Origin: Halorussus marinus
GTDB lineage: Archaea > Halobacteriota > Halobacteria > Halobacteriales > Haladaptataceae
Length of the DNA: 64,000 bases
Reading direction: 5' to 3'
NCBI RefSeq assembly: GCF_004765795.1
Contig: NZ_SBIV01000008.1
Location: 1-64,000 of the forward strand
In this document: positions 1 through 64,000 of the stretch, one piece after another
How the letters are laid out: each line of letters opens with the position of its first letter
Position numbering within the stretch: position 1 is the stretch's first letter
Program-made: the position numbers and the translations under genes
The notes under the pieces: generated by a model
The model's database searches: none
Told to the model about the DNA's origin: nothing
The model's input: only the letters and a program-made list of their open reading frames with translations

Positions 1-149
1 TCGGCGCCGGCCCGGACGGCGGCGGCCGCGGCGTGGGCGGCCAGCGGCCGGTCGGCGACCGGCAACATCGGTTTCGGGAGCGACGCCGACAGCGGGCGGA
101 TCCGCGTGCCTTCACCCGCCGCGAGGACGACCGCTTGCGTCCGTGTCAT
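1..149 (-). CDS. Sugar-phosphate nucleotidyltransferase (GlmU-like), 5' part only; runs off window start
   Basis: Manual translation MTRTQAVVLAAGEGTRIRPLSASLPKPMLPVADRP: LAAGxGTR and PKPML NTP-transferase motifs; divergent from glmS. Confidence 0.85.
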   Translation of the reverse strand, partial: MTRTQAVVLAAGEGTRIRPLSASLPKPMLPVADRPLAAHAAAAAVRAGA

Positions 150-569
150 CGTCGACACTAACCAGCACGCGATATTTTGTTACCCCCCTCTTGTGGCTCG
201 GTAAGCGTCCGGTACCCGAAACGTGGGCGCACACATCTGACCGGGAAGGCGATCCCGAACGGTCAGCCCGGTGTCGGGACGAATCGGCGCTCGGGCGGGC
301 GTCCGGAGCTTAAGTCGGTCCTACGTCGAGCGTATCAGCGCCTACGACCGGGTCAGCAGGCGTATAACAAAGGGGAGCCGACGCCTCCACTGGAGTATCG
401 CCCGCTCCCCGTTCTTCGGGGCGGTCTGGACGACACAACGTGTGATGGATATGAACTACGGACACCCTAGCCGACTGCCGCTCGACAGACCGCGGGACGC
501 CGTCCCGAGCGAACGCCGTGTCGCGACGAACTCAACTATGACAGGAACGAACTCGACGGGGGCTCACTA

Positions 570-2390
570 ATGTGTGGTATCATCGCCCGTATCGGCGGTA
601 ACGACGGCGCGGTCGACGAGTTGCTCACCGGACTCGAGAACCTCGAGTACCGGGGGTACGACTCGGCCGGGCTGGCGGTAAAGAACGGTAGCGGACCCGA
701 AGTGGTCAAACGCGAGGGCGAGATCTCCCACCTGAAGGAGGCTCTCGCCGACGAGGTGCCAGACGGCGGCCTCGGCATCGGTCACACGCGGTGGTCGACC
801 CACGGGCCGCCGACAGATGCCAACGCCCACCCCCACACCGACTGCACCGGCGACGTCGCGATCGTCCACAACGGAATCATCGAGAACTACGACGAGCTCA
901 AATCCGAACTCGCCGACCGCGGCCACGAGTTCACGAGCGACACCGACACCGAGGTCGTCCCCCACCTCGTCGAGGAGGCGCTCGACGACGGTGACGACCC
1001 CGAGACCGCGTTTCGGCGGACTATCGAGAAGCTGTCGGGGAGCTACGCCGTGGCGATGATCACCAGCCACGACCACGCGGTGTACGCGACCCGTCGGGGG
1101 TCGCCGCTGGTGTTGGGCGTCAGCGACGGCGAGTACTTCCTCGCGAGCGACGTGCCCGCGTTCCTCGATTTCACCGACGACGTCGTCTACCTCGACGACG
1201 GCGACGTGGTCGTCGTCGAGCCCGACGGCCACCGGATCACGAGCGCCGACGGCGAGCGGGTCGACCGGGCGATCCGGACGGTCGACTGGGACCCCGAAGA
1301 CGCCGGGAAAGGCGGCTACGACCACTACATGCTCAAGGAGATCCACGAACAGCCCGCCGCGCTCCGCCAGACCCTCCGCGGGCGGGCCGACCCCGCGACC
1401 GGCGAGATCCACCTCGAAGACTTCCCGCCGGGGACCTTCGAGGGCGTGAAGCGGGTCCAGTTCGTCGCCTGTGGCACCTCGTACCACGCGGGGCTGGTCG
1501 GCGCCCAGTTCCTCTCCGAAGGCGGCGTCCCGGCCCAGGCGTTTCTCGCCAGCGAATACGCGACCGCACAGCCACCCGTCGACGAGGAGACGCTGGTGAT
1601 CGGCGTGACCCAGAGCGGCGAGACCGCCGACACGCTGGCGGCCCTGCGGCAGGCCACCGCCAGCGGGGCGCCGACGCTCGCGGTCACGAACGTCGTCGGT
1701 TCGACCGCCGCACGGGAGTGTGACGACGCGCTGTTCATCCGCGCGGGCCCCGAGATCGGCGTCGCCGCGACCAAGACGTTCTCCTCGCAGGTGGTGTCGC
1801 TGGCGCTGCTCGGCGAGCGACTCGTCCGGGACGTGACCGGCACCCGGACCGACGGCGCGCGCGAGCGCCTCGAGGCACTCTCGGAGCTACCGGGCCACGT
1901 CCAGCAGATCCTCGATTACACGAGCGCCCGACGGGTCGCCGCGGAGTACCGCGACAGCGACGCCTACTTCTTCATCGGTCGCGGATCGGTGTTCCCGGTC
2001 GCCCTGGAGGGCGCGCTGAAGTTCAAGGAGATCTCCTACGAGCACGCCGAGGGGTTCGCGGCCGGCGAACTCAAGCACGGGCCGCTCGCGCTGGTGACCC
2101 CCGACACCCCGGTCTTCGCGGTGTTCACCGGTCGGAACGACGAGAAGACGCTGGGCAACGTCAAGGAGGCCGAGGCGCGGGGCGCGCCCGTGGTCGCGAT
2201 CGCCCGCGGCGACGCCGACGGCGCCCGCCAGTACGCCGACGACGTGCTGACGATCCCGGACACCCATCCAGACGTGGCGGGCGTGCTGGCGAACGTCCAG
2301 CTCCAGTTGCTGTCGTACTACGCCGCCGACCTGCTCGATCGACCGATCGACAAGCCGAGAAACCTCGCGAAGAGCGTCACCGTCGAGTAG
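570..2390 (+). CDS. glmS: Glutamine--fructose-6-phosphate transaminase (isomerizing)
   Basis: N-terminal MCGI, LEYRGYDSAG, GHTRWSTHG, SQSGET-like (TQSGETAD), C-terminal PRNLAKSVTVE. Confidence 0.97.
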   Translation: MCGIIARIGGNDGAVDELLTGLENLEYRGYDSAGLAVKNGSGPEVVKREGEISHLKEALADEVPDGGLGIGHTRWSTHGPPTDANAHPHTDCTGDVAIVHNGIIENYDELKSELADRGHEFTSDTDTEVVPHLVEEALDDGDDPETAFRRTIEKLSGSYAVAMITSHDHAVYATRRGSPLVLGVSDGEYFLASDVPAFLDFTDDVVYLDDGDVVVVEPDGHRITSADGERVDRAIRTVDWDPEDAGKGGYDHYMLKEIHEQPAALRQTLRGRADPATGEIHLEDFPPGTFEGVKRVQFVACGTSYHAGLVGAQFLSEGGVPAQAFLASEYATAQPPVDEETLVIGVTQSGETADTLAALRQATASGAPTLAVTNVVGSTAARECDDALFIRAGPEIGVAATKTFSSQVVSLALLGERLVRDVTGTRTDGARERLEALSELPGHVQQILDYTSARRVAAEYRDSDAYFFIGRGSVFPVALEGALKFKEISYEHAEGFAAGELKHGPLALVTPDTPVFAVFTGRNDEKTLGNVKEAEARGAPVVAIARGDADGARQYADDVLTIPDTHPDVAGVLANVQLQLLSYYAADLLDRPIDKPRNLAKSVTVE

Positions 2391-2469
2391 GAAACACCCG
2401 ATTACCGTGGAGAACGCTTCTGAACGGTCGGACCGATTTACTCGCCGAGGCTCCGATAGATTCGCTACG

Positions 2470-3417
2470 ATGGGGTCTGTCGTACTCTCGCTCGATGCGG
2501 AACTCGCGTGGGGCTTCCACGATCACGACGAACTGGCCGAGGACCGGGTCTCGGCGGCTCGCGAGTCGTGGCTCGGGCTGTTGGAACTGTTCGACGACTT
2601 CGACGTGCCCGCGACGTGGGCCGTGGTAGGCCACCTCATGCTCGACAGTTGCGACGGCGAGCACGCCGGCCACCCGACCCCCGACGGCTGGTTCGAGCGC
2701 GACCCCGGGAGCTGGGAGGGCCGCGACGACCGGTGGTACGGCTCGAAGCTGGTCGACGCGATCGAGGCCGCCGACGCGGACCACGAGATCGGGAGCCACA
2801 CCTTCTCGCACGTCGAGTTCGGGCACACGACCCGCGAGATCGCCGCCGCCGAGATGCGCGAGTGCGTCGAGATCGCCGAGGACCGCGGCAGTTCGGTCGA
2901 CTCGGTCGTCTTCCCCCGAAACTACGTCGGTCACCGGGACGTGCTTGCGGCCTACGGCGTCACGTCCTACCGAGGGACCAAACCCAGACGGTGGTACGAC
3001 CGCGGCCCGCTCGGGTCGGCCGCGAAGCTCCTGGGCTGGCCGACCGGCGCGGTCTCGCCCACGATGGTCATCCCGGAGATCGACGAGTACGGACTGGTGA
3101 ACGTGCCGGCGTCGCTCTACCTGTTCGGCTTCGAGGGGCGAGCGCGCTCGGCGGTCGAACGGGCGACCGGCGATCCGGTCGTCGAGATGGCCCGCCGAGG
3201 TATCGACCGGGCGTCGACCGGCGACGGCGTGTTCCACATGTGGCTCCATCCGAACAACCTGACCGACGAGCGGGACTTCGACCGGATGAGGGCGATCCTC
3301 GAACACCTCGCCGCGGTCCGAGACCGGACGCCGCTCACCGTCGAGACGATGGGCGAGATCGCCGCGGACCTCAAAGACGACGAGCCCCTGCCGCGCGAGC
3401 CGATCGGCCCCCGGTAA
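2470..3417 (+). CDS. Polysaccharide deacetylase family protein
   Basis: SLDAELAWG, PATWAVVG, HEIGSHTFSH, VFPRN and HMWLHP motifs; alternative GTG start at 2407. Confidence 0.85.
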   Translation: MGSVVLSLDAELAWGFHDHDELAEDRVSAARESWLGLLELFDDFDVPATWAVVGHLMLDSCDGEHAGHPTPDGWFERDPGSWEGRDDRWYGSKLVDAIEAADADHEIGSHTFSHVEFGHTTREIAAAEMRECVEIAEDRGSSVDSVVFPRNYVGHRDVLAAYGVTSYRGTKPRRWYDRGPLGSAAKLLGWPTGAVSPTMVIPEIDEYGLVNVPASLYLFGFEGRARSAVERATGDPVVEMARRGIDRASTGDGVFHMWLHPNNLTDERDFDRMRAILEHLAAVRDRTPLTVETMGEIAADLKDDEPLPREPIGPR

Positions 3418-3519
3418 CGCGGCGTTCCGCGAGAAGCCGTCTCACCGATGGAGTTCGTCCGCGCGCCGCGAGAAGCGAGTCTCGCTCGACGGTGCGTGCC
3501 GGGCGAGTTGTCACGAGAG

Positions 3520-3604
3520 CGGAAGGGGCGGGAGTCGAACCACGCGAAGCCTGTCGGGCTGCCACCGGAAAACCGGTGGCGCTCTACCACTGAGCTACCC
3601 TTCC
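3520..3604 (-). ncRNA. tRNA-like RNA / atypical tRNA with non-canonical anticodon arm
   Basis: Reverse complement folds as GGAAGGG/CCCTTCC acceptor, GCTC-AGTGGTA-GAGC D arm, CCACC-GGTTTTCC-GGTGG anticodon arm, AGCC-CGACA-GGCT variable arm, GCG(T)GG-TTCGACT-CCCGC T arm, discriminator G. Confidence 0.75.
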
Positions 3605-3727
3605 ACGGTCGTCAGTTCGTATCGCGGTGTCTTTGTCATGTTTAGCGCGGACGGAAGTAACCGTTTCGCTACGTTTGGGGATCGCGGGCGTCCGCTCTGT
3701 ATCGGTGGGGCGACGAGCGGTGGGCCC

Positions 3728-4582
3728 TCAGGTGTTGACCGACTCGATGCGGTCGCTGACGACCAACTGCCCCTGCGCGGTCAGCGACACGCCCTTCTGG
3801 CCCTCCTCGATTAGCCCCTCGTCCGTGAGGTCGTTGAGGACCATCGTGACCTGACTCGAGTCGAGCCCCAACATCCCGGCGAGGTCCCCGCTGGTCGCGC
3901 CGGAGTAGATAGCGACCAGCGCCTCCATCGCGTCCTCCGAGAGCTCGACGTCTTCGACCTCGCGGGCGAGTTCGGAGTACTCCAGCCGGAGGTATCGGCC
4001 GAGCAGGTTGAGTTTGCGCTCGCTCTGGAGCGTAAACTCCGAGGTGACCGACTGGCCCTCCTCGGCGTGGCGCAACACGATCACCTGCTCGCTCTCACGT
4101 TCTTCTTTCTGGAAGTAGGTGACGTTGGCGAGCTCGACGGTCATCGATCCGGGTCCCTCGAACCGGACCGTTCCGGGCGCGATCCGGAGCTTGGCGGGGC
4201 GAAACGTCGCGTCGGTCACTCGACCGCCCACCCGAGCGGGGTGTTTGACTTTCGCCTTCGATCCGGTGAGCTCGGCCTTGAACAAGACGGTCTTGAACCG
4301 CGAGACCTCCTCGGAGCCAGCCTCGACGACCGCCGTCCGCCGGGCGTCGCCGTCACGGTACGCGATCGTGATGGTGTCTTGAAAGAACGATTCGAGGTCG
4401 CCGGGGACGTGGCCGACGTTGACGTCGAAGATCGCCGTGAGGGGGATCGTGGTCTTGGAGTCGTCGGTCGCCATCACCAGCCGCTTTTTGCTCAACACGA
4501 TGCGACCCCGGACGGGCTCGGGGGTGTCGAACGTGTCGAGGGTGAAGCGCGCGACGAAGTCGGCGATGACCTTTTCGGACAT
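3728..4582 (-). CDS. cheF: CheF family chemotaxis adaptor (CheY-to-archaellum), C-terminal HTH
   Basis: MSEKVIADFVARF, PVRGRIVLSKKRLV, HPARVGGRVTD; adjacent to arlJ. Confidence 0.85.
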   Translation of the reverse strand: MSEKVIADFVARFTLDTFDTPEPVRGRIVLSKKRLVMATDDSKTTIPLTAIFDVNVGHVPGDLESFFQDTITIAYRDGDARRTAVVEAGSEEVSRFKTVLFKAELTGSKAKVKHPARVGGRVTDATFRPAKLRIAPGTVRFEGPGSMTVELANVTYFQKEERESEQVIVLRHAEEGQSVTSEFTLQSERKLNLLGRYLRLEYSELAREVEDVELSEDAMEALVAIYSGATSGDLAGMLGLDSSQVTMVLNDLTDEGLIEEGQKGVSLTAQGQLVVSDRIESVNT

Positions 4583-4665
4583 GGTTGGTCGAGACCCGGC
4601 GAGTCGGCCGTCTCGTTGGACGGACATTCGAACAGGATGTACATATTTTTTCGGTTCGCCGCCGG

Positions 4666-6393
4666 TCAGACGTTCAGGAACGAGCCCACGACGAACTGAG
4701 TGAACACCGCGATCACGCTCGACACCCAGGTCAACAACACGTAGTGGACGTAGGTGTTGACCTTGTGACCGCCGTCGGCGATCCGGATCATCAGCGACGA
4801 CAGGATGGAGTTGAGCAGGATAATAATCAACAACAGGTATTCGATGGTCTGGATATCGTACACCTCAGTGTGGATGATGGTGCCGAAGTCGAACTGTGCG
4901 GTATTCAGTCCGATCGACATCCCTGCCAGCACATCGACGATTTCGAGTCCGATGAAAAAGGCAAACGTCGACGCCGCCGTGATGCCGTAGAGGACGCCGA
5001 TGAGCGTCACCGTCGACTGGGTGCGCCGCTCCCGGAGTTGAAGCACCTCGTTCATGTTACTCGAGATGAGCTCGCCCAGCTTCTTCGGATCGCCACCCAT
5101 CTGGCGGCCGATCAGGAACATCTCGCTGAACTTCTGGATGAGGTACGACCGCGACTCGGCCGTGAAGTGGCGCCACGCCAGTTCCGCTTCGATCCGCATG
5201 TTGAGCCGCTTGTAGAGGTCGTCGACGTTGTCGGTCAGCGCGCCGAAGTTCTTGCCGCGCAGGCTCTCGAGAACTTTCGTCGTCGTGCTCTGTTTCGCGG
5301 TCTCGGTCGCGCCGAGCGCCCGGATGAAGCTGGTGAACTCCTCGTCGCGCTCCTTGATCTCCTCTTCTTCGCTCCGGACGACGATACCCGGGATCAAAAG
5401 CGGCGTGGTCGGGATCGCGGCGAAGAACGGCAGCGGGATCGAGTCGGGGTCGATGCCGGTCTGGCCCATCAACACCAGCAGACAGACGGCGATAGCCACG
5501 AGCGTGAGCACCACGCCGACCGCGACGGCGATGCGAATCCGCCACTCCGAGCCGGTCGTCCGGTGCTCGGGGTGAAACCACACCGGATCGTACGGGGCGG
5601 TGTTCCGGATCAGCAGCAGGAAACCCGTCTGAACGAACGCGAACAGCAATACAACGGCTCCGACCGTCATCGTCGGGTTCGTACCGGTCAGGATGGGCAG
5701 AACCGTAGCGAACACGAGCGCGAACGTCACCGAGAGCACCATCGAGAGGTAGAGGTCTTTCATCACTTCGAGGTTCTGAAGCGAACCCTCGTAGATCGTG
5801 ACGTAGTTTTGGATGACCACGTCCTGCTCGCTCAGCAGAAAGTCCTGGATCTCCTGGCCGGCGTTGATGGTGTAGGCGAGGCGGTCGAGGAAGTCGGCGA
5901 ACGGCTTGCTCGGTGACTTGTCCGCTCGGATTCGGAGCGCGTCGTCGAGGCTCTGATTCCAGGTGTCGACCAGTTGCGTTATCCGGCGCATCTCCTCGGA
6001 GAGCGCGCCGTACTCCTCTTCCTCACCGAGCGTCCGGAACACCTCGACGCGGTCGATGTTCGCGGTCGAGAGGATCGTCATGTGGGTGATAAACAGGTGA
6101 AGGCGATCCTCGATCTCCTTGCGCTTCTGATCGCGCAGGATCTTGGGGTAGATGACCGCGACGACCAGCGCGAGCGTTCCGAGCAGCGGAATCGGCACCG
6201 AGACGAGTAGGGGAAAGTCGGTGATGACGAAGACCGCGACGCTGAGCACGAAAAACAGGATCGACGGCCCGACGACCACCGCGAGGTACCGGGAGACTGG
6301 CGTCTCCATCTGCTGGTAGGACTCGACCGTCGAGGAGGCGAAGCCTGCGAGGAGGTCTTTCGCGTTCGACGCGGGTTGTTCGGTGCCTGCCAT
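4666..6393 (-). CDS. flaJ: Archaellar assembly membrane platform protein ArlJ/FlaJ
   Basis: Multi-TM T2SS-F-like protein, LVDTWNQSLDDA motif, operon context. Confidence 0.92.
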   Translation of the reverse strand: MAGTEQPASNAKDLLAGFASSTVESYQQMETPVSRYLAVVVGPSILFFVLSVAVFVITDFPLLVSVPIPLLGTLALVVAVIYPKILRDQKRKEIEDRLHLFITHMTILSTANIDRVEVFRTLGEEEEYGALSEEMRRITQLVDTWNQSLDDALRIRADKSPSKPFADFLDRLAYTINAGQEIQDFLLSEQDVVIQNYVTIYEGSLQNLEVMKDLYLSMVLSVTFALVFATVLPILTGTNPTMTVGAVVLLFAFVQTGFLLLIRNTAPYDPVWFHPEHRTTGSEWRIRIAVAVGVVLTLVAIAVCLLVLMGQTGIDPDSIPLPFFAAIPTTPLLIPGIVVRSEEEEIKERDEEFTSFIRALGATETAKQSTTTKVLESLRGKNFGALTDNVDDLYKRLNMRIEAELAWRHFTAESRSYLIQKFSEMFLIGRQMGGDPKKLGELISSNMNEVLQLRERRTQSTVTLIGVLYGITAASTFAFFIGLEIVDVLAGMSIGLNTAQFDFGTIIHTEVYDIQTIEYLLLIIILLNSILSSLMIRIADGGHKVNTYVHYVLLTWVSSVIAVFTQFVVGSFLNV

Positions 6394-6543
6394 GGTCGTC
6401 GAGAGTCGAGTCGTGTTCGCGGGATTTAGGCCCCACCGTCATAAATCTTGTAAGCCGGGAACGTCGATCCAAAACACGGTGCGAGCGGGGCTCGGGCGCC
6501 GAAACCCACAGACAGACCGCAATCGGTATAGGGCAGACTCCGA

Positions 6544-8325
6544 CTAGTCGAACGACCGGTGGATGTCGAACGGGAGCCCATCGACGCCGTCGCGCTGGAA
6601 CGCCTCGATGGCTTCGTTGACCTCGTGGTAGCCGAGGATGTTCTCCTCGATCATGCGCTCGAACAGCTCCGCCCGGAAATCGAGTTCGTTGTAGATGTCG
6701 CGGGTGTTCTCGTACCCGAGCAGGGTCGCGATCTGCTCTTCGAGCACGAAGGAGTTGTTCATCCCCTGGAAGACGATCTCGTCCTCGACGGGGTCCCAGT
6801 AGAACGCCTGTCGGGTGACGACCCCGCCCATCTCCTTCGAGTAGCCCTCGATCTCCTGGACCGACGTGACCCGGCGCAACACGTCGTCGCCCTGCTTGAC
6901 GCGGTTCTGGAACAGCGCGACGTCGGCGTTGTCCATGAACGTCTCGGGGATGTTGATCGGGTCGCCGGTGAACCGCTGGATCATCGAGACGATGTCGCTC
7001 GCGTGGAACGTCAGCATCACTGGGTGGCCGGTCTGGGCCGCCTGGAACGCCATTCGACCCTCCTCGCCACGCACCTCCCCGACGATGATGTAGTCGGGGC
7101 GCGACCGGAGCGCGGCCGCGACGAGGTCGAACATGTCGACGTCCGAGGAATCCTCGCCGCCGCCCTCCCGAGTGAGCAACTGCTGCCAGGTGTCGTGGGG
7201 CGGCAGGACCTCGGCGGTGTCCTCCGCGGTGTAGATCTTCGAGTCCCGCGGGATGAACGACATGATACAGTTCAGCGTCGTCGTCTTCCCGGACGCCGTC
7301 TCCCCGACGACGAACACGGTCTGTTCGTTCTCCAGACAGAGCCAGAGGTACGCCGCCAGCTTCGGCGACAGCGTCCCCCACTTGGTAATCTGGGCGACCG
7401 ACAGCGGCGTACCCTCGCCCTGCCGGATGGTGAGGCTCGGGCCCTTCAGGCTCACGTCGTCGGAGTAGATGATGTTGATACGCGACCCGTCGGGCAGCGT
7501 CGAGTCGACGATGGGGTCGGAGTCAGAAACCGGGTCGCCGATGCGTTCGCCCATGTTTCGGAGCCAGTTGTCGAACTGCTCGGGCGTCCCGAAGTCGACG
7601 CTGGTTCCCAACATCCCGAACGTGCCGTGGTCGACGTACGTCTCGTGGGGGCCGATGACGTGAATGTCCTCGTTTGCGGGGTCGCGCATGATGGGTTCGA
7701 GCGGCCCGAACCCCACGATGTCGCGGTTCAGCCGATACCGGATGTTCTCGTAGGTCTGCTCGGAGACCTCGTAGGTGCCGATGTTCGTCAGCTCTTTGAC
7801 CGTTCGGACGACGTCCTCGGTCGAGAACGACCGGACGCCCTGCTTGAAGTCGTTGTACGAGACTTCCTTGATCCACTGGAGGATCTCCTGGGGCGAGAGG
7901 TTGGTGACGCTTCGGCCCGCGCCCCCGTCGCCGTCGTTGATCGCGACCGTTTCGTCGAGCAACTCCTCGATGCGGTCGTCGTACTCGGACTCGTTTGCGG
8001 GCGCGGGCTTGTTCACACTCCGTTCGAGGATCTGACTCCGAACGTTGCCGAACAGCTCTTGTTCGGTCCCCGAGAGGTCGGGCTCGACCGCGTAGTACTC
8101 GGTGTCCTGACCCACGTCGCCGTAGATGTGACAGTAGATGGGACCGCCGACGGGGTAGATCACGTTCGGCTTGTCGGCCTCCCACTCGTCGGAGGGTTCG
8201 TCGATGAGTCGGGGGAACTCCCCGGTGAACTGCTTGAACCGCTTGAGGTAGTCCCGCAGGTGGGGCCGGCGCATGGCGACTTCCCGAAGGTCGTCTTGAA
8301 TCTGTGCGGTCCCGTGTTCGGTCAT
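6544..8325 (-). CDS. flaI: Archaellum motor ATPase ArlI/FlaI
   Basis: Walker A GETASGKTT, LRSRPDYIIVGEVRG, QTGH His box. Confidence 0.95.
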   Translation of the reverse strand: MTEHGTAQIQDDLREVAMRRPHLRDYLKRFKQFTGEFPRLIDEPSDEWEADKPNVIYPVGGPIYCHIYGDVGQDTEYYAVEPDLSGTEQELFGNVRSQILERSVNKPAPANESEYDDRIEELLDETVAINDGDGGAGRSVTNLSPQEILQWIKEVSYNDFKQGVRSFSTEDVVRTVKELTNIGTYEVSEQTYENIRYRLNRDIVGFGPLEPIMRDPANEDIHVIGPHETYVDHGTFGMLGTSVDFGTPEQFDNWLRNMGERIGDPVSDSDPIVDSTLPDGSRINIIYSDDVSLKGPSLTIRQGEGTPLSVAQITKWGTLSPKLAAYLWLCLENEQTVFVVGETASGKTTTLNCIMSFIPRDSKIYTAEDTAEVLPPHDTWQQLLTREGGGEDSSDVDMFDLVAAALRSRPDYIIVGEVRGEEGRMAFQAAQTGHPVMLTFHASDIVSMIQRFTGDPINIPETFMDNADVALFQNRVKQGDDVLRRVTSVQEIEGYSKEMGGVVTRQAFYWDPVEDEIVFQGMNNSFVLEEQIATLLGYENTRDIYNELDFRAELFERMIEENILGYHEVNEAIEAFQRDGVDGLPFDIHRSFD

Positions 8326-8333
8326 GGTGGTCC

Positions 8334-9101
8334 TTACGCCACGCTACGGCTCTCGATGACGATTCCGGCGTCGGCGCGCACCGAGAACCCGATGGTGTCG
8401 CCGACCTGTTCGCCCATCCCGGCGAACCGCTTGACGGAGATGTTCCGTCGTACGTCGTTGCCGACCTCGACCATCTGAAGCTCCATGAACACGTCCGCGA
8501 TGGCCCGGAAGGGTCCGATCGCCTCCTCGTCGACCGTCGACGGGTCGACCGTCAGGACGATGACCTTCCCCTGCGAGACCAGATCGCGGAAAAAGGAGAT
8601 GATCTCGAGGGCCGCCTGACGCTCCTCGTTCTGTCGAATGAGCGCCTCGAACATGGGGTCGTTGCGGAGGATGGCGTCGAAGGTGTCGATGACGACCACG
8701 TCGGCGTTCCACATCGCCTCGGCGTTCATCAGCCGATTGAGCAGTTCCTTGCGATTCCCCTCGTCGTCTTCGTCCGGACGGGTGAGCCGCCGGCCGCTAC
8801 CGGTGTCGACGTCGGCGTGAAGGAACAGGAGGCGCTCGTCGAGGAGGTGGTCCTCGACGCCGTACGACAGCGAGTGCATCTGGTCGATGAACCCGCCGAT
8901 GGTGAGTTCGGTCGACAACAGCGTGACCGAGTGACCCGTCTCGCAGAGCCCGTAGCTGAACCGCTGGCTCATCGCGGACTTGCCGGCCCCGTAGTCGCCC
9001 TCGATGAGGATGATCGAGCCGCGGGGGATGCCGCCCCCGAGTTCGTGGTTCAGTCGGTCGTGGTCTTCGAGGCCGAGCGAGTAGAGATTGTCTCGTGTCA
9101 T
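8334..9101 (-). CDS. flaH: Archaellum RecA/KaiC-like ATPase ArlH/FlaH
   Basis: [16 protein letters not shown] Walker [10 protein letters not shown]-terminus. Confidence 0.92.
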
Positions 9102-9553
9102 GTTCGGAACTCAAGCACCTCCTCGTCGTTGTTGACGATGACGGTCACGCGGTGGTCGCCGGCGCCGAGCCCGCTGTCGAGCGGTATTTCCAACCTAGCG
9201 ACGTTTCCGACCCGCCACGCCTCGCCGTCGAGGACTTCCACCGTAACGTCTACCTGATACGTGCCGTCTACCAGCACTTCAATCTGGTCACTGTCGGCGG
9301 GGAGATCCAACGACCCGGTGTTTTTCACCAGCACGGTCACCGTGTTGCTACCGTCGTCGTAAATCGCGTCGGTGCTCGCGGGATCGCTGATGATCTCGAC
9401 GTCGGTTCGGACGTCTTGGGAGACATCGAGGCTCCGGTCGCCGAGCGCCGACGACAGCCGCTGGACGCCCTGCGTGAACGTCCCCGCGACGCTCGCCGCG
9501 ATGAGCAGGCTCGCGATGAACAGGATGAGGTGGGAACTGGAGACGCTCGCCAT
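9098..9553 (-). CDS. flaG: Archaellar protein ArlG/FlaG
   Basis: [17 protein letters not shown]-terminus, IISDP, VKNTGS. Confidence 0.88.
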
Positions 9554-10003
9554 TTAGCTCACCCCCGCCGACGCGGAGACGCCCGGCTCGGTGACGATCT
9601 TCACCCGGCTCGGAGCGGGATCGGAGCCGTAATCGTACTCGATGTGGAGGGTCTCGCCGGGCACCCAGAGGTCCGTCTCCGAGTTGCCGTCGACGTCCAG
9701 CGTGATCATATTTTCGTCCGTGAGGGAGGTGTAGTTTCCATCTATAAGAAGGTCGGTGTCATTCACCGAGAGGGTCGTCGAGCCGGTGTTCTCGACGGTC
9801 ACGTTCAGCGTCGTCGAGCCCGTATTCGAGGCTTGACCGATGCTCACGTCCGTGTTCTCCCGGACGAGTTCGTCGTCGGTGCTGTCCTCGTAGGCGTCGT
9901 TGACCAGCTCGAGGCCGTTGCTCGCCGCGGTGTAGGCCATCCCGAAGCTGATGACGATGCCGAGGAACAGGACCACCGTCCCGCCGCTAACGCTGAATCC
10001 CAT
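9554..10003 (-). CDS. flaF: Archaellar protein ArlF/FlaF
   Basis: MGFSVSG N-terminal TM, NTGSTTLSV, LWVPGETL. Confidence 0.85.
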   Translation of the reverse strand: MGFSVSGGTVVLFLGIVISFGMAYTAASNGLELVNDAYEDSTDDELVRENTDVSIGQASNTGSTTLNVTVENTGSTTLSVNDTDLLIDGNYTSLTDENMITLDVDGNSETDLWVPGETLHIEYDYGSDPAPSRVKIVTEPGVSASAGVS

Positions 10004-11510
10004 CGCTCCCACCACGGATCTGTGCGCAGTGCTCGACGATCTTCCGCTGGACAGCATCGCCGGTCAGCTGGCTCAGGAAGGTGAGGCTTTGGATGTGGTC
10101 GTCGATGGCGAGCGTCGCGGGCCCGGTCTCGTCGGGATCGACCTCCTCGACGTCGGCGAACCCGCCGACGTACGCCAGCAGTTCTTCCTCGACTGACTCG
10201 CTGACCCAGCCGATGTCCCCGTAGTAGGTGATCGTCCGGACCGCGTCTTCGGGACCGAACTCCGTCACGAGGAACTCGAGCCACTCCATCACCACGAGGT
10301 CCGCGACGTAGCCGCTCGGAAGCTCCGCGAGGTAGGGCTTGCTGTCGAGTCCCGACTGTCGGGTTTCGGTCGCGACCGGTTCGGTCTCGGCGGTGTCGGT
10401 CGAGTCGGCAGGCTCCTCGAATTCGAAGCCGCCGTCGTCGGGTTCGCTCTCGACGGTTGGTTCGGGCTCTGGCTCGGGGTCGAGGTCGGGGTCGGGTTCG
10501 GGTTCGGGCTCCACCTCTGTGTCGACCTCCGAGGCGGTCTCCTCGCCGTTCGCCCAGTCGGCGTCGCCCGACTCGTACTCCTCTTTCAGTTCGGCGAACG
10601 TCGAACCGCCGGCCTGTCCACCGTCGTCGCCGTCGTCGTCCATATCTCCGCCCATATCCATTCCGCCGTCCATGTCCATTCCGTCGCCGAAGGCGTCGTC
10701 ACCCATACCCTCGTCCGGATCGTCGAAGCCGAGGTCGTCGGCCGCATCCGCCTCGAAGTCGTCCTCGAACTCTTCGTCGGCTTCCTCTTCGAAGTCGTCC
10801 TCGAACTCATCGTCGGCCTCCTCCTCGAAGTCGTCTTCGAAGAAACTCTCGGCCTCGGCGTCTGCCACGTCGTCGTCCAAGTCCTCTTCCTCTTCGGTCT
10901 CCTCCTCACCGTCGAACAGGCCGAAGCTCCCGCCGCCACCGCCCGCGCCGTCGAACCCGTCGCCACCCATGCCGCCGCCCTGGACGTCGTCGACGAACGG
11001 GTTGACTCCACGGGTGACCATCTCGTAGATCTCGAGCAGTTTGCGGACGTTCTCCTCGGTGTCGTCGACCTTGGCGCTGATCTGCTCGTTCTCGCTTCGG
11101 ACCGTCCCGACGGTCGAGGAGATCTCCGCGACCTCGTTTTCGAGCTCGTCGATCCGGTTTTCCAGTTCCTGGGTCGCGGCGCCGCCGCCTCCGCCGCCGC
11201 CCCCCATGCCGAACTCCTCGCCACCGCCGCCCATCCCGTCGTCCATCCCCCCGAAGTCGTCGTCCATCTCCATCCCGTCGTCCATCCCCCCGAAGTCGTC
11301 GTCCATCTCCATCCCGTCGTCCATCCCCCCGAAGTCGTCGTCCATCTCCTCGCCCATTCCGTCGCCGAACAGGTCGTCGTCTTCGCCGTCGCCGTCGGCG
11401 TTCTCACCCTCTTCCTCGTCCATGAAGTCCATGATACCCATGCCGACCAAGCCCGTCCCGAGGAGGTAGACGAACTGGTCGCCGAGGCCGAGAAGTTTCA
11501 TTACCGACAA
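9987..11510 (-). CDS. flaCE: Archaellar accessory protein ArlCE (FlaC/FlaE fusion); true start may be ATG 11441
   Basis: Coiled coil with KLLEIYEMVTRGVNPF, C-terminal KPYL...VMEWLEFL...DDHIQSL FlaD/E domain, long acidic linkers. Confidence 0.85.
   Translation of the reverse strand: MSVMKLLGLGDQFVYLLGTGLVGMGIMDFMDEEEGENADGDGEDDDLFGDGMGEEMDDDFGGMDDGMEMDDDFGGMDDGMEMDDDFGGMDDGMGGGGEEFGMGGGGGGGGAATQELENRIDELENEVAEISSTVGTVRSENEQISAKVDDTEENVRKLLEIYEMVTRGVNPFVDDVQGGGMGGDGFDGAGGGGGSFGLFDGEEETEEEEDLDDDVADAEAESFFEDDFEEEADDEFEDDFEEEADEEFEDDFEADAADDLGFDDPDEGMGDDAFGDGMDMDGGMDMGGDMDDDGDDGGQAGGSTFAELKEEYESGDADWANGEETASEVDTEVEPEPEPDPDLDPEPEPEPTVESEPDDGGFEFEEPADSTDTAETEPVATETRQSGLDSKPYLAELPSGYVADLVVMEWLEFLVTEFGPEDAVRTITYYGDIGWVSESVEEELLAYVGGFADVEEVDPDETGPATLAIDDHIQSLTFLSQLTGDAVQRKIVEHCAQIRGGSDGIQR
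11231..11347. repeat. Three perfect 39-bp tandem repeats within arlCE (13-aa unit, MDDDFGGMDDGME)
   Basis: ccatcccgtcgtccatccccccgaagtcgtcgtccatct x3 read directly. Confidence 0.95.
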
Positions 11511-11546
11511 CAGCGGACTTCCGCCACATTAATCTTCCCCCTGAGT

Positions 11547-11560
11547 TATCAGTACTGATA
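11547..11560. promoter_or_regulatory. TATCA-N4-TGATA palindrome upstream of arlCE promoter
   Basis: TATCAGTACTGATA, 14 nt upstream of minus-strand TATA-like ATTAAT (11528-11533). Confidence 0.6.
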
Positions 11561-11618
11561 CTGTCTATGACGGGGAATAATCCGGATCCTAATCGGTTCT
11601 ACGACCCGTTTCGGTGCG

Positions 11619-12440
11619 TCATCGCCGAATGGGTATATCGTCAGTTTTCTTATATACGCGGAGTCGGCGAGCCACCGGTTCGAAGCACGGCTTGAGCTGT
11701 TCGGGCAACGTCTCGGTCTTCCCGATCACCAGATACCCGCCCTTTCGGAGCGACTTCGAGACGGTATCGAGGATCGGGAGCTTGTGCTCGGCGTCGATGT
11801 AGATGAACAGGTTCCGACACACGACGAAATCGAAGTCGCTCTTGGGATCGCCGTTGATGAGGTCGTGGCGCTCGAAAGAGACGAGGTCCTTGACGACGTC
11901 TGCGACCTCGAAACGGCCGTCGTCTGGTTCGACGTACCGCTCGTACTCCTCGAGCGGCGCGAGCTGCTCGTCGATGTCGGTGGTTCGAGTGCTCTGGTAG
12001 ACGCCTCGGCGCGCGGCCGCGAGTATCTCGCGGTCGATGTCGGTCGCGGTTATCTCGACCTTCGACTCGTCTACCTCCGGGTCGTCCAGCGCCAGCATCG
12101 CCAGCGAGTAAGGCTCGCGGCCGTCCGAGCAGGCCGCGCTCCAGAGCCGGACCCGACGGTTCTCGGCCGACAGCGACCGCAGAACCGATCTGATCTCCGC
12201 CCACACGTCGGGGTTGCGGAAGAAGCTGGTCACGTTGACCGAGAAGGCGTCGAGCAGCGCCTCGCGTTCGTCTTCGTCCTCGCGCAACAGCTCGTGGTAC
12301 GCACCGTACTCCTCGCAGTCGGTCCGTCGCATCCGCGAGGAGACCCGGCGATCGAGATACGCGTTGTCGTAGTAGCTGGTGGCGAAGTCGAGCTCGTCCT
12401 CGACGTACCGGAGCAGCCGGTCGAACGCGTCGTCGCTCAC
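11619..12440 (-). CDS. cheR: Chemotaxis methyltransferase CheR
   Basis: NVTSFFRN, WSAACSDGREPYSLA, CRNLFIY; GTG start overlapping cheD stop. Confidence 0.93.
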   Translation of the reverse strand: MSDDAFDRLLRYVEDELDFATSYYDNAYLDRRVSSRMRRTDCEEYGAYHELLREDEDEREALLDAFSVNVTSFFRNPDVWAEIRSVLRSLSAENRRVRLWSAACSDGREPYSLAMLALDDPEVDESKVEITATDIDREILAAARRGVYQSTRTTDIDEQLAPLEEYERYVEPDDGRFEVADVVKDLVSFERHDLINGDPKSDFDFVVCRNLFIYIDAEHKLPILDTVSKSLRKGGYLVIGKTETLPEQLKPCFEPVARRLRVYKKTDDIPIRR

Positions 12441-12943
12441 AGCTCCACCTCCCCGTCGGTCGCGCTGGTGATCGTGAGCGTCCACGTCCGCGGGTGGACC
12501 CGAACCGACCGACCGTGGCTCCCGCCGACGTCGGCGGCCACGACGCGAATGCCCCTGTCGGCGAGCGCCTCGCGAGCCGCCTCGGCGTTGCGCTCGCCGA
12601 CGCCGGCGCCGACCCCCGAGAAGTCGAGCATCTGACTGCCGCCCGCGAGCTTGGCCTCGACGCGGTCGAGGTCGGCGCCCGCGTCGGCGACCGCCTCCAG
12701 CAGCGCCTCGACTCCGGTCGGGACCGACTTGGCCGGTCGCGCCTCGTCGTCGGCCGGGGTCGGAAGCATTACGTGCGCGAGCCCGGCGACGCCCGCGGCG
12801 GGATCCCCGATCGCGATCCCGACACACGAGCCGAGCCCGCTGGTCGTGAGGACGGTGTCGGCGGCGGCGACGCCGATCTCGGCGACGCCGACTCGAACGC
12901 GGTCGGGCGGCCCGTCGCCCCGGAGCGGGCGCTCGGCGGTCAT
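12437..12943 (-). CDS. cheD: Chemoreceptor glutamine deamidase CheD
   Basis: TSGLGSCVG, AHVMLP, AKLAGG, DVGGSHGR. Confidence 0.92.
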   Translation of the reverse strand: MTAERPLRGDGPPDRVRVGVAEIGVAAADTVLTTSGLGSCVGIAIGDPAAGVAGLAHVMLPTPADDEARPAKSVPTGVEALLEAVADAGADLDRVEAKLAGGSQMLDFSGVGAGVGERNAEAAREALADRGIRVVAADVGGSHGRSVRVHPRTWTLTITSATDGEVEL

Positions 12944-12945
12944 CG

Positions 12946-14127
12946 TCACAGCGACCCCGCTCTGGTCGAGCGTTCGGCCGTGGCGTCCGGATCGATGTCG
13001 TCGAGGGTTGCCTCGAGTTGGGTCTCCTCGGGGATCGCGTAGATCTCGCAGTCGAACGCCCGGTCGTCGGCCCGGATGGTGGCGTCGAACAGGAACGCGA
13101 ACGCCTGTCGCTGGCCGAGCCGCGCGACTACCGAGTCGGCGACCGCCCGGCCCATGTCGTCGACGAACTGGGGCGTCGAGATGGCGATGGTCGTGTCGAG
13201 GACGTTCGCCCACCCGTCGACGAAGCTACTCGTCATCACGTTCCCGATCTCCCGGATCGCGCTCTCGGCCATCTCGTCGAACGAGTCGGTTGCGGCCGCG
13301 TCGGGCGCGAGCGCGTCGACGACCGCTCTGGCCGACGACTCGTCGAACAGGATCAGGACGTAGCCGTCAGGCCCCTCGCCGAATCCGAGCACGACACCGA
13401 CGTGACGGCGGTCGCTGAGTTCGGCGGGGATGGACTCGATCGGCGCGAATCGGAGTTCGGAGATGTCGACGGAGGTGTCGATTCCGGTCATCGCCGAGAC
13501 GCTGTCAGCCGCGGTCGCGGCGCCCGATTGGGCCATCTCTTGGAGCGTCGAGAGCTTCGCGAGCGGGACCGAGCCGTCGCCGCTACCGTCCGACAGCATC
13601 CGCGTCATCGAATCGTTGTCGGGGAACATGTAGAACTCGAAGTCGAGGGCCTCGCCGACCGCGCTCAGCCGGCTCCGGAAGACGAACGCGCGGTCGCTCT
13701 CGAACGACGCCGCCTCGAGGATGTCCGCGTCTGTTCCCTCGACGTACGTCGGCGGCGTGATGTCGAGGGTGGTCGACAGCCGGTCGGCCCACGCGTCGAC
13801 GAACCCGCTGGTGACGATGTTGCCGACCTCCTGGACTGCGCTCTCGTCGAGGCCGTCGCCCGGCAACAGCGCCCCGAGCACGGTCTCGACGCCCTGTGGC
13901 GGGAACGACAGCACCGTCGCCCCCGAAATCTCGCCGTCGAAGTCCACGACCACACCGATGCGGTCCCGATCCTCGCGGACGAGGCTGTCCTCGCGGGCGA
14001 GCGTGACCGCGGTCACGTCGGCCGTCGTCTCGATCCCCGTCAGTCCGGTGAGATTTTCGGCCGCGCGCTCGGCGCCGTCGTGGGCGGTTCGGCTGAACGA
14101 TCCGAGCGCCTCGATGTCTACTTTCAT
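12946..14127 (-). CDS. cheC: CheC family phosphatase, tandem double-length
   Basis: Two copies of S-A-x-x-E-x-G-N-x-x-T-S motif (QEVGNIVTSG, REIGNVMTSS). Confidence 0.88.
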   Translation of the reverse strand: MKVDIEALGSFSRTAHDGAERAAENLTGLTGIETTADVTAVTLAREDSLVREDRDRIGVVVDFDGEISGATVLSFPPQGVETVLGALLPGDGLDESAVQEVGNIVTSGFVDAWADRLSTTLDITPPTYVEGTDADILEAASFESDRAFVFRSRLSAVGEALDFEFYMFPDNDSMTRMLSDGSGDGSVPLAKLSTLQEMAQSGAATAADSVSAMTGIDTSVDISELRFAPIESIPAELSDRRHVGVVLGFGEGPDGYVLILFDESSARAVVDALAPDAAATDSFDEMAESAIREIGNVMTSSFVDGWANVLDTTIAISTPQFVDDMGRAVADSVVARLGQRQAFAFLFDATIRADDRAFDCEIYAIPEETQLEATLDDIDPDATAERSTRAGSL

Positions 14128-14735
14128 ATGTCGATCTGCTTCATGAGCTCGACGAGCTCGGGGAGCTCCGGGAAGGTGTACACCTTGACCTCCACGTCCG
14201 CGTCGCGGGCGTGAACCCGTGAGTCGAACACCAGCGCCATCTCATCCGGACGGCTCCCCATCAGGTTCTCGACCATCCGCGACCCCGCGCCGTAGGTGAA
14301 CTTCGGCGTCGAGATGTCGATCGTCGTGTTGAGGACGTTCGCCCACCCGTCGATGAACCCGCTGGTCATGATGTTGCCGATCTCCTGGACCGCCGACTTC
14401 TCCATGTCGGAAAAGCCGTTCGACGACCCACCGGAGTCGCCCGGCAGCATCCCCGACGCCAGTGTCTTCGCGCTCCGAGCGCTGAACAGGAACAGGATGT
14501 ACCCGTGCGGGGACTCGGTGAGCTGGATGTGGATGCCGACCTGTTTGTCGTGGCCGACATGGGTCTTGATGTCCTCGATGTCGAGGAAGTTTATCTTCGT
14601 GATCTCCATCTCGGTCTCCATTCCCGTCATCTGGTTGAGATGGTCAGCGACGGTGTTCGCGCCCTCCTTTGCCATCTGATTGAAGATGGTGAGCTTTCGT
14701 ATGTCTACCTTCAAGTTCGAATCAGCTCCGCTCAT
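14124..14735 (-). CDS. cheC: CheC family phosphatase
   Basis: SAVQEIGNIMTSGFIDGWANVL. Confidence 0.9.
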   Translation of the reverse strand: MSGADSNLKVDIRKLTIFNQMAKEGANTVADHLNQMTGMETEMEITKINFLDIEDIKTHVGHDKQVGIHIQLTESPHGYILFLFSARSAKTLASGMLPGDSGGSSNGFSDMEKSAVQEIGNIMTSGFIDGWANVLNTTIDISTPKFTYGAGSRMVENLMGSRPDEMALVFDSRVHARDADVEVKVYTFPELPELVELMKQIDI

Positions 14736-16813
14736 AGCGTCTCCACGTCCAGAATAGTCACCACGTCGCCCTCGCCGAGGACGGCCGCACCCGACAGCCC
14801 CGGGATGCCCGAGAGGATGCCCTCGAACGGCTTGACGACGACCTCTTCCTGACGACTCACGGCGTCACAGTGGATCGCGACCTGGCGCTCGGACTCTTTG
14901 ACCCGAACCAACATCCCGTCGCCGTTCTTGGTCTCGCCGGGGACGTTCAGCGCCTCGCCCAGCCTGACCAGCGGGTAGACCGTGTCGTCGTGGGTCACGA
15001 CCTCCTCGCCCTCGACGGTCTTGACGTCCTCCATCCGGCGGATCTCGTCGACGTTCTTGATCGGGATGCCGTACTCTTCGTCGCCCGACTGGACGAACAG
15101 GATCTTGACGATCGCGACGGTGACCGGCAACGAGAGACCGATAGTCGTCCCCTCGCCGGGTTCGGAGTCGACCTCGATGGTGCCGTCGAGTCGCGTGACG
15201 GTGTCCCGGACCACGTCCATCCCGACGCCGCGACCGCTCACGTCGGTCACTTCCTCGGTCGTCGAGAACCCCGCGTGGAAGATGAGCTCTTGGGCCTCCT
15301 GATCGTCGAGTCCGTCGGCCTCCTCGCGAGTCATCACGTCCTCTTCGACCGCCTTGTCCCGGATCGCGTCCGGGTCGATGCCCCGGCCGTCGTCCTCGAC
15401 CTCGATCGTGACCCGGTCGCGCTCGCGGAACCCGCGCAGTCGGATGTTCCCCTCGCGGGGCTTGCCGGCCGCTTCGCGCTCGTCGGGGGACTCGACGCCG
15501 TGGTCGGCGGCGTTGCGAAGCAGGTGCATCAGCGGATCGCTGATCTCGTCGAGGATGGTGCGGTCGAGCTCGATGTCGGTCCCCTCCATCTCGAAGTCGA
15601 TATCCTTGTCCTGAGAGCGCGCGAGGTCTCTGACCAGCCGCGGGAACTTGTCGACGACCTTCTTGAGCGGGACGAGCCGCATGTCCATCACGGTGTCCTG
15701 AAGGCTGGAGGTGATCTTGTCGAGTTCGTCGAGGTGGTCCTCGGCGCTGTCGAGTTGGGCCTGCTCGACCGACCGTCGGAGCTTGATCCGACTGGTCACG
15801 AGCTGTTCGACCTGTCCGTGGAGGTCGTCGAGTTGGTCGACGTCGACCCGGACCGTCTGGATCTCCTCGATCTGCTCGGTGTCCGGGCCGGAGTCGTTCG
15901 AGCCGCGGTCGGAGTCGCTGGACTCGGAATCGGCGTCGGCGTCCTCCGAGTCGTCGTCCCCATCGCTTGACGCCTCGTCGTCGGCCTCGGCCGCCTCGTC
16001 GGGTTCCTCGTCCGCCGCCTCGGCCGCCGCCCCGACGGCGTCGGCGTCGACCGCCGAGACGGTCCCGCCGGCGATCTTGCCGACCGATTCGATCACGGCC
16101 TCGACCTCGCCGGCGCTCTCGGCCGCGACGAACGCGTCGAAGCCGTCGTCGTATTCGCCGTCGTTGATCGCGTCGACCTCGGGCGTCGTGCCGAGAAGTT
16201 CGAGGTCCTCGGAGAGCCCTTCGAGCGCGAACATCCCGTCGACGCCCTTCATGTCGGGATCGCCCATGTCGACGTCGGCGTGGAAAACGTCCCCGTCCGC
16301 GTCGGCGAGCGTCTCGGGGTCGTCGAACGCCGCGATCGCTTCCGCGACCGCACCGTCACTGGTGGCGTCGTCGGCCGATCCGTCGGACTCGTCGTCGGCG
16401 CTCGGGTCGTCGGCCGCGTCCTCCTCGCCCGGTGCGCCGCCTCGCTGGATGGCGTCCCGGATCTCGGCGATGGTGTCGTCGGCGTCGATGTCGGACTCGC
16501 CGTCCTCGGCGATCTGATCGAGCGCGTAGTCGATCTCGTCGACGCCGTCGAACACGAGGTCCATGATCTGGGGGCCGACCTCCATCCGACCCTGCCGGAT
16601 CTCGTCCAGCAGGTCCTCGATGGCGTGGGCGAGGTCGCTCTCGGCCTGAAAGCCCATCGCCCCGAAGTTCCCCTTGAGCGTGTGGGCGGTCCGGAATATC
16701 GAGTCCATCGCCGCCTCGTCGCTCGGGTCGTCTTCGAGTTCGAGGAGCGAGTTGTTCAGTTCTGTGACGTTCTCTTCGCTCTCGCGTATGAAGTCTTGTA
16801 AGTAGTCGTCCAT
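14732..16813 (-). CDS. cheA: Chemotaxis histidine kinase CheA
   Basis: HPt FRTAHTLKG, HLLRNAADHG, GFSTTEEVTDVSGRGVGMDVV, C-terminal CheW-like domain. Confidence 0.96.
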   Translation of the reverse strand: MDDYLQDFIRESEENVTELNNSLLELEDDPSDEAAMDSIFRTAHTLKGNFGAMGFQAESDLAHAIEDLLDEIRQGRMEVGPQIMDLVFDGVDEIDYALDQIAEDGESDIDADDTIAEIRDAIQRGGAPGEEDAADDPSADDESDGSADDATSDGAVAEAIAAFDDPETLADADGDVFHADVDMGDPDMKGVDGMFALEGLSEDLELLGTTPEVDAINDGEYDDGFDAFVAAESAGEVEAVIESVGKIAGGTVSAVDADAVGAAAEAADEEPDEAAEADDEASSDGDDDSEDADADSESSDSDRGSNDSGPDTEQIEEIQTVRVDVDQLDDLHGQVEQLVTSRIKLRRSVEQAQLDSAEDHLDELDKITSSLQDTVMDMRLVPLKKVVDKFPRLVRDLARSQDKDIDFEMEGTDIELDRTILDEISDPLMHLLRNAADHGVESPDEREAAGKPREGNIRLRGFRERDRVTIEVEDDGRGIDPDAIRDKAVEEDVMTREEADGLDDQEAQELIFHAGFSTTEEVTDVSGRGVGMDVVRDTVTRLDGTIEVDSEPGEGTTIGLSLPVTVAIVKILFVQSGDEEYGIPIKNVDEIRRMEDVKTVEGEEVVTHDDTVYPLVRLGEALNVPGETKNGDGMLVRVKESERQVAIHCDAVSRQEEVVVKPFEGILSGIPGLSGAAVLGEGDVVTILDVETL

Positions 16814-16819
16814 GTCTTT

Positions 16820-17857
16820 TCACCCGTCCTCTCGGATCGTGTCGAGTATCGCCTTCCCCATCTCGTCTGCGGACCGCACGTCGTCGACGCTGCCGGTCTC
16901 GATGGCGCGGGCCGGGATGCCGAACACCGAGCACGACGCCTCGTCTTGGGCGAGGGTCGCGCCGCCGACCGCGCTGATGGCCTCGATGCCCGCCGCGCCG
17001 TCTTTCCCCATGCCGGTGAGGACGACGCCGGTGAGCGGACCGGTGACGGTCTCGGCCGCGGTCTCCATCGTCACGTCGATCGCGGGCCGCACGCCGTGAA
17101 GTTGAGGTTCTTGCTGGAGGCGGATCCGAAGCCGGCCGTTGCCGTAGCCGGCGACCTCCATGTGGTAGTCGCCCTTCGCGACGACCGCTTGGCCGCCCCC
17201 GATCCGCATCCCGTCCTCGGCCTCCGAGACGTCGTACTCGCTCCGACGGTCGAGACGGGCCGCGAACCGCTCGGTGAACCCGTCGGGCATGTGTTGGACG
17301 ATCAGCACGCGGAGGTCGGCGTCCCGGGGCAGGTCCGAGAGCACCTTCTCGACGATCCGCGGGCCGCCGGTCGAGGCGCCGACGATCAGCGTCGGGTTCT
17401 CGACGTACTCGTGGTCGGCCGCTACGACCTCGTCGGTCGCGCTCACGTCGCCGGCGGAGGCGGGGTCGGCCCGCGCGGCCGACCGGACCTTCTCGACCAG
17501 CGCGTCGCCGTGGGCCGAGATCTCGGTCGAGACCTCCCCGCCGGGCTTGGCGAGGAAGTCGACCGCGCCTTTCTCCATCGCCTCGAACGTCGCTTCGGCG
17601 CCGTCGTCGGTGTGTGCCGACAGCATCACCACGGGCGTGGGGTTGCGCGCCATGATCTCCTCGACCGCCTCGATGCCGTCCATCCGGGGCATCTCGACGT
17701 CCATCGTCACCACGTCGGGGTCGTGTTCGGCGACGGCGGCCGCGCCCGCCTCGCCGTCGCCGGCCTGCGCGACCACGTCGAACCCCGCGTCTTCGAGGAT
17801 ATCGGAGATGACCGTCCGCATGAAGTGCGAGTCGTCGACGACGACTGCCTTCGTCAT
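16820..17857 (-). CDS. cheB: Chemotaxis methylesterase CheB
   Basis: Receiver domain plus GASTGGP, VQHMP, LTGMGKDG. Confidence 0.95.
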   Translation of the reverse strand: MTKAVVVDDSHFMRTVISDILEDAGFDVVAQAGDGEAGAAAVAEHDPDVVTMDVEMPRMDGIEAVEEIMARNPTPVVMLSAHTDDGAEATFEAMEKGAVDFLAKPGGEVSTEISAHGDALVEKVRSAARADPASAGDVSATDEVVAADHEYVENPTLIVGASTGGPRIVEKVLSDLPRDADLRVLIVQHMPDGFTERFAARLDRRSEYDVSEAEDGMRIGGGQAVVAKGDYHMEVAGYGNGRLRIRLQQEPQLHGVRPAIDVTMETAAETVTGPLTGVVLTGMGKDGAAGIEAISAVGGATLAQDEASCSVFGIPARAIETGSVDDVRSADEMGKAILDTIREDG

Positions 17858-18216
17858 GCTGAGATGACGTCTTCGATGGCGTCCATCACGCTCGGTTTCT
17901 GGAACGGTTTGGTGATGTAGCCGTCGGCCCCGGCCTTGATCGCGGCCTTCATCTTCTCTTCTTGGCCGATACTCGTACACATGATGATGTTCGAGTCGGG
18001 GTTCGACTCTTTGATCTCGGTCGTGGCCTCGATGCCGTCTCGGATCGGCATTACGATGTCCATCATCACCAGATCCGGATCGTGTTCCTGATACAGTTCG
18101 ATCGCTTCGACGCCGTTTTCGGCCTCCGCCGCGATTTCGAACTCCTCTTCGAGGATCTCTCGCAGCAGATTCCGCATAAACTCCGAGTCGTCGACGATCA
18201 AGACGTTGCGTGCCAT
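17854..18216 (-). CDS. cheY: Chemotaxis response regulator CheY
   Basis: Stand-alone receiver: VDDS, MDIVMP, KPF. Confidence 0.93.
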   Translation of the reverse strand: MARNVLIVDDSEFMRNLLREILEEEFEIAAEAENGVEAIELYQEHDPDLVMMDIVMPIRDGIEATTEIKESNPDSNIIMCTSIGQEEKMKAAIKAGADGYITKPFQKPSVMDAIEDVISA

Positions 18217-18270
18217 ATCAGTTACCTACCGGTTGTTTGAAAGGGGGTGAAATAAATGCTCCCCTGCGAT

Positions 18271-18284
18271 TATCAGTCGTGAAG
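18271..18284. promoter_or_regulatory. TATCA-N4-TGATA-like site upstream of cheY promoter
   Basis: TATCAGTCGTGAAG, 14 nt upstream of TATA-like ATTTAT (18252-18257). Confidence 0.5.
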
Positions 18285-18308
18285 TCGCGTCGCCGTCGGT
18301 CGGTCAGG

Positions 18309-18827
18309 TCATTGGAGTTGGTCGATGATCGCGTCGATGTCGATCCACACGACGAGATCGAGCCCCGCCTCGTCGGGCTTGCGGATGATGCCTCGCGAGA
18401 CGCGCTCGGAGATGCCCTGGGTCTCGAGGTTCGAGAGGTCTTCTTCGGTGTCGATCCGGTCCTCGGCGTACGTCGCGACTTCGAGCACCTCGTCGACGCG
18501 GATGCCGATCTTCTGTTTGTCGTCCGACCGATCGAGCACGAGGACGTTCTGTTCGTCGGAGTCGGGAGCCTCGCCCTCGACGCCGAGGAACGTCCGGGGG
18601 TCGATGATCGCGGTCGTCTCACCCCGGAGGTCCATCACCCCGTCGACGGAGTCGGGCGTCCGGGGGATCCGAGTTACCTTCTTTATCTCGACGATACTGT
18701 CGACCTCGTCGATGTCGACCGCACAATGGTCCTCGCCGAGCCGGAACTCCACGACCTGCTTGGTCTCGACGTCCCGGGCTTCGACGGGGACTTCCTCGGC
18801 GGTCCCGTCGGTCTCCTGTGCCTGCAT
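18309..18827 (-). CDS. cheW: Chemotaxis coupling protein CheW
   Basis: QVVEFRLG, TRIPRTP...GVMDLRG, GIRVDEV; start chosen from TATA position at 18862-18867. Confidence 0.9.
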   Translation of the reverse strand: MQAQETDGTAEEVPVEARDVETKQVVEFRLGEDHCAVDIDEVDSIVEIKKVTRIPRTPDSVDGVMDLRGETTAIIDPRTFLGVEGEAPDSDEQNVLVLDRSDDKQKIGIRVDEVLEVATYAEDRIDTEEDLSNLETQGISERVSRGIIRKPDEAGLDLVVWIDIDAIIDQLQ

Positions 18828-18905
18828 GATACTCTCTACTTCGAACATAGAACGCCACGACATAAAACCCGGCCTCGGCTCTCGGAGATGATAATCGGGG
18901 CGATC

Positions 18906-19529
18906 TCAGACGTTCTCCGGCGGGAACACCATCCCGCGGTCCTCGCGGACCGCTTCGACGAGGTCGGCGATGCTGTCGTCCGGGCCGAGGTCGTAGGCCC
19001 GAAGGATGGCCTGGAGACACGACGGCGAGTATCTGACCCGGACGTTCGACTCGGTCAGTAGAATACCGAGCACGTCCTCGACCGCCGTGTCGGTCGTGAG
19101 CTGTTGGGCGTACCACCGCAGGAGGCTGTCGAACACGGTTCCGACGTCGTCGGAGAACATCTGCTGGTGGCTGACCGCGTCGTCGGACTTCGCGGAGACG
19201 TGAAAGCCGTAGCGGGCGCTGGTCCCCTGGAGGTCGTCTTCGAGCCACTCTTTGACCGCGCCCGAGTCGGTCGGCCCGGCGTCGACCGAGCGGTCGGCGG
19301 CCTCCCGCGGGGCGGGGTCGAGTTCGTCGGTCGACTGCTCCGGGACGGAGGGCCGGCCGTCGGTGCCGACGACGTACCGCCCGCTGTCGAGTTGGACCAC
19401 GCTGTCGTCGTCCTCGATGTCGAGTTCGTCGGGTGACAGCGCCGAGCCTTCGCCAGCGTCCGGCGTATCGTCGCGGCTCAGGGCGGCCAACTCCTCGGGG
19501 TCGAGGCCGTCGTCCGACGTCGGAGCCAT
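18906..19529 (-). CDS. Conserved hypothetical protein of haloarchaeal arl/che clusters
   Basis: Acidic ORF with LSPDELDI...GRYVV and FDSLLRWYA motifs; own TATA at ~19554. Confidence 0.65.
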   Translation of the reverse strand: MAPTSDDGLDPEELAALSRDDTPDAGEGSALSPDELDIEDDDSVVQLDSGRYVVGTDGRPSVPEQSTDELDPAPREAADRSVDAGPTDSGAVKEWLEDDLQGTSARYGFHVSAKSDDAVSHQQMFSDDVGTVFDSLLRWYAQQLTTDTAVEDVLGILLTESNVRVRYSPSCLQAILRAYDLGPDDSIADLVEAVREDRGMVFPPENV

Positions 19530-19703
19530 TGTGAAGGTCTATCGTTCGATTTCATATAAAGCCTCCGCCTGTACGAACGTAGAGGACAGTGACGGTCGGC
19601 CACCGCTCGGGACACCCGACAGGGCGGACAGCCCGACCCCGATTTTCGACGATCGTTGTAGACAGGGTTTATTATCGTCGAACTACTGGCTCCCAGTATC
19701 AGG

Positions 19704-19928
19704 ATGAGCGTTCAACGACCGACGACACGCGACCGAGCACTGCCGACCGAACTAGAGTCGCCGCGCGCGAAGCTGGTGTATCTCTACCTCCGAACCGCGG
19801 CGGCGTCGCTCGACGACCTCGAATCGGATCTGGAACTGAAGAAGATCACGCTGTACAGCATCCTGCGGACGCTCCGCGAGCGCGATCTGGTCGAAAAGCG
19901 CGACGAGGAGTTCGCGGTGTTAGAGTAG
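19704..19928 (+). CDS. Small winged-HTH protein (TrmB-like)
   Basis: ELESPRAKLVYLYL...TLYSILRTLRERDLV. Confidence 0.75.
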   Translation: MSVQRPTTRDRALPTELESPRAKLVYLYLRTAAASLDDLESDLELKKITLYSILRTLRERDLVEKRDEEFAVLE

Positions 19929-20173
19929 CTACTCCTCTTTTTCTTCGGGACAGAGCTGTTCGGGGGTCCGTTCGTACCGGGGCGTCGAGACGAACCGCTC
20001 GATGCGTTCGCGTTCGTCCTCCGAGAGCGTCATAGACGATGGGACTCACGGAAGGGGTAAAAAGACGGCGGGCAACTGTCAGATCGCCGTCCATCCGGCA
20101 CGGCCGCGCCGGCCGACTCGAATCGTCGACTCGGGAACAAATATTTTATACCGGGAACGACCAGCAGAAACCG

Positions 20174-20374
20174 TTGAAGAAAACGCTGTCCGCAGTCGTC
20201 GGCCGGGTGAAACGCTACCTCGGGTCGTCGACTTCCGAGTCCGAAGAGGGGGGTCGCGACGCCGGGCCCGACCTCTACGAGTGTCGGGGCTGTGGCGAGG
20301 TGTTCATCTCGCGTCCGTCGGAGTGTTCGAACTGCGAGAACGACGACTTCGCGAACGTCGGCAAGTTTCGGTGA
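20174..20374 (+). CDS. Small zinc-finger protein (CxxC...CxxC)
   Basis: LYECRGCG...CSNC; TTG start ~25 nt after TATA-like TTTTATA (20144-20150). Confidence 0.55.
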   Translation: MKKTLSAVVGRVKRYLGSSTSESEEGGRDAGPDLYECRGCGEVFISRPSECSNCENDDFANVGKFR

Positions 20375-20864
20375 CAGCAATCGAGGGTCGGTATCTCTCC
20401 GACCGTCCGAGCGGGGTACCATCGGAGCGAACGCCTACCCTGTGCTCACCGACCCGTACCACCGGTGATTCGGTTCGGTACGATGGGCCCCACGAAGCCG
20501 CCGGCGCGTCGGCTGTGTTGTATTCGGGAGATCGCGGCGGGGCGTCGAAGATCACGTCGCCGGCCCGAGAACGACCGGCGCCGCGTCCGATCGTGACTGG
20601 AGCGTAGACAAGCGATCGGATCTCGGGGAGTCGACCGCGACGACCCCCGAGATCACTCCACCGATCCGTCGGGATCAACGAGCCACTGTCTCGCCGGAAC
20701 CGGGAGTAACTGCACTTTAACGGACAGATTAGCCGCCACGATGGTCTCCGTTCGGCGACGACCCCGAGATCTCGGGGCCACGTTGGTTCGATCGGTCCAG
20801 AAGTCGGCGAAGCGACCGACGGCTCGATCGAGAGTATCGGTTCGAGGAGAGCCGCCGGCTCGGA

Positions 20865-20938
20865 AGCCAGGGGTGGGATTTGAACCCACGAACTCCCGAT
20901 TACAAGTCGGGTGCTTGGACCGCCCAAGCTCCCCTGGC
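20865..20938 (-). tRNA. tRNA-Thr(TGT)
   Basis: Cloverleaf GCCAGGG...CCCGA-CT-TGT-AA-TCGGG...GTTCAAATC...CCCTGGC-T. Confidence 0.95.
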
Positions 20939-20955
20939 GCGGATCGACGTTCGCG

Positions 20956-21435
20956 CTACTCCTTTGTGAGCGTATCGCTTTCGGGTCGTTTTTCGAGTTC
21001 GACCCTGTGGGGGCGGTAGCCGTGCCGGCGGTAGAACCGCCGGGCGGCGTCGTTGTCGGCCAGCACGTCGAGCACGACCGTGTCGACGCCGGCCTCGGCC
21101 AGCGCGGACTCGGCGGCGCCGAGCAGTTCCGAGCCGATCCCCTCGCCGCGTCGGTCGGGGTCGACGTAGATGTTCCGGACGACGCCGCGGTCGACGTCCT
21201 GTTCGTAGGCGCCCGACTCCGTGGCGAAGCCGACGAAGCCGACGATCGAGTCTGCCTCCCGAGCGACCAACAGCCGGTCGGCGACCGACTGTCGGACGAA
21301 GGCCTCGCGGACGGTCTCGCGGTTCTCCTCGGCGAGCAGGTGCGAGCCGAACGCCCGCTGGCTCGCGGCCAGTTCGACCCACCGATCGGCCACCGCGCCC
21401 GCGTCCTCGACCGTGGCGGCTTCGACGACGACCAT
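20956..21435 (-). CDS. GNAT family N-acetyltransferase
   Basis: YVDPDRRGEGIGSELL, NDAARRFYRRHGY. Confidence 0.9.
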   Translation of the reverse strand: MVVVEAATVEDAGAVADRWVELAASQRAFGSHLLAEENRETVREAFVRQSVADRLLVAREADSIVGFVGFATESGAYEQDVDRGVVRNIYVDPDRRGEGIGSELLGAAESALAEAGVDTVVLDVLADNDAARRFYRRHGYRPHRVELEKRPESDTLTKE

Positions 21436-22635
21436 TCACCCGCGCAGTACTTCGACCGCCGGGAGCCGTTCGCCGGTGAGCATGGCGAGCGCCGCGCCCC
21501 CACCGGTGCTGACGTGGTCGAACCCCTCGATTCCGAACCGGCGGATGGCCGCGGCCGTGTCGCCGCCCCCGACCACGCTGTACTCGGCGTCGGTCGCGGT
21601 CTCGAAGAGCCGCCGGGTCCCGTCGGCGAACGTCTCGTCCTCGAAGACGCCCGCCGGTCCGTTGAGCACTACCGTCCCCGGCCCCGTGACGGTCTCGCCG
21701 TACGCCTCGACGGTCGCCGCGCCGATGTCCATCGCGGCCTCGCCCTCCTCGGGCGGGAGGTCGGCCACTCGGATCTCGTGGCGGTCGCCGTCGCGCTCGA
21801 CCGCCACGTCCTCGGGGAGCCGGATCCGATCGCCGTGTTCGGCCAACAGGTCGGCCGCCCGGTCGATCTCGTCCCAGTAGCCCTGCTCGTAGATGAAATC
21901 GGCCGACGCGTCGCCGAGGTCGACGCCGTCGGCGAGGAGGAAGACGTTCGCGACCACCCCGGTCGTCAGCACCGCGTCGGCGAGCCCCCGGTCGAGGACG
22001 CTCTCGACGACCGCCAGCGAGTCGGGCACCTTCGCGCCCCCGACCACGTAGGTCCGGGGCTCGGGGGTTCCCTCCATGCCGCCAAGCACGTCGAGTTCGC
22101 GTTCCATCACCCGTCCGGCGTACCCCGGAAGCTCGACCGGCAGGCCGACGAGCGAGGGTTGCGAGCGGTGAGCGGCCGCGAACGCGTCGTTGACGTAGGC
22201 GTCGAGCGCCGGGGCGAGTCCCTCGACCAGATGGGTCTCGGCGGCTCGTTCCGGGGGAAACTCCATGTACTCCTCGCTGTAGAAGCGAGTGTTCTCCAGG
22301 ACGACCGCCTCGCCGTCGCCGAGCCCCTCGACTGCCCGGCGGGCGTCGCTCGAAAACGTCGCGTCGGTGTACCCGACGGGGGCGTCGAGCAGTTCGTCGA
22401 GGCGGTCGGCGTGGGTCCGGAGAGGGCTGAACTGGTCGCCGCCGGGTCGGCCCTGGTGGGCGAGCACCGCGACCCGGCCGCCGCGGTCGAGCAGTTCCGA
22501 GAGGGTATCGACGTGCGCGCGGAGTCGAGCGTCGTCCGCGAGATCGCCGTCGTCGGTGAGCGGACTGTTGATGTCGATTCGAACGCCGAGTGTGGTCCCT
22601 TGAACGGCGAGGTCGTCAAGGGTCTGGATCGCCAT
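21436..22635 (-). CDS. pgk: Phosphoglycerate kinase
   Basis: RIDINSP, HQGRPG, LENTRF, NDAFAAAHRS, GGGDT, STGGGA. Confidence 0.96.
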   Translation of the reverse strand: MAIQTLDDLAVQGTTLGVRIDINSPLTDDGDLADDARLRAHVDTLSELLDRGGRVAVLAHQGRPGGDQFSPLRTHADRLDELLDAPVGYTDATFSSDARRAVEGLGDGEAVVLENTRFYSEEYMEFPPERAAETHLVEGLAPALDAYVNDAFAAAHRSQPSLVGLPVELPGYAGRVMERELDVLGGMEGTPEPRTYVVGGAKVPDSLAVVESVLDRGLADAVLTTGVVANVFLLADGVDLGDASADFIYEQGYWDEIDRAADLLAEHGDRIRLPEDVAVERDGDRHEIRVADLPPEEGEAAMDIGAATVEAYGETVTGPGTVVLNGPAGVFEDETFADGTRRLFETATDAEYSVVGGGDTAAAIRRFGIEGFDHVSTGGGAALAMLTGERLPAVEVLRG

Positions 22636-22912
22636 ACGTGTCCGTGCGACAGCGCGAGCAATATATGTGTCGGGCTGGACGACAGATACAAATTCGGTAG
22701 CGAGTGAATTGTTTGAGTCACCGACCATGCGACCGCGAGTTCGGCGACCCGACCCACTTTCACACGGCGGTCCGTGTCGGACGGATTCGGGCGCTAGCGG
22801 CGCTCTCGACCGGTCGGTCGCGCGGAAACGACGCCAATACGCACGTTATTCAACTGTTTACCTGAATTGATAGGCTCATACTTATGTCAGATGATGTTGG
22901 AGTTGTACTGCC

Positions 22913-24223
22913 ATGTCATACCACACGAGAAGGCGTGACGTCCTTCGGGGCGTCGGCGCGATTGGCACGATCGGTCTCGCGGGGCAGGTGGGTGCGACCG
23001 CGAGCGCGAGTCAGGACGGCGGTCCGGACCTGCTGACGGTGATCGGCTACCCCGAGAGCGGCATCCAGTTGTTCCGGGACTACTACAGCGTCTCGGACGG
23101 CGCCGAGGACATCCTGATCCCCGACGGGCTTCAGGACGCCGCGCTCCCCGGACAGGTCGGCAATCCGATGGACAACGTCACCGGCACCGCTCCGGCCGCC
23201 GGGGGGCCCAATCAGGAGGCGTTCACTCAGCTCTTCCGCGACGAGTACGACGCCAGTCCGGGCGTGTTCACGTCCCAGTCGTACGACTCGACGGCGGCGC
23301 TCGTGCTGGCGAACGTCGCCGCCGGCGAGAACAGCGGGCCCGCGATCAGAGATCAACTCCGTCGGATCGCGAACCCCGACGGCGAGGAGTACGGCCCCGA
23401 GCGGTTCGTCGAGGCGGTCGAAGCCGTCGCGAACGGGGAGAACATCAACTACCAGGGCGCGTCGAGCGCGGTGAACTTCGACGAGAACGGCGACCCGGCG
23501 TCGGCGGCCTACTCCATCTGGGAGTTCGGCGGCATCGACGCCGAATCGGTCGAGACCATGGAGACCCAGACGTTCGAGGGCGAGAACCCCGAGGGCGCGG
23601 GTCCCAGCGCCGAGGAGTCGCCGGGCGGGACGGGCCGCGAGGTGAGCGTCGGTATCCTCCTGCCCGAGACCGGCGATCTGGCGTCGGTCGGCCAGCCCAT
23701 GATTCGAGCGGCCGAGCTTCCGGTCCAACAGGTCAACGAGTCCGACCTCGATCTGACGGTCAACGCCCAGTTCGAGGACACGAACACCTCGCCCGATCAG
23801 GGGGTCAGCGGCGCGCAGTCGCTCATCAGTTCGGGCGTGCCGGCGGTGTGTGGCACCGCGTCGTCGGGCGTGAACGTCCCGGTGTCCCAAGAGGTGTTCA
23901 TCCCGAACGAGGTCGTCGGGTGCTCGCCGTCGAGCACCGCGCTGTCGGTGACGAATCTCGAAGACGACGACTTCATCTTCCGGACGGCCCCGAGCGACCA
24001 GCTTCAGGGGCGGGTCATGGCGCAGGTCGCCTCCGAGCGACTCGGCGCCCAGAGCGCGGCGACCCTGTACGTCAACAACGACTACGGCCAGCAGCTCTCA
24101 GAGCGGTTCAGCGGCGTCTTCGAAGAGGAGTTCGACGGCGAGGTGTACGACCAGATCAGCTTCAACATCGGCGAATCGTCGTACACCAGCGTCATCAATC
24201 AGGCGCTGTCGAGCGGTAACTGA
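22913..24223 (+). CDS. Branched-chain amino acid ABC substrate-binding protein (LivJ/K-like), Tat signal, circularly permuted
   Basis: RRRDVLR Tat motif; GILLPETGDLAS and FRTAPSD motifs located in the C-terminal half. Confidence 0.85.
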   Translation: MSYHTRRRDVLRGVGAIGTIGLAGQVGATASASQDGGPDLLTVIGYPESGIQLFRDYYSVSDGAEDILIPDGLQDAALPGQVGNPMDNVTGTAPAAGGPNQEAFTQLFRDEYDASPGVFTSQSYDSTAALVLANVAAGENSGPAIRDQLRRIANPDGEEYGPERFVEAVEAVANGENINYQGASSAVNFDENGDPASAAYSIWEFGGIDAESVETMETQTFEGENPEGAGPSAEESPGGTGREVSVGILLPETGDLASVGQPMIRAAELPVQQVNESDLDLTVNAQFEDTNTSPDQGVSGAQSLISSGVPAVCGTASSGVNVPVSQEVFIPNEVVGCSPSSTALSVTNLEDDDFIFRTAPSDQLQGRVMAQVASERLGAQSAATLYVNNDYGQQLSERFSGVFEEEFDGEVYDQISFNIGESSYTSVINQALSSGN

Positions 24224-24323
24224 CCCGCGTTTTCGCGGCCTTCGGACCGCCTCGCCGATCGGCTGACCGACCCGCCGACGGTCGCGACCGGCGGGCGCCG
24301 TCGGTCCGCATTCGAGGACGAAC

Positions 24324-25028
24324 CTACCCGCCGAGAAACTCCTGTCTGACCTGTTCGTCGTTGAGCAGTTTCCGGCCCTCGTCGACGTACCTGTTCTGTC
24401 CGTTCGCGAGCACGTAGCCCCGATCACACCGCCGAAGCGCTTCCTTGGCGTTTTGCTCGACCATCAGCACCGCGGTCCCGGCGTCGTTGATCTCGTCGAT
24501 CTTGTCGAACATCTCCTCGACGAGGTCGGGCGCCAGCCCCGCGCTCGGCTCGTCGAGCAACAGCAGGTCGGGGTCCAACATCAGCGCCCGGCCCATCGCG
24601 AGCATCTGCTGTTGGCCGCCCGACATCGTGCCGGCCTTCTGGTCCCGGCGCTCTTCGAGGATCGGGAACCGCTCGTACACCTCCCGGAGCGCCGCCTCCG
24701 GAACTTCGTCGAGGATGTACGCGCCCATCTCTAAGTTCTCCCGGACGTTCAGCGCCGCGAACACGTTGTCGCTCTGGGGGACGTAGCCCATCCCCTTGTG
24801 GATGACGTCCTCGGGCTTCGTGGCGGTGATGTCCTCGCCGGCGAACGTCACCGTCCCGGCCATGTGGGTCGTCAGTCCGAACACCGACTTCATCACCGTC
24901 GACTTGCCCGCGCCGTTCGGCCCAACGATAGTGACGTACTCGTCGGCGCCGACGTCGAGGTCGACGTCGGTGAGGATCTGGAGGTCGCCGTAGCCGGCGT
25001 CGAGGTCCCGCACCTCCAGCAGGCTCAT
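24324..25028 (-). CDS. livF: Branched-chain amino acid ABC ATPase
   Basis: GPNGAGKS, MSGGQQQMLAMGRAL, DEPSAGLAP. Confidence 0.9.
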   Translation of the reverse strand: MSLLEVRDLDAGYGDLQILTDVDLDVGADEYVTIVGPNGAGKSTVMKSVFGLTTHMAGTVTFAGEDITATKPEDVIHKGMGYVPQSDNVFAALNVRENLEMGAYILDEVPEAALREVYERFPILEERRDQKAGTMSGGQQQMLAMGRALMLDPDLLLLDEPSAGLAPDLVEEMFDKIDEINDAGTAVLMVEQNAKEALRRCDRGYVLANGQNRYVDEGRKLLNDEQVRQEFLGG

Positions 25029-25858
25029 ACCTCACCCCCGAGGTACGCCTCGATGACGTCCTCGCTCTGTTTGACCTCCGTCGGCGTGCCGTCCTTCAGG
25101 ATCCGGCCCTGATGCATCACGATGACCCGCTCGCAGTTGTTCATGATGAGGTCCATATCGTGTTCCACGATGAGGAAGGTGTAGCCCTGCTCGCGGAGTT
25201 CGTGGACGTGCGCGAGCAGTCGCTTCTCCAGCGAGGGGTTGACGCCCGCGAACGGCTCGTCGAGCAACAGCACGTCCGGGTCGGTCAGGAGCGCTCGCCC
25301 CATCTCGAGCAGTTTGCGCTGGCCCCCCGAGAGGTTGCCGGCGTACTCCTCGGCGAGGTGATCGATCTCGAAGAAGTCGAGGACCTCCCAGACGCGTTCG
25401 AGCTGGTCGAGTTCCTGACTCCGGACGTCGTTTCGCAGGCCCGGGGTGACCGACCGCCACAGCGACTCGCCGACCTGGCCCTTCGGCGCGAGCATCATGT
25501 TCTCCAGAACGGTCATCTCCTCTAGCTCGCGGGCGATCTGGAAGGTCCGGGCCAGACCTCGGTTGGCGATCTCGTGGGGCGCCAGCCCCGTGATGTCCTC
25601 GCCGTTGAACCGGACCGCGCCGTCGTCGGGGTCGTGCATCCCGGTGATGAGGTTGAACGTCGTCGACTTGCCCGCGCCGTTCGGGCCGATGAGCCCGGTG
25701 AGCGTCCCCTTCTCGACCTCGAAGCTCACGTCGTCGACCGCGACGATGCCGCCGAACGTCTTCCGGAGCCCCTCGACTTCGAGCGGCGTCGATCGGTCGA
25801 CCGCCGCGTCCTCGACCGGGATGGCGGGGTCCTCGGCGGACTCGTCGGCTTCGCTCAC
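25025..25858 (-). CDS. livG: Branched-chain amino acid ABC ATPase
   Basis: GLIGPNGAGKST, RTFQ, EHDM, AYLG. Confidence 0.9.
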   Translation of the reverse strand: MSEADESAEDPAIPVEDAAVDRSTPLEVEGLRKTFGGIVAVDDVSFEVEKGTLTGLIGPNGAGKSTTFNLITGMHDPDDGAVRFNGEDITGLAPHEIANRGLARTFQIARELEEMTVLENMMLAPKGQVGESLWRSVTPGLRNDVRSQELDQLERVWEVLDFFEIDHLAEEYAGNLSGGQRKLLEMGRALLTDPDVLLLDEPFAGVNPSLEKRLLAHVHELREQGYTFLIVEHDMDLIMNNCERVIVMHQGRILKDGTPTEVKQSEDVIEAYLGGEV

Positions 25859-27219
25859 GGGCGTTCACCCCCGTCGGTCGCGGCGGCCTCCTCGGGAGCG
25901 TCGCGGCGGTCGGGCCGCGAGAGGTCGATGGTCGAGGCGGTCTCCTTGCGGTGGCCCAACATGCCCTCGGGTCGGTTGTGCATCAGCCAGATGAGCACGA
26001 CCCCCATGATGACGAGCCGGAGCTGGCTGATGCTGTTGAGCGTGTAGACGAAAAACGGCACCGGGTCGAGCGAGCCGACCGCCGCCATCGCCTGCCCGAA
26101 GCTCCCCGGCCCGTCGCCGAGATCGAGCGCGGCCTCCACGAGGTTCTTGAAGTACCGGGGACCCTCGTACAGCAGGGCCGCGAACACCGCGCCGCCGAGG
26201 AAACTGCCGGTGTTCGAGCCGGCGCCGCCGATGATCAGCGCGATCCAGACGAAGAACGTGATGTTGGGTCGGAACGACGGCGGCGTGATGCTCCCGCGGC
26301 CGGCGTACCAGAGGATGCCACCCAGCCCCATCAGCGCACAGCCGAGCACGAACGACTTGAGCTTGAACCGGTTGGTGTCTTTCCCCAGCGCGTTGGCGAC
26401 GTCCTCGTCTTCCCGGATGGCCTTCAGGACGCGCCCGAACGGCGACTTGCCGGTCCAGGTGAGCAGCCAGTAGTAGAGCCCGACCACGAGCAACAACACG
26501 AGCCCGTACACCACCCCGTCGACGACCGGCTTCGGGTTGTTCGCGATCAGGTTCGACTCGACGAACCCGACGAACCCGAGGTACGGGTCCCAGAGGAACA
26601 GCGTCCGCAGGAGCGCTTCGAGCGGCGACGGATAGTTGAGGATGAGTCCGCCGCCGCCCCCGAGCCCGACCGTGTCCGCCGCGAGATCGATTCCGAGCAC
26701 GGTGTCGGGCACCTGGAAGGTCTGGAACGTCCGGGACATCATCGTAAACCGGACGATCTCCGAGAACGCGATCGTCACGATCGCGAGGTAGTCGGCCCGC
26801 AGTCTGAGCGCGGGGAGCGCGACCAGCAGTCCGAACAGCGCCGCCGCGAGCACGCCCCCGACGACCCCGACGGCGAGCGGGAGCCCGAACCCGCCGACCT
26901 GCGCGGCCCCGCCCTGCGCGACCGGCGGCTTGGTGATCACCGAGGTCACGTAGACGCCGATCCCCATGAACCCGACCACGCCGATGTTGAACAGCCCTGT
27001 GTACCCCCAGTGGAGGTTGAGCGCCAGCGCGAGCATCCCGAACACCCCGATGTAGAACGTGAGGTTGGCGATGGAGTTGAGCTGTCCCCGGAGGCTGTAT
27101 CCGAACACGACGCCCGCGAGTACGTACACCACGTAGATGACCGCGAGCACGGCGAGGACCAGTCCCACGTCCCGGTCCCCGAGGTCGGCTACCCGGTCGC
27201 GGAGGCCGGTGGCGCTCAT
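25855..27219 (-). CDS. livM: Branched-chain amino acid ABC permease
   Basis: GYTGLFNIG, LRADYLAIVT, SPFGRVLKAIREDE. Confidence 0.9.
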   Translation of the reverse strand: MSATGLRDRVADLGDRDVGLVLAVLAVIYVVYVLAGVVFGYSLRGQLNSIANLTFYIGVFGMLALALNLHWGYTGLFNIGVVGFMGIGVYVTSVITKPPVAQGGAAQVGGFGLPLAVGVVGGVLAAALFGLLVALPALRLRADYLAIVTIAFSEIVRFTMMSRTFQTFQVPDTVLGIDLAADTVGLGGGGGLILNYPSPLEALLRTLFLWDPYLGFVGFVESNLIANNPKPVVDGVVYGLVLLLVVGLYYWLLTWTGKSPFGRVLKAIREDEDVANALGKDTNRFKLKSFVLGCALMGLGGILWYAGRGSITPPSFRPNITFFVWIALIIGGAGSNTGSFLGGAVFAALLYEGPRYFKNLVEAALDLGDGPGSFGQAMAAVGSLDPVPFFVYTLNSISQLRLVIMGVVLIWLMHNRPEGMLGHRKETASTIDLSRPDRRDAPEEAAATDGGERP

Positions 27220-28328
27220 GCCGTCGTCCTCCCGCCGAAGATGCCCTTCGGCTTGAACAGCAGGATGACGATCATCACCATGAACGCCGCCGCCCGGCCG
27301 AACTCCGAGGGGACCCAGATGACCGACGTCGAGGCGGTCACGCCGATGATGATGCCGCCGCCGATCGCGCCGTAGATCGACCCGATCCCGCCGAGGATGA
27401 CCGCGGCGAAGATCAACAACAGCAGGAGCCACCCGTCGTTGAACCCGAGAGTTCCCTTCCAGAGGACGAACATGTAGCCGGCGACGCCGGTGAGCCCGCC
27501 GCCGATGATCCATGTGGCGCGGACGACCCGCTCTGTGGGGATGCCGGTGATGCGGGCCAGATCCTCGTTGTCGGACATCGCGCGCATCGCCTTTCCGAGT
27601 TTCGTGCGCTGGAGCAGGAGGTGGACCCCGAGCATCAGCCCGACCGAGACGACGAGCAGCGTCGCGTCGTGGGCCGTGACTCTCACCGTCCCGTCGACGA
27701 CGGGGACGCTGGCCCGAGGGACGAACCCGGCGGCGGTCGTCCCGCGGACGTCGGTGCCGAACACGAACACGAGGAGATACCGGAGCGCGAACGCCACCCC
27801 GATGGAGGTGATCAACAGCGTGATGCCGCTCTCGTCGCGTATCGGCCGGTAGACGACGCGGTCGATCACCAGCGCGAGCGCCACCGTGGCGACGCCCGCG
27901 ACGACCGCTCCGGCGGCGACGGCGATCGGCGACGTGGTGACCCCGATGCCGAGCGCGCCGCCGAACACCGAGCCGCCGGCCCCGACGAGCAACAGCGAGC
28001 CGACGTCCGCCTCACCGAGCCCGGCCAGCAGGTAGGTCACCGCCCACCCCGAGAACGCGCCGGCGGTGATGTAGTCGCCGTGCGAGAAGTTCGCGAAGTT
28101 GAGAATACTGTACGTCATCGAGAGGCCGATGCCGGCGAGGCCGACGATGAGCCCCCGAAGCAGCCCGTCCCAGAGGAGGGCCGCGACGTCGTGAAACTGC
28201 ACGCGCCCGGCCGCCAACCCCGCGGCGAGGAACCACGCCATCCAGAGCCCGATCAGGCCGACCACGATGGCGAGCGGTTGGTCGACGACGAGTCGCCGAC
28301 CGCGCACGTACGTTTCGGAAACACCCAT
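27216..28328 (-). CDS. livH: Branched-chain amino acid ABC permease
   Basis: NFANFSHGD, TKLGKAMRA, ILGGIGS. Confidence 0.9.
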   Translation of the reverse strand: MGVSETYVRGRRLVVDQPLAIVVGLIGLWMAWFLAAGLAAGRVQFHDVAALLWDGLLRGLIVGLAGIGLSMTYSILNFANFSHGDYITAGAFSGWAVTYLLAGLGEADVGSLLLVGAGGSVFGGALGIGVTTSPIAVAAGAVVAGVATVALALVIDRVVYRPIRDESGITLLITSIGVAFALRYLLVFVFGTDVRGTTAAGFVPRASVPVVDGTVRVTAHDATLLVVSVGLMLGVHLLLQRTKLGKAMRAMSDNEDLARITGIPTERVVRATWIIGGGLTGVAGYMFVLWKGTLGFNDGWLLLLLIFAAVILGGIGSIYGAIGGGIIIGVTASTSVIWVPSEFGRAAAFMVMIVILLFKPKGIFGGRTTA

Positions 28329-28499
28329 TCGATAACACTCCCCACACGAAGTGCGGAATCGATCTATAAGAAGATTTGCGACCGATAATCGGTATAGGGG
28401 ACGACAAAGCGCTCGTTTTCGACGGCGGCCGCCGGCCGAGTAGCGGTAACGTGACGTTACGGTTCCGGGACCGACGTGTCGAACCCGAACCGCAGGGGT

Positions 28500-29861
28500 T
28501 CAGTCGTCGCTGGCCGTTGCGACGGCTTCCGCGCCCACGTCGGGTTCGTTTCGTAGACACGACGACTGGTGGCCGTCACCGTGGTCGAGGAGTTCGGGTT
28601 TGGTCTCCTCGCACGGCGTCGTGAACACCTCCATCAGCGTCTCGGTTGCCGCCTCGACGTCGTCGTCGACCATCCGGTCGAGCGCGTCCGAGAGCACGCG
28701 CTCGGCCTCGGGGTCCGACAGCTGTTCGGGGAGGTCGAACTCGGCGCGGATCTCTGCTTTGACGGCGTCGGGCGGGACCGACTCGGGGTCGGTGTCGGTC
28801 TCGGCGGCCACGAACTCCCGGACGCTCTCGACGTCGATCTCGCGGGCGATCGCTCGATCCCGGAGGTTCAGCACCGACCGCCACGCGGACTGGTCCAGGT
28901 CGAACTCCTCGGACTGGATCACGCGGTGACACCGCGTGTGGAACCGACAGCCGCTGGGCGGGTCGCTCGGGCTCGGGACGGTGCCTTTCAGCTCGATGCC
29001 CTCGTGGGTCGACCGCGGGTCGGGGTTCGGGATCGCCGACAAAAGCGCCTCGGTGTAGGGGTGTGCGGGGTCCGAGAAGATCTGTTCGGTCTTCCCGATC
29101 TCGACGATCTCGCCGAGGTACATCACCGCGACCCGGTCACACACCTCGCGGATCACGGACATGTCGTGGCTGATGAAAAGCAACGACAGCCCGAACTCCT
29201 CTTGGAGGTCGTTGATCAGCGACAGGATCTCGGCCTTGATCGAGACGTCGAGCGCCGACACCGGTTCGTCGGCCACGATGAAGTCGGGGTTGAGCACGAG
29301 CGCGCGCGCCAGCGCGATCCGCTGTTTCTGGCCGCCGGAGAACTCGTGAGGGTACCGATCGTAGTCGTCGGCCGAGAGGCCGACGCGTTCGAGCAAGTTC
29401 TGGACGATGCGGCGCCGGCGGTCCCTGTCGGTCATCCCGTGGACCTGCAGGAGTTCGGCGACCGAGTTGCCGACGGTCATCCGGGGGTCGAAGCTCGAAG
29501 AGGGGTCCTGAAAGATCATCTGGGCGTCCCGGCGGAACGCCTTCAGTTCCCGCTCGTCGAACCGCGTGACGTCGTTCGGGTGGGTGCCGTCGTCGTTGCG
29601 CGTCCGACCGGCCCGTCCGCCGCCGTTGAACAGGACCTCCCCGCCGGTGGCGTCTTCGAGCCGAATGATCGACGACCCGGCGGTCGACTTCCCACAGCCC
29701 GACTCGCCGACCAGTCCGAGCGTCTCGCCCGGGTAGATGTCGAAGCTGACGCCGTCGACGGCCTTCGCGGCCCCGACCTGTCGGGAGAGGATTCCCTCCT
29801 TGATCGGGTAGTGTTTCTTGAGGTCCCGGACCGAGACCAGCGGCTCGTCGGGATCAGTCAT
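28500..29861 (-). CDS. dppF: Oligopeptide/dipeptide ABC ATPase (OppF/DppF-like)
   Basis: [36 protein letters not shown]. Confidence 0.88.
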   Translation of the reverse strand: MTDPDEPLVSVRDLKKHYPIKEGILSRQVGAAKAVDGVSFDIYPGETLGLVGESGCGKSTAGSSIIRLEDATGGEVLFNGGGRAGRTRNDDGTHPNDVTRFDERELKAFRRDAQMIFQDPSSSFDPRMTVGNSVAELLQVHGMTDRDRRRRIVQNLLERVGLSADDYDRYPHEFSGGQKQRIALARALVLNPDFIVADEPVSALDVSIKAEILSLINDLQEEFGLSLLFISHDMSVIREVCDRVAVMYLGEIVEIGKTEQIFSDPAHPYTEALLSAIPNPDPRSTHEGIELKGTVPSPSDPPSGCRFHTRCHRVIQSEEFDLDQSAWRSVLNLRDRAIAREIDVESVREFVAAETDTDPESVPPDAVKAEIRAEFDLPEQLSDPEAERVLSDALDRMVDDDVEAATETLMEVFTTPCEETKPELLDHGDGHQSSCLRNEPDVGAEAVATASDD

Positions 29862-30900
29862 CGCCGACACCTCCGGTCGCGGTCGAGGTCCCGGTTCCCA
29901 GCGACTCGTCGGCGACGGTCGACTCGTCGTAGCCCGACTGGTAGTAGACACAGGAGACGCGGTGGCCGTCCCCGATCTCTATCTCCTCGGGCTGGTCGCC
30001 GGTCCGACACGCGTCGACGGCGTGGTCGCACCGAGGCGCGAACCGACAGCCGTCTGGCGGATTGAGTGGGTCCGGAAGCGAGCCGGGGATGCCCCCGTCG
30101 CCCTGTCCCTTCCCGGGCAGACACTCCATCAGCGCCTGCGTGTAGGGGTGGGCCGGCCGCTCGAAGAGGTCGTAGACGCCGCCCCGCTCCATGACCTTGC
30201 CCGCGTACATCACCACGATGCGGTCGGCGACGTTGGCCACGACTCCGAGGTCGTGGGTCACGAACAGGATGCTCATGCCGTACTCGTCCTGTAGCTCGTC
30301 GAGCAGGCGCAGAATCTGGGCCTGGACGGTCACGTCGAGCGCGGTCGTCGGCTCGTCGGCGATGAGCAGATCCGGGTTCGTGGCCAGCGCCATCGCGATC
30401 ATCACCCGCTGGCGCTGGCCGCCCGAGAACTCGTGGGGGTAGTCGTCGAACCGCGCGGTGGCGTTGGCGATGCCGACCCTGTCGAGCAAGTCGACCGCCC
30501 GATCGCGGGCCGCCTCGTCGGAGACGTCCGGCTCGTGGATCTGGATGGCCTCGGCGATCTGCCACCCGATCGTGTAACAGTGGTTGAGCGCGTCTTGGGG
30601 GTTCTGGAAGATGTGAGCGATGTTGTTGCCCCGGATCTCCCTGAGCTCGGACTCGCTCATCTCCGTGATGTCCCGTCCGCGGAACCGGACGGTGCCTTCG
30701 ACCTGTCCGGGCGGCGACTTGACGAGCCGGGTGACCGATTCGGTCGCGACGGTCTTGCCCGAGCCCGATTCGCCGACGATACAGAGCGTCTCGCCTTCGC
30801 GGACGTCGAAGTCGATGCCGTCGACCGCAGTCAGCGTCCCGCCGTCGGTCTCGAACGTCGTCGTGAGACTGTCGACGGAGAGTAGTGGTGTGTCGTTCAT
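29854..30900 (-). CDS. dppD: Oligopeptide/dipeptide ABC ATPase (OppD/DppD-like)
   Basis: [33 protein letters not shown]. Confidence 0.88.
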
Positions 30901-30906
30901 GTGGAA

Positions 30907-32094
30907 TCACTCCGACTCCGTTTCCGCTTCGGGGTTCAGTGCGTCTAGCAGTGCGTCGCCGAGGAAGTTGAAGGCGAGGATCGTCAGGAACAACACCAGT
31001 CCCGGCGCCAGCACGATCCACGGCGCGAACGAGAGGTCGCTCCGGCCGGCCGAGATGAGTTGGCCCCACGAGGGGACCGACGAGTCGCCCAGCCCGAGGA
31101 ACGAGAGCTGGGCCTCGGCGAGCAGGAACGCCGGGATCAGTAGCGTGATGTCGGTGATGATACTGCTCGCGGAGTTCGGGATGACGTGGTGGCGGATGAT
31201 CCGGTAGGAGCTCGCTCCGCTTATCTTGGTCGCTTTCATGTACTCTTCCTCGGTGACCGAGAGCGCCTTGCTCCGGACGTACCGGGCCATGCCCTCCCAC
31301 GAGAAGATCCCGAGCAACAGGATCAACAGCCACAGGCCACCGCCGAAGATGTAGATGATGAGCAGGTAGAGGATGAGCGTCGGGATCGACTGCTGGATGT
31401 CGACGTACCGCATCAGCACCTCGTCGACCATCCCGCCGGCGTACGCGCTGACCGTGCCGAACGCGGTGCCGATCACGACCGCGATGAGCGTCGAGATGAA
31501 CCCGACTTTCATGCTGATCTGCATCCCGTAGATGATCATCGTGAGAATGTCTTTACCGCCCTGGGTGGTTCCCAGCGGATGCTGCCACGTTCCGGCGCAA
31601 GCGCCGCCGGCGAGCGTGCCCACGCACTCGATGACGTAATTCTGGTCGATCGTCATCCAGATCGGCGGCTGGTACTTCCGGAACAGTTCGCTCTCGGTCG
31701 GGCTGATGAACAGCGGTCCGAGCACGCCGAGCAGGAAGATGGCGATCAGCCAGATCAGACTGACGACGGCCGGGCGGTTCTTTCGGAACTCCTTCCAGTA
31801 GTACCGAGTCATCCGGGGGTTCTGATACAGCGGCAACACCGCGTAGAACCCGAACAGGATGAGGGTGAACGCGAACATGTAGTCGAGCGGGATGACGTCG
31901 TAGCCCCAGCCGACGGCCTCGAACGTGGCGCTGTTTGCCGGCACGATGAAGTAATCGTACAGCAGGATCGCAACGAGCACGCCCGTCGAGATCAGCGTCC
32001 CGATCGCGTTCGTCGATAGCTCCCGGCCGCTGTTGCTGGCGATGTCGTCCCAGTCGACCTGATCGAAGTTGGGGTTGGATTTGTCAGTCGCCAT
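30907..32094 (-). CDS. dppC: Oligopeptide ABC permease (DppC-like)
   Basis: HPLGTT, LSFLGLG, FNFLGDAL. Confidence 0.88.
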   Translation of the reverse strand: MATDKSNPNFDQVDWDDIASNSGRELSTNAIGTLISTGVLVAILLYDYFIVPANSATFEAVGWGYDVIPLDYMFAFTLILFGFYAVLPLYQNPRMTRYYWKEFRKNRPAVVSLIWLIAIFLLGVLGPLFISPTESELFRKYQPPIWMTIDQNYVIECVGTLAGGACAGTWQHPLGTTQGGKDILTMIIYGMQISMKVGFISTLIAVVIGTAFGTVSAYAGGMVDEVLMRYVDIQQSIPTLILYLLIIYIFGGGLWLLILLLGIFSWEGMARYVRSKALSVTEEEYMKATKISGASSYRIIRHHVIPNSASSIITDITLLIPAFLLAEAQLSFLGLGDSSVPSWGQLISAGRSDLSFAPWIVLAPGLVLFLTILAFNFLGDALLDALNPEAETESE

Positions 32095-32095
32095 G

Positions 32096-33070
32096 TTATC
32101 TCTCGTCGAAGCTGATTCGGGGGTCGAGCACGGTGTAGACCACGTCCTGAAGCAGGTTCCCCACGGTCGCGATGAACGTGAAGAACAGCGTGGATCCGAG
32201 CACGAGGCTGGTGTCCTGAGCGATCACGGCCTGGAACGTCGTCTGGCCGAGTCCGGGGATGCCAAAGACGACCTCGACCAGCAGCGACGACCCGACGAAC
32301 AGGTAGAGCAACTGGGCGACGATCGTCGTCGACAGCGGCACCATGGTCGGCCGGAGGATGTGTCTCGCGTAGATCCGGAGCGGCGAGACCCCCTTCGCGG
32401 TGGCGGTCTTCACGAAGTCGGCGTTGATGTACTCGGCCGACTCGTTACGCGAGACCCGCATCGTGCCGCCGATCGAACCGGTCACCAGTACGAACACCGG
32501 GAGCACGAGCTGTATCGCGTTCTCGAGGCTGAACACCGCGACGTCGGTGTTGTACACGATAGGTACCACGTCCAGATACACGCCGAACACCAACAGGAGT
32601 ATGATACCGAAGAAGAAGTTCGGTATTGCGTACCCGAAGAACGCAAAGCCCGTCGCTACGTGGTCCTTCCAGCTGTACTGGTTTGCCGCCGAGTAGATAC
32701 CCACCAGCGGTCCCAAGAGGATCGTCAGTATGGTCCAGGGGACCGAGTACTGGGCGGTGTAGTACAGCGATTCGAGGAGCGCCTCGGTCACCGGTTGGTT
32801 GCGCGACTCCGACCACCCCCATTCGAGGGTGTACACGCCCGTCACGTAGTCGATGTACCGTTCGTGGAGCGGTGCGTCGAGGCCCCGAAGCTCGCGGGCC
32901 CGCTCGCGGGCCTCTGCGGGATCACCGCCCTGTAGCGCCGCCTGCGTCGCGGCCTGCGATACCTGCGGGTTCGGCGCCGCGGTCAGCAGTGCCCATGTGA
33001 GAGTGACGATGATGAACGTCACGATCACTGCCCATGCCACGCGTCTCGTTATATACCATTCGAGTCCCAT
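32096..33070 (-). CDS. dppB: Oligopeptide ABC permease (DppB-like)
   Basis: FVKTATAKG, EVVFGIPGLG, LDPRI. Confidence 0.88.
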   Translation of the reverse strand: MGLEWYITRRVAWAVIVTFIIVTLTWALLTAAPNPQVSQAATQAALQGGDPAEARERARELRGLDAPLHERYIDYVTGVYTLEWGWSESRNQPVTEALLESLYYTAQYSVPWTILTILLGPLVGIYSAANQYSWKDHVATGFAFFGYAIPNFFFGIILLLVFGVYLDVVPIVYNTDVAVFSLENAIQLVLPVFVLVTGSIGGTMRVSRNESAEYINADFVKTATAKGVSPLRIYARHILRPTMVPLSTTIVAQLLYLFVGSSLLVEVVFGIPGLGQTTFQAVIAQDTSLVLGSTLFFTFIATVGNLLQDVVYTVLDPRISFDER

Positions 33071-33125
33071 TGTATCACTAATCTCTCATTGTGTCGCGAA
33101 TAAAACGGCGAAGTCGGTCGTCGCG

Positions 33126-35021
33126 TTACTCCTCGAAGTGCCAGGTCGGGAAGTCCCAGCCGCTGAAGTAGTTCTCGATCGGGCCCTGAAGGCTGCTGTT
33201 GTACCCGATAGTGTCCGAGGGGAACGCCAGCATCCCCATCGGCTGGTCCTCCGAGATCTTGACGAAGATCTCTGCCAGCGCCTCCTTCAGCGCCTCCTCG
33301 CTTTCGGCGTTCTTCGCCTCCTGGAACAGTTCCTTGGCGTTCCACGACGGGTAGTAGCCGTAAGGGTTGTAGACGGAGTCTTTGAGGAAGAACACGTCGG
33401 CCGTCAGCGGATTCAGCGGATAGGCGTTCAGGCCGTACACCACCGACATGTCCCACGCGTTCTTGCTGGTGACCTCGCGGGGACCCGCGTTGTTCCGCCC
33501 GTTGCTCCACTCGTACTGGTCGGGGTTGTCGGGAACCTGCTGTTGCCAGTAGTCGTTGGCGAACTTCGTGGCGTCGATGGCGTTGAGTTCGACGTTGATA
33601 CCGGCGTTCTTGTCGAGCTCTTGAGCGATGTACTGCGCGAAGTTCTTCTCGGTGTTCTGGCCGGCGACGTGGTAGAGACTGAGCGAGACCTGATCGCCTT
33701 CGGGGGTGACCAGTCGGTCGCCGTCGTAGCTGTAGTCGTACTCGACGTTTTCGATGGCGCTCTCGATACGACTACGGGTCTCCTTCGGTCCGTAGAGGTC
33801 GCCGGTCCCGAAGGTCATCAGTTCGTCCTCGCCGGGGAACCACTTCGACCACGGGGGCTGCCAGGTGTACTCGACGTCGGCGTAGCCGCGATAGACGCCC
33901 TTGACGAGCCGTTCCTTGTTGATGGCGGAGGCGAGCCCCTGCCGGAACTTCTTCTCGCGGAAGAGGTTACCGGGGCCGGCGCTCCAGCCGTTGTCCCGCA
34001 TGTTGTACGTACAGACCTCGTTGTACGACTGAGGCTGGACGCTGACGTACGTGCTCTCGAGGTCCTGGAACTCCGACACGCGATTCGGCGGAACCGCCGC
34101 GGTGTCGGCCTCGCCGGTCTCCAGCGCCGCGAGGCGCGAGGCCTCCTCGCCAACGACGCTGATCTCGATGCCCTCGAAGTACGGCGCGTTGCTGAAGGCT
34201 TCGGGGAGGTCGTCGGCCTCCTGAAGGTAGTAGTCGTCGTTTCGCGAGAACGTGATGCCGGAGCCTCTGTTCCATTCGTCGAGGCTGAAGGCGCCGAGGT
34301 TTCCGGTAAACGTGAGTTCCAGCAGGTCCTCGTCCTCCTGGAACCCCTTGGCGTCTTCCTCGTCGACGTACGGCTTCATCAGGTCGATCGGGATGGGGTA
34401 GAGGGACGGGTCGTAGGTTTCGAGGTAGAGCGGGTCGGGACTCGGGAGCTCGATCTGGAACTCGTAGGTGCCGGTCTGCTCGACGTTGAGCGGCTCGTCG
34501 TTTCGGTACCAGTTCGTGCTGTCGGGGGTGTTCGCCCACTCGGTCTGCTGGACCTCCTGGATCTGATAGGTGAACGTCTCTGCGGTGACCTCGCCGTAGG
34601 GATCGCTGAACTCCATGTTCTCGCGGAGGCTCGCGACCCACACTTCGTTGTCGTCGCTGGAGAGCTCCATCGTGAGCGGGAGCTGTTCGGTCCCCGGTCG
34701 GAAGCTGTAGTTCGGATCGAGCGTGTACTCGATGGCGACGCCGGCGCCGTAGGTGTCGTTGTATATCGGGTTGAGCGTCTCGTAGGTTGCCGACGCCAGG
34801 CTGTTGTACGTGCCGCTGACGGAGGGCAGTTCGCCGTCGCCCTCGGTCGTCTCCGAGCCGCCCATCGGGTCGTCCTCGGTCGTCTCTGCGGTCGTCTCCT
34901 GGTCGCCACCGCCCGAACAGCCAGCGAGGCCCGCAGCACCGGCGACGCCCAGCGCCTGGAGCCATCGCCGCCGTTTCATCTGATGTGCCTCGTCACCACG
35001 CCTGTCAATGTCGTGTGGCAT
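33126..35021 (-). CDS. dppA: Oligopeptide ABC substrate-binding lipoprotein (family 5), Tat + LAGC lipobox
   Basis: KRRRWLQALG...GLAGC; adjacent to dppBCDF. Confidence 0.88.
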   Translation of the reverse strand: MPHDIDRRGDEAHQMKRRRWLQALGVAGAAGLAGCSGGGDQETTAETTEDDPMGGSETTEGDGELPSVSGTYNSLASATYETLNPIYNDTYGAGVAIEYTLDPNYSFRPGTEQLPLTMELSSDDNEVWVASLRENMEFSDPYGEVTAETFTYQIQEVQQTEWANTPDSTNWYRNDEPLNVEQTGTYEFQIELPSPDPLYLETYDPSLYPIPIDLMKPYVDEEDAKGFQEDEDLLELTFTGNLGAFSLDEWNRGSGITFSRNDDYYLQEADDLPEAFSNAPYFEGIEISVVGEEASRLAALETGEADTAAVPPNRVSEFQDLESTYVSVQPQSYNEVCTYNMRDNGWSAGPGNLFREKKFRQGLASAINKERLVKGVYRGYADVEYTWQPPWSKWFPGEDELMTFGTGDLYGPKETRSRIESAIENVEYDYSYDGDRLVTPEGDQVSLSLYHVAGQNTEKNFAQYIAQELDKNAGINVELNAIDATKFANDYWQQQVPDNPDQYEWSNGRNNAGPREVTSKNAWDMSVVYGLNAYPLNPLTADVFFLKDSVYNPYGYYPSWNAKELFQEAKNAESEEALKEALAEIFVKISEDQPMGMLAFPSDTIGYNSSLQGPIENYFSGWDFPTWHFEE

Positions 35022-35164
35022 AACATCCCAATAATAGAGGGGGTACTTAAAAACTGCGACATCTTTAGAGCGTAGGTCGCCACTATCCCGTAATTACCGC
35101 CGCTTGTAAGCGAGTACAAATGGATAAATCGACACTTACCGTGCCGAACCGGTCGCTTTCGAAC

Positions 35165-35776
35165 TCAGACGTCCCGACAGTCGACGCAGATCAACTGGCC
35201 GTTGACGTTCGACAGTTCCCGGCTCAGGGTACCGCAGGCCTCGCAGATGCTCCGGTCGGAGTACTCCGCGCTGTCGCCGTTGTCGGTGACGCCGCCGATC
35301 GGGTCGGCGCCGACCGGATCGGTCTCGGCGGGGGCGTCGGCGACGGGACTGCCGGCGACGGGGTGGCGCCCGTCCCGGAACGACGGAACCCCCGAGAGCG
35401 ACGCCGACGCCGAGATGATGTCGCGCTCGTCGAGCAGTCCCAGAAGCTCGCCGTCCTCCTCGACGACGATGCGTCGGATGTCCTCGCGCGACATCGTCCC
35501 CGCGGCGTCCGCCAGCCCGCGGTCGGCCTCGACCGAGATTATCGGCTCGGACATCACCTCCGAAACCGGAGTGTCGGCGGGATCGGCCTCGTCGGCGACC
35601 ACCCCGAGCACGTCCGACTCGGTCATGATGCCGACCGGCTCGCTCCCCCGGAGGACCACCACGCTCCCGACCCCCTCCTCGTCCATGAGCCCCACCGCGC
35701 CCAGCACGGTGTCCGACTCGCTGACCCCGACGAATTCGCGGGACATCACGTCCCTGACAGTCACTTCGGTTTCCAT
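35165..35776 (-). CDS. CBS-pair protein with C-terminal Zn finger
   Basis: VRDVMS/GIMTESD CBS repeats; CEACG...CVDC. Confidence 0.85.
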   Translation of the reverse strand: METEVTVRDVMSREFVGVSESDTVLGAVGLMDEEGVGSVVVLRGSEPVGIMTESDVLGVVADEADPADTPVSEVMSEPIISVEADRGLADAAGTMSREDIRRIVVEEDGELLGLLDERDIISASASLSGVPSFRDGRHPVAGSPVADAPAETDPVGADPIGGVTDNGDSAEYSDRSICEACGTLSRELSNVNGQLICVDCRDV

Positions 35777-35871
35777 ATGCGAACCATTGCCACAGTCTCT
35801 CTAAAAAGTATCCCCGGCAAGCTTAAGCCGGTGACGGCCCTACGTTAACGGTTGTTTGACCCGGTCCGATC

Positions 35872-36633
35872 TCACCGGTCGATGACGACGCGGTCGCCGT
35901 CGTCCCGACACACTTCGAGGGCGTGTTTCGCCGCCATCCCCGCCGACTGGGCGGTCCGGGCCTGTCCGACTCCGACCTTGAGCTCGACCGACACCGTCTC
36001 CTGGACGTGCTCGAGGGCGTCCTCGTAGGCCGCCCGGTCGAGATCCGGACACGTCGCGATGATGTTGTCGCCGCCGACGAAGAAGGCCAGCCCGTCGTGG
36101 GCCTTCCGGAGGTACCGCATCAGTTCGGCGTACCCCTGTTCGATCCGGATGAACGAGTCGTAGGCGTTCATTCGATCGGTGTACTTGCCGGTGGCGTCGT
36201 TCACGTCGAAGTGCGCGAGCTGGACGTCGTCGCCCGCCCGGTCGTCGGTGTCGAGGGTCTCACCTCGGAGGATCTCTGTCCGAGAACCGTCCTGTGCGCT
36301 CCCGGCGTCCTGGATGTGGGCGGTCGCCGTTTCGAGGGCCTCGGCCGGGCTCGGGTCGACGCCGATACCGAAGCTGACCGTCACCGGGTAGCGGTTCGCG
36401 ACCGACTCCTGCATCAGGCCGTGGTCGTCGCGGTCGATCCCGTTCGTGACCGCGATCATGTTGTCGAACCGGGTGAAGAAGACGTACCCCTCCCGGTTGC
36501 CGACGAGCTGCGAGAGGTCGGCGTAGAGCCGCGACTGCAGGGTCTGGAGGTCGACCTCTCGGCGAGGCTCGGGCGTCACTGTCCACGGTCCGTAGTTGTC
36601 GATCTGGATCAGGGTGACCTGCGTGTTCGTCAC
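35872..36633 (-). CDS. gch3: GTP cyclohydrolase III
   Basis: QIDNYGPWTVTP, FTRFDN, FVGGDN. Confidence 0.92.
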   Translation of the reverse strand: MTNTQVTLIQIDNYGPWTVTPEPRREVDLQTLQSRLYADLSQLVGNREGYVFFTRFDNMIAVTNGIDRDDHGLMQESVANRYPVTVSFGIGVDPSPAEALETATAHIQDAGSAQDGSRTEILRGETLDTDDRAGDDVQLAHFDVNDATGKYTDRMNAYDSFIRIEQGYAELMRYLRKAHDGLAFFVGGDNIIATCPDLDRAAYEDALEHVQETVSVELKVGVGQARTAQSAGMAAKHALEVCRDDGDRVVIDR

Positions 36634-36755
36634 TGTTGGTTCGAGTTTAGGAGCCCCGGCTTATAAGCTATCCTAATCGTGGTAGTGTTTCCAGAACTGA
36701 GAACGTCCCGCCCGTTCCGGGGGATTCAAACCGCAGTCTCCCCTCCACCCCGCTA

Positions 36756-37496
36756 ATGACCATCCCCTCCTTCGTCGTCGGCATCGCCGGCGGGACCGGG
36801 GCAGGAAAGACGACGGTGGCCCGCGAGATCACCGACGAGGTCGACGACTCGGTGACCCGCATTCCGATGGACAACTACTACAAGGACCTCTCGCACCTCG
36901 ACTACGAGGAGCGGGCGGAGGTCAACTACGACCACCCCTCGGCGTTCGAGTGGGAACTGCTCCGCGAGCACTTCGACTCGCTGTTGTCGGGCCAGCCGAT
37001 CGAGATGCCCCAGTACGACTTTTCGGTGCACAACCGAAAGGACGAGACCGTGACGGTCGAGCCGACCGACGTCATCGTCCTCGAAGGCATCTTCGCGCTC
37101 TACGACGAGGAGCTCAACGACATGCTCGATCTGCAGGTGTACGTCGAGACCGACGCGGACGTGCGTATCCTCCGACGCATCGAACGTGACGTGGTCGATC
37201 GCGGGCGGGACCTCGAAGGCGTGATCGACCAGTACCTCTCGACGGTGAAGCCGATGCACGAGCAGTTCGTCGAACCCACCAAGAAGCGCGCCGACATCAT
37301 CATCCCCGAAGGGGCGAACGCGGTCGCGGTGGGACTACTAGAGGAGAAGGTCCGAGCCGAGACCTACACCGACTCGGGATCGGGGTGGCGACTCGGCGAC
37401 GACGGCGTCGAGCGAGAGGAGCGGGGCGGCTACGCGGTGACGGGCGGCGTCGGCGACGAGGCCGAGGACAACGACGAGTTTCCGATGGACGACTAG
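36756..37496 (+). CDS. udk: Uridine kinase
   Basis: GIAGGTGAGKTT, NYDHPSAF, RDVVDRGR. Confidence 0.93.
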   Translation: MTIPSFVVGIAGGTGAGKTTVAREITDEVDDSVTRIPMDNYYKDLSHLDYEERAEVNYDHPSAFEWELLREHFDSLLSGQPIEMPQYDFSVHNRKDETVTVEPTDVIVLEGIFALYDEELNDMLDLQVYVETDADVRILRRIERDVVDRGRDLEGVIDQYLSTVKPMHEQFVEPTKKRADIIIPEGANAVAVGLLEEKVRAETYTDSGSGWRLGDDGVEREERGGYAVTGGVGDEAEDNDEFPMDD

Positions 37497-37813
37497 GCGC
37501 TCTTTTTCTCGGGATCGTCGCCCTTCGGGTGGTAGTCCCAGAACCCGCCGGCGCGCATCGCCGGGCCGACCGCCTTGTGGAAGTCGAGGATCGACTCGAA
37601 CTCCGCCTGTTCGACGTGTTCGAAGATGTCGGCGACGCTGACGACCCGCTGGTAGTTGATCCGCACCGGTTCGTCGCCGTGGGCCTCGACGAACTCCTCG
37701 CGGGACAGCGGGAAGTCCTCCTCGTCGTCGAGTTTCTTCGCGAGCACGGCCATGCCGTACTTGCGCCCGCCTTCGCTTCCCTCTTCGCCGTCGGGATCGT
37801 GCGGCCAGTCCAT
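37493..37813 (-). CDS. Conserved haloarchaeal hypothetical protein (DUF5785-like)
   Basis: MDWPHDPDGEEGSEGGRKY N-terminus. Confidence 0.7.
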   Translation of the reverse strand: MDWPHDPDGEEGSEGGRKYGMAVLAKKLDDEEDFPLSREEFVEAHGDEPVRINYQRVVSVADIFEHVEQAEFESILDFHKAVGPAMRAGGFWDYHPKGDDPEKKSA

Positions 37814-38032
37814 GCCTGATACGTGGGAGTGGTCGCTAAAAGGGTTTACCGTTCGCTGGCGATCCGCTTGGGCTCGCTCGACCCCGCGGGACGGCTCGAC
37901 CCGCGCACGCTACCGGTCGGGAACAGTGGCGTCGCTGACAACAGCGGCGCGTTATCACCGAACGAGACGGCGAGCGTTCGATCTCGAACGGCGACGACTC
38001 CGGTCGCTCGCGGTGTCGCTCGTCGGAGAATG

Positions 38033-38115
38033 CGGTGGGACTGGGATTTGAACCCAGGAGGCTTGACGCCACCTGCTTTCAAGGCAGGCGCAATAGGCCG
38101 CTCTGCCATCCCACC
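38033..38115 (-). tRNA. tRNA-Ser(TGA)
   Basis: GGTGGGA...CCTGC-CT-TGA-AA-GCAGG, long variable arm, GTTCAAATC, discriminator G. Confidence 0.95.
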
Positions 38116-38157
38116 ACGTCTCGGCGTAACCGCCCGACCCGTATAAGGATTGTCGGT

Positions 38158-38913
38158 CTACTCGCGGACCAGCGTCGGCTCCCCGTCGCGTTCGACGACC
38201 CGGAGCCCCCACTCCCGGAGGAGCGTCGCGGTGTGTTCGGGGACGATGCGGCCCGCGGCGACCCGGGCGTTCAGCGTCGGCACCAGCGATCGGAGGTCCT
38301 CGCCGGTCTCGATGCTTGTCTCGCGGTCCAGATACTCGACGTCGTGGCCCGCGTCGACGCCGCGGTTGGTCAGGGTCTCGATCGCCGGCGTCGCGTACGC
38401 CCCCTCGAAGTCGACGGTATCGGTGAACCCCGCGAAGTAGACCCGACCGCGCTCGCTGGGACCGAGCACGACCTCGTTGCGCCGGAGCTTCATCGCGGCG
38501 CTGTCGATCTCCTTGCGCGTGAGCATCGGGGCGGTGCCCGGGACGACCGCCGCCGACTGGACCTCCTCGCGGTCGAGCAGGTGGGTGACGGTGTTGCCCG
38601 CCCGCGCGGCGAACGTGGAGCCGGCCTGCACCTCAAAGCGCGCCTCGCCGGGGTCGGCGAGCGCGTCGGCCGCGAGCGCCCGGAGTTGGGCCTCGGCGCT
38701 CTCCTCGCCGACGTGTTCGTCGGCCAGCAGGTCGTCGGGGCGGTAGTTCACGAGGAGTTCGCCCCCGCTCCGTTCGGCGGCCCGGAAGGTGTCTTTGAGC
38801 GACGCGGCGTAGAGCTCTGTGGCCTCCTCGGCCGAGAGCGGCGACGACTCGGCGAGTTCCGGCAGTACGAGCCCCGGTCGCGGCGGGTCGGCGAAGACCG
38901 CGATGACTGTCAT
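38158..38913 (-). CDS. Glycosyltransferase A-fold / CofC-like protein (DUF2064-like)
   Basis: VFADPPRPG, LYAASLKD, VVLGPSERG. Confidence 0.65.
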   Translation of the reverse strand: MTVIAVFADPPRPGLVLPELAESSPLSAEEATELYAASLKDTFRAAERSGGELLVNYRPDDLLADEHVGEESAEAQLRALAADALADPGEARFEVQAGSTFAARAGNTVTHLLDREEVQSAAVVPGTAPMLTRKEIDSAAMKLRRNEVVLGPSERGRVYFAGFTDTVDFEGAYATPAIETLTNRGVDAGHDVEYLDRETSIETGEDLRSLVPTLNARVAAGRIVPEHTATLLREWGLRVVERDGEPTLVRE

Positions 38914-39057
38914 GGGAGTACCTCGGGCGGCCGCGGTCTTGAAAGCCGCCATTCGTCGCGTCCGGTCGGGCGACGGACTGGGCGCCGACCCCCTATCGAG
39001 CGGTCGAACGGGTCGACGGGCCACAGCACCTACGCCGCCCGAGCCCCTACCCACCGT

Positions 39058-39429
39058 ATGGTCGAACGCGAACTCGGACACGCGACGATCGTCTACGAGG
39101 ATCCCGACGACGGCACCGTCGAGCGCACCGTCGAGAACGAGCACGTCGCCTACTTTCAGGATCACTGGCTCGTCAAGACCGACGACCACGACGCCGACCA
39201 CGACGTCGTCCGGCGGATTCCCGCGAACCGGGTGTACTACGTCGAGCGGTCGGTCGAGGAGTTCGAGGCCGAGATGAAGACGATCCGCGATCAGGTCCAG
39301 TCGGTCGCCGACGACCTCCGATCGAAGCTGTTCGGCGACCAGACGCACGGCGACGAGACCGAGGTGTACCGGATCGACGTCGAGAGCGGCGAACCGGTCG
39401 ACGACGACGACCGCGACGACGCCGAGTGA
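39058..39429 (+). CDS. Hypothetical protein
   Basis: Acidic ORF MVERELGHATIVY...NEHVAYFQDHW. Confidence 0.7.
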   Translation: MVERELGHATIVYEDPDDGTVERTVENEHVAYFQDHWLVKTDDHDADHDVVRRIPANRVYYVERSVEEFEAEMKTIRDQVQSVADDLRSKLFGDQTHGDETEVYRIDVESGEPVDDDDRDDAE

Positions 39430-39487
39430 GCCGACCCGCGACCCGGATTCCTACACGCTTTTATCTCGGGGATGCGTCGGCACGGGT

Positions 39488-39688
39488 ATGTACTGGTGGC
39501 GACTCCTCGCCGCGGTAGGCGCCGTCTCGGTTGCGTTCGTGGCGGTCGGTAGCCTCGTCAGACTCCTCGACACCGTGACCGCGAGCACCGCCGCGCTCGC
39601 AGTGATCGCGGTGGTCGCCGCGTGCGTGCTGGCGGCGGGCCGGCTGGGCTCGGGCCCCGCGAGTCGGCTATCGACCTCCTACTGGTAG
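39488..39688 (+). CDS. Small two-TM membrane protein
   Basis: Hydrophobic 66 aa ending STSYW; TATA-like TTTTAT at ~39459. Confidence 0.6.
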   Translation: MYWWRLLAAVGAVSVAFVAVGSLVRLLDTVTASTAALAVIAVVAACVLAAGRLGSGPASRLSTSYW

Positions 39689-39695
39689 GCTCGAC

Positions 39696-40328
39696 TCAGC
39701 GGCTCCGCCGGCCCTTCGTCTGGCGGTAGTCCCGAGCCATCAGCGACTCGAAGTGGTCGAGAAACGCCCGCTTGCGCTCGCCAGTCAGATCGACGGGATC
39801 GGCCAGCGGGACCAGCTCGAACCCCCGGCCCCGGATCGTGGTCGCGTGGGCGTCGGGGAACGCGAACGACTCGGCGGGCGAGGTGGTGTACTCGGCCGCG
39901 AGCTCGCGGAGCGCGCGCCCGCCGACCGGGACGAGGATTTCGGGGTTTATCATCCGGATCTCGGCGTTCAGGTACGGCTCGCAGGTCCCGACCTCGGCGT
40001 CGGTCGGCGGTCGTTCGGGGTCCCGACACCGCGCGAGGTAGGTCACGAAGGCGTTGTCGAGTTCGGGCTCGTCGGCGCTCGGTAGCGAGCTGTTGAGCCC
40101 GAGTCGCCCGAGCACGTCCTGGAGGGCCTCGCCGCGCTCGTCGCCGGTGAAGGGGACGCCGGTTCGGTCGGCCCCCGACCCGGGCGCCTCGCCGACGAAC
40201 AGGAAGTCAGCGCCCACGTCCCCGTAGCCGTGGACGACGCGCTCGCGGGTCTCACACAGCGCCGGGCAGTTCTCGCAGTCGGCGTCCATGCCGAAGGGGT
40301 TCGAGGCGGTCTGCTGGTTCGCGTCCAT
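39696..40328 (-). CDS. Uracil-DNA glycosylase-like protein (family 4 type, Fe-S)
   Basis: CENCPALC, FVGEAP, GVPFTG, CEPYLNAEI. Confidence 0.85.
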   Translation of the reverse strand: MDANQQTASNPFGMDADCENCPALCETRERVVHGYGDVGADFLFVGEAPGSGADRTGVPFTGDERGEALQDVLGRLGLNSSLPSADEPELDNAFVTYLARCRDPERPPTDAEVGTCEPYLNAEIRMINPEILVPVGGRALRELAAEYTTSPAESFAFPDAHATTIRGRGFELVPLADPVDLTGERKRAFLDHFESLMARDYRQTKGRRSR

Positions 40329-40383
40329 CGTCCGTCCGATAGGGAGTCGAGCGGGAAAAACCGGTCGAACGGCCCCGACCGAA

Positions 40384-40656
40384 TCAGTTCGCGTCCGCGT
40401 CGAGTGTGACGCCGTCCGCCCCTTCGGCCGGCTTGAACCGGATCGAGGCCACGCCCTGTCCGCCGACCCAGCCGTCGAACGCCACCAGTCCGTGCTCGGC
40501 CGCGGCGTCGAAAAGGTCCGAGAGATCGGTCCGGAACCCGTCGGCGTCGACGACGACCCTGACTGCCACCTCCTCGCCGTGACGGTCCACGTCGAACTCG
40601 CTCGCCGCCGCGAACGCGTCGAGACGATCAGCCGTCGATCGAGAATCGTCGCTCAT
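40384..40656 (-). CDS. Hypothetical protein
   Basis: Acidic 90-aa ORF from ATG 40656, TATA-like at ~40684. Confidence 0.55.
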   Translation of the reverse strand: MSDDSRSTADRLDAFAAASEFDVDRHGEEVAVRVVVDADGFRTDLSDLFDAAAEHGLVAFDGWVGGQGVASIRFKPAEGADGVTLDADAN

Positions 40657-40709
40657 CGAGTGGCGGTTCGTCGCCCCTCGGCATAAATCTGTAGCCCCGT
40701 CTCGGCGAC

Positions 40710-41300
40710 TCACTCCGAGCCGCCGGTGGCGCCCCCGTCGAGACACTCGACGACCGTATCGAACAGCGACCCGATCGTCCGGACCGCGTCCGAGTCGTGG
40801 GCCGACGGGTCGAGACAGACGTAGCCAGCGGCGCCGTGTTCGTCCAACAGCTGGCGGAAGTCGACGAGGAAATCGGCCGCCTCGTCGACCGGGCGGTGTT
40901 CGAGCAGCGCGGTCGCCGAGTCGAAGCAGACGACCGCGCGGCCGTCGTCGGGCCAGGCGTCGAGGTAGTCGGCGGCGGCGGCGCGGATCGCCGCTCCGTC
41001 GGTCGGATCCGCGACGCCCCGGACCGCGTTCGAGTCCGAACCGGCCGACGCCGCGGTCGATCGCATCCGGTCGCCGACGCCGACGACCCCGACGCGTCGC
41101 GGTCGCGTTCCGACGCGTGCGGTCCAGTCTTCGAGGAAGCCGGCGGGCCGATCGAACGTGACCCCGAGCACGTCGTCGGGATCGTCGTCGGCCAGCAGGG
41201 CGAACGGCGTTCGGTCGCGCTGCGACCGCCGGAAAACGAGCGTGTGGGGGTCGGCGTCGACGCAGGTCCGGATCAGTTTCGCCTCGTAGGCCGTCGTCAT
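40710..41300 (-). CDS. Degenerate RecA/KaiC-like protein (haloarchaeal, VCFDS motif)
   Basis: VVCFDSATALL...AHD...LFDTVVE; no Walker A. Confidence 0.7.
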   Translation of the reverse strand: MTTAYEAKLIRTCVDADPHTLVFRRSQRDRTPFALLADDDPDDVLGVTFDRPAGFLEDWTARVGTRPRRVGVVGVGDRMRSTAASAGSDSNAVRGVADPTDGAAIRAAAADYLDAWPDDGRAVVCFDSATALLEHRPVDEAADFLVDFRQLLDEHGAAGYVCLDPSAHDSDAVRTIGSLFDTVVECLDGGATGGSE

Positions 41301-41301
41301 G

Positions 41302-41622
41302 CTACGACTCGGAGACCGCGTTGCTGATTCGGACGGTCCCGTCGCTTCTCACGACGACGTCGAGCCCGCAGACGTCGAACCGAACGCTCGCCTCGCTCGA
41401 GGCCGTCGCGAACAGCTCGTCGAGCGCGTCGGGATCGACGCTCTCGTCGAGGGGGATCTTGGTGGTCATCGGATCGACGCCCGCGATCTCGGCGACCGCT
41501 CGGATGACGGTGCCGCTGACGGTCAGCGGGCCGTCGGGGTCGTGGTGAGCGTAGTACACGCCGGGTTCGTCGGCCGCTTCGACGAACCCCGAATCGTCGT
41601 CCCCCCAGTGACTCATTGACAT
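41302..41622 (-). CDS. HalOD1 output domain protein
   Basis: VIRAVAEIAGVDP...PLDESVDPDALDELF...VVVRSDG. Confidence 0.85.
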   Translation of the reverse strand: MSMSHWGDDDSGFVEAADEPGVYYAHHDPDGPLTVSGTVIRAVAEIAGVDPMTTKIPLDESVDPDALDELFATASSEASVRFDVCGLDVVVRSDGTVRISNAVSES

Positions 41623-41812
41623 CTTCCCGACCTCCCGGATTGGTTTCGATGTTCGCTTAATAAAACTATTGCTGTAACAACGGCGGGCGCGATCGACTCG
41701 TATCCACTCCATACCGGACGGTAATCCGAGTTTGTTCCGCGGTAGGTCCCACATATCAAAATAGTCGCCGCTCGTCGAACAGAACGTCGGCGATCCCGCC
41801 GACTACCGTACT

Positions 41813-41947
41813 ATGTCAGACACTACCCTACGCTCGGAGATCGCGGACCGACCGCGACTCGTCGGCGCACTGTTCACGATCACCCTCCTGCTCGCTCAGG
41901 TCGGCGGCGCGGCCGCGACCGGCGTGACCGCGACGTACGGCCCTTAG
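41813..41947 (+). CDS. 44-aa peptide 1 (xPR...hydrophobic...GP), not in ORF track
   Basis: Manual translation MSDTTLRSEIADRPRLVGALFTITLLLAQVGGAAATGVTATYGP*; stop overlaps stop of the convergent large gene. Confidence 0.8.
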   Translation: MSDTTLRSEIADRPRLVGALFTITLLLAQVGGAAATGVTATYGP

Positions 41948-43992
41948 AGGTCCAGAGAACTGCTCTGCCAGTACAGACATCGGTCTTTTTTGATCGGGTA
42001 CCGGTGCTGGTCCAAATACTCGCGAAGCTCCTCGCGAGAGAGCTGAAACTGTCCGATCACGCCGGGTGCGAGATAGTGTCGCTTTGCCCCGCCCACCATC
42101 GGTCTCGCCATCGTGCCCATCCCGCGCTCTCTGGGCACGAACGCGTCGATAGTGAGCTCGTACCCGTCGTCTGCGCCCGCGATCCGACAGAGCATCGAGA
42201 GCCCGTCGTCCTCCTGGACGACCGCGGCCCGCCCGTCGCCGACGACCGTGTAGTGACCGCCGACGACGCTCTCGGTGCGAGCGATCTCGATCGCGGCCCG
42301 GAGCGGGAATCCGAGATCGAGGAGCCGAGCCATCGTCTTCCCGACTCTGAGCGCGCCACTGTCGACGACATCGTTGAGCGTGACGACCCCGCCGACGCTT
42401 CCGGCCTCGACGAGCGCCATCCCCTGCTCGTAGGTCCGGCAGGCGTTCAGCAGGAACGCGCCGACGCCAACCGAGTCGATGTCGGTGGCGTCGAGGTAGC
42501 CGTCCGCACACTCGAAGCCCCGCTCGTCGACGTGGCCGATGTAGTGGAGGAAGTCGACGTCCTGCCCCAGAAGCCCTCGGAGTTCGCCGGTGGTCCGGTC
42601 TCGCCGGACCGTCACGTCGAACGGGAGCTCCGTCCGCGACCCGTAGGCCGCCCGGACCGCGTCGTTCTCCGCCCGCATCTCGGGGTCGTTGCCGACGACT
42701 GCGATCTCGATGTCGCCGGCGTCCGGCCGGCGATCGAGCTTGTTTCGGAACGCCGCCAGCGTCGCCTTCGTCGCCCCGATCGGCGTGCCGTCGCCGAACC
42801 ACGCCGATTCGACGGCGTCGGTCTCTGGGGGTCGGATCAGCCCGAGCGTGCCCGCGTCTCGGTCCGGCCCGCGGACGCGGTCGCCCCGGGTCGCGCCCAT
42901 GAAGTCGTCGAGGACGCCTTCCCGGAACGCCGCCGGGGAGACGCGCTCGCCCGTCGCGGGCCGGACGATCGCGAGGTCCCCGACCACGAACGGGAGCGCT
43001 TCGAGGCCGGTCGGGGAGGCGTCGACGTACGCCGCGAGGTTCCACCGCGGGACGTGGTCGGCGACGGTCTCGAACGGCACCGAGAGGTAGGCCCCGAGCC
43101 GGTCGGCAAGCGGTCGGTCGTACAGCGCCGCCAGATCGAGGTCGAGGCGGGGCGCCAGCGCCGCCCGCTCGTGGAGGTCCACCCGGTAGTAGCCCTCGGT
43201 CCGGACGAGGCAGTCGAACAGAAACGACTGCTTGAGCGCGCGCTCGACGCCCGTCTGGAGGTCAGGCTCGTCGAGCGCGAACTCCCGGTCGACACACCGG
43301 AGCCGGCCCGACTCGCCCGGGACGAGCTCGGCGCCGAGGTAGAACGCGAGCGGCGCGGCGATCGCGGCCGCGCGGTGGGTCGGCGGCACCTCGATCTCGA
43401 CGCCGGTGTCGGGCGTCGAGAGGCCGTCCGGGATCGACAGCGTCGCGCCGACCTCGACGGTCGGCGGGTGACCCCGGAGGGTCGGGTACGACCGCTCGGG
43501 CGAGGTGGTCTTGAGCGCCGAGCCGAGATACGACAGCGCCCGGAGCGCGTCCGCCGGGTCGGAGGTGATCGTCATCGTCGCCGCGGGCCGCTGGTGGTAC
43601 GACCGCGCGCCGACCAGCAGTTCGTCGGCGTCGAACGAGAACGCGATCCGATCGCCGTCGGCGCTCGCCGCCACCGCGCCCTCGACCCGGAAGTAGCACT
43701 TCACCGGCCCGTTGAGTTCGAGTTCGTAGCTGTCGGCCGGGAGTTCGATCTCTGCTCCCGGCCGGAGGGCGGCCACCATCCCGCCGTCCTCGCGACGGAC
43801 GTACGCGTCCGCGATGCCCGCGACCCTCACGGTCGCGGCGTCGACCGCGACCGCGGCGTCGACCGGGAAGTAGAACGCCGCCTCGTCGATCTCGGACGGG
43901 GCGACCGGACCGCCGGTCCGGAGCCGGTAGCGGCGCCGCTCGATGGGGTCGACGATGTCGAGTCCGTCGTCGCACGGTTCGAACGTAACCAC
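41944..43992 (-). CDS. Large haloarchaeal protein with C-terminal caspase/CHAT-like domain (paralog 1)
   Basis: KTTSPERSYPTLRGHPP; FLHYIGH...FLLNAC His/Cys motifs. Confidence 0.75.
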   Translation of the reverse strand: MVTFEPCDDGLDIVDPIERRRYRLRTGGPVAPSEIDEAAFYFPVDAAVAVDAATVRVAGIADAYVRREDGGMVAALRPGAEIELPADSYELELNGPVKCYFRVEGAVAASADGDRIAFSFDADELLVGARSYHQRPAATMTITSDPADALRALSYLGSALKTTSPERSYPTLRGHPPTVEVGATLSIPDGLSTPDTGVEIEVPPTHRAAAIAAPLAFYLGAELVPGESGRLRCVDREFALDEPDLQTGVERALKQSFLFDCLVRTEGYYRVDLHERAALAPRLDLDLAALYDRPLADRLGAYLSVPFETVADHVPRWNLAAYVDASPTGLEALPFVVGDLAIVRPATGERVSPAAFREGVLDDFMGATRGDRVRGPDRDAGTLGLIRPPETDAVESAWFGDGTPIGATKATLAAFRNKLDRRPDAGDIEIAVVGNDPEMRAENDAVRAAYGSRTELPFDVTVRRDRTTGELRGLLGQDVDFLHYIGHVDERGFECADGYLDATDIDSVGVGAFLLNACRTYEQGMALVEAGSVGGVVTLNDVVDSGALRVGKTMARLLDLGFPLRAAIEIARTESVVGGHYTVVGDGRAAVVQEDDGLSMLCRIAGADDGYELTIDAFVPRERGMGTMARPMVGGAKRHYLAPGVIGQFQLSREELREYLDQHRYPIKKDRCLYWQSSSLDL

Positions 43993-44071
43993 GTTTCACC
44001 TCGGAGCGAGCGTTACCAGCGGCCACTCGTTCGACCTCCAAAAGTCTCCTGTCGGCGGCCGGCGCCGGGCG

Positions 44072-45274
44072 CTACTCGTTTCGCGGGCTACTCGGGTGGT
44101 AGTCGGTGTCGTACTCGCCGGGCCGGTCGTCGAGCCGGTCGGGGTTGATCCGGCCGCTGAGCAACATGAAGTCGACGAGCGTCAGCGCCAGCATCGCCTC
44201 GACGACCGGGACGCCCCGGGGCGGAAGCACGGGGTCGTGGCGTCCGATGACCTTGGCCTCCTTCTGCTCGCCGGTCTCCCAGTCGACGGTGGTCTGGGTC
44301 TTGGGGATCGAGGTGGGCGCGTGGAGGGTGACCTCGCCGTAGATGGGCTCGCCCGTCGTGATCCCGCCCTGAATCCCGCCGTGGTCGTTCTCGACCGGCT
44401 TCGGGTCGCCGCGTTCTCGCGGTTCGTCACCGCTCGAATCCTCCGAGGGGCCCTGCGCCTCGCTATCGCCGAACTCCCAGTCGTCGTTTCGGTCTTTGCC
44501 GGTGTACTCGCGGGCCTCGCGGCCGAGTCCGAACTCGAAGGCGGTCGAGGCGGGCACGCTCATCATCGCCTGTCCGAGTCGGGCCTCCAGCGAGTCGAAC
44601 CGGGGCGCACCCAGCCCGCGCGGGACTCCGCGGGCCTCGAAGTAGATGGAGCCGCCGATAGAGTCGCCTTCGGTCTGGTACTCGTCGATGCGCTCGCGCA
44701 TCCGCTCGGCGGTCTCGGGGTGGGCACACCGCACTTCGTTGTCCTCGCTGTGTGCTTTGATCTCCTTGAACGACACCTCCGGCGCCTCGATGTCGCCGAT
44801 CTGGTTGACGTGGGCCTTGAGTTCGACGCCCGCCTCGGCGAGGATCTTGGTCGCGATCGCGCCCGCCGCGACCCAGTTGACGGTCTCGCGGGCCGACGAC
44901 CGGCCGCCCCCGCCCCAGTTTCGCGTGCCGAACTTCGCCGAGTAGGTGAAGTCGCCGTGGCTGGGCCGAGGCGCGGTGACGAACGGCTCGTATTTCTCCG
45001 ACTGGGCGTCCTTGTTCTCGATGACCATCCCGATCGGGGTGCCGGTGGTGTAGCCGTCCTGGACCCCGGACTTGATCGAGACAGCGTCGGGCTCTCCGCG
45101 GCTCGTCGTGATCATCGACTGGCCGGGCTTGCGCCGGTCGAGGTCGGCCTGCACGTCGTCTTCCGAGAGTTCGAGCCCCGCCGGACAGCCCGAGACGGTG
45201 ACGCCCATCGCGTCGCCGTGGCTCTCGCCGAAGGTGGTCACCTGAAACAGGCGTCCGAAGCTGTTGCCGTTCAT
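44072..45274 (-). CDS. aroC: Chorismate synthase
   Basis: TTFGESHG, RPSHGD, GGGRSSARET, GRHDP. Confidence 0.96.
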   Translation of the reverse strand: MNGNSFGRLFQVTTFGESHGDAMGVTVSGCPAGLELSEDDVQADLDRRKPGQSMITTSRGEPDAVSIKSGVQDGYTTGTPIGMVIENKDAQSEKYEPFVTAPRPSHGDFTYSAKFGTRNWGGGGRSSARETVNWVAAGAIATKILAEAGVELKAHVNQIGDIEAPEVSFKEIKAHSEDNEVRCAHPETAERMRERIDEYQTEGDSIGGSIYFEARGVPRGLGAPRFDSLEARLGQAMMSVPASTAFEFGLGREAREYTGKDRNDDWEFGDSEAQGPSEDSSGDEPRERGDPKPVENDHGGIQGGITTGEPIYGEVTLHAPTSIPKTQTTVDWETGEQKEAKVIGRHDPVLPPRGVPVVEAMLALTLVDFMLLSGRINPDRLDDRPGEYDTDYHPSSPRNE

Positions 45275-45369
45275 TGGCGGTTGTTGTGTGGGCGGCCTAT
45301 TTAGGGTTTGCAGAAGACGCAAGGCTGTGTCCGCGAGGCTCCGGAGTCAGACGGCCGGCTCGCATCTCG

Positions 45370-46038
45370 CTACCGCTCCTCGTCGGCCCGCGCCAGCCCG
45401 AGCGACTGTGCGGTCGGAAGGGTCCAGCCCAGCGACACCGCCACGCCGCGAATTCCGAGGGTCGCGACCGCACAGACCGTCGCGGCGGTGCTCCCCGTCG
45501 CCCCGACGGCCGTCGCCAGCCAGTAGGCGCATCCGCCGAGCACCGCACAACTCGCGTAGAAGTCCTCCAGGAGGATGAACGGCGAGCGGTCGAGCAGGAG
45601 GTCGGCGAACGCCCCGCCGCCGACCGCGTTGATCGTCGCGACCGCGACCACGCCGAACCCCGGGAGCCCGGCCTCGGTCGCGACGATGGCCCCCGTCGTG
45701 GTGAACGCCGCGAGCCCGACCCCGTCGGACAACAGCGCGACCGGGTGGTCGTCCGGCGAGTCGAGGACGACGCTCAGCCCGACCGCGAGTCCGACGCCCA
45801 ACAGGCCGAGACCGATCTCGCCGGGCGCCCTGAGCGCCAGCGGGACGCGGTTCACGAGGAGGTCTCTGGTCGCCCCGCCCGCGAACGCGGTCGCGAGCCC
45901 GACCACCGCGAGGCCGAACACGTCGAACTCCTCGCGGATCGCCTTCGTCGCGCCGACCAGCGCGAACGCGACCAGCCCGACCGCGTTCATCACGGCGAAC
46001 GGGTCGACGGCCGGGAGCGCTCCGAGAAACTGCGTCAC
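45370..46038 (-). CDS. TRIC/UPF0126 family membrane protein
   Basis: AFAGGATRDLL and AVGGGAFADLL repeats. Confidence 0.85.
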   Translation of the reverse strand: MTQFLGALPAVDPFAVMNAVGLVAFALVGATKAIREEFDVFGLAVVGLATAFAGGATRDLLVNRVPLALRAPGEIGLGLLGVGLAVGLSVVLDSPDDHPVALLSDGVGLAAFTTTGAIVATEAGLPGFGVVAVATINAVGGGAFADLLLDRSPFILLEDFYASCAVLGGCAYWLATAVGATGSTAATVCAVATLGIRGVAVSLGWTLPTAQSLGLARADEER

Positions 46039-46111
46039 TACCTCAGCCCACGAAAGCGAGCGTCTTGAGCGCTACGCATCCGTTTGCCCGGCTCGCGCCG
46101 GGGTCGGCGGG

Positions 46112-47428
46112 TCACTCCCGGTCGAGCGTCGCGCCGAGGTCGTACAGCACGTCGAAGAACTCCGGGAACGAGACGTCGACGTGTTGGGCGTCCGAGACGG
46201 TCGTCGGGCCCGAGGCCGCGAGCGCGGCGACCGACAGCGCCATCACGATCCGGTGGTCGCCGCGGCCGTCGACCGCGCCGCCGGTCAGCTCCGAGTCGCC
46301 GCCCCGAATCGTCAGCGTCTCGGCGGTCTCCTCGGTCTCGACGCCGAGGGTCGACAGCTCCTCGGCCATCGCGCTCACCCGGTCGGTCTCCTTGTACCTG
46401 ACGTGCTCGCAGTTCACGAGTCGGGTCTCGCCGTCGGCGACCGCGCCGAGCGTCGCGACCGTCGGCAGCAGGTCGGGGGTGTCGCCCACGTCGACCTCGA
46501 TGCCCGAGAGAGTCGAGCGCTCGACGGTCACGACGCCGTCCTCGCGGTTCCAGTCGACGTCGGCGCCCATCCGGTCGAGGACGCCCACGATCTCCGAGTC
46601 GCCCTGCGCGCTCGGGTACGCGCCCTCGACCCGGACCGCCTCGTCGGGGTCGGCCGCGATCGCGCCCGCCGCCAGCAGGTACGAGATCGACGAGAAGTCG
46701 CCCGGGACGTGATACTCCCCGTCGGTCGGCTCGTAGAACTGCCCGCCACCGACGCTGTAGGTCCCGCCGGCCGGCCCGGCCGCGTCGGGGCCGCGCTTCT
46801 CGGCGTCGATCCCGAACTCCTCGAGGAGTTCGAGGGTGATGTCGACGTACGGCGCCGACTTGAGTTCGGTTTCGAGTTCGATCTCGATCCCGTCGTCGGT
46901 GACCGCCCCCGCCATCAGCAAGGCGGTGACGAACTGCGAGGAGACGTCGCCGGGCATCGAGACGCGCCCGCCCGAGATCGGTCCCTCGACCACCAGCGGA
47001 GCCTGCCCGTTTCGCCGGGTGCTCTCGGCCCGGCCGCCGAGCGACTCGACGACCTCGAGCAGTGGACCGTGGGGGCGCGACCGGAGCGAGCTATCGCCGG
47101 TGAGGACGCTCGCGCCGTCGGCGAGCGCGGCCGCCGCGGTCACGAGTCGCATCGTCGTCCCGCTGTTGGCGCAGTCGACGACGTCGGCCGGCACGTCGGG
47201 ACGACCGTCGAAGCCGTCGACGTCGACGTGGTCCGACTCGCGGGTGACGGCCCCGCCGAAGGCCTCGACCGCGCGCATCGTCGCCTCCGTGTCGGCGCTC
47301 ACGAGCGGATCGTACACCAGCGCGCCCCCGGAGTAGCCGGCGGCGAGGATGGCGCGGTGGGTGTAGCTCTTCGAGGAGGGCGCCCGGGCGGCCCCCGAGA
47401 GCGTCGACGGCGAGAGTTCCACGTTCAT
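46112..47428 (-). CDS. aroA: 3-phosphoshikimate 1-carboxyvinyltransferase
   Basis: [35 protein letters not shown]. Confidence 0.96.
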
Positions 47429-47498
47429 GCGCGACCAGAGGACCCGGTCCCGTATCAGGATACCGGACGTGACAGGTCTGGCGCCCGCCGACCGGAGC

Positions 47499-48425
47499 TC
47501 ACTTGCGGTCGAGCCGCGAGAGGCCGTGCCAGATCGCGTCGACCAGCCTGTCTTCGCCCTCCCCGTCGGCGTCGTCCCACCCGCGGGCGAGCGCGTCCTC
47601 CAGCACCGAGAGGTCGTGGTTCTCGAAGTTGTTCATCCCGCGGAACGACTCCAGCGCCTCGCGTCCGGCCTCGCCGAAGTCGGCGGTCGGCTCGCCGTCG
47701 TAGAACCCGAGGTCGGCGAGCGTCTCGGAAACGGTCTCGGCGGTCGCGCCCGACAGCTCCCGGCAGTCGTCGGGCGCCTCGCGTTCGAGCAGGGTCACGT
47801 CGTACACCTTGAACGCGCGTTCGAGCTCGTCGATCGGCGACTCGTGGTCGTCGACCCGCACGTCGATCCACCGGTCGTTGTTGCCCGCGTACCCGCCCTC
47901 GGCCTTCGCGACGTAGAGGGCGGCGCTCTGCTCGCCGCGCTTGTCGCCGCCCGCCGCGTTGCCCGCGTGGAGGGCCTCGATGAGCCGCTCGGGGAGGCCG
48001 CCGTCGGCCGACTCGAACGCCTCGCCCATCGCCTCGACCGTCTCGCGGTTCTCGAGGATGTTGCCCTGCGCGGTGTAGGTGTCGCCCTGCACGTCGCCCG
48101 CGTAGTCGAGACACTCCTCGCCGGTGAACGCGGCCACCGAGCCGTCCTGCCCGACGACGCCGACCTGTCGCTGGGGGGCTTGGTCGTCGCCGTCGGTGAG
48201 TTCGTCGACGACCTCGGCCGCCGAGCGGCCCTCCCGAAGCAGGTCGAGACCGTCGGGCCCGTACGCGACGTTTGCGAAGCTCTGGGTGGCGACCGCGCCG
48301 GCGTCGGCGCTGGCGAACGGGACCACCGCGCCGACCGAGACGAACTTCGACTGGACCGCGACGCCGACCGCGTCGGTCTCGGGGTCGCGGGCGACGATCG
48401 AGAACGTGGCTGGTCGTGGTTCCAT
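47499..48425 (-). CDS. DUF1028 family (Ntn-hydrolase-like) protein
   Basis: [36 protein letters not shown]. Confidence 0.88.
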
Positions 48426-48471
48426 GCGACACGACTGGCACCCGACCAGAAAAAGCGTTCGCGCGGCGGCG

Positions 48472-48936
48472 TCAATCACCGGTTTCGCCGTCCCTCGCCC
48501 GCTTTCGCGCGGTCAGCGGCTGGCGGCGGGCCAGCTCGCAGTCGAACGCGGGATGCTCGGCGAAGTGGTGGACGAGCATGTGGCGCCGGCCGCCGGTCAG
48601 GCCGGGCCGACCCACGTCCTCGGCGGTGAACGTTCGAGGCAGTCGGTCGTAGAACCGACGCAGTTCCTCGAAGCTCTCGAACACCTTCCGGTGGCCCGAC
48701 GAGTCCGCTCGCGAGCGCGCGACGACGTAGCTACCGTCCTCGCGGTGCTCGCCCGCCGTCTGCTCGAACGCCCGGCGCTCGGTCAGCGCCTCGCCGAGCG
48801 CGGTCCGAAGCCGATCGGCCTCGGCTCTGGTGAGGTCGTGCGTCTCGCCCGCGAGCGTGACCGCGACGCGGTCGGCGTCGACGTTACGTTCGGCGCGGAA
48901 TTTCTCGATCAGCCGCCGGCTGGCGACTTCCCCTAT
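48472..48936 (-). CDS. Conserved hypothetical protein; start uncertain, possibly non-canonical
   Basis: Frame open from ~48969 to 48472 (GEHREDGSYVVARS...FTAEDVG...HFAEHPAFDC); first canonical start only at GTG 48684. Confidence 0.6.
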   Translation of the reverse strand: MGEVASRRLIEKFRAERNVDADRVAVTLAGETHDLTRAEADRLRTALGEALTERRAFEQTAGEHREDGSYVVARSRADSSGHRKVFESFEELRRFYDRLPRTFTAEDVGRPGLTGGRRHMLVHHFAEHPAFDCELARRQPLTARKRARDGETGD

Positions 48937-49021
48937 CCTCCGGGTCCCCGGGCGACGAAGGTCGTGGCGTCATGTGAGAGTCGATACGCACCGCCCCAAC
49001 ATAAGCGTCGGGGCGGTCCGG

Positions 49022-49273
49022 TCACCGCCGGGTGACCAGCAGGACGGCGACGACGACGTTGTACACCGCGAGCCCGGCCGCGATCGCGCCGACCGAGAGC
49101 CCGACGTAGACGGTCGCCAGCATCGCGGCCTCGGTCGCGGTCTCGGCGAGCGCGACTGCGAACGCGAGCAGGCCGCCGGCCACGGCGGCTACCGGCGGGC
49201 CGAACTCCCGCCAGTAGGTTTCTGAGACGGGGAGGCGGAGCCTGACGACCGACTCCTCGGAATCCCGAGGCAT
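49022..49273 (-). CDS. Small membrane protein
   Basis: Two hydrophobic segments; TATA-like CTTATG upstream. Confidence 0.55.
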   Translation of the reverse strand: MPRDSEESVVRLRLPVSETYWREFGPPVAAVAGGLLAFAVALAETATEAAMLATVYVGLSVGAIAAGLAVYNVVVAVLLVTRR

Positions 49274-49384
49274 GCGCGCTACCTCTCACCCCGCGGACAT
49301 AAGTCTTCAGGCGCCGGAAGGGCGTGGACGGGAGCGAGCCGCGAGTCCGCGGTCGTTTTGTGCTCCCGGGCCGTACCCGCGGCC

Positions 49385-50107
49385 ATGAAAGTCCGCGGCG
49401 AGCGCGAGTGCAAGGACTGTGGGGCCCGGTGGTCCTACTACGAGACCGGGAGCGTGGCGTGCCCGTCGTGCGAGAGCCTCCGGAGCGTCGGCGTCGACGA
49501 CGAGCGGCGCCTCCACACCGACGCGCCGGTCGAACTCGACCTGAGCGACGCCCGGGCGGCGCTCGACGACGAGTCGCTCCGCGAGACCGCAGACCGGGCC
49601 GGCGAGGTCGCCCGCGAGTACGTCCGCAAGCGCGGGTTCGTCGACGCCGGGGAGCTACGCGCGCTCGACGACCGCTATCTGACGGCCCACGAACTCCGAC
49701 ACGCCGCCGACGCGATCGGTCGGCGGATGGACCCAAGCGACGAGGAGGAGTGGTACTTCCTCGCGCTCCTGCGTGGCGCCGACGCCGCCGAGCCCGACCG
49801 GCCCGCGCCCGACGAGGTGCCCGCGTCGATGCGGGGCGTGCGGGGACTGGCGTACGCGAACGCCGTGCGCGAGTACCGCCGAGAGATGCTCGACTGGCTC
49901 GACGAACAGCCCGAGACCCGGGACCGATCCGTCCTCGAAACGCTCGGCTCGCACCTCAAGCGTGTGCGGGCGCTCGACGGCGAGGTCGACCCCACCGACG
50001 CCGAGGCGCTCGTGGCCGCGGCCCGCGACGCGTCCCGATTCCTGCGCGAGGACGACGCCGAGGCGCTCGCCAGCGCCCGCGAGCGCCTCGACCGACTCGC
50101 CGAGTAG
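49385..50107 (+). CDS. N-terminal zinc-ribbon protein
   Basis: MKVRGERECKDCGARWSYYETGSVACPSC. Confidence 0.75.
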   Translation: MKVRGERECKDCGARWSYYETGSVACPSCESLRSVGVDDERRLHTDAPVELDLSDARAALDDESLRETADRAGEVAREYVRKRGFVDAGELRALDDRYLTAHELRHAADAIGRRMDPSDEEEWYFLALLRGADAAEPDRPAPDEVPASMRGVRGLAYANAVREYRREMLDWLDEQPETRDRSVLETLGSHLKRVRALDGEVDPTDAEALVAAARDASRFLREDDAEALASARERLDRLAE

Positions 50108-50153
50108 CGCCGGCCGGCGAACGCTTTTGTTACTCGGTGCCATACCATCGACC

Positions 50154-50540
50154 ATGGCGACCGACGACACCTCGCGGCTGGGGTGGGCGTTCAGACTCCT
50201 GTTTCTCGTCCTCGTGGTCGTCCCGGTCGCGGTTCCGTTCGCGGACGCCGTCGAGGCGCTCCCGGTCGCGCTCGATACCGCCCTGCTCGCGCGACTGACG
50301 GGGGCCGGAGCGGTGCTCGCGGTCCTCGCGGTGCTCGTCACACAGAAGCGCCGGGCTCGGGGCCGGGAAGTCACAGACTCGCCCGAACACCGACGCGACC
50401 GCGAGCCCGAAGGCACCGGCGAGGTGTACGCGCCGTACGCCTACAACAACCAACAGCGAGCGCGCCGGGAGGGCGAGCGCATCCGCGAGCGGGCGGCCGA
50501 GGTCGCCGAGGCCGACCGCGAGGGCCGCGACCGGCCGTAG
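50154..50540 (+). CDS. Hypothetical membrane protein
   Basis: Two TM segments then a charged tail. Confidence 0.55.
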   Translation: MATDDTSRLGWAFRLLFLVLVVVPVAVPFADAVEALPVALDTALLARLTGAGAVLAVLAVLVTQKRRARGREVTDSPEHRRDREPEGTGEVYAPYAYNNQQRARREGERIRERAAEVAEADREGRDRP

Positions 50541-50545
50541 GCCGT

Positions 50546-51439
50546 TCAGGGCAGGTCGACCGCGACGCCCGACTGCCGGCTCGCGGCCTTGACCGTGTTG
50601 TACAGCAACATCGCGCGGGTCATCGGGCCGACGCCGCCCGGGACGGGCGTGATCGCGCCCGCGGTCCCGGTCGCCGACTCGAAGTCCACGTCGCCGACCA
50701 GTTCGTAGCCCTTCTCGGTGTCGGCTTCGACGCGGTTGACGCCCACGTCGATCACGGTCGCGCCCTCCGTGAGCATCGAGCCGTCGATCATCTCCGGGAC
50801 CCCGGCGGCCGCGATCACCACGTCGGCGCGTCGGGTGTGGGCCGCGAGGTCCTCGGTCCGGGAGTGACACACCGTGGTCGTCGCGTTGCCAAGCGGCGCC
50901 TTCTGGACGAGGAGGTTCGCCATCGGTTTGCCGACGATATCCGATCGCCCGACTACGACCGCCTCGGCGCCTTCGGTCTCGACGTCGGCGGCTTCGAGGA
51001 GCTTCTGGACGCCGTGGGGCGTGCAGGGCTTGAACCGGGCGTCGCCGGCGACCATCCGGCCGACGTTCTCGGGGTGGAAGCCGTCGACGTCCTTCTCGGG
51101 GTCGATCGACCGGAGGACCCGCCGGTCGTCGACGTGGTCGGGCACCGGCATCTGGACGAGGATCCCGTGGACCTCGGGGTCGTCGTTCAGCTCCTCGACG
51201 GTGTCGTACAGCTCCTCGGCGGGCGCGTCGGCGTCGAGTTCGACGTTGACGCCCTCGATGCCGACCTCCTCGCAGTCGCGCTGTTTCATCGAGACGTAGG
51301 TCTCGCTGGCGGGGTCGTCGCTCATCAGGACGGTCGCGAGCCCGGGACGCTCGCCCGCGTCGGCGAGCGCCTCGATGCCCTCTCGAAGTTCGTCGCGGAT
51401 CTCGGCGGCGACGGCGTCCCCGTCGATTATCTCGGTCAT
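50546..51439 (-). CDS. folD: Methylenetetrahydrofolate dehydrogenase/cyclohydrolase
   Basis: KDVDGFHP, PCTP, GRSDIVGKP, TPVPGGVGPMT. Confidence 0.96.
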   Translation of the reverse strand: MTEIIDGDAVAAEIRDELREGIEALADAGERPGLATVLMSDDPASETYVSMKQRDCEEVGIEGVNVELDADAPAEELYDTVEELNDDPEVHGILVQMPVPDHVDDRRVLRSIDPEKDVDGFHPENVGRMVAGDARFKPCTPHGVQKLLEAADVETEGAEAVVVGRSDIVGKPMANLLVQKAPLGNATTTVCHSRTEDLAAHTRRADVVIAAAGVPEMIDGSMLTEGATVIDVGVNRVEADTEKGYELVGDVDFESATGTAGAITPVPGGVGPMTRAMLLYNTVKAASRQSGVAVDLP

Positions 51440-51528
51440 TACGTATCGGATCGGCGCCGAGCCATTTCAACCCTCGGGTTCGTGCGTATTTCCCGGGTGG
51501 AAAATCAGTTTCTATGCACGACCGTGGA

Positions 51529-52776
51529 TTACTCGTACAGCGGGTTCGCCTCGCAGAGCGCTTTGACGTCCTCGGCGACCTCGGCTTTGACGTCCTCGTC
51601 GTCGACGTTGTTGACGACCCGGGCGATGAGGTCGCCCACGTACCGGCAGTCGTCCTCGTCGAAGCCCCGGGTCGTGAGTGCGGGGGTTCCCGCCCGGATG
51701 CCGCTGGTGACGAACGGCGAGCGCGTCTCGCCGGGGACGGTGTTGGCGTTCAGGACGATGCCCACGTCTTCGAGGGCCTCCTCGGCCTGCTTGCCGGTCA
51801 CGTCCTCGTGGGACTCCCGGAGGTCGACCAGCACGAGGTGGGTGTCGGTGCCCCCAGAGACCAGCGAGAAACCGTCTTCCTGGAGGCTCTCGCCGAGCGC
51901 CTCGGCGTTCTTGACCGTCTGGGCGGCGTACTCGTCGAACTCGGAGTCGAGCGCCTCTCGGAAGCCGACCGCCTTGCCAGCGATGTTGTGCAGGAGGGGC
52001 CCGCCCTGCATCCCCGGGATGACGGCGGAGTCGATGGCGTCGCCGTACTCCTCGTCGGCGAGCACGATGCCGCCCCGACCCGCACGGATCGTCTTGTGGG
52101 TCGACCCGGTCACGAAGTCCGCGATCCCGACCGGCGAGGCGTGCTCGCCCGACGCCACCAGCCCGGTGATGTGGGCCATGTCCGCGAGGTGGTAGGCGTC
52201 GGCGGCGTCGGCGGCCGCCTGGACGCGCTCCCACTCGACCTCGCGGGGGTACGCCGAGTAGCCCGAAACGACGATGTCGGGGTCGAATTCCTCGGCGTGC
52301 TCCCGGAGGGCGTCGTAGTCGACGTACCCCGTCTCGGGGTCGACCTCGTACTGCTCGACCTCGTAGAGCTGGCCGGTGAAGTTGGCGTGGTGGCCGTGGC
52401 TGAGGTGGCCGCCGTGGGTCAGATCGAGCGAGAGGATCTTGTCGCCGGGGTCGAGCATCGCGAAGTAGACCGCCATGTTCGCCTGCGAACCCGAGTGGGG
52501 CTGGACGTTGACGTACTCGGCGCCCCAAAGCTCCTTGGCGCGCTCGATGGCGAGGTTCTCGACCGTGTCGACGTGTTCACAGCCGCCGTAGTAGCGCGAA
52601 CCGGGGTAGCCCTCGGCGTACTTGTTCGTGAGGACGCTCCCCTGGGCTTCCATCACGGCCTCGCTGACGTGGTTCTCGCTCGCGATCATCGCCAGCGTGT
52701 CGCGCTGGCGGTCGACTTCAGCCTCGAGGGCGTCTGCTACCTCCGGGTCGGCGGCACGGACGCGGTCGTACTCCAT
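51529..52776 (-). CDS. glyA: Serine hydroxymethyltransferase
   Basis: IASEN, NKYAEGYPG, GGHLSHG, STHKT. Confidence 0.97.
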   Translation of the reverse strand: MEYDRVRAADPEVADALEAEVDRQRDTLAMIASENHVSEAVMEAQGSVLTNKYAEGYPGSRYYGGCEHVDTVENLAIERAKELWGAEYVNVQPHSGSQANMAVYFAMLDPGDKILSLDLTHGGHLSHGHHANFTGQLYEVEQYEVDPETGYVDYDALREHAEEFDPDIVVSGYSAYPREVEWERVQAAADAADAYHLADMAHITGLVASGEHASPVGIADFVTGSTHKTIRAGRGGIVLADEEYGDAIDSAVIPGMQGGPLLHNIAGKAVGFREALDSEFDEYAAQTVKNAEALGESLQEDGFSLVSGGTDTHLVLVDLRESHEDVTGKQAEEALEDVGIVLNANTVPGETRSPFVTSGIRAGTPALTTRGFDEDDCRYVGDLIARVVNNVDDEDVKAEVAEDVKALCEANPLYE

Positions 52777-52879
52777 GCACGAAATCGGTATGTCCCGGCG
52801 TATAAGCTTACCTTTCGCGGCGCTTCTGGAGGACGACAAAACTATAAACGACGCGTGGGATACGATTCGTGACGCAGAC

Positions 52880-54985
52880 ATGCTCGACTGGGAGGAGACG
52901 GACTCGGGGTTGCGGGTGCTCGACAGCACGAAGACGGAGGTGCGAGTAGACGCCGACGACTGGGAGCCGGCCGACGCGGTCGACGCCATCGAGCGCCCGC
53001 TGGACGAGCGCCTCGCGGGCTACGCCTCCGAAATCCGGCTCCCGCCCGGGCTCGTCTTCGCCCACGGCGGGAAGGCCGACGCCGAGTACACCCACGGCAG
53101 TGACGCCGACCCGCTGGAACTCCCCGACGACGAGTACCTGCTGGACGTCACTCTCAACATCAAGACGTACTTGAAGTTCTCGGGCCCCGCGACCGTCTGG
53201 AAGTCCGAGGACTACGACCACCTGTACGTCTCGTTCCCCGAGCGTACGCTAGTGACGTTCGGATTCCGGAGTCACCACGAGGAGCCGATCGGAACCGTCA
53301 CCGTCCCCCGGACTCCCGCCGGGGTCGCGACGGCGGTCACCTACTCGTCGGCGGCCCACAAGACCACCGGCCCGGACCGGTCGTTTCCGAACCTCCGGGG
53401 TCACCCGCCCCGGATCGCGTTCGGCGACCGAACCGAGATTCCCGACGGGCTCGCTCGGGCCCGCCCCGAGGTCGGGATCGAACTGGTGGTCCCCGACGAG
53501 TTCGCGTCCGTCTACGTCGCGGCCCCGCTGGCCCACTACCTGCAGGCCGAACTCACCGTTGCCGACAGATCCAGACCGGTATTGCGCGCGCCGTCGGCCG
53601 GCGTCGATCGGGAGTTCTCCCCGTTGCCCGCGTTCCAACACGAGGTCGCCGACACGCTTCGTCGGGTGTTCTTCCTCGACTGTCTGGTCCGGAACGCCGG
53701 GGAGTTCAGCTGGGAACTCGCCGAACTCGACCTGCTCGAAGAGTTGGCGCTCGACCCCGCGGCGACTTACGAGGCGACGCCGGCCGAACAACTCGGGACG
53801 TATCTCGACGCCGACTACGGGCGCATCGACGGCGATCTCCCGGCGTGGCACCTCGCGGTTCACGTCGCCGACGAGCCGGCCAACGCCGGCGTGCTCCCGT
53901 ACCTGCTCGACTCGCTGAGTCTCGTCTACCGACCCGAGTCCACGGAACTCGACAAGAGCGAGCTCCTCAGCCGGTCGATCGACGACTTCTATCGGTCGGA
54001 CGCCGCCGACGCGACGGCGGCGTCGCCGACGGCCGCCGAGGGGTTCGCCCGGTCGACCGCGGGCGAGGTCGAGTCGGTCGACCGGCGCGACCCGGTGCTC
54101 CACGACGCTCGCATCAGCGGCTGGCTGGCCGACGGGGTGCCGATCGACGTGTTCAACGCGGTGCCCGACGCCTACGAGAACCGGTTCAAGTACCTCGACG
54201 AGACGACCGGTGACATCGACGTGACGGTCGTCCTCAACGACGAGGAGATGGCCGACGAGCGCGCGACCGTCTCGGAGATCTACCGGGAGCGAAGCGAGGA
54301 CCTCCCGATCGATCTGACCCTCCACGAGCGGCTCACGACCGGGGAGCTCGCCGACGTCTTCGAGTCGTCGCGGGACTTCGTCCACTACATCGGCCACTGT
54401 GAAGAGGACGGACTGCGGTGTCGGGGCGGGAACCTCTCGGTCGCCGACATCGGCGAGAGCAACGTCCAGACGTTCTTCTTGAACGCCTGTGGCTCCTACT
54501 ACGAGGGCCGAGAGCTCGTCAGAAAGGGGAGCGCCGCCGGCGCGGTCACGTTCACCAAGGTGTTGAACAAGCAGGCCGCGACGGTCGGGGCGGCGTTCGC
54601 CCGACTGCTGATCCACGGGTTCAGCATCCAGCGTGCGCTCCAGTTCGCCCGCCGCCGGATCATGATGGGGAAAGACTACGCCGTCGTCGGCGACGGCACG
54701 CACACGCTGACCCAGACCGACAACCGGTATTCGAGCGCCGGCCGCATCGAGGAGCGCGACGGCGCGTTCGAGGTGACGTACAACCAGCTCGCGTCCCGGT
54801 CGATCGGCGGGGGCTATCAGGTGTATCTCCCCGACCGCGACGAGATGCGCCTCCACGGCAACGAGTCGACGTTCACGCTCGACACCGACGAACTCCGATC
54901 GTTCCTCGGTCGGGCCGAGGCGCCGTTCGTCTACGACGGCGACCTCTACTGGTCGGACGAACTCGCGAAAATAGTGACCGAGTAG
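52880..54985 (+). CDS. Large haloarchaeal protein with C-terminal caspase/CHAT-like domain (paralog 2)
   Basis: KTTGPDRSFPNLRGHPP; FVHYIGH...FFLNAC; clearly homologous to 41944..43992. Confidence 0.75.
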   Translation: MLDWEETDSGLRVLDSTKTEVRVDADDWEPADAVDAIERPLDERLAGYASEIRLPPGLVFAHGGKADAEYTHGSDADPLELPDDEYLLDVTLNIKTYLKFSGPATVWKSEDYDHLYVSFPERTLVTFGFRSHHEEPIGTVTVPRTPAGVATAVTYSSAAHKTTGPDRSFPNLRGHPPRIAFGDRTEIPDGLARARPEVGIELVVPDEFASVYVAAPLAHYLQAELTVADRSRPVLRAPSAGVDREFSPLPAFQHEVADTLRRVFFLDCLVRNAGEFSWELAELDLLEELALDPAATYEATPAEQLGTYLDADYGRIDGDLPAWHLAVHVADEPANAGVLPYLLDSLSLVYRPESTELDKSELLSRSIDDFYRSDAADATAASPTAAEGFARSTAGEVESVDRRDPVLHDARISGWLADGVPIDVFNAVPDAYENRFKYLDETTGDIDVTVVLNDEEMADERATVSEIYRERSEDLPIDLTLHERLTTGELADVFESSRDFVHYIGHCEEDGLRCRGGNLSVADIGESNVQTFFLNACGSYYEGRELVRKGSAAGAVTFTKVLNKQAATVGAAFARLLIHGFSIQRALQFARRRIMMGKDYAVVGDGTHTLTQTDNRYSSAGRIEERDGAFEVTYNQLASRSIGGGYQVYLPDRDEMRLHGNESTFTLDTDELRSFLGRAEAPFVYDGDLYWSDELAKIVTE

Positions 54986-54991
54986 TCGAGA

Positions 54992-55126
54992 TTACGGGCC
55001 CGTCGACGCTCCCGCCGACGCGTTCGTTCCGACCTCTACCACGACCGTTCCGGCCGCGGTGAGCGCGAACGCGGCGTTCAGCGCGCGCGGATTATCCATC
55101 AACCACTGTCGAAGTTTGGCTCGCAT
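54992..55126 (-). CDS. 44-aa peptide 2 (xPR...hydrophobic...GP), not in ORF track
   Basis: Manual translation MRAKLRQWLMDNPRALNAAFALTAAGTVVVEVGTNASAGASTGP*; convergent with paralog 2, 6 nt gap. Confidence 0.75.
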   Translation of the reverse strand: MRAKLRQWLMDNPRALNAAFALTAAGTVVVEVGTNASAGASTGP

Positions 55127-55434
55127 GGCTTGTGCAGTGTTATACAGTGACACTACTTTATTGTTTCGGGGTGACTATACGTTAGTATGATACGATTGCG
55201 CTGAGAAACCGACTCCTAACCGGCGGCCGTTCGATCCCTCGATACCTGAACCGGACCGCCGGTGGTCGATTCCGGTTCGCCGGCCCACACGAACCGACGA
55301 CGTTCACGGAACTCGGGCCGCGACCGGCGTCCGATTAGAATTATCCGATCTGCGACTTCATATCCGGAAATAATCCGTGATTTCCCCCCGTTACTAACGT
55401 TAAAATTAAGTAGGGTAAGAGCCTTTGTGCGCGT

Positions 55435-56259
55435 ATGGAAACTGGATCGAATTTACTCGACCGAGAGATAGCTGAAATCCTCCGGGCGGTTATCGATGAC
55501 GCTCCGGAGTCGCTGCTCGTAATTAATCCGTCTGCGGACGCGATCGAGGATCTCGTCTCCGTCGCCACCGACTACGACGGCGAGCTCCCGACGCTTCGAC
55601 TCCTCGCCGAGGAAGGTAGCCTCAAGGACGTGATGGACGACTTCATCGTCGCGAGCAACGCCGCCGACCTCATCGACGAGGGCGCGCTGTCGCTTCGGAC
55701 CAGCGACGAAGTGCCGAGCAACTCCCTGCTCGTCACCGACGAGGTCGTCGTCGCGCTGGTGACGGCCGACGACCACGTCGGCGGCCTCACCGCGACCGAC
55801 GAGGCGTTCGTCGGCGACGCGTTCGATTCGTACACCGACGAGTGGGACGCCGCCGACGAGTTCTCGCTTCGCACGCCCCCGATCACCCGAGTGCGAGAGA
55901 CCCTCGGCGAGGAGATCAGCCCCGACGCCCAGGAGGACTTCGACGCGGTGCTCTCCTCGATGGAGACGGCCCGCGGGGACGGCGACGGCCTCGACGAAGT
56001 CACGATCAGCCTCCTCGTCGCGGCGAAAAACGAGGCCCTGCTGTACGACATCAGCAAGTGGGGCGAGGACGTCGGCATCGCGAGCAAGGCCACCTTCTCG
56101 CGCACCAAAACGAAGCTCGAAGACATGGGGCTCATCGGCACCGAGAAGGTCCCCATCGACGTGGGACGCCCGCGTCTCCGTCTCAAGCTCGCGAACGACG
56201 ACCTCCGCGACGCCGACACCGACCAGCTCGCGGGCGTCGCCCAGAGCCTGCTTCACTGA
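55435..56259 (+). CDS. tbsP: Transcriptional regulator TbsP-like (C-terminal HTH)
   Basis: LLYDISKWGEDVGIASKATFSRTKTKLE...PIDVGRPRLRL. Confidence 0.75.
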   Translation: METGSNLLDREIAEILRAVIDDAPESLLVINPSADAIEDLVSVATDYDGELPTLRLLAEEGSLKDVMDDFIVASNAADLIDEGALSLRTSDEVPSNSLLVTDEVVVALVTADDHVGGLTATDEAFVGDAFDSYTDEWDAADEFSLRTPPITRVRETLGEEISPDAQEDFDAVLSSMETARGDGDGLDEVTISLLVAAKNEALLYDISKWGEDVGIASKATFSRTKTKLEDMGLIGTEKVPIDVGRPRLRLKLANDDLRDADTDQLAGVAQSLLH

Positions 56260-56363
56260 CGCCGCCCGAGCACGGAGGCGCTTCGCTCTCGGTTCGGTTT
56301 TTCTCGCGTCACCTCCGAGCGATAGCACCGGTCTTTTCGGTCCCCGGGTCCGTCCGTCGACCC

Positions 56364-58100
56364 ATGAGCACACCGACCGTCGGAATCGCGGGCGCCGGTC
56401 GCGCGGTCGAGGCCGTTCGCGCGGCGATCGACGGGGCCGAAATCGTCGCGCTCGACCCCGAACAGCTCGGCCGCGCCGACTTCGGCGTGGTCGTCGACGA
56501 CGCCGGCGCCCCCGCGTTTTCGCGGGCGAACCGCGCGGCCCGGGCGGGCGAGACGCCGTGGCTCGCCGTCGAGCTGGGCGGTGTCGGCGGTCGGCCGATA
56601 TCGGCCGTCGACGCCGCGGTTTCGGGGTTCACAGTCCGGACGGCCTGTTACGAGTGCCTCGAAGCGCGCGTGGCGGCGAACGCCGACGACGGAGACGCCG
56701 AGTCGGGCGCCGGGACCGCGCCGGCCACCGCCCGGTTTGCGGGCGCGCTCGCCGGCCGAGAGGCGGCGAGGCTCCTCGACGGCGAGGACTCGGCGGTCCT
56801 CGGCGGCGTCCTCGAAGTCCCCCACGCCGAGCGGCGCCTGCTTCCGGTTCCGGGCTGTTCGATCTGTGGCGCCGACCCGGAGGCCGAGCCCGGGCTGGAT
56901 CGCGAGTTCGTCGACGCGACCCTCGAGGCGTCGCTGACACGCGCCGAACTGGCGGTCGACGACCGGGTCGGCATCGTCTCGACGCTCGGCGAGGCCGAGT
57001 CGTTCCCCGCGCCGTACTACCTGGCGACCCTCGCGGACACGACCGGTTTCAGCGACGCGCGATCGGCCGAGCAGGCCGCCGGGGTCGCCGTCGACTGGAA
57101 CGAGGCGCTGATGAAGGCGCTCGGCGAGGCGCTCGAACGGTACGCCGCGGGCGTCTACCGCGAGTCGTCGTTCCGGATCGCCCGGTCGGTCGACCTCGAC
57201 GCGCCGGTTCCGCCCGCGGCGTTCGTCCGCCCCGACGGGTGGACCGACCCCGGCCCGGACGACGAACTCGCGTGGGTCGACGGCGAGGACCTGCAGACCG
57301 GCGACCCGGTCGCGCTCCCCGCCGAGTTCGTCCACTTCCCGCCCCCGGACGTCCGCCACAGGCCCTCGATCACGACCGGGCTCGGGCTCGGCAACTCCGG
57401 GGTCGAGGCGACGCTGTCCGGGCTCTACGAGGCGATCGAGCGCGACGCGACCATGCTGGCGTGGTACTCGACGTTCGAACCGCTCGGGCTCGCGGTCGAC
57501 ACCGAACGATTCGACGCGCTCGCGAAGCGCGCCCGGGCCGAGGGCCTCGACGTGACGCCCCTGCTGGTCACCCAAAACGTCGACGTGCCGGTGGTCGCGG
57601 TCGCGGTCCACCGCGATGGGGCGTGGCCCCGGTTCGCGGTCGGATCCGACGCCGACCTCGACCCGGACGCGGCCGCGGCGTCGGCGCTGGCCGAGGCGCT
57701 CCAAAACTGGATGGAACTGCGCTCGATGGGCGAGGCCGACGCCGCCGACGAGGACGGCGCGATCGGCCGGTACGCCGACTTCCCCGAGGCCGCCCGCGAG
57801 TTCGTCCGGACCGAGACGACCGTCCCGAGCGCCAGCGTCGGCCCCGCGGACCCGCCCGAGGGCCTCGCCGAACTCGACGCCGTCCTCGACAGGCTCGCGG
57901 ACGCCGACCTGTCGGCCTACGCCGCGTCAACGACCACACGGGACGTCGAGCGACTGGACTTCGAGGCGGTGCGAACGCTCGTTCCGGAGGCCCAGCCGCT
58001 TTTCACCGGCGAGCCGTTCTTCGGCGAGCGCGCCCGCGAGGTGCCCGCGGCGCTCGGGTTCGAGTTCCGACCCGACCGCCCGTTCCACCCGTACCCCTGA
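56364..58100 (+). CDS. E1-like/YcaO fusion (putative cyclodehydratase)
   Basis: N-terminal CYEC...PVPGCSIC; KALGEALERY, TTGLGLG, LYEAIERDA, ALAEALQ; Pro-rich C-terminus PFHPYP. Confidence 0.88.
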   Translation: MSTPTVGIAGAGRAVEAVRAAIDGAEIVALDPEQLGRADFGVVVDDAGAPAFSRANRAARAGETPWLAVELGGVGGRPISAVDAAVSGFTVRTACYECLEARVAANADDGDAESGAGTAPATARFAGALAGREAARLLDGEDSAVLGGVLEVPHAERRLLPVPGCSICGADPEAEPGLDREFVDATLEASLTRAELAVDDRVGIVSTLGEAESFPAPYYLATLADTTGFSDARSAEQAAGVAVDWNEALMKALGEALERYAAGVYRESSFRIARSVDLDAPVPPAAFVRPDGWTDPGPDDELAWVDGEDLQTGDPVALPAEFVHFPPPDVRHRPSITTGLGLGNSGVEATLSGLYEAIERDATMLAWYSTFEPLGLAVDTERFDALAKRARAEGLDVTPLLVTQNVDVPVVAVAVHRDGAWPRFAVGSDADLDPDAAAASALAEALQNWMELRSMGEADAADEDGAIGRYADFPEAAREFVRTETTVPSASVGPADPPEGLAELDAVLDRLADADLSAYAASTTTRDVERLDFEAVRTLVPEAQPLFTGEPFFGERAREVPAALGFEFRPDRPFHPYP

Positions 58101-58200
58101 GCAAGTCGACTCCAGACGTCGGGGAGTTTTATCGTCCCGCCCGTTGTGGCTGGTAGCGTATGGCACGGATCGTTCTGCGCCGGCCGCCGAAGGGGGACCG

Positions 58201-58374
58201 ATGACGACCGAGTTCGACCTCGGCTGTGTCCAGTGCGACGAGTCGCTCGCCAGACGGACGGTAGCGGCCCAGCGGCTCGGATTCGGGGGCGAGACGGAAA
58301 TCGAGGTGGCGGAGTGTCCCAGTTGCGGCGGGCGCTACTTCCCGGAGGCCGCGCTCAGACGCCTGGAACCTTAG
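58201..58374 (+). CDS. Small CPxCG-type zinc-finger protein
   Basis: [12 protein letters not shown]...[12 protein letters not shown]. Confidence 0.7.
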
Positions 58375-59495
58375 ATGCCGAACGTCGCCCGGAGCATGTC
58401 CCGGCTCCCGGGGCCGAGCCCGACCGCGACGATGGCGATGAGTAGCAAGATCGCGTAGCGCGGGCTCTCCTCGAAGATGCGCTCGTCGAACACCCAGATG
58501 ACGAACACCGCGGCGATCAGCTTCACGATCAGGAACGGCCACGCGGTTCCGATGACCTGCTGGACCGCCTCGGGGAACTGCTCGCCGACGCCGATCAGCG
58601 CGCGGTTGACGGGGTGTTTGGGGACCAGATCGGCGGGCAGGCCGAGTTCGCGCGCCCAGTCGATCCCGACCACGTTCGCCACGCCGTCGACGGTGTGGGC
58701 CCAGAGGACCACGATGCCCATGTTCCGGGTGCCGCGGTTGATCTGGGGGGCGTAGCGCTCGATCGCCCACCAGACGCCGGCGGTCAAAAGCGTCGCCGCG
58801 ACCACGACGACGGCCGTGATCTGGGGGTAGAACTGGACGTAGTCGGTCGTGAACGCGAGGAAGGTGAGATAGCCGAGAATGACCGCGAGCAGTGCGGTGC
58901 CGACGCCCGCGAGCGGATAGCGGTAGTTCGCGTCGCCGCCGGTCAGCCGGACGCTGGCGACGAGCGCGACCAGCGTGATCGCGAACATCGTGAAGTAGAT
59001 CACGGGGCTGATGATGAGCGTGTTCCACGGGAACGCGATCGCGATGTCGACGCCCTCGGGCACGGCGTCGAACGCGTCCTCGACCACGCGTAGCGCGCCG
59101 CCGACCAGCATGTAGGGGAACAGCGCGTAGAACAGCTCGCGGTCCCGGCCGACGTCGAGCCGGCGCAGCAGAAACACCACGCCGATCAACGCGACCAGCA
59201 GCGTCACCGCGTAGCCGATCTCGGAGACGATCGTGTAGCCGGGGTACGCGACCGGTTCGGCCGCGGCCGCACACGACGCGGCGTCGGAGAGGTACGTCGT
59301 CGATCCGTCGGCGTAGACCGCACACGCCGCGCTCTGTGCGTCCGCCAGCACCGGCCCCCAGAAGTAGTGCCAGACGAACCCGTAGTAGACCCGCTCGGGA
59401 AACGCGATCGACCCGCCGATCAGCGCGACCAGCAGGGCCGCGACCGCGCCGACCCAGAGCCGCTCGGAATCAAGCTCTTCGATAGCGGTGACCAT
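58371..59495 (-). CDS. DUF63 family multi-pass membrane protein
   Basis: [27 protein letters not shown]. Confidence 0.8.
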
Positions 59496-59547
59496 GGGTT
59501 AGGTGGCGTATCGGGGCGGTTTTACGGTTCCGGTATCGGCCGTCGGA

Positions 59548-60009
59548 TCACTCGACGCCGTCGACCGGGAGCTCCTCGGCCTCGTAGGGGGTCCCGAGGA
59601 TCACCATCGTCTGCGAGCGGGCGAACCCCTCCATCTGGGCGACGTTGTCGAACATGAGCCGGCGGAGTTCGTCGGCGTCCTCGGCGTAGACGCGCATCAG
59701 AACGTCCCACGATCCGGTGGTGAGGTGGACCTCCTGGACGCCAGGAATGTCTTCGAGTCGCTCCAGGGTCTCTTGCTCTTGGCCCTGCTCGACCTGAAGC
59801 CCGACGATCGACGAGATGCCGTAGTCGAGCGCCTTCGGGTCGACCTTCGCGTGGTACCCCTCGATGACCCCTGCTTCCTCCATTCGGTTGACCCGATCGT
59901 GAACCGTCGCGCTCGACATGTCGATCCGGCGCGCGATCTCGCTGAACGGCGTTCTCGCGTTCTCCTGCAGCGCTTCCAGTATCGCACGATCGGTGTCGTC
60001 GAGTTCCAT
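59548..60009 (-). CDS. Lrp/AsnC family transcriptional regulator
   Basis: LDDTDRAILEALQENAR HTH plus RAM domain. Confidence 0.93.
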   Translation of the reverse strand: MELDDTDRAILEALQENARTPFSEIARRIDMSSATVHDRVNRMEEAGVIEGYHAKVDPKALDYGISSIVGLQVEQGQEQETLERLEDIPGVQEVHLTTGSWDVLMRVYAEDADELRRLMFDNVAQMEGFARSQTMVILGTPYEAEELPVDGVE

Positions 60010-60073
60010 ACGTAGTATCAGATTCTTTCAGACTAAATATCCTTAGATTCAGGCCGCGTTCTCGGACGATTCC

Positions 60074-60871
60074 TTATGGGACGTTTCGGGCGGCCGCGAG
60101 CAGTTCCTCGTGGGCTTCACCGTTCGAAGCCACCAGCCCCTCGCTGTCGTGTCGCCACGGCTCGCCGTCGAGGTCGGTGACGACCCCGCCGGCCTGCCGG
60201 ATCATGTAGACGCCGGCCACCGTGTCCCACGGGTTCGGGACGACGTTCGTGATCGCGCCTTCGAGCCCGCCAGTGGCGACCATACCGAGGGTGAGCTGGG
60301 CACACCCCAGCCGGCGCATGTCGGCGAACCGCTCGACGATCTCCCGGCAGACGGCGGCGTACTCGTCGCGGCGGTCGAAGTCCCACCAGATCGTGGGCGC
60401 GACCGCGAACGTCTCGGGGTCGGTCTTGTCGCTGACCGACGCGGGCTCGCCGTTGCGCCGCGTCCCGTCGGGGCCCGCGAGGTAGGTGTCGCCGAGCGCC
60501 GGCGAGACGTTGGCGGCCGCGACCGGTTCGCCGTCCCGGACCGCCGCGACGCTGGTCGTCCAGAGGGGCGTCGACCGCACGAAGTTGTTCGTGCCGTCGA
60601 TCGGGTCGATGATCCAGACGTCGCCGGTCTCGGGCACCGCTTTGAGTTCGTCTTCCTCCTCACCGACGACGGCGTCGTCGGGGTACTCCTCGCGGATGAC
60701 CTCGATGACCCGTCGCTGGGCGGCCCGGTCGGCCTCGGTGACCACGTCGGTCTTGCCCGACTTGATCTCGACGTCGATGTCGTCGCGGAACCCCTCGGCG
60801 GCGACCTCACTGCCCGCTCGCGCCGCGCGCTCGGCGACCGCGAGTCGGGGGTCGGTCTGGGCGTCGCTCAT
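60074..60871 (-). CDS. Inositol monophosphatase family protein
   Basis: DVVTEAD, GEE, WIIDPIDGTNNF, PWDTVAG. Confidence 0.93.
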   Translation of the reverse strand: MSDAQTDPRLAVAERAARAGSEVAAEGFRDDIDVEIKSGKTDVVTEADRAAQRRVIEVIREEYPDDAVVGEEEDELKAVPETGDVWIIDPIDGTNNFVRSTPLWTTSVAAVRDGEPVAAANVSPALGDTYLAGPDGTRRNGEPASVSDKTDPETFAVAPTIWWDFDRRDEYAAVCREIVERFADMRRLGCAQLTLGMVATGGLEGAITNVVPNPWDTVAGVYMIRQAGGVVTDLDGEPWRHDSEGLVASNGEAHEELLAAARNVP

Positions 60872-60972
60872 GTGCCAGCGGTAGAGCGTGTCGGGAAAAG
60901 CGTTGTCGGTTCGAAATACCGGGCGGTCCGACGTCCCGGAGCCCCGTCGTATCGCCGCCCCGCGACGGCGTC

Positions 60973-61401
60973 TCACCGATCGTGTTCGAGTTCGCGGTCG
61001 ATCGCGTCCCGGGTCGGGTCCTCGACGGTCGCGAGCGGATCGGCACACACCTCACAGAGGACCGTCCGCGTCGTCGAGAGCCGAACCAGCGGGACGCCCA
61101 GAAAGACGACCTCTCGATGCGTGATGCGGCGCTCGCCCGGCCCCTCCCAGTCGGTGCAGGAATCACAGGGAGTCTCTTCGGAGAGCCGAATCGGTGTCGA
61201 CTCGGTCCGCTCGACCACGCCCGAGGCGATCCGCGGGTAGGGCGACGACGTCCCGGTCGCGATCCGGACGCCCACGTATCCGAGCCCGAGGAGGGCCGCG
61301 AGGAGGAGCGGTACCAACAGAAAGCCCGAGACGCGGGCCATCGCCGCTAACAGCGCGAACGCGACGGCGGTGACCAGCGCGAACGTAAGGTATCGTCGCA
61401 T
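60973..61401 (-). CDS. Membrane-anchored protein with CxxC...CxxC
   Basis: Two N-terminal TMs; CDSC, CEVC. Confidence 0.6.
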   Translation of the reverse strand: MRRYLTFALVTAVAFALLAAMARVSGFLLVPLLLAALLGLGYVGVRIATGTSSPYPRIASGVVERTESTPIRLSEETPCDSCTDWEGPGERRITHREVVFLGVPLVRLSTTRTVLCEVCADPLATVEDPTRDAIDRELEHDR

Positions 61402-61428
61402 CTCGAAGCTCCCGTGTTCGTCTGTCCG

Positions 61429-62337
61429 TCAGCTTTCGCTCTGGTTCCCGGACCTGGCGTCGTCGGTCACGTCGCGCGTGAGAGTGACCCCGCCCTCGGC
61501 CGGGACGTAGATCGTGTTGTTGTTCTCGCGGAGCGCCTCGATATACCGGAGATCGAGCACTTCGGGGTTCTCGCGGAGCGCCTCGCCCTTGATCCGAATC
61601 TGTTCGGACTCGGCCTCGGCCTCGATGACCTGACGCTCTTTGTTCTTCTCGGCGACCTGAATCTCGTACTCTGCTTCCTCGATCTTCTGCTGTTTGACCT
61701 TCTTCTGTTCGATGGATTTGGCGTACTCGTCGGGGAGTCGGACGTTCCGGATCTGGACGCTCTCGATGACGATACCGCCGCCACCGGTCTCGTTCTTGAG
61801 CGCCCGTTCGACCGCGATTTTGAGCCGCGTCTGCCCTTCGCCGGTGTAGATGTCGGTCACGTCGATGTTCCCGCCTTCGGTGCGCAGGACCGACCGGACC
61901 GTCGGGCGGATGAGCCGCGTTTCGGCGGTCGGGAGGTCCCGGTACTCCTCGTGGAACCGCGGCGCGTCGCGGGGCGTGACCCGGTAGCGGACGGTCACGT
62001 CGATATCGACGTGCAGGCCGTCCTGCGTGAGGACGCGCACCGAGTCGTCCTGAGCCGCGTTAGCTCCTTCGCCACTCTGGTGGCTCATCGTATAGGTCTG
62101 AGGTCGGGTGGGGACGCTGACGACGCCCTCGACGAGGGGCGTGATGAAGTGCCAGCCGGGTTCGAGGATGTCGCCCGTCACCGCGCCCTGGTTCTTGACG
62201 ACCTTCACTTCGCCTTCGTCTACGCCTTCGAACGCCATCACGCCGCCGATAAGCGAGACGATAAGCACTAGTACGAGACCGATTACCGTGGCGGACTGAG
62301 CGAGTCCGCCGGTGTCGATTGGAGGGTCACTGCTCAT
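61429..62337 (-). CDS. SPFH/prohibitin family protein
   Basis: TM, LEPGWHF, LTQDGL, IESVQIRNV, coiled coil. Confidence 0.9.
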   Translation of the reverse strand: MSSDPPIDTGGLAQSATVIGLVLVLIVSLIGGVMAFEGVDEGEVKVVKNQGAVTGDILEPGWHFITPLVEGVVSVPTRPQTYTMSHQSGEGANAAQDDSVRVLTQDGLHVDIDVTVRYRVTPRDAPRFHEEYRDLPTAETRLIRPTVRSVLRTEGGNIDVTDIYTGEGQTRLKIAVERALKNETGGGGIVIESVQIRNVRLPDEYAKSIEQKKVKQQKIEEAEYEIQVAEKNKERQVIEAEAESEQIRIKGEALRENPEVLDLRYIEALRENNNTIYVPAEGGVTLTRDVTDDARSGNQSES

Positions 62338-62575
62338 CTTCGTGTCGGCGTGGGAATCAAACGCATATAATTCTGGCTACTTACCGATATTATCAGGTCT
62401 ACGTTCGGAGGACGGCGGACGGTCCGACTCGACTCCTACGGCGGGTCCTGAATACCGGAACGGGGTCGGCCTCCGCGAAAACGACGTCGGGCGACCCAGC
62501 CCGACGTCCCCAGACGGCCCACCGAATCGGAAACACAGGGGTTAAAACCCGCAAAGCGCGTACGTCGTCGTGCGT

Positions 62576-62659
62576 GCGAGGGTAGCCAAGCCTGGAAACG
62601 GCGGCGGACTCAAGATCCGCTCCCGTAGGGGTCCAAGGGTTCAAATCCCTTCCCTCGCA
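62576..62659 (+). tRNA. tRNA-Leu(CAA)
   Basis: GCGAGGG...GCGGA-CT-CAA-GA-TCCGC, long variable arm, GTTCAAATC, CCCTCGC-A. Confidence 0.95.
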
Positions 62660-62696
62660 TGTCCGCGCGAAGACAGTGAGCGCGTGACTGCACGAC

Positions 62697-62753
62697 GGAA
62701 GGATTTGAACGCTGTCGGACGTAGTCCGGCTGAAGTTCAAATCCCTTCCCTCG
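62697..62753. repeat. Duplicated tRNA-Leu 3' end with inverted copy
   Basis: gttcaaatcccttccctcg at 62735-62753 equals tRNA 62639-62657; ggaaggatttgaac at 62697-62710 is its near reverse complement. Confidence 0.8.
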
Positions 62754-62865
62754 AACTCACACGAGTGCAGAAGACGCCCTCAGGGGGCGCTCTTCCCTCG
62801 CAAAACTCGGCCCACGCGGGCCCTCGCAACTTCCTTTCGGCGCCGCTGGGCGAGCGACGGCGTTC

Positions 62866-63645
62866 TCACTCGAACAGAGTGGCCGGCTCGGCGTCCCGGG
62901 CGTCGAACGCCTCGGCGATCGCCGGAATCCGGTCCCGAAGCTCGCCGGGGGCGTGCGAATCGGAGCCGGCGACGAACCTCACGCCGCGCTCCCGGAGCGT
63001 CTCCCGGAACCCCGGTTCGGGGTGGAACGCGCCGTAGTCGTCGAGCACTCGCCCGGCGTTCAGCTCCGGGACGGTCCGGGAGCGCTCGAACGCGTCGGCG
63101 ACCATCGTGTGGTGGTCGTCGGTCGTGTACCCGCGGAGCTCCGGCGTCCGCTCGATCAGATCGACGTGGGCGGCGATCTCGAACAGCTCCGAGTCGATCA
63201 GGTCGACGAGTCGGTGGTAGTAGTCGTCGACCACCGCGCGGCGCTCGGCCCGCGACTTGTCCTCGAACGGCCGACTGCGCTGGACGTTTGCGTCGCCGAC
63301 CCGGTGGACGCTACCGATCGCGTAGTCGAAGCCCGCTTCGTCGAGGAAGGTCGCAATATCGTCCTCGTCGCGGGGCGCGTAGTCGAGTTCGACGGCGTCG
63401 TAGACGTCGAGGTCGGCTCGCTCGCGGAGCAGTTCGATGCCCTCGCGCCGGAGCGGGTAGGTCCGATCGAGGTTGAAGCCGTACTCGCGTTTCGCGCGGA
63501 TCAGCCGGTCGCGCTCGGCGACGTTGCAGTGGTCGGCGAACCCGACCGCCGAGAGGCCGGCGTAGGCCGCGGCCGCGACCATCAGGGGCATGCCCGAGCC
63601 GTCGGAGTAGTTCGAGTGGACGTGGTAGTCGTGGATGACCGACAC
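62866..63645 (-). CDS. PHP domain protein (histidinol-phosphatase-like)
   Basis: DYHVHSNYSDG, FADH, IGSVH, AHVD, GSDSH. Confidence 0.88.
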   Translation of the reverse strand: MSVIHDYHVHSNYSDGSGMPLMVAAAAYAGLSAVGFADHCNVAERDRLIRAKREYGFNLDRTYPLRREGIELLRERADLDVYDAVELDYAPRDEDDIATFLDEAGFDYAIGSVHRVGDANVQRSRPFEDKSRAERRAVVDDYYHRLVDLIDSELFEIAAHVDLIERTPELRGYTTDDHHTMVADAFERSRTVPELNAGRVLDDYGAFHPEPGFRETLRERGVRFVAGSDSHAPGELRDRIPAIAEAFDARDAEPATLFE

Positions 63646-63702
63646 GCTCGCCCCTTCGAACGGGAGGAACGTAGCTATTCGGGACGAGCCGGGACCGAGA
63701 AC

Positions 63703-63960
63703 TCAGGCGTCGGCCGCCGAGACCGAGACGTCACCCGCGGCGTCGACGATGACTTCGTAGTCGTTGTAGGAGAAGACGACACGACCGCCGGACGGCGCCG
63801 GTCGGGGAGCGAACAGTCGATCGAGCGCGTCGGGGTCGACGACCTCGTAGAGCGGCGGCGAGAGCTCCGTCGGCGCGACCCCCTCGGCCTCTGCGACCGC
63901 CTCGACGACGCACTGGCTGACGCTGTCGTCGCTCTCGAGTGGTGCGCGTGCTGCTTGCAT
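63703..63960 (-). CDS. HalOD1 output domain protein
   Basis: VVEAVAEAEGV...PPLYEVVDPDALDRLF. Confidence 0.88.
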   Translation of the reverse strand: MQAARAPLESDDSVSQCVVEAVAEAEGVAPTELSPPLYEVVDPDALDRLFAPRPAPSGGRVVFSYNDYEVIVDAAGDVSVSAADA

Positions 63961-64000
63961 TGTCCGAGGGGTACAGAACGGGCGTCCTAAAACGTATCGG

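Follow-up and report, generated by a model that had tools for sequence, protein, structure and literature searches.

The first 64,000 nucleotides of contig NZ_SBIV01000008.1 from Halorussus marinus (assembly GCF_004765795.1; hereafter, the window) carry the gene of a tRNA-like RNA that has no anticodon loop. This RNA belongs to a family present in 56 of 151 sampled Halobacteriales genomes and, by our own tally of families, in 7 of 18; at least 153 distinct sequences are known, with named records from Haloferax, Haloarcula and Natrinema. It is very probably a real and functional RNA that does not decode. What the family keeps near-constant is the top half of the tRNA L-shape, namely the acceptor stem, the T arm with a bulged base and the D arm with the elbow nucleotides, while the arm in the place of the anticodon arm is a spacer hairpin whose length and loop are arbitrary. 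The gene would be a working one, transcribed separately into a small RNA of tRNA-like fold.

An earlier note, made from the sequence alone, had described here a tRNA fold with a perfect 7-bp acceptor stem, a 4-bp D stem, GG in the D-loop, a TTCGA T-loop and a bulged U, in which U33 is missing and the anticodon loop zips into a stem with a UUUU tetraloop. Direct reading and folding recover all of these features on the minus strand (Table 1). The acceptor stem includes the pairs G1-C72, G2-C71 and A3-U70, U8 is present, and the zipped stem has 7-8 bp, the longer form with G26-C44 and the UUUU cap being that of the minimum-energy fold. This fold is a cloverleaf of -45 kcal/mol (z = -4.28), equalled by none of 200 shuffles. 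With its acceptor, D and T arms and its elbow nucleotides, the RNA is a tRNA cloverleaf by its fold and by its score with the Rfam tRNA model RF00005, which is the only Rfam family that matches it. ARAGORN calls it 'tRNA-???', with an anticodon of two letters (tt); RF00005 accepts it at 43.2 bits, above the gathering score of 29. It is not a decoding tRNA, which would have a 5-bp anticodon stem, a 7-nt loop, U33 and an anticodon constant among orthologs. The gene encodes no CCA.

Table 1. The tRNA-like RNA gene, its parts and its neighbours, in positions of the window
Feature	Position	Strand	Remarks
Anticodon-less tRNA-like RNA gene, 85 nt	3520..3604	-	mature 5' end 3604, discriminator G 3520
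Acceptor stem, 5' strand GGAAGGG	3598..3604	-	partner strand 3521-3527 (CCCUUCC)
D arm GCUC-AGUGGUA-GAGC	3581..3595	-	4-bp stem; G18 G19 in loop
Hairpin replacing anticodon arm, CCACCGG-UUUU-CCGGUGG	3562..3579	-	from the fold
Variable-arm hairpin AGCC-CGACA-GGCU	3548..3560	-	4 bp; 1 nt ahead, 2 nt (UC) behind
T arm GCG-U-GG UUCGACU CC-CGC	3528..3545	-	bulged U at 3542, in 5' strand of stem
Upstream box ATGACAAAG	3631..3639	-	35 to 27 nt before RNA 5' end
glmS (glutamine-fructose-6-phosphate aminotransferase)	570..2390	+	Pfam SIS + GATase
Polysaccharide deacetylase-family gene	2407..3417	+	Pfam PF01522; convergent with RNA gene
cheF-type gene	3728..4627	-	Pfam CheF-arch; ends 123 nt upstream of RNA gene
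arlJ	4666..6393	-	Pfam T2SSF; upstream of cheF-type gene
arlI	6544..8325	-	Pfam T2SSE; upstream of arlJ

Other identities for the RNA were considered and rejected. A match to DUF3800-VII is a chance one (18.7 bits against a threshold of 36.2), and DUF3800-VII is found in none of 61 Halobacteriales genomes and in no control genome either. An archaeal intron is ruled out, for the stems abut directly and leave no bulges for a bulge-helix-bulge motif. The variable-arm hairpin could be taken for the real anticodon arm, its loop CUUACAG then giving Val; this was rejected because the loop varies and the hairpin is missing in 67 of the 153 members. The variants of this loop are UUAC, UGAC, CGAC, UGAU, UCAC, GUUC and UUUC, with a tetraloop in family f8. 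ARAGORN with its intron search produces a flood of false calls genome-wide; the tRNA set was taken from the plain run, and the genome's decoding set is complete without the RNA.

How well is the gene conserved? Full-length homologs with 84-95% identity are found in 32 of the 34 other genomes of the window organism's family, amid flanking DNA that is unalignable among the same relatives. On the window genome the family model gives the RNA 110.3 bits and the next best match, a real tRNA, 37.2 bits. The acceptor 5' strand is invariant across the 29 distinct sequences of family f1; here, 99.5% of cells are paired, and both-side changes occur only in 3 pairs of the replaced anticodon stem. Among another 92 distinct sequences, the acceptor 3' strand pairs in every one, the 5' strand being fixed by the search pattern. 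Covariation extends in these to all 7 pairs of the replaced anticodon stem and to T pair 50-64 (C-G in 54, U-A in 37), with a score of 0.210 versus 0.084 for shuffles and at most 0.057 for slid controls; such covarying homologs are what the earlier note proposed to look for in relatives. Only 2 of the 153 sequences are without the T-stem bulge, which takes two forms, GCG-U-GG/CCCGC and GUGG-C-G/CCCAC.

The replaced anticodon arm is far freer. Its loop has 3-6 nt in the window organism's family, the hairpin reaches about 45 nt in other families, and some members cap the stem with a UUUU or UUCG tetraloop. ARAGORN reads nine different anticodons or none from the orthologs and assigns them to Glu, Arg, Lys or Gln. 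Since no anticodon is conserved in the family, decoding is impossible, in keeping with the disabled anticodon noted earlier. Some genomes hold two paralogs of the RNA, one short and one long, and the Haloarcula-type long forms retain in the loop a motif, AUGCCAGA, as a possible second site of binding.

Another question concerns the likeness to serine tRNA, which the earlier note had read from the window RNA and which holds only for part of the family. The variable arm of the window RNA has a 1-4-5-2 geometry, counted as matching the 1-4-4-2 of the genome's four chromosomal tRNA-Ser. This second, serine-type hairpin is present in 86 of the 153 distinct sequences, and the discriminator of these 86 is G73 in 79, A in 6 and C in 1; the window RNA itself has G73. 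Its 3' 21-mer is found at 29 loci of IMG/VR, none of them in a haloarchaeal element: 8 are complete tRNAs, every one a bacterial-type tRNA-Ser, and the remaining 21 yield no complete tRNA and are mostly readable as 3' fragments. Outside the Halobacteriales, the best matches of the family model are true tRNA-Ser. According to the review PMC9976931, the variable arm and G73 determine serine identity with the anticodon ignored, G30-C40 is a weaker determinant of tRNA-Ser, and T-stem pairs of tRNA-Sec reject EF-Tu. The single SerRS gene of the window genome retains the N-terminal arm-binding domain. Judged from its arm, G73, the pairs G1-C72/G2-C71/A3-U70, C11-G24 and the 3' end, the window subtype thus appears to be a mimic of serine tRNA. 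On the other side, pair 30-40 is C30-G40 in the window RNA versus G30-C40 in the genome's tRNA-Ser. Serine charging cannot account for the whole family, because 67 of the 153 sequences are without the serine-type arm and 36 of these carry A73. G73 is the strongest serine determinant, yet it is swapped for A in close relatives, both Halorussus-type and Haloferax-type, with all else unchanged.

The surroundings of the gene give further hints. In the window, glmS and the polysaccharide deacetylase gene lie just downstream on the opposite strand, and cheF, arlJ and arlI are found upstream, on the RNA gene's own strand; in a congener the RNA gene again adjoins the polysaccharide deacetylase gene and then glmS, in the same order. 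Synteny of this kind holds within genera, so that inheritance is mostly vertical, and no neighbour is conserved across families. The link to amino-sugar and polysaccharide genes that the earlier note had drawn recurs in two families, but not in Haloferax-, Haloarcula- and Natrialbaceae-type genomes, where the RNA gene lies away from glycan genes. Ahead of the gene, the box of the window recurs as WTRACRAWG in 21 of 30 loci of the window organism's family, placed at -34 to -36. Other families have AT-rich TATA-like boxes at about -30, and T-runs directly follow the RNA gene in relatives. The box of the window is probably an archaeal promoter element of the TATA/BRE type. For the Haloferax-type homolog, which lies downstream of sdhA, no promoter is found in the searchable part of the H. 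volcanii dRNA-seq start-site table (PMC4983044), where the sole match is the unrelated HVO_2767 promoter.

In two families, the RNA gene is found within or next to a cluster for surface glycans, and this cluster encodes a GNAT of the PF13480 family. In family f8 it sits between a GT2 gene and an epimerase gene, inside a WbpABDE-type cluster and 4.4 kb from the GNAT; in the window genome the ortholog of this GNAT lies at a distance of about 17.6 kb, which spans a contig joint. The orthologs are 62-84% identical. Structurally, the GNAT model (pLDDT 66) is matched best by FemA, FemX, MprF and aminoacyl-tRNA-dependent peptide synthases (E values from 5e-11, TM of about 0.4-0.47), and it suggests the Fem fold of aminoacyl-tRNA transferases. 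At the level of sequence, the GNAT has no match among solved structures and only weak FemAB-type matches in NCBIfam. FemAB proper (PF02388) gives a single sub-threshold match in the window genome, within the PF13480 gene itself, and aminoacyl-phosphatidylglycerol synthase (PF09924) gives none there.

Do the GNAT and the RNA travel together? Linkage to Fem-like GNATs, proposed as a check in the earlier note, is found in both clusters, but across genomes the presence of the one does not follow that of the other. An ortholog of the Fem-like GNAT is carried by 34 of the 56 genomes with the RNA and by 22 of the 95 without it. Family f7, which has no RNA, carries it in 12 of 13 genomes, and family f13, with the RNA in 13/13, carries it in only 3 and is without it in 10. 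PF13480 as a whole occurs in 54 of 56 RNA-bearing versus 40 of 95 RNA-lacking genomes, an association that is mostly phylogeny, because the control family DegT behaves alike (52/56 versus 50/95).

The role that we prefer, and offer as speculation, is that of a carrier bringing serine to an acceptor outside the ribosome. RNase P and tRNase Z would excise the RNA and CCA would then be added, as for a tRNA; we infer this maturation because the RNA keeps exactly the parts that these enzymes read and its gene encodes no CCA, and it is probable. The lost anticodon loop, possibly together with the T-stem bulge on the surface contacted by the elongation factor, would bar the RNA from translation; the bulge may weaken the contact with EF1A. 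The single SerRS would charge the RNA through the serine-type arm and the acceptor stem, a step that we regard as possible, with some doubt. The seryl-RNA would pass its serine on, and the candidate transferase is the Fem-fold GNAT of the adjoining surface-glycan cluster, acting on an amino sugar or another envelope acceptor. That the RNA is the donor for a Fem-like enzyme is doubtful, and a dedicated haloarchaeal seryl carrier without an anticodon, charged by SerRS, kept off EF1A and the ribosome and used by the Fem-fold GNAT, is correspondingly unlikely in this full form; the reading as a serine-charged carrier, taken as a whole, is tentative. The uncoupled presence of GNAT and RNA, the equal association of the control gene and the switch from G73 to A make the carrier a possible idea rather than an established one.

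The same features can be told in other ways. The RNA might be matured without ever being aminoacylated, as a mimic acting on some protein that recognises the top half of tRNAs, for which it would be a decoy, a sponge or a sensor. Partners can be proposed in SerRS and EF1A, in an enzyme of processing or modification, or in a toxin or viral factor that targets tRNAs. Conservation is indeed confined to the top half; the discriminator, always a purine in this comparison, is G in some close relatives and A in others, and the serine arm is missing from 67 of 153 members, both of which would fit a reader that does not need the full identity of an aminoacyl-tRNA synthetase. No neighbour accompanies the gene from family to family, which makes a housekeeping partner likely, short and long paralogs are retained together in some genomes, and the Haloarcula-type loop motif offers a possible second binding site. 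However, no candidate partner has been identified, and a mimic leaves unexplained why 79 of the 86 short forms combine the serine-type arm with G73 and why the short form travels with the glycan cluster in two families. Such a mimic is rather unlikely in its own right, and as a reading it stands on a level with the dedicated carrier.

Processes at the level of DNA or of a longer transcript have also to be weighed. As a look-alike of a tRNA gene, the locus might be kept mainly as DNA, a landing or crossover site for integrases, hairpin cassettes or exchanged islands, in which case incoming elements with a copy of its 3' end would hold that sequence constant. Glycan clusters are exchange hotspots in haloarchaea, and the RNA gene sits at their edge or in their middle; 16 of 30 loci of the family have one to three gene-less cassettes behind the RNA gene, and every cassette closes with a copy of the last 20-26 nt of that gene. 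The plasmid collection holds one copy of the gene, adjoining cdc6, the phage collection has no match to the RNA, and the 3' 21-mer doubles as a phage attachment fragment in bacteria. Still, use as DNA leaves unexplained that the 5' half is conserved, that the promoter-like box keeps its distance and that compensatory changes hold the middle hairpin paired; there is no integrase domain among 50 flanking ORFs of 25 loci and no second copy of the 3' end in the window or in its whole genome, and synteny within genera speaks for mostly vertical inheritance. We consider such an anchor improbable. Less probable again is a t-element, a tRNA shape that marks RNase P and tRNase Z cut sites in a longer transcript. 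The targets could be the 3' end of the upstream cheF, epimerase or GT2 message, or a downstream cassette RNA. The top half alone suffices for both enzymes, and among the 15 loci with a Pfam-confirmed upstream ORF, 13 have this ORF on the strand of the RNA gene, amounting to about 6 of 8 independent contexts; against this stand the gene's own promoter-like box at a fixed distance, the T-runs right after the gene in relatives, the varying neighbours, and an acceptor stem whose very sequence is invariant, beyond what processing requires. Finally, a decaying tRNA pseudogene or a chance fold would account for the missing anticodon and the ARAGORN '???', and simple recent decay of a tRNA would have undone the earlier note's interpretation. 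This reading is refuted by the conservation: the gene stays alike amid unalignable flanks, its stems are kept across an archaeal order with compensatory changes, and the fold is far more stable than chance predicts, so that the earlier argument against random decay is upheld.

No description of the RNA was found in the literature on tRNA-like RNAs of haloarchaea, Haloferax volcanii and Halobacteriales, or with 15-mers of the RNA. A few bacteria, phages and animals are known to have tRNA look-alikes that do not decode, and none was found described as a conserved chromosomal family of archaea. The haloarchaeal family is widespread and easily recognised by its invariant acceptor stem, bulged T stem and missing anticodon loop, although annotation pipelines would label such genes undetermined or pseudo tRNAs or give them random anticodons. 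Its carriers include genetically tractable genera, so that the use a cell makes of a tRNA top half is open to experiment. Should the RNA be charged, it would stand for tRNA-dependent non-ribosomal chemistry in archaea and for a natural case of SerRS recognition without an anticodon arm; should it be uncharged, it would be a new regulatory tRNA mimic. If the seryl-carrier reading is true, archaea would gain their first dedicated aminoacyl-tRNA pathway outside the ribosome, and the RNA would be the first carrier tRNA in nature to have lost its anticodon entirely.

How does the RNA compare with known systems? The non-proteinogenic tRNA-Gly of staphylococci are donors for FemXAB; they have a normal anticodon loop and are charged by a GlyRS that reads the anticodon. 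What the two systems may share is a tRNA-shaped carrier kept off the ribosome through the T-arm contacts with the elongation factor, which for the haloarchaeal RNA is our inference, and a Fem-fold transferase encoded in a linked cluster. In contrast to the staphylococcal case, the haloarchaeal RNA has no anticodon loop, its putative amino acid is serine, and transferase and RNA are mismatched in their presence across genomes. With tRNA-Ser (RF00005, class II) the window RNA shares the geometry of the variable arm, G73, the first three acceptor pairs and C11-G24, and with the bacterial type an identical 3' 21-mer. It differs by the missing anticodon loop, the class-I-like D arm (4 bp, 7-nt loop), C-G at pair 30-40 and the extra T-stem base, and 67 of 153 members of its family are without the serine-type arm.

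Among small RNAs that imitate tRNAs are mascRNA, the modules of the bacterial Y-RNA YrlA and stable tRNA-like RNAs of phages. The haloarchaeal RNA resembles them in its conserved elbow and acceptor/T minihelix, in its non-decoding lower half and presumably in its handling by RNase P, by tRNase Z and by the CCA enzyme; unlike them, it has a stand-alone chromosomal gene with its own promoter-like box, and it combines an acceptor sequence that is invariant with an arm of the serine type and a constant bulge in the T stem. Hölzle et al. (2008, 2012) reportedly described in Haloferax volcanii a t-element, a tRNA-like structure upstream of 5S rRNA, and in 2012 are said to have predicted 47 further tRNA-like elements, among which the Haloferax homolog may be found. 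Both the t-element and the window RNA have a haloarchaeal tRNA-like fold recognisable by tRNase Z, but the former sits in an rRNA precursor, whereas the window RNA lies outside any rRNA operon, behind its own promoter-like box, and is far more conserved in sequence.

A last comparison is with tRNA-Sec and the allo-tRNAs, serine acceptors of unusual shape, which show serine-type recognition without the anticodon and features of the T stem or acceptor that reject the standard elongation factor. These RNAs decode, by way of UCA or another anticodon, and their helices are 9/4, 8/5 or 8/4; the window RNA, in contrast, combines 7/5 helices with a bulge and has no anticodon.

The 85-nt RNA gene near the left end of the window belongs to a real, structurally constrained family of tRNA-like genes of Halobacteriales that do not decode. 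ARAGORN calls a tRNA at its position, the two-letter anticodon being left undetermined, and the general Rfam tRNA model gives it 43.2 bits (gathering score 29). The features that an earlier note had read from the bare sequence are all legible there, and the cloverleaf is the minimum-energy fold (-45 kcal/mol, z = -4.28, equalled by 0 of 200 shuffles), in which the anticodon arm zips into 8 bp with a UUUU tetraloop on top. The genome has a full ordinary tRNA set even without this gene (ARAGORN). The only other Rfam match, DUF3800-VII, was rejected at 18.7 bits versus a threshold of 36.2; DUF3800-VII itself was found in none of 61 sampled Halobacteriales genomes, nor in any control genome.

Features of the window, of other contigs of the genome (C8 is the contig of the window) and of loci extracted from relatives (L numbers)
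Feature	Position	Strand	Remark
tRNA-like RNA gene	window 3520-3604	minus	
Promoter-like box WTRACRAWG	window 3631-3639		
glmS and polysaccharide deacetylase			neighbours, convergent with the RNA gene
cheF, arlJ, arlI		same as RNA gene	upstream of the RNA gene
leuA-Halobacteria cis-regulatory RNA	window 48895-48947	minus	Rfam, 53.2 bits, above gathering score; marks the organism as a haloarchaeon
Halves of one glmU-like gene	C9:129602 (contig end); C8:1 (window position 1)		separated by a gap of ~80 unassembled codons
Two dense arrays of atypical tRNA genes	C7, ~29-36 kb; C11, ~67-75 kb		~20 genes each; odd acceptor stems; resemble virus- or plasmid-type tRNA clusters
Partial copy of the gene's 5' end (GGAACGGTAGCTCAGCGGT)	L030:1440-1502		immediately upstream of the gene; shifts the promoter box from -35 to -54
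Hairpin cassettes	L004-L031 (e.g., L007:1590-1760; L019, downstream of 1501)		110-260 nt, up to three in tandem
Second, different anticodon-less tRNA-like gene	L080:401-490; L081:401-490		genomes G001 and G006; 90 nt

Full-length copies with 84-95% identity are present in 32 of the 34 other genomes of the same GTDB family (f1 hereafter), while one of the remaining two has no copy and the other only weak matches (BLAST). The DNA flanking the gene is not alignable among these relatives. In an alignment of 30 f1 loci (29 distinct sequences), 99.5% of cells are paired, and there is next to no variation in the acceptor stem, D arm or T arm. In the "anticodon" hairpin the loop differs among loci in both sequence and length (3-6 nt), the upper stem carries compensating pairs (GG/CC, GA/UC, AA/UU, AUCGG/CCGAU), and the three pairs altered on both sides all lie within this hairpin. 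Such copies, with compensating changes, bear out the earlier view that the RNA is not a product of random decay. ARAGORN reads some orthologs as Glu, Arg, Lys or Gln, gives others two- or four-letter "anticodons" and makes no call on the rest; since the assignments differ or fail among orthologs, no anticodon is conserved. A covariance model built from this alignment gives the window copy 110.3 bits versus 37.2 for the best real tRNA of the genome, where the gene is single-copy.

Across the order, the covariance-model search with a hand tally finds members in 56 of 151 genomes, a genome being counted when its best match had E ≤ 1e-6 and the tRNA-Ser look-alikes of genus g8 being left out. These are 12/13 genomes of f1, 6/13 of f2, 3/13 of f6, 10/10 of f8, 13/13 of f13, 1/1 of f17 and 11/12 of f18; the remaining 11 families in the sample yield ordinary tRNAs only. 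The GGAAGGG-type acceptor was further confirmed in 19 loci and 21 more. The borderline matches L076 and L077 proved on inspection to be true tRNA-Ser, and the other g8 matches, equal to them in length and score, are taken to be so too. Outside the order, among 123 further genomes of the phylum, matches with E ≤ 1e-7 are only genuine tRNA-Ser of one small-genome archaeal family. Scanned by exact pattern, the species-representative genome collection gives at least 111 loci, and the matches listed include Halorussus, Haladaptatus, Natrinema, Natronococcus, Natrialba, Halobiforma, Haloarcula, Halorientalis, Halomicrobium, Haloferax, Halobellus, Halogranum, Salinigranum, Halalkalicoccus, Haloquadratum and others, with one odd bacterial MAG. 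One member is carried by a Halorientalis plasmid. A Christensenellaceae MAG contig (L123) holds a 117-nt AT-rich tRNA-shaped gene that shares the GGAAGGG/CCCUUCC acceptor stem and resembles the family in its D arm; its middle ~45 nt are unrelated, its T stem is not bulged, and ARAGORN finds no tRNA there. No description of the family turned up in Rfam 15 or in the searched literature, including parts of a review of non-canonical tRNAs (PMC7609411).

From all loci, 153 distinct sequences of 72-117 nt were extracted, a set restricted to those fitting the 5' search pattern. All but two have the bulged T-arm base, and the arm takes two forms, GCG-U-GG/CCCGC and GUGG-C-G/CCCAC, related by a compensated exchange of C-G for U-A together with displacement of the bulge by one position. 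For the discriminator the counts are G 108, A 42, C 2 and U 1. A short type of 79-100 nt, to which the window RNA belongs, has a second, variable-arm-like hairpin beside the T stem (86/153; G73 in 79, A in 6, C in 1); the 67 sequences without it are mostly long forms with a single big hairpin (A73 in 36, G73 in 29). Several genomes hold one member of each type, and both types conserve a GGCUUC motif immediately 5' of the T stem. Covarying homologs, which the earlier note had proposed to seek, occur in f1 and in other families of Halobacteriales. Among 99 model-aligned sequences (92 distinct), none used in building the model, every one of the 7 pairs in the replaced anticodon stem shows covariation; T pair 50-64 appears as C-G in 54 and as U-A in 37. 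The covariation score is 0.210, compared with 0.084 ± 0.004 for shuffles and no more than 0.057 for slid partners. Because the search pattern fixed the 5' 24 nt, the acceptor and D stems are informative in their 3' strands only. Long members of Haloarcula and Halorientalis type (L101, L102, L109, L112-L114, L162, L168-L170, L184) keep the loop motif AUGCCAGA on a variable stem, which hints at a second, sequence-specific contact. The separate gene of L080 and L081 has the acceptor GAACGGG/CCCGUUC and lacks a bulge in the T stem; another PF13480 gene is ~10 kb away from it in G006.

The promoter-like box stands 34-36 nt upstream in 21 of 30 f1 loci, including the window; in other families the boxes are TATA-like and lie near -30, and T-runs directly follow the gene in many relatives. 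Judged from these flanks, it is probably a separately transcribed small gene. The family would have its own promoter and tRNA-type maturation and would act through its top half.

How serine-like is this RNA? Its variable arm (one base before, a 4-bp stem, a 4-5-nt loop, two bases after) has exactly the layout of the four chromosomal tRNA-Ser of the genome, unlike its tRNA-Leu. G1-C72, G2-C71, A3-U70, C11-G24 and G73 are all present, and these are serine determinants in bacteria (for part of them, see PMC9976931). The last 21 nt, with R and M allowed at two T-loop positions, have exact matches in 29 IMG/VR contigs, whose GC range and context are bacterial throughout. Eight of these hold a complete tRNA at the match, in every case tRNA-Ser; the other 21 have no complete tRNA and mostly read as 3' fragments of the phage attachment-site kind. 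In its acceptor stem and T arm the haloarchaeal RNA therefore equals a bacterial-type tRNA-Ser, with one extra T-stem base. The single SerRS of the genome has the arm-binding N-terminal domain. The Ser-like identity claimed earlier thus stands for the variable-arm layout, discriminator and acceptor pairs, but full serine identity is opposed by pair 30-40 (C-G, not G-C), a D arm of the short-arm class, absence of the arm in 67 of 153 members and a G73 to A switch in close relatives.

As the earlier note had it, the gene adjoins amino-sugar and polysaccharide genes, namely glmS and the deacetylase. Through the split glmU-like gene, the sequence to the left of the window leads on to a che/arl block and a WbpABDE-type glycan cluster. 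The gene order is the same as in a one-contig congener: the amino-sugar cluster with a PF13480 (Acetyltransf_6) GNAT, flippase and epimerase; che/arl genes; glmU, glmS and deacetylase; the RNA; and cheF, arlJ and arlI. The junction and this order place the GNAT ~17.6 kb from the RNA. In Haladaptatus-type genomes the epimerase lies immediately upstream of the RNA gene and a flippase follows, and in f8 the RNA sits within the cluster, between GT2 and epimerase, 4.4 kb from the GNAT. The cluster GNATs are orthologs (62-84% identity). Judged by the best 150 matches, at least 17 of 56 RNA-bearing genomes have the RNA and a PF13480 gene no more than 30 kb apart (12 f1, 3 f8, 1 plasmid, 1 f18). The suggested linkage to Fem-like GNATs recurs in f1 and f8, but FemAB proper is absent from the genome, where the sole sub-threshold match is a 360-aa PF13480 protein on C9, and the presence of GNAT and of RNA is mismatched across genomes.

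This mismatch weighs against the carrier reading. GNAT orthologs (E ≤ 1e-60) occur in 34/56 RNA-bearing versus 22/95 RNA-lacking genomes; f7, without the RNA, has them in 12/13 genomes, f13, with the RNA throughout, in 3/13 only, and one congener has the GNAT and no RNA. PF13480 as a whole (54/56 versus 40/95) is paralleled by a control from the same kind of cluster, DegT aminotransferase (52/56 versus 50/95), so that its association with the RNA mostly reflects phylogeny and genome size. Elsewhere the gene follows sdhA (Haloferax type), is flanked by an amidohydrolase and an HVO_2718-like regulator (Halomicrobium type) or adjoins DUF5784 or DUF7531 genes (Natrialbaceae type). In two different families (L052/G149, L060/G169; Haloferax L121, L147, L166, L171) the long paralog comes directly after sdhA on the same strand, which suggests that this subtype has long held its position by vertical descent.

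Close behind a serine-accepting carrier or mimic comes an uncharged decoy or regulator. A recombination anchor and a processing signal are lesser rivals. The proximity of RNA and GNAT in f1 and f8 may be one homologous cluster taking the RNA gene along, and tRNA-type genes are common edges of exchangeable islands. In 16 of 30 f1 loci, 1-3 gene-less hairpin cassettes lie 3' of the gene, each closed by a repeat of the gene's final 20-26 nt; neither the window nor the rest of the genome has any. Some cassettes begin GGAAGGG, and two types, starting TTTTGCGACGAAC... or TTCTGCGAGGCG..., recur across families.

First in rank, and still rather doubtful, is a carrier or mimic that would accept serine; its most concrete candidate user, in a role that is itself unlikely, is the Fem-fold GNAT. 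AlphaFold, given a 7-row alignment, models this GNAT with middling quality (pLDDT 66), and the best PDB matches of the model (E from 5e-11, TM 0.40-0.47) are FemA, FemX (including a peptidyl-RNA complex), Sba18, Sbb17 and MprF domains. Sba18 and Sbb17 are aminoacyl-tRNA-dependent peptide synthases. By these likenesses to the FemA/FemX type, the linked cluster plausibly encodes an aminoacyl-tRNA transferase.

Follow-up and report, generated by a model that had tools for sequence, protein, structure and literature searches.

What does an archaeal caspase-like protease have to do with a neighbor only 44 residues long? The question is raised twice within the window analyzed here, a stretch of 64,000 nucleotides from Halorussus marinus (contig NZ_SBIV01000008.1, positions 1 to 64,000 of the forward strand). 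To our knowledge, no cellular role has been assigned to archaeal caspase-like proteases, and for most archaeal micro-proteins no partner is known; the module provides both with a concrete, testable context. A preliminary description of this DNA had placed in it two large and two 44-amino acid open reading frames (ORFs), each small frame convergent with a large one, and all four were confirmed at their positions and in this orientation.

Module 1 consists of micro-protein 1 (41813..41947, plus strand) and large protein 1 (41944..43992, minus strand; 682 aa, type 1), and the stop codons of the two genes overlap by 4 nt. Micro-protein 1 has 44 aa and is of the DUF7503 type, with D-R-P-R in its N-terminal segment, a hydrophobic helix, a small-residue tail, and a terminal Gly-Pro. 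On the strand encoding large protein 1, the first T-run occurs only beyond the micro-protein gene. Module 2 pairs large protein 2 (52880..54985, plus strand; type 2), which comprises 701 aa from the ATG at 52880 within a longer TTG-started frame, with micro-protein 2 (54992..55126, minus strand), a 44-aa protein of a diverged class bearing D-N-P-R, a weakly hydrophobic stretch, and a terminal Gly-Pro; 6 nt separate the two stops. An alternative GTG start lies nine codons upstream of the micro-protein 2 ATG and would yield a protein of 53 aa. The large proteins are paralogues with 34% identity over 706 columns (E = 3e-97), and the type-2 orthologues of large protein 2 (88 entries from 85 genomes, 40–55% identity) form a separate orthologous group; the modules in the window are ancient paralogues rather than the outcome of a recent duplication. 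Each of the four large paralogues encoded in the H. marinus genome converges on its own 44-aa ORF with a Gly-Pro (GP) end, and two of these four modules fall in the window.

We found the arrangement to be general. We counted 78 related loci that have 200 nt or more of flank downstream of the large gene; 74 of them have a convergent GP-ending ORF (71 by a neutral rule, with 3 added), against a background of 139 of 10,633 frames (1.3%) that end in GP, a frequency far beyond chance. Stop-to-stop gaps range from −16 to +161 nt. The DUF7503 cut-off was passed by 70 of the 73 small partner ORFs tested, and at least 136 of the 150 DUF7503 matches listed (out of 162) are convergent with a large gene and within 500 nt of it, at a median gap of 23.5 nt. 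The large gene is present in 133 of 151 sampled Halobacteria genomes and DUF7503 in 121; every DUF7503-positive genome also carries the large gene, and none has DUF7503 alone. In 12 of the 133 large-gene genomes there is no DUF7503 match, although diverged partners escape the model. A sister lineage of low GC that lies outside the class retains the pair at three of four loci. The partner ORF went undetected at 4 of 30 type-2 loci, and likewise beside the second of the two tandem large genes at L072. The class of a micro-protein goes with the subfamily of its large protein, and in a by-eye comparison, 29 type-2 loci from other genomes coincided with none of the 150 listed DUF7503 matches (of 162). 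The proposal of cognate pairs inherited together is borne out by these patterns: a caspase-like protease gene facing a gene for a GP-ending micro-protein is a real two-gene unit, widespread in haloarchaea. Because convergent genes do not share a transcript, their adjacency in itself says less than membership in one operon would.

Micro-protein 1 is a member of the Pfam family DUF7503 (PF24335; E = 3e-15, 55.9 bits against a cut-off of 27), and the other two strong copies in the H. marinus genome score 71.3 and 69 bits. The Pfam entry reads "Family of unknown function," the NCBI name is "DUF7503 family protein," and the members are catalogued as haloarchaeal small proteins. Micro-protein 2 misses the cut-off of 27 (E = 0.074, 13.1 bits, with only its N-terminal half aligned), and its nearest look-alike is the small ORF of locus L058. 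Judged by its sequence, it belongs to a diverged sister class that has the DUF7503 layout and the Gly-Pro end and is not a member by the family rule. BLASTP of one peptide against the other returned no alignment. The common layout that had been proposed for them stands as a pattern, in which [D/N]-P-R is followed by a hydrophobic stretch and then by a small-residue tail with Gly-Pro at its end. Soluble type-2 partners and repeat-bearing forms from Haloplanus likewise fall outside the DUF7503 model, and an NCBIfam scan of both large proteins and both micro-proteins gave no match.

What unites these small proteins is their C-terminus. In an alignment of 59 family members, G43 and P44 are the sole invariant columns; the N-terminal part is otherwise best conserved, and the tail varies in sequence at a constant length. 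Terminal Gly-Pro is kept in transmembrane, soluble, and tandem-repeat forms, and no other feature is universal: the soluble type-2 partners end in ...A-K-R-V-S-T-Y-G-G-P, and the Haloplanus partners lack the hydrophobic helix and instead repeat the tail unit in tandem 2 to 6 times, with S-G-P closing each unit. Every one of the four Gly codons and the four Pro codons occurs at these positions, which indicates selection on the residues. A pair found class-wide (133 of 151 genomes by the large gene), often in several copies, thus has a single invariant feature in its small member. Codon differences between micro-proteins are largely synonymous in frame (481:302 synonymous to non-synonymous, compared with 91:707 and 69:708 in the shifted frames), which supports the reading frame. 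The tails had been viewed as divergent specificity determinants, but hypervariability of the tails did not emerge from this comparison: among close relatives, the ratio of synonymous to non-synonymous differences is similar in the tail (179:120) and the head (302:182), so purifying selection acts on the tail about as it does on the remainder of the protein.

The Haloferax volcanii orthologue, HVO_1270, is translated, with a Ribo-seq RPKM of 2217 and a translation efficiency (TE) of 22 (PMC10117724, Supplementary Table 5B, row 84), and its protein was detected by mass spectrometry (MS; same table). We infer that HVO_1269 is its large-gene partner, which would place an orthologous pair in a genetically tractable model organism. 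No entry appears for HVO_2860, HVO_2861, or HVO_2862 among the listed rows of the H. volcanii small-proteome supplement. Our literature search on HVO_1269 and HVO_1270 returned a table entry only; it returned nothing on DUF7503 or D4GX86, and nothing relevant on CHAT-domain or caspase-like proteins with small proteins in haloarchaea or H. volcanii. With a Pfam family, the codon test, and Ribo-seq and MS of this orthologue in hand, the small ORFs can be regarded as real genes. The preliminary description would have been abandoned had large-protein homologs generally lacked an adjacent GP-ending ORF, had the peptides not been translated, or had their codons not been conserved; adjacent GP ORFs turned out to be the rule, translation of the peptide is on record, and conservation was seen at the codon level.

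An AF2 model of large protein 1 (pLDDT 89.4, pTM 0.91) comprises an N-terminal beta-sandwich (residues 1–135), a middle alpha/beta lobe containing an invariant K-T-T...R-S-x-P-x-L-R-G-H-P-P motif, a caspase/CHAT-like lobe (residues ~420–595), and a C-terminal beta domain. Foldseek matched the model to separase, SAVED-CHAT, and gingipain at E values of 5.6e-7 to 3e-6. VIA Z scores were 19.2 and 18.5 for gingipains (the former for RgpB, with 252 residues aligned and an rmsd of 3.3), 18.4 for separase (5fc2), 17.7 for SAVED-CHAT (8tl0), and 10–11 for caspases, legumain, and metacaspases, with the similarity to the separase fold spanning residues 177–594. Residues H483, H487, N516, and C518 are invariant in alignments of 12 and of 58 family sequences, and the His and Cys sit at the ends of successive strands of the model (479–485 and 510–516). 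By residue numbering, the segment with the putative catalytic pair, from H-Y-I-G-H (H483, H487) to L-N-A-C (C518), corresponds to 42439..42534 on the minus strand. The caspase/CHAT-like assignment made earlier is thereby upheld, and the model points to a clan CD fold of the gingipain/separase/CHAT type with an intact His/Cys pair, that is, a predicted cysteine protease. By sequence, large protein 1 has no match to Pfam CHAT (PF12770, cut-off 24 bits) and large protein 2 scores below the cut-off (12.5 bits, E = 0.097, residues 451–600); at E ≤ 1, CHAT matches occur in 29 of 58 large-family members, the best at E = 0.0014. A profile search of PDB sequences gave chance-level matches only (E of 0.36 and above), and an Atlas search with residues 1–400 of the large protein returned only the family's own archaeal clusters, with no relative outside this archaeal group.

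The neighborhood of module 2 contains an orthologue of the transcription regulator tbsP (55435..56259, plus strand; Pfam TbsP_N E = 7.5e-59, HTH_TbsP_C E = 5.7e-57). It diverges from micro-protein 2, and the spacer between them (55127..55434), with an AT-rich TATA-like element 30–36 nt upstream of the micro-protein ATG, probably holds the promoters of both genes. TbsP_N lies 87–992 nt downstream, on the same strand, of 82 of 88 type-2 large genes, and tbsP is present at 28 of 30 type-2 loci. In H. volcanii, a TbsP ChIP-seq peak with a score of 628 is recorded at the HVO_1270 promoter, and HVO_1270 changes with an LFC of 1.72 in the tbsP deletion, at FDR < 0.06 only (PMC11023807, Table 3). This is an unexpected tie to a regulator of shape, adhesion, and motility. 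For module 2 of the window, the conserved synteny (82 of 88) lends the tie indirect support at the level of gene order. The published TbsP motif (WGAAATWAASTC) has four matches at two or fewer mismatches in the 64 kb window; the sole match in the spacer, at 55401 with two mismatches, is weak, and none within the window lies upstream of micro-protein 1. Presence or absence of TbsP was uninformative as a co-occurrence test because TbsP_N is found in 148 of 151 genomes.

Upstream of micro-protein 1 lie genes for a HalOD1 protein (41302..41754, minus strand; Pfam HalOD1 E = 4.7e-19) and a DUF7504 protein (40710..41300, minus strand; Pfam DUF7504 E = 1e-21). A HalOD1(-DUF7504) ORF adjoins the large gene at 35 of 79 loci and is a frequent third neighbor of type-1 modules. 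We considered the YcaO gene near module 2 as a peptide-modifying partner and ruled it out: it follows tbsP and not the protease, and it is not module-specific, since 150 of 151 genomes have an orthologue, some of them lacking the module. Module loci are surrounded by housekeeping genes. No exporter, importer, transporter, permease, or modification enzyme recurs in the flanks of the 79 loci.

The reading we prefer, to which we give a probability of about 0.45, makes the micro-protein a dedicated partner of the protease; it would engage the protease through its Gly-Pro tail, and TbsP would set its supply. This reading starts from the fold with its conserved dyad, the pairing, the invariance of Gly-Pro, the translation of the small gene, and the link to TbsP, and would add to them physical contact, a role for the tail, membrane tethering, and the logic of a switch. 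A cytoplasmic caspase/CHAT (clan CD) predicted cysteine protease of ~690 aa, paired with a micro-protein of ~44 aa, would recognize the short C-terminal tail ending in Gly-Pro-COOH, which might act as a pseudosubstrate or inhibitor, as an activating ligand, or as a substrate. Tethering of the micro-protein to the membrane, and of the protease with it, would in most lineages fall to the [N/H]-P-[R/K] motif and the hydrophobic helix; TbsP would set micro-protein supply, making the module a transcriptionally gated proteolytic switch, and several non-cross-reacting pairs could coexist in one genome.

Several observations argue for this partner reading. Helix-less forms lack an export signal and the large-protein model is globular, so the tail can meet the protease in the cytoplasm; by analogy, the resemblance to separase and gingipain, enzymes controlled by small bound partners or prodomains, would fit such a role; and TbsP at the HVO_1270 promoter, together with type-2 synteny, suggests that the two genes are separately controlled. 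Other observations sit less well with it. A helix inserted N-in/C-out would put the tail outside the cell, away from a cytoplasmic protease, and the internal S-G-P units of the repeat form have no free carboxylate unless first cut. The very strong translation of HVO_1270 would be expected of a precursor no less than of a stoichiometric partner, and its change in the tbsP deletion is significant at FDR < 0.06 only. In addition, 12 of the 133 large-gene genomes have no DUF7503 match, neither window peptide has a clear TbsP motif upstream, and the genes are convergent rather than arranged as an operon.

A signaling or precursor-processing system, as first envisaged, is a less probable reading: the micro-proteins have no conserved cleavage site in common, and the flanks of the 79 loci show no recurring exporter, importer, or modification enzyme. 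If the micro-protein were a precursor and the CHAT-like protease its maturase, releasing a short Gly-Pro-ending peptide from behind an N-terminal leader in the style of a ribosomally synthesized peptide (RiPP) or pro-peptide, then the conserved leader, the variable tail of fixed length, the Haloplanus proteins that resemble multi-core precursors, the four pairs with different tails in one genome, and the heavy translation of HVO_1270 would all be accommodated. Cleavage behind a basic P1 residue is common among clan CD proteases, and the soluble type-2 partners carry Lys-Arg directly before V-S-T-Y-G-G-P. However, no residue ahead of the tail is conserved family-wide, which leaves no common P1 site, the tails are not diversifying among close relatives, and the flanks hold neither a recurrent exporter nor a modification enzyme, with YcaO being non-specific; we consider this reading unlikely. 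We rate lower still an exported pheromone of the RRNPP type, in which a Sec-type signal peptide is removed and a Gly-Pro-ending peptide of ~9 residues is re-imported to gate the protease as a cytoplasmic receptor, and find it very improbable. The n-h-c layout with A-x-A-like residues ahead of the tail agrees with it, and so does the likeness to some Rgg/SHP pairs, which have the active part at the C-terminus and a convergent small gene. Yet the portion that would be the signal is the best conserved, unusual among signal peptides, this route of export is closed to the helix-less forms of two lineages, and neither a linked oligopeptide permease (flanks of 79 loci) nor a TPR receptor (listed fold matches) was found. 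TbsP affects density- and nutrient-linked behaviors, which would suit a pheromone (PMC11023807).

Without direct interplay, the genes might be neighbors kept for shared 3′ ends or terminators, or for separate roles in one TbsP-controlled process; the convergent, non-operon layout, the stop gap that varies from −16 to +161 nt, and the partners undetected at 4 of 30 type-2 loci and beside the second L072 large gene are what one would expect, but adjacency is kept class-wide and in the sister lineage, micro-protein class follows large-protein subfamily, and DUF7503 is never alone in a genome, so that we hold it very doubtful. Pro-stop endings slow termination in bacteria, and an invariant Gly-Pro directly ahead of the stop could mark a cis-acting regulatory ORF in which a stalled ribosome, or overlapping antisense 3′ ends, tunes the protease gene. 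The high ribosome-to-RNA ratio of HVO_1270 (TE 22), the stops that abut or overlap at many loci, and the large-1 strand without a T-run until past peptide 1 point the same way; against this, arrest peptides conserve the residues nearest the stop and here these, Gly-Pro aside, are the least conserved, the repeat forms have internal Gly-Pro, HVO_1270 is stable enough for MS detection, and the amino acids of the N-terminal motif are strongly conserved. We give it very little weight, and no more to a type-I-toxin-like membrane peptide restrained by antisense transcription from the facing gene or by degradation by its product. The small size and single hydrophobic helix of the micro-protein recall such a toxin, as does the convergent partner gene that overlaps its own, but HVO_1270 is heavily translated in growing H. 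volcanii, non-hydrophobic forms exist, and the gene is chromosomal and class-wide, with a conserved N-terminal motif and housekeeping surroundings.

If the micro-protein does gate or feed the protease, the module would be a new way to control a clan CD protease and could provide the TbsP network with an effector arm now missing from it. A bolder reading, which we think unlikely, has orthogonal, TbsP-controlled 44-residue Gly-Pro proteins, or peptides cut from them, switching cognate CHAT-type proteases on or off and thereby making cell shape, adhesion, and motility respond to nutrient and density cues; it would amount to an archaeal peptide-controlled proteolytic switch without a described counterpart.

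SAVED-CHAT (8tl0), Csx29/Craspase, DdvA, separase, and gingipains are CHAT-domain or clan CD proteases that a bound ligand, partner, or prodomain gates. With these enzymes, the modeled haloarchaeal protein shares the two-lobed caspase-like fold and the His/Cys at successive strand ends, whereas its family lies below the Pfam CHAT threshold, has no TPR, SAVED, or CRISPR context, and has as its partner a 44-aa Gly-Pro-ended micro-protein. Separase and securin offer a parallel in that the protease fold is shared and the haloarchaeal partner, known here from genes and a model, is likewise small, separately expressed, and cognate; securin, however, is a longer, disordered, soluble protein without a Gly-Pro end. 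RRNPP systems such as Rap/Phr and Rgg/SHP also set a small, hydrophobic, precursor-like ORF with a variable C-terminus beside a cytoplasmic protein, but the haloarchaeal module has an archaeal host and no TPR receptor, permease, or exporter; the only TPR chains among the listed fold matches of large protein 1 are those of TPR-CHAT proteases (Csx29). The tandem repeated tails of one lineage recall multi-core RiPP precursors, but no modification enzyme is linked to them. In contrast to both RRNPP and RiPP systems, the putative leader is the most conserved part of the micro-protein.

The four genes of the two modules, each a large gene with a facing micro-protein gene, lie where the preliminary description had placed them. 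Large 1 (682 aa; 41944..43992, minus strand) is convergent with peptide 1 (44 aa; 41813..41947, plus strand), and large 2 (701 aa; plus strand, from an ATG at 52880 to 54985) with peptide 2 (44 aa; 54992..55126, minus strand); we refer to these kinds of module as type 1 and type 2. The large proteins are indeed paralogues (34% identity end to end, E 3e-97). BLASTP of peptide 1 against peptide 2 gives nothing, their divergence being too great, and both carry the layout earlier ascribed to them: P-R at about residue 14, then a hydrophobic stretch, a tail of small residues and Gly-Pro at the C-terminus. Genes for chorismate synthase, EPSP synthase, a DUF1028 protein, FolD and serine hydroxymethyltransferase occupy the ~9 kb between the modules. 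The window has the high GC (0.61-0.73 along its length) of a haloarchaeal genome, and the closest named relatives of large 1 are from Halorussus. Besides large 1 and large 2, the Halorussus marinus genome encodes one more large paralogue on contig C1 and another on contig C6; all four have a convergent partner, which is 44 aa long in every case. No T-run occurs on the large 1 strand from its stop to the far side of peptide 1 (window 41757..41765 and 41813..41947), so the large-gene transcript may cross the whole small gene antisense.

Using a profile of the large protein, we retrieved 80 loci, 79 with an intact large frame and 78 of these extending 200 nt or more past the large gene. We then applied a neutral rule that asked for an ATG-started ORF of at least 30 aa on the opposite strand, with its stop -30 to +150 nt from the large stop; it recovered a partner ending in Gly-Pro (GP) at 71 of the 78. 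Further GP-ending ORFs at fetched loci L037 (+161 nt), L032 and L072 bring the total to 74/78, against a background of 1.3% among frames of at least 30 codons; an adjacent GP-ending ORF is general beside homologues of the large protein. At L017 and L075 the partner is a family member that ends G-T and G-I, respectively, and L026 has a GP-ending frame with a GTG start and no hydrophobic helix. No GP-ending partner was found at L074, where the large gene appears disrupted. The Pfam DUF7503 cut-off was passed by 70 of 73 candidate partners tested, the misses being L038 and L062 (both Haloplanus) and the peptide-2-like L058.

The association was also examined from the side of the small gene. Across 151 genomes of class Halobacteria, DUF7503 occurs in 121 and the large protein in 133; 18 genomes have neither, 12 have the large gene alone and none has DUF7503 alone, as expected of the cognate pairs first proposed. 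At least 136 of the 150 DUF7503 matches listed are convergent with a large-gene match, also among those listed, that lies no more than 500 nt away (median gap 23.5 nt), a lower bound because 150 of 348 large-gene matches were listed. Outside the class, a small-genome lineage (40-43% GC) carries the large gene in 4/4 genomes, with a DUF7503-like convergent frame ending R-G-P at three of the four loci (one of the three without an ATG start). A second outside lineage has remote large-protein homologues in 11/15 genomes, and a DUF7503-like GP partner was absent from all 10 loci examined there.

The small ORFs behave as genes. Peptide 1 falls within Pfam DUF7503 (E 3e-15) and peptide 2 outside it (E 0.074). 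When 51 pairs of closely related small ORFs are compared, third codon positions account for most of the differences (616, vs 217 and 163 for the other two positions), and a synonymous excess, the codon-level conservation expected of real genes, appears in frame alone (synonymous:non-synonymous 481:302; shifted frames 91:707 and 69:708). Translation of the micro-protein, on which the initial proposal depended, is likewise supported for the Haloferax volcanii member HVO_1270 (P0124): Supplementary Table 5B (row 84) of PMC10117724 describes it as 'Translated, nice coverage' and leaderless and gives a Ribo-seq RPKM of 2217 and TE of 22, and the study saw it by MS. The same source places it between HVO_1269 and HVO_1271 in the orientation '><<'. 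From this orientation, and from named Haloferax loci where the same small ORF adjoins the large gene, we infer the large gene to be HVO_1269.

Among 59 aligned micro-proteins, invariance is confined to the C-terminal Gly and Pro; M1, P14, F21 and G31 are conserved at 90% or more. All four Gly and all four Pro codons occur at the terminus, so the constraint is on residues. Type-2 partners take a helix form (H-P-R, hydrophobic helix, longer tail with an S-T-G-P end) or a soluble form, which starts with an amphipathic segment and has its end conserved as ...A-K-R-V-S-T-Y-G-G-P; a plausible GP-ending ORF with an ATG start is present at 24/30 type-2 loci and none at 4/30. Haloplanus partners have no hydrophobic segment and carry tandem 13-residue units (…A-D-G-N-G-G-A-V-S-G-P-Y-T…), each with an S-G-P end, two in L038:3747-3881 and six in L062:5064-5357, both on the minus strand; they resemble a multi-copy precursor. 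As judged from sequence, the common functional element appears to be the tail, chiefly its Gly-Pro end, because this alone persists over all forms, and the hydrophobic helix seems dispensable in some lineages.

Annotations of the large protein vary (hypothetical, 'CHAT domain-containing', 'caspase family'). No Pfam or NCBIfam model reaches its threshold on large 1 or large 2, and Pfam CHAT weakly matches 29 of 58 family members (best E 0.0014). An AlphaFold2 model from the 58-sequence alignment (pLDDT 89.4, pTM 0.91) had as its top Foldseek PDB matches the separase protease domain (E 5.6e-7), a SAVED-CHAT filament, gingipain R, Craspase TPR-CHAT, DdvA and caspases. Independently, an all-against-representatives alignment matched it to RgpB (Z 19.2, residues 317-641), Kgp (Z 18.5), separase (Z 18.4, residues 177-594), SAVED-CHAT (Z 17.7), DdvA (Z 15.7), and legumain, metacaspases and caspases (Z 10-11). 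H483, H487, N516 and C518 (large 1 numbering) are invariant in the family. The modelled fold and invariant His/Cys thus favor the caspase/CHAT-like assignment made initially. A beta-sandwich makes up residues 1-135, and its best match (Z 8.4) may reflect no more than a common arrangement; the middle lobe carries a striking invariant stretch, K-T-T..R-S-x-P-x-L-R-G-H-P-P, and residues 1-400 have no look-alike beyond the protein's own archaeal family. We conclude that the large protein is a clan CD protease, probably active, of the CHAT/separase/gingipain type, and that its front half is particular to the family.

Large 2 and its orthologues form a group of their own, with 88 rows at or above 40% identity in 85/151 genomes. 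A tbsP orthologue lies just beyond the small ORF at 28/30 fetched type-2 loci vs 1/80 type-1 loci; these orthologues are 67-76% identical, with 100% for the window's own locus. For 82 of the 88 type-2 genes in the 151-genome sample, a TbsP_N match follows on the same strand, 87-992 nt downstream. In the window, a 308-nt spacer separates tbsP (55435..56259, plus strand) from the divergent gene for peptide 2. TbsP (HVO_2861) is a regulator required for adhesion, normal shape and motility (PMC11023807). In Table 3 of that paper, the HVO_1270 promoter is ChIP-seq peak 3 (score 628), and HVO_1270 changes in the tbsP deletion (LFC 1.72, FDR < 0.06); the paper makes no mention of a protease, CHAT or synteny. 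The micro-protein genes are therefore tied to TbsP twice over and independently: one paralogue shows conserved synteny, and at the other TbsP binding has been published. TbsP_N occurs in 148/151 genomes, a near-universality that makes its presence or absence uninformative.

The pair is conserved and co-inherited, its protease fold and dyad are intact, and the micro-protein is translated, has Gly-Pro as its sole universal feature and is transcribed separately, with TbsP input. Our tentative reading, with a probability of about 0.45, is that the micro-protein is the protease's partner, its sign (inhibitor, activator or substrate) being left unfixed. The protease would recognize the tail. Since forms that lack the helix carry no export signal and the protease is globular in the model, contact would take place in the cytoplasm. 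Where a helix is present, it would tether the complex to the membrane, and micro-protein supply would gate the protease. The module is most like partner-gated clan CD proteases (separase-securin, ligand-gated CHAT). The large protein scores below the Pfam CHAT threshold, and the micro-protein has no known counterpart.

A precursor and its maturase make an unlikely alternative, and a pheromone exported from the cell an improbable one. The tails, initially cast as divergent specificity determinants of such pairs, turn out to diverge slowly, without visible diversifying pressure: among close relatives, synonymous:non-synonymous counts are 179:120 in the tail and 302:182 in the head, so constraint is about equal. 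That the genes are unrelated neighbors, as their separate transcription might suggest, is quite improbable beside their co-inheritance. A termination-pause or antisense device, for which the convergent layout would be suited, is very improbable. We give equally little credence to a toxin-like peptide, which the helix might evoke and the helix-less forms do not.

The small family is already known as a DUF in Pfam, and we found no paper describing the protease/micro-protein pair. New here are the pairing statistics in both directions, the extension of the pair to a sister lineage, the finding that the partner signature comes down to a C-terminal Gly-Pro when all four structural forms are considered, the division of the modules into two ancient types and the TbsP connection.

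A YcaO-domain gene (56343..58100, plus strand; Pfam E 1.4e-48) begins 84 nt beyond tbsP. Its orthologue, present in 150/151 genomes, by eye adjoins tbsP in at least 12 (e.g. G144, G037, G061, G094, G095) and lies elsewhere in at least five (e.g. G088, G033, G007); we ruled it out as part of the protease module and regard it as a companion of tbsP. Separate HalOD1 and DUF7504 ORFs (40710..41754, minus strand) lie beside the type-1 module, as does a HalOD1(-DUF7504) gene at 35/79 loci, mostly directly upstream of the large gene on the same strand; in other genomes the two are a single fused protein (L084:1867-2913). In Haloferax, the type-1 neighbors encode a HalX response regulator and a TrmB paralogue. 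Genome G146 holds seven large-protein and 15 TbsP_N matches, and therefore a joint expansion of both families. Type-1 and type-2 modules may be loosely linked, being ~40 kb apart on the same contig in G137:C4 and G111:C1 and 9 kb apart in the window. Two large-protein genes stand in tandem at L072:3001-7532, where the flank examined shows a GP-ending partner for the first alone, and at G125:C22:34962-39616. In Haladaptatus halobius (L013), a type-1 module with its DUF7503 partner is carried on the 500-kb plasmid unnamed4, not on the chromosome.
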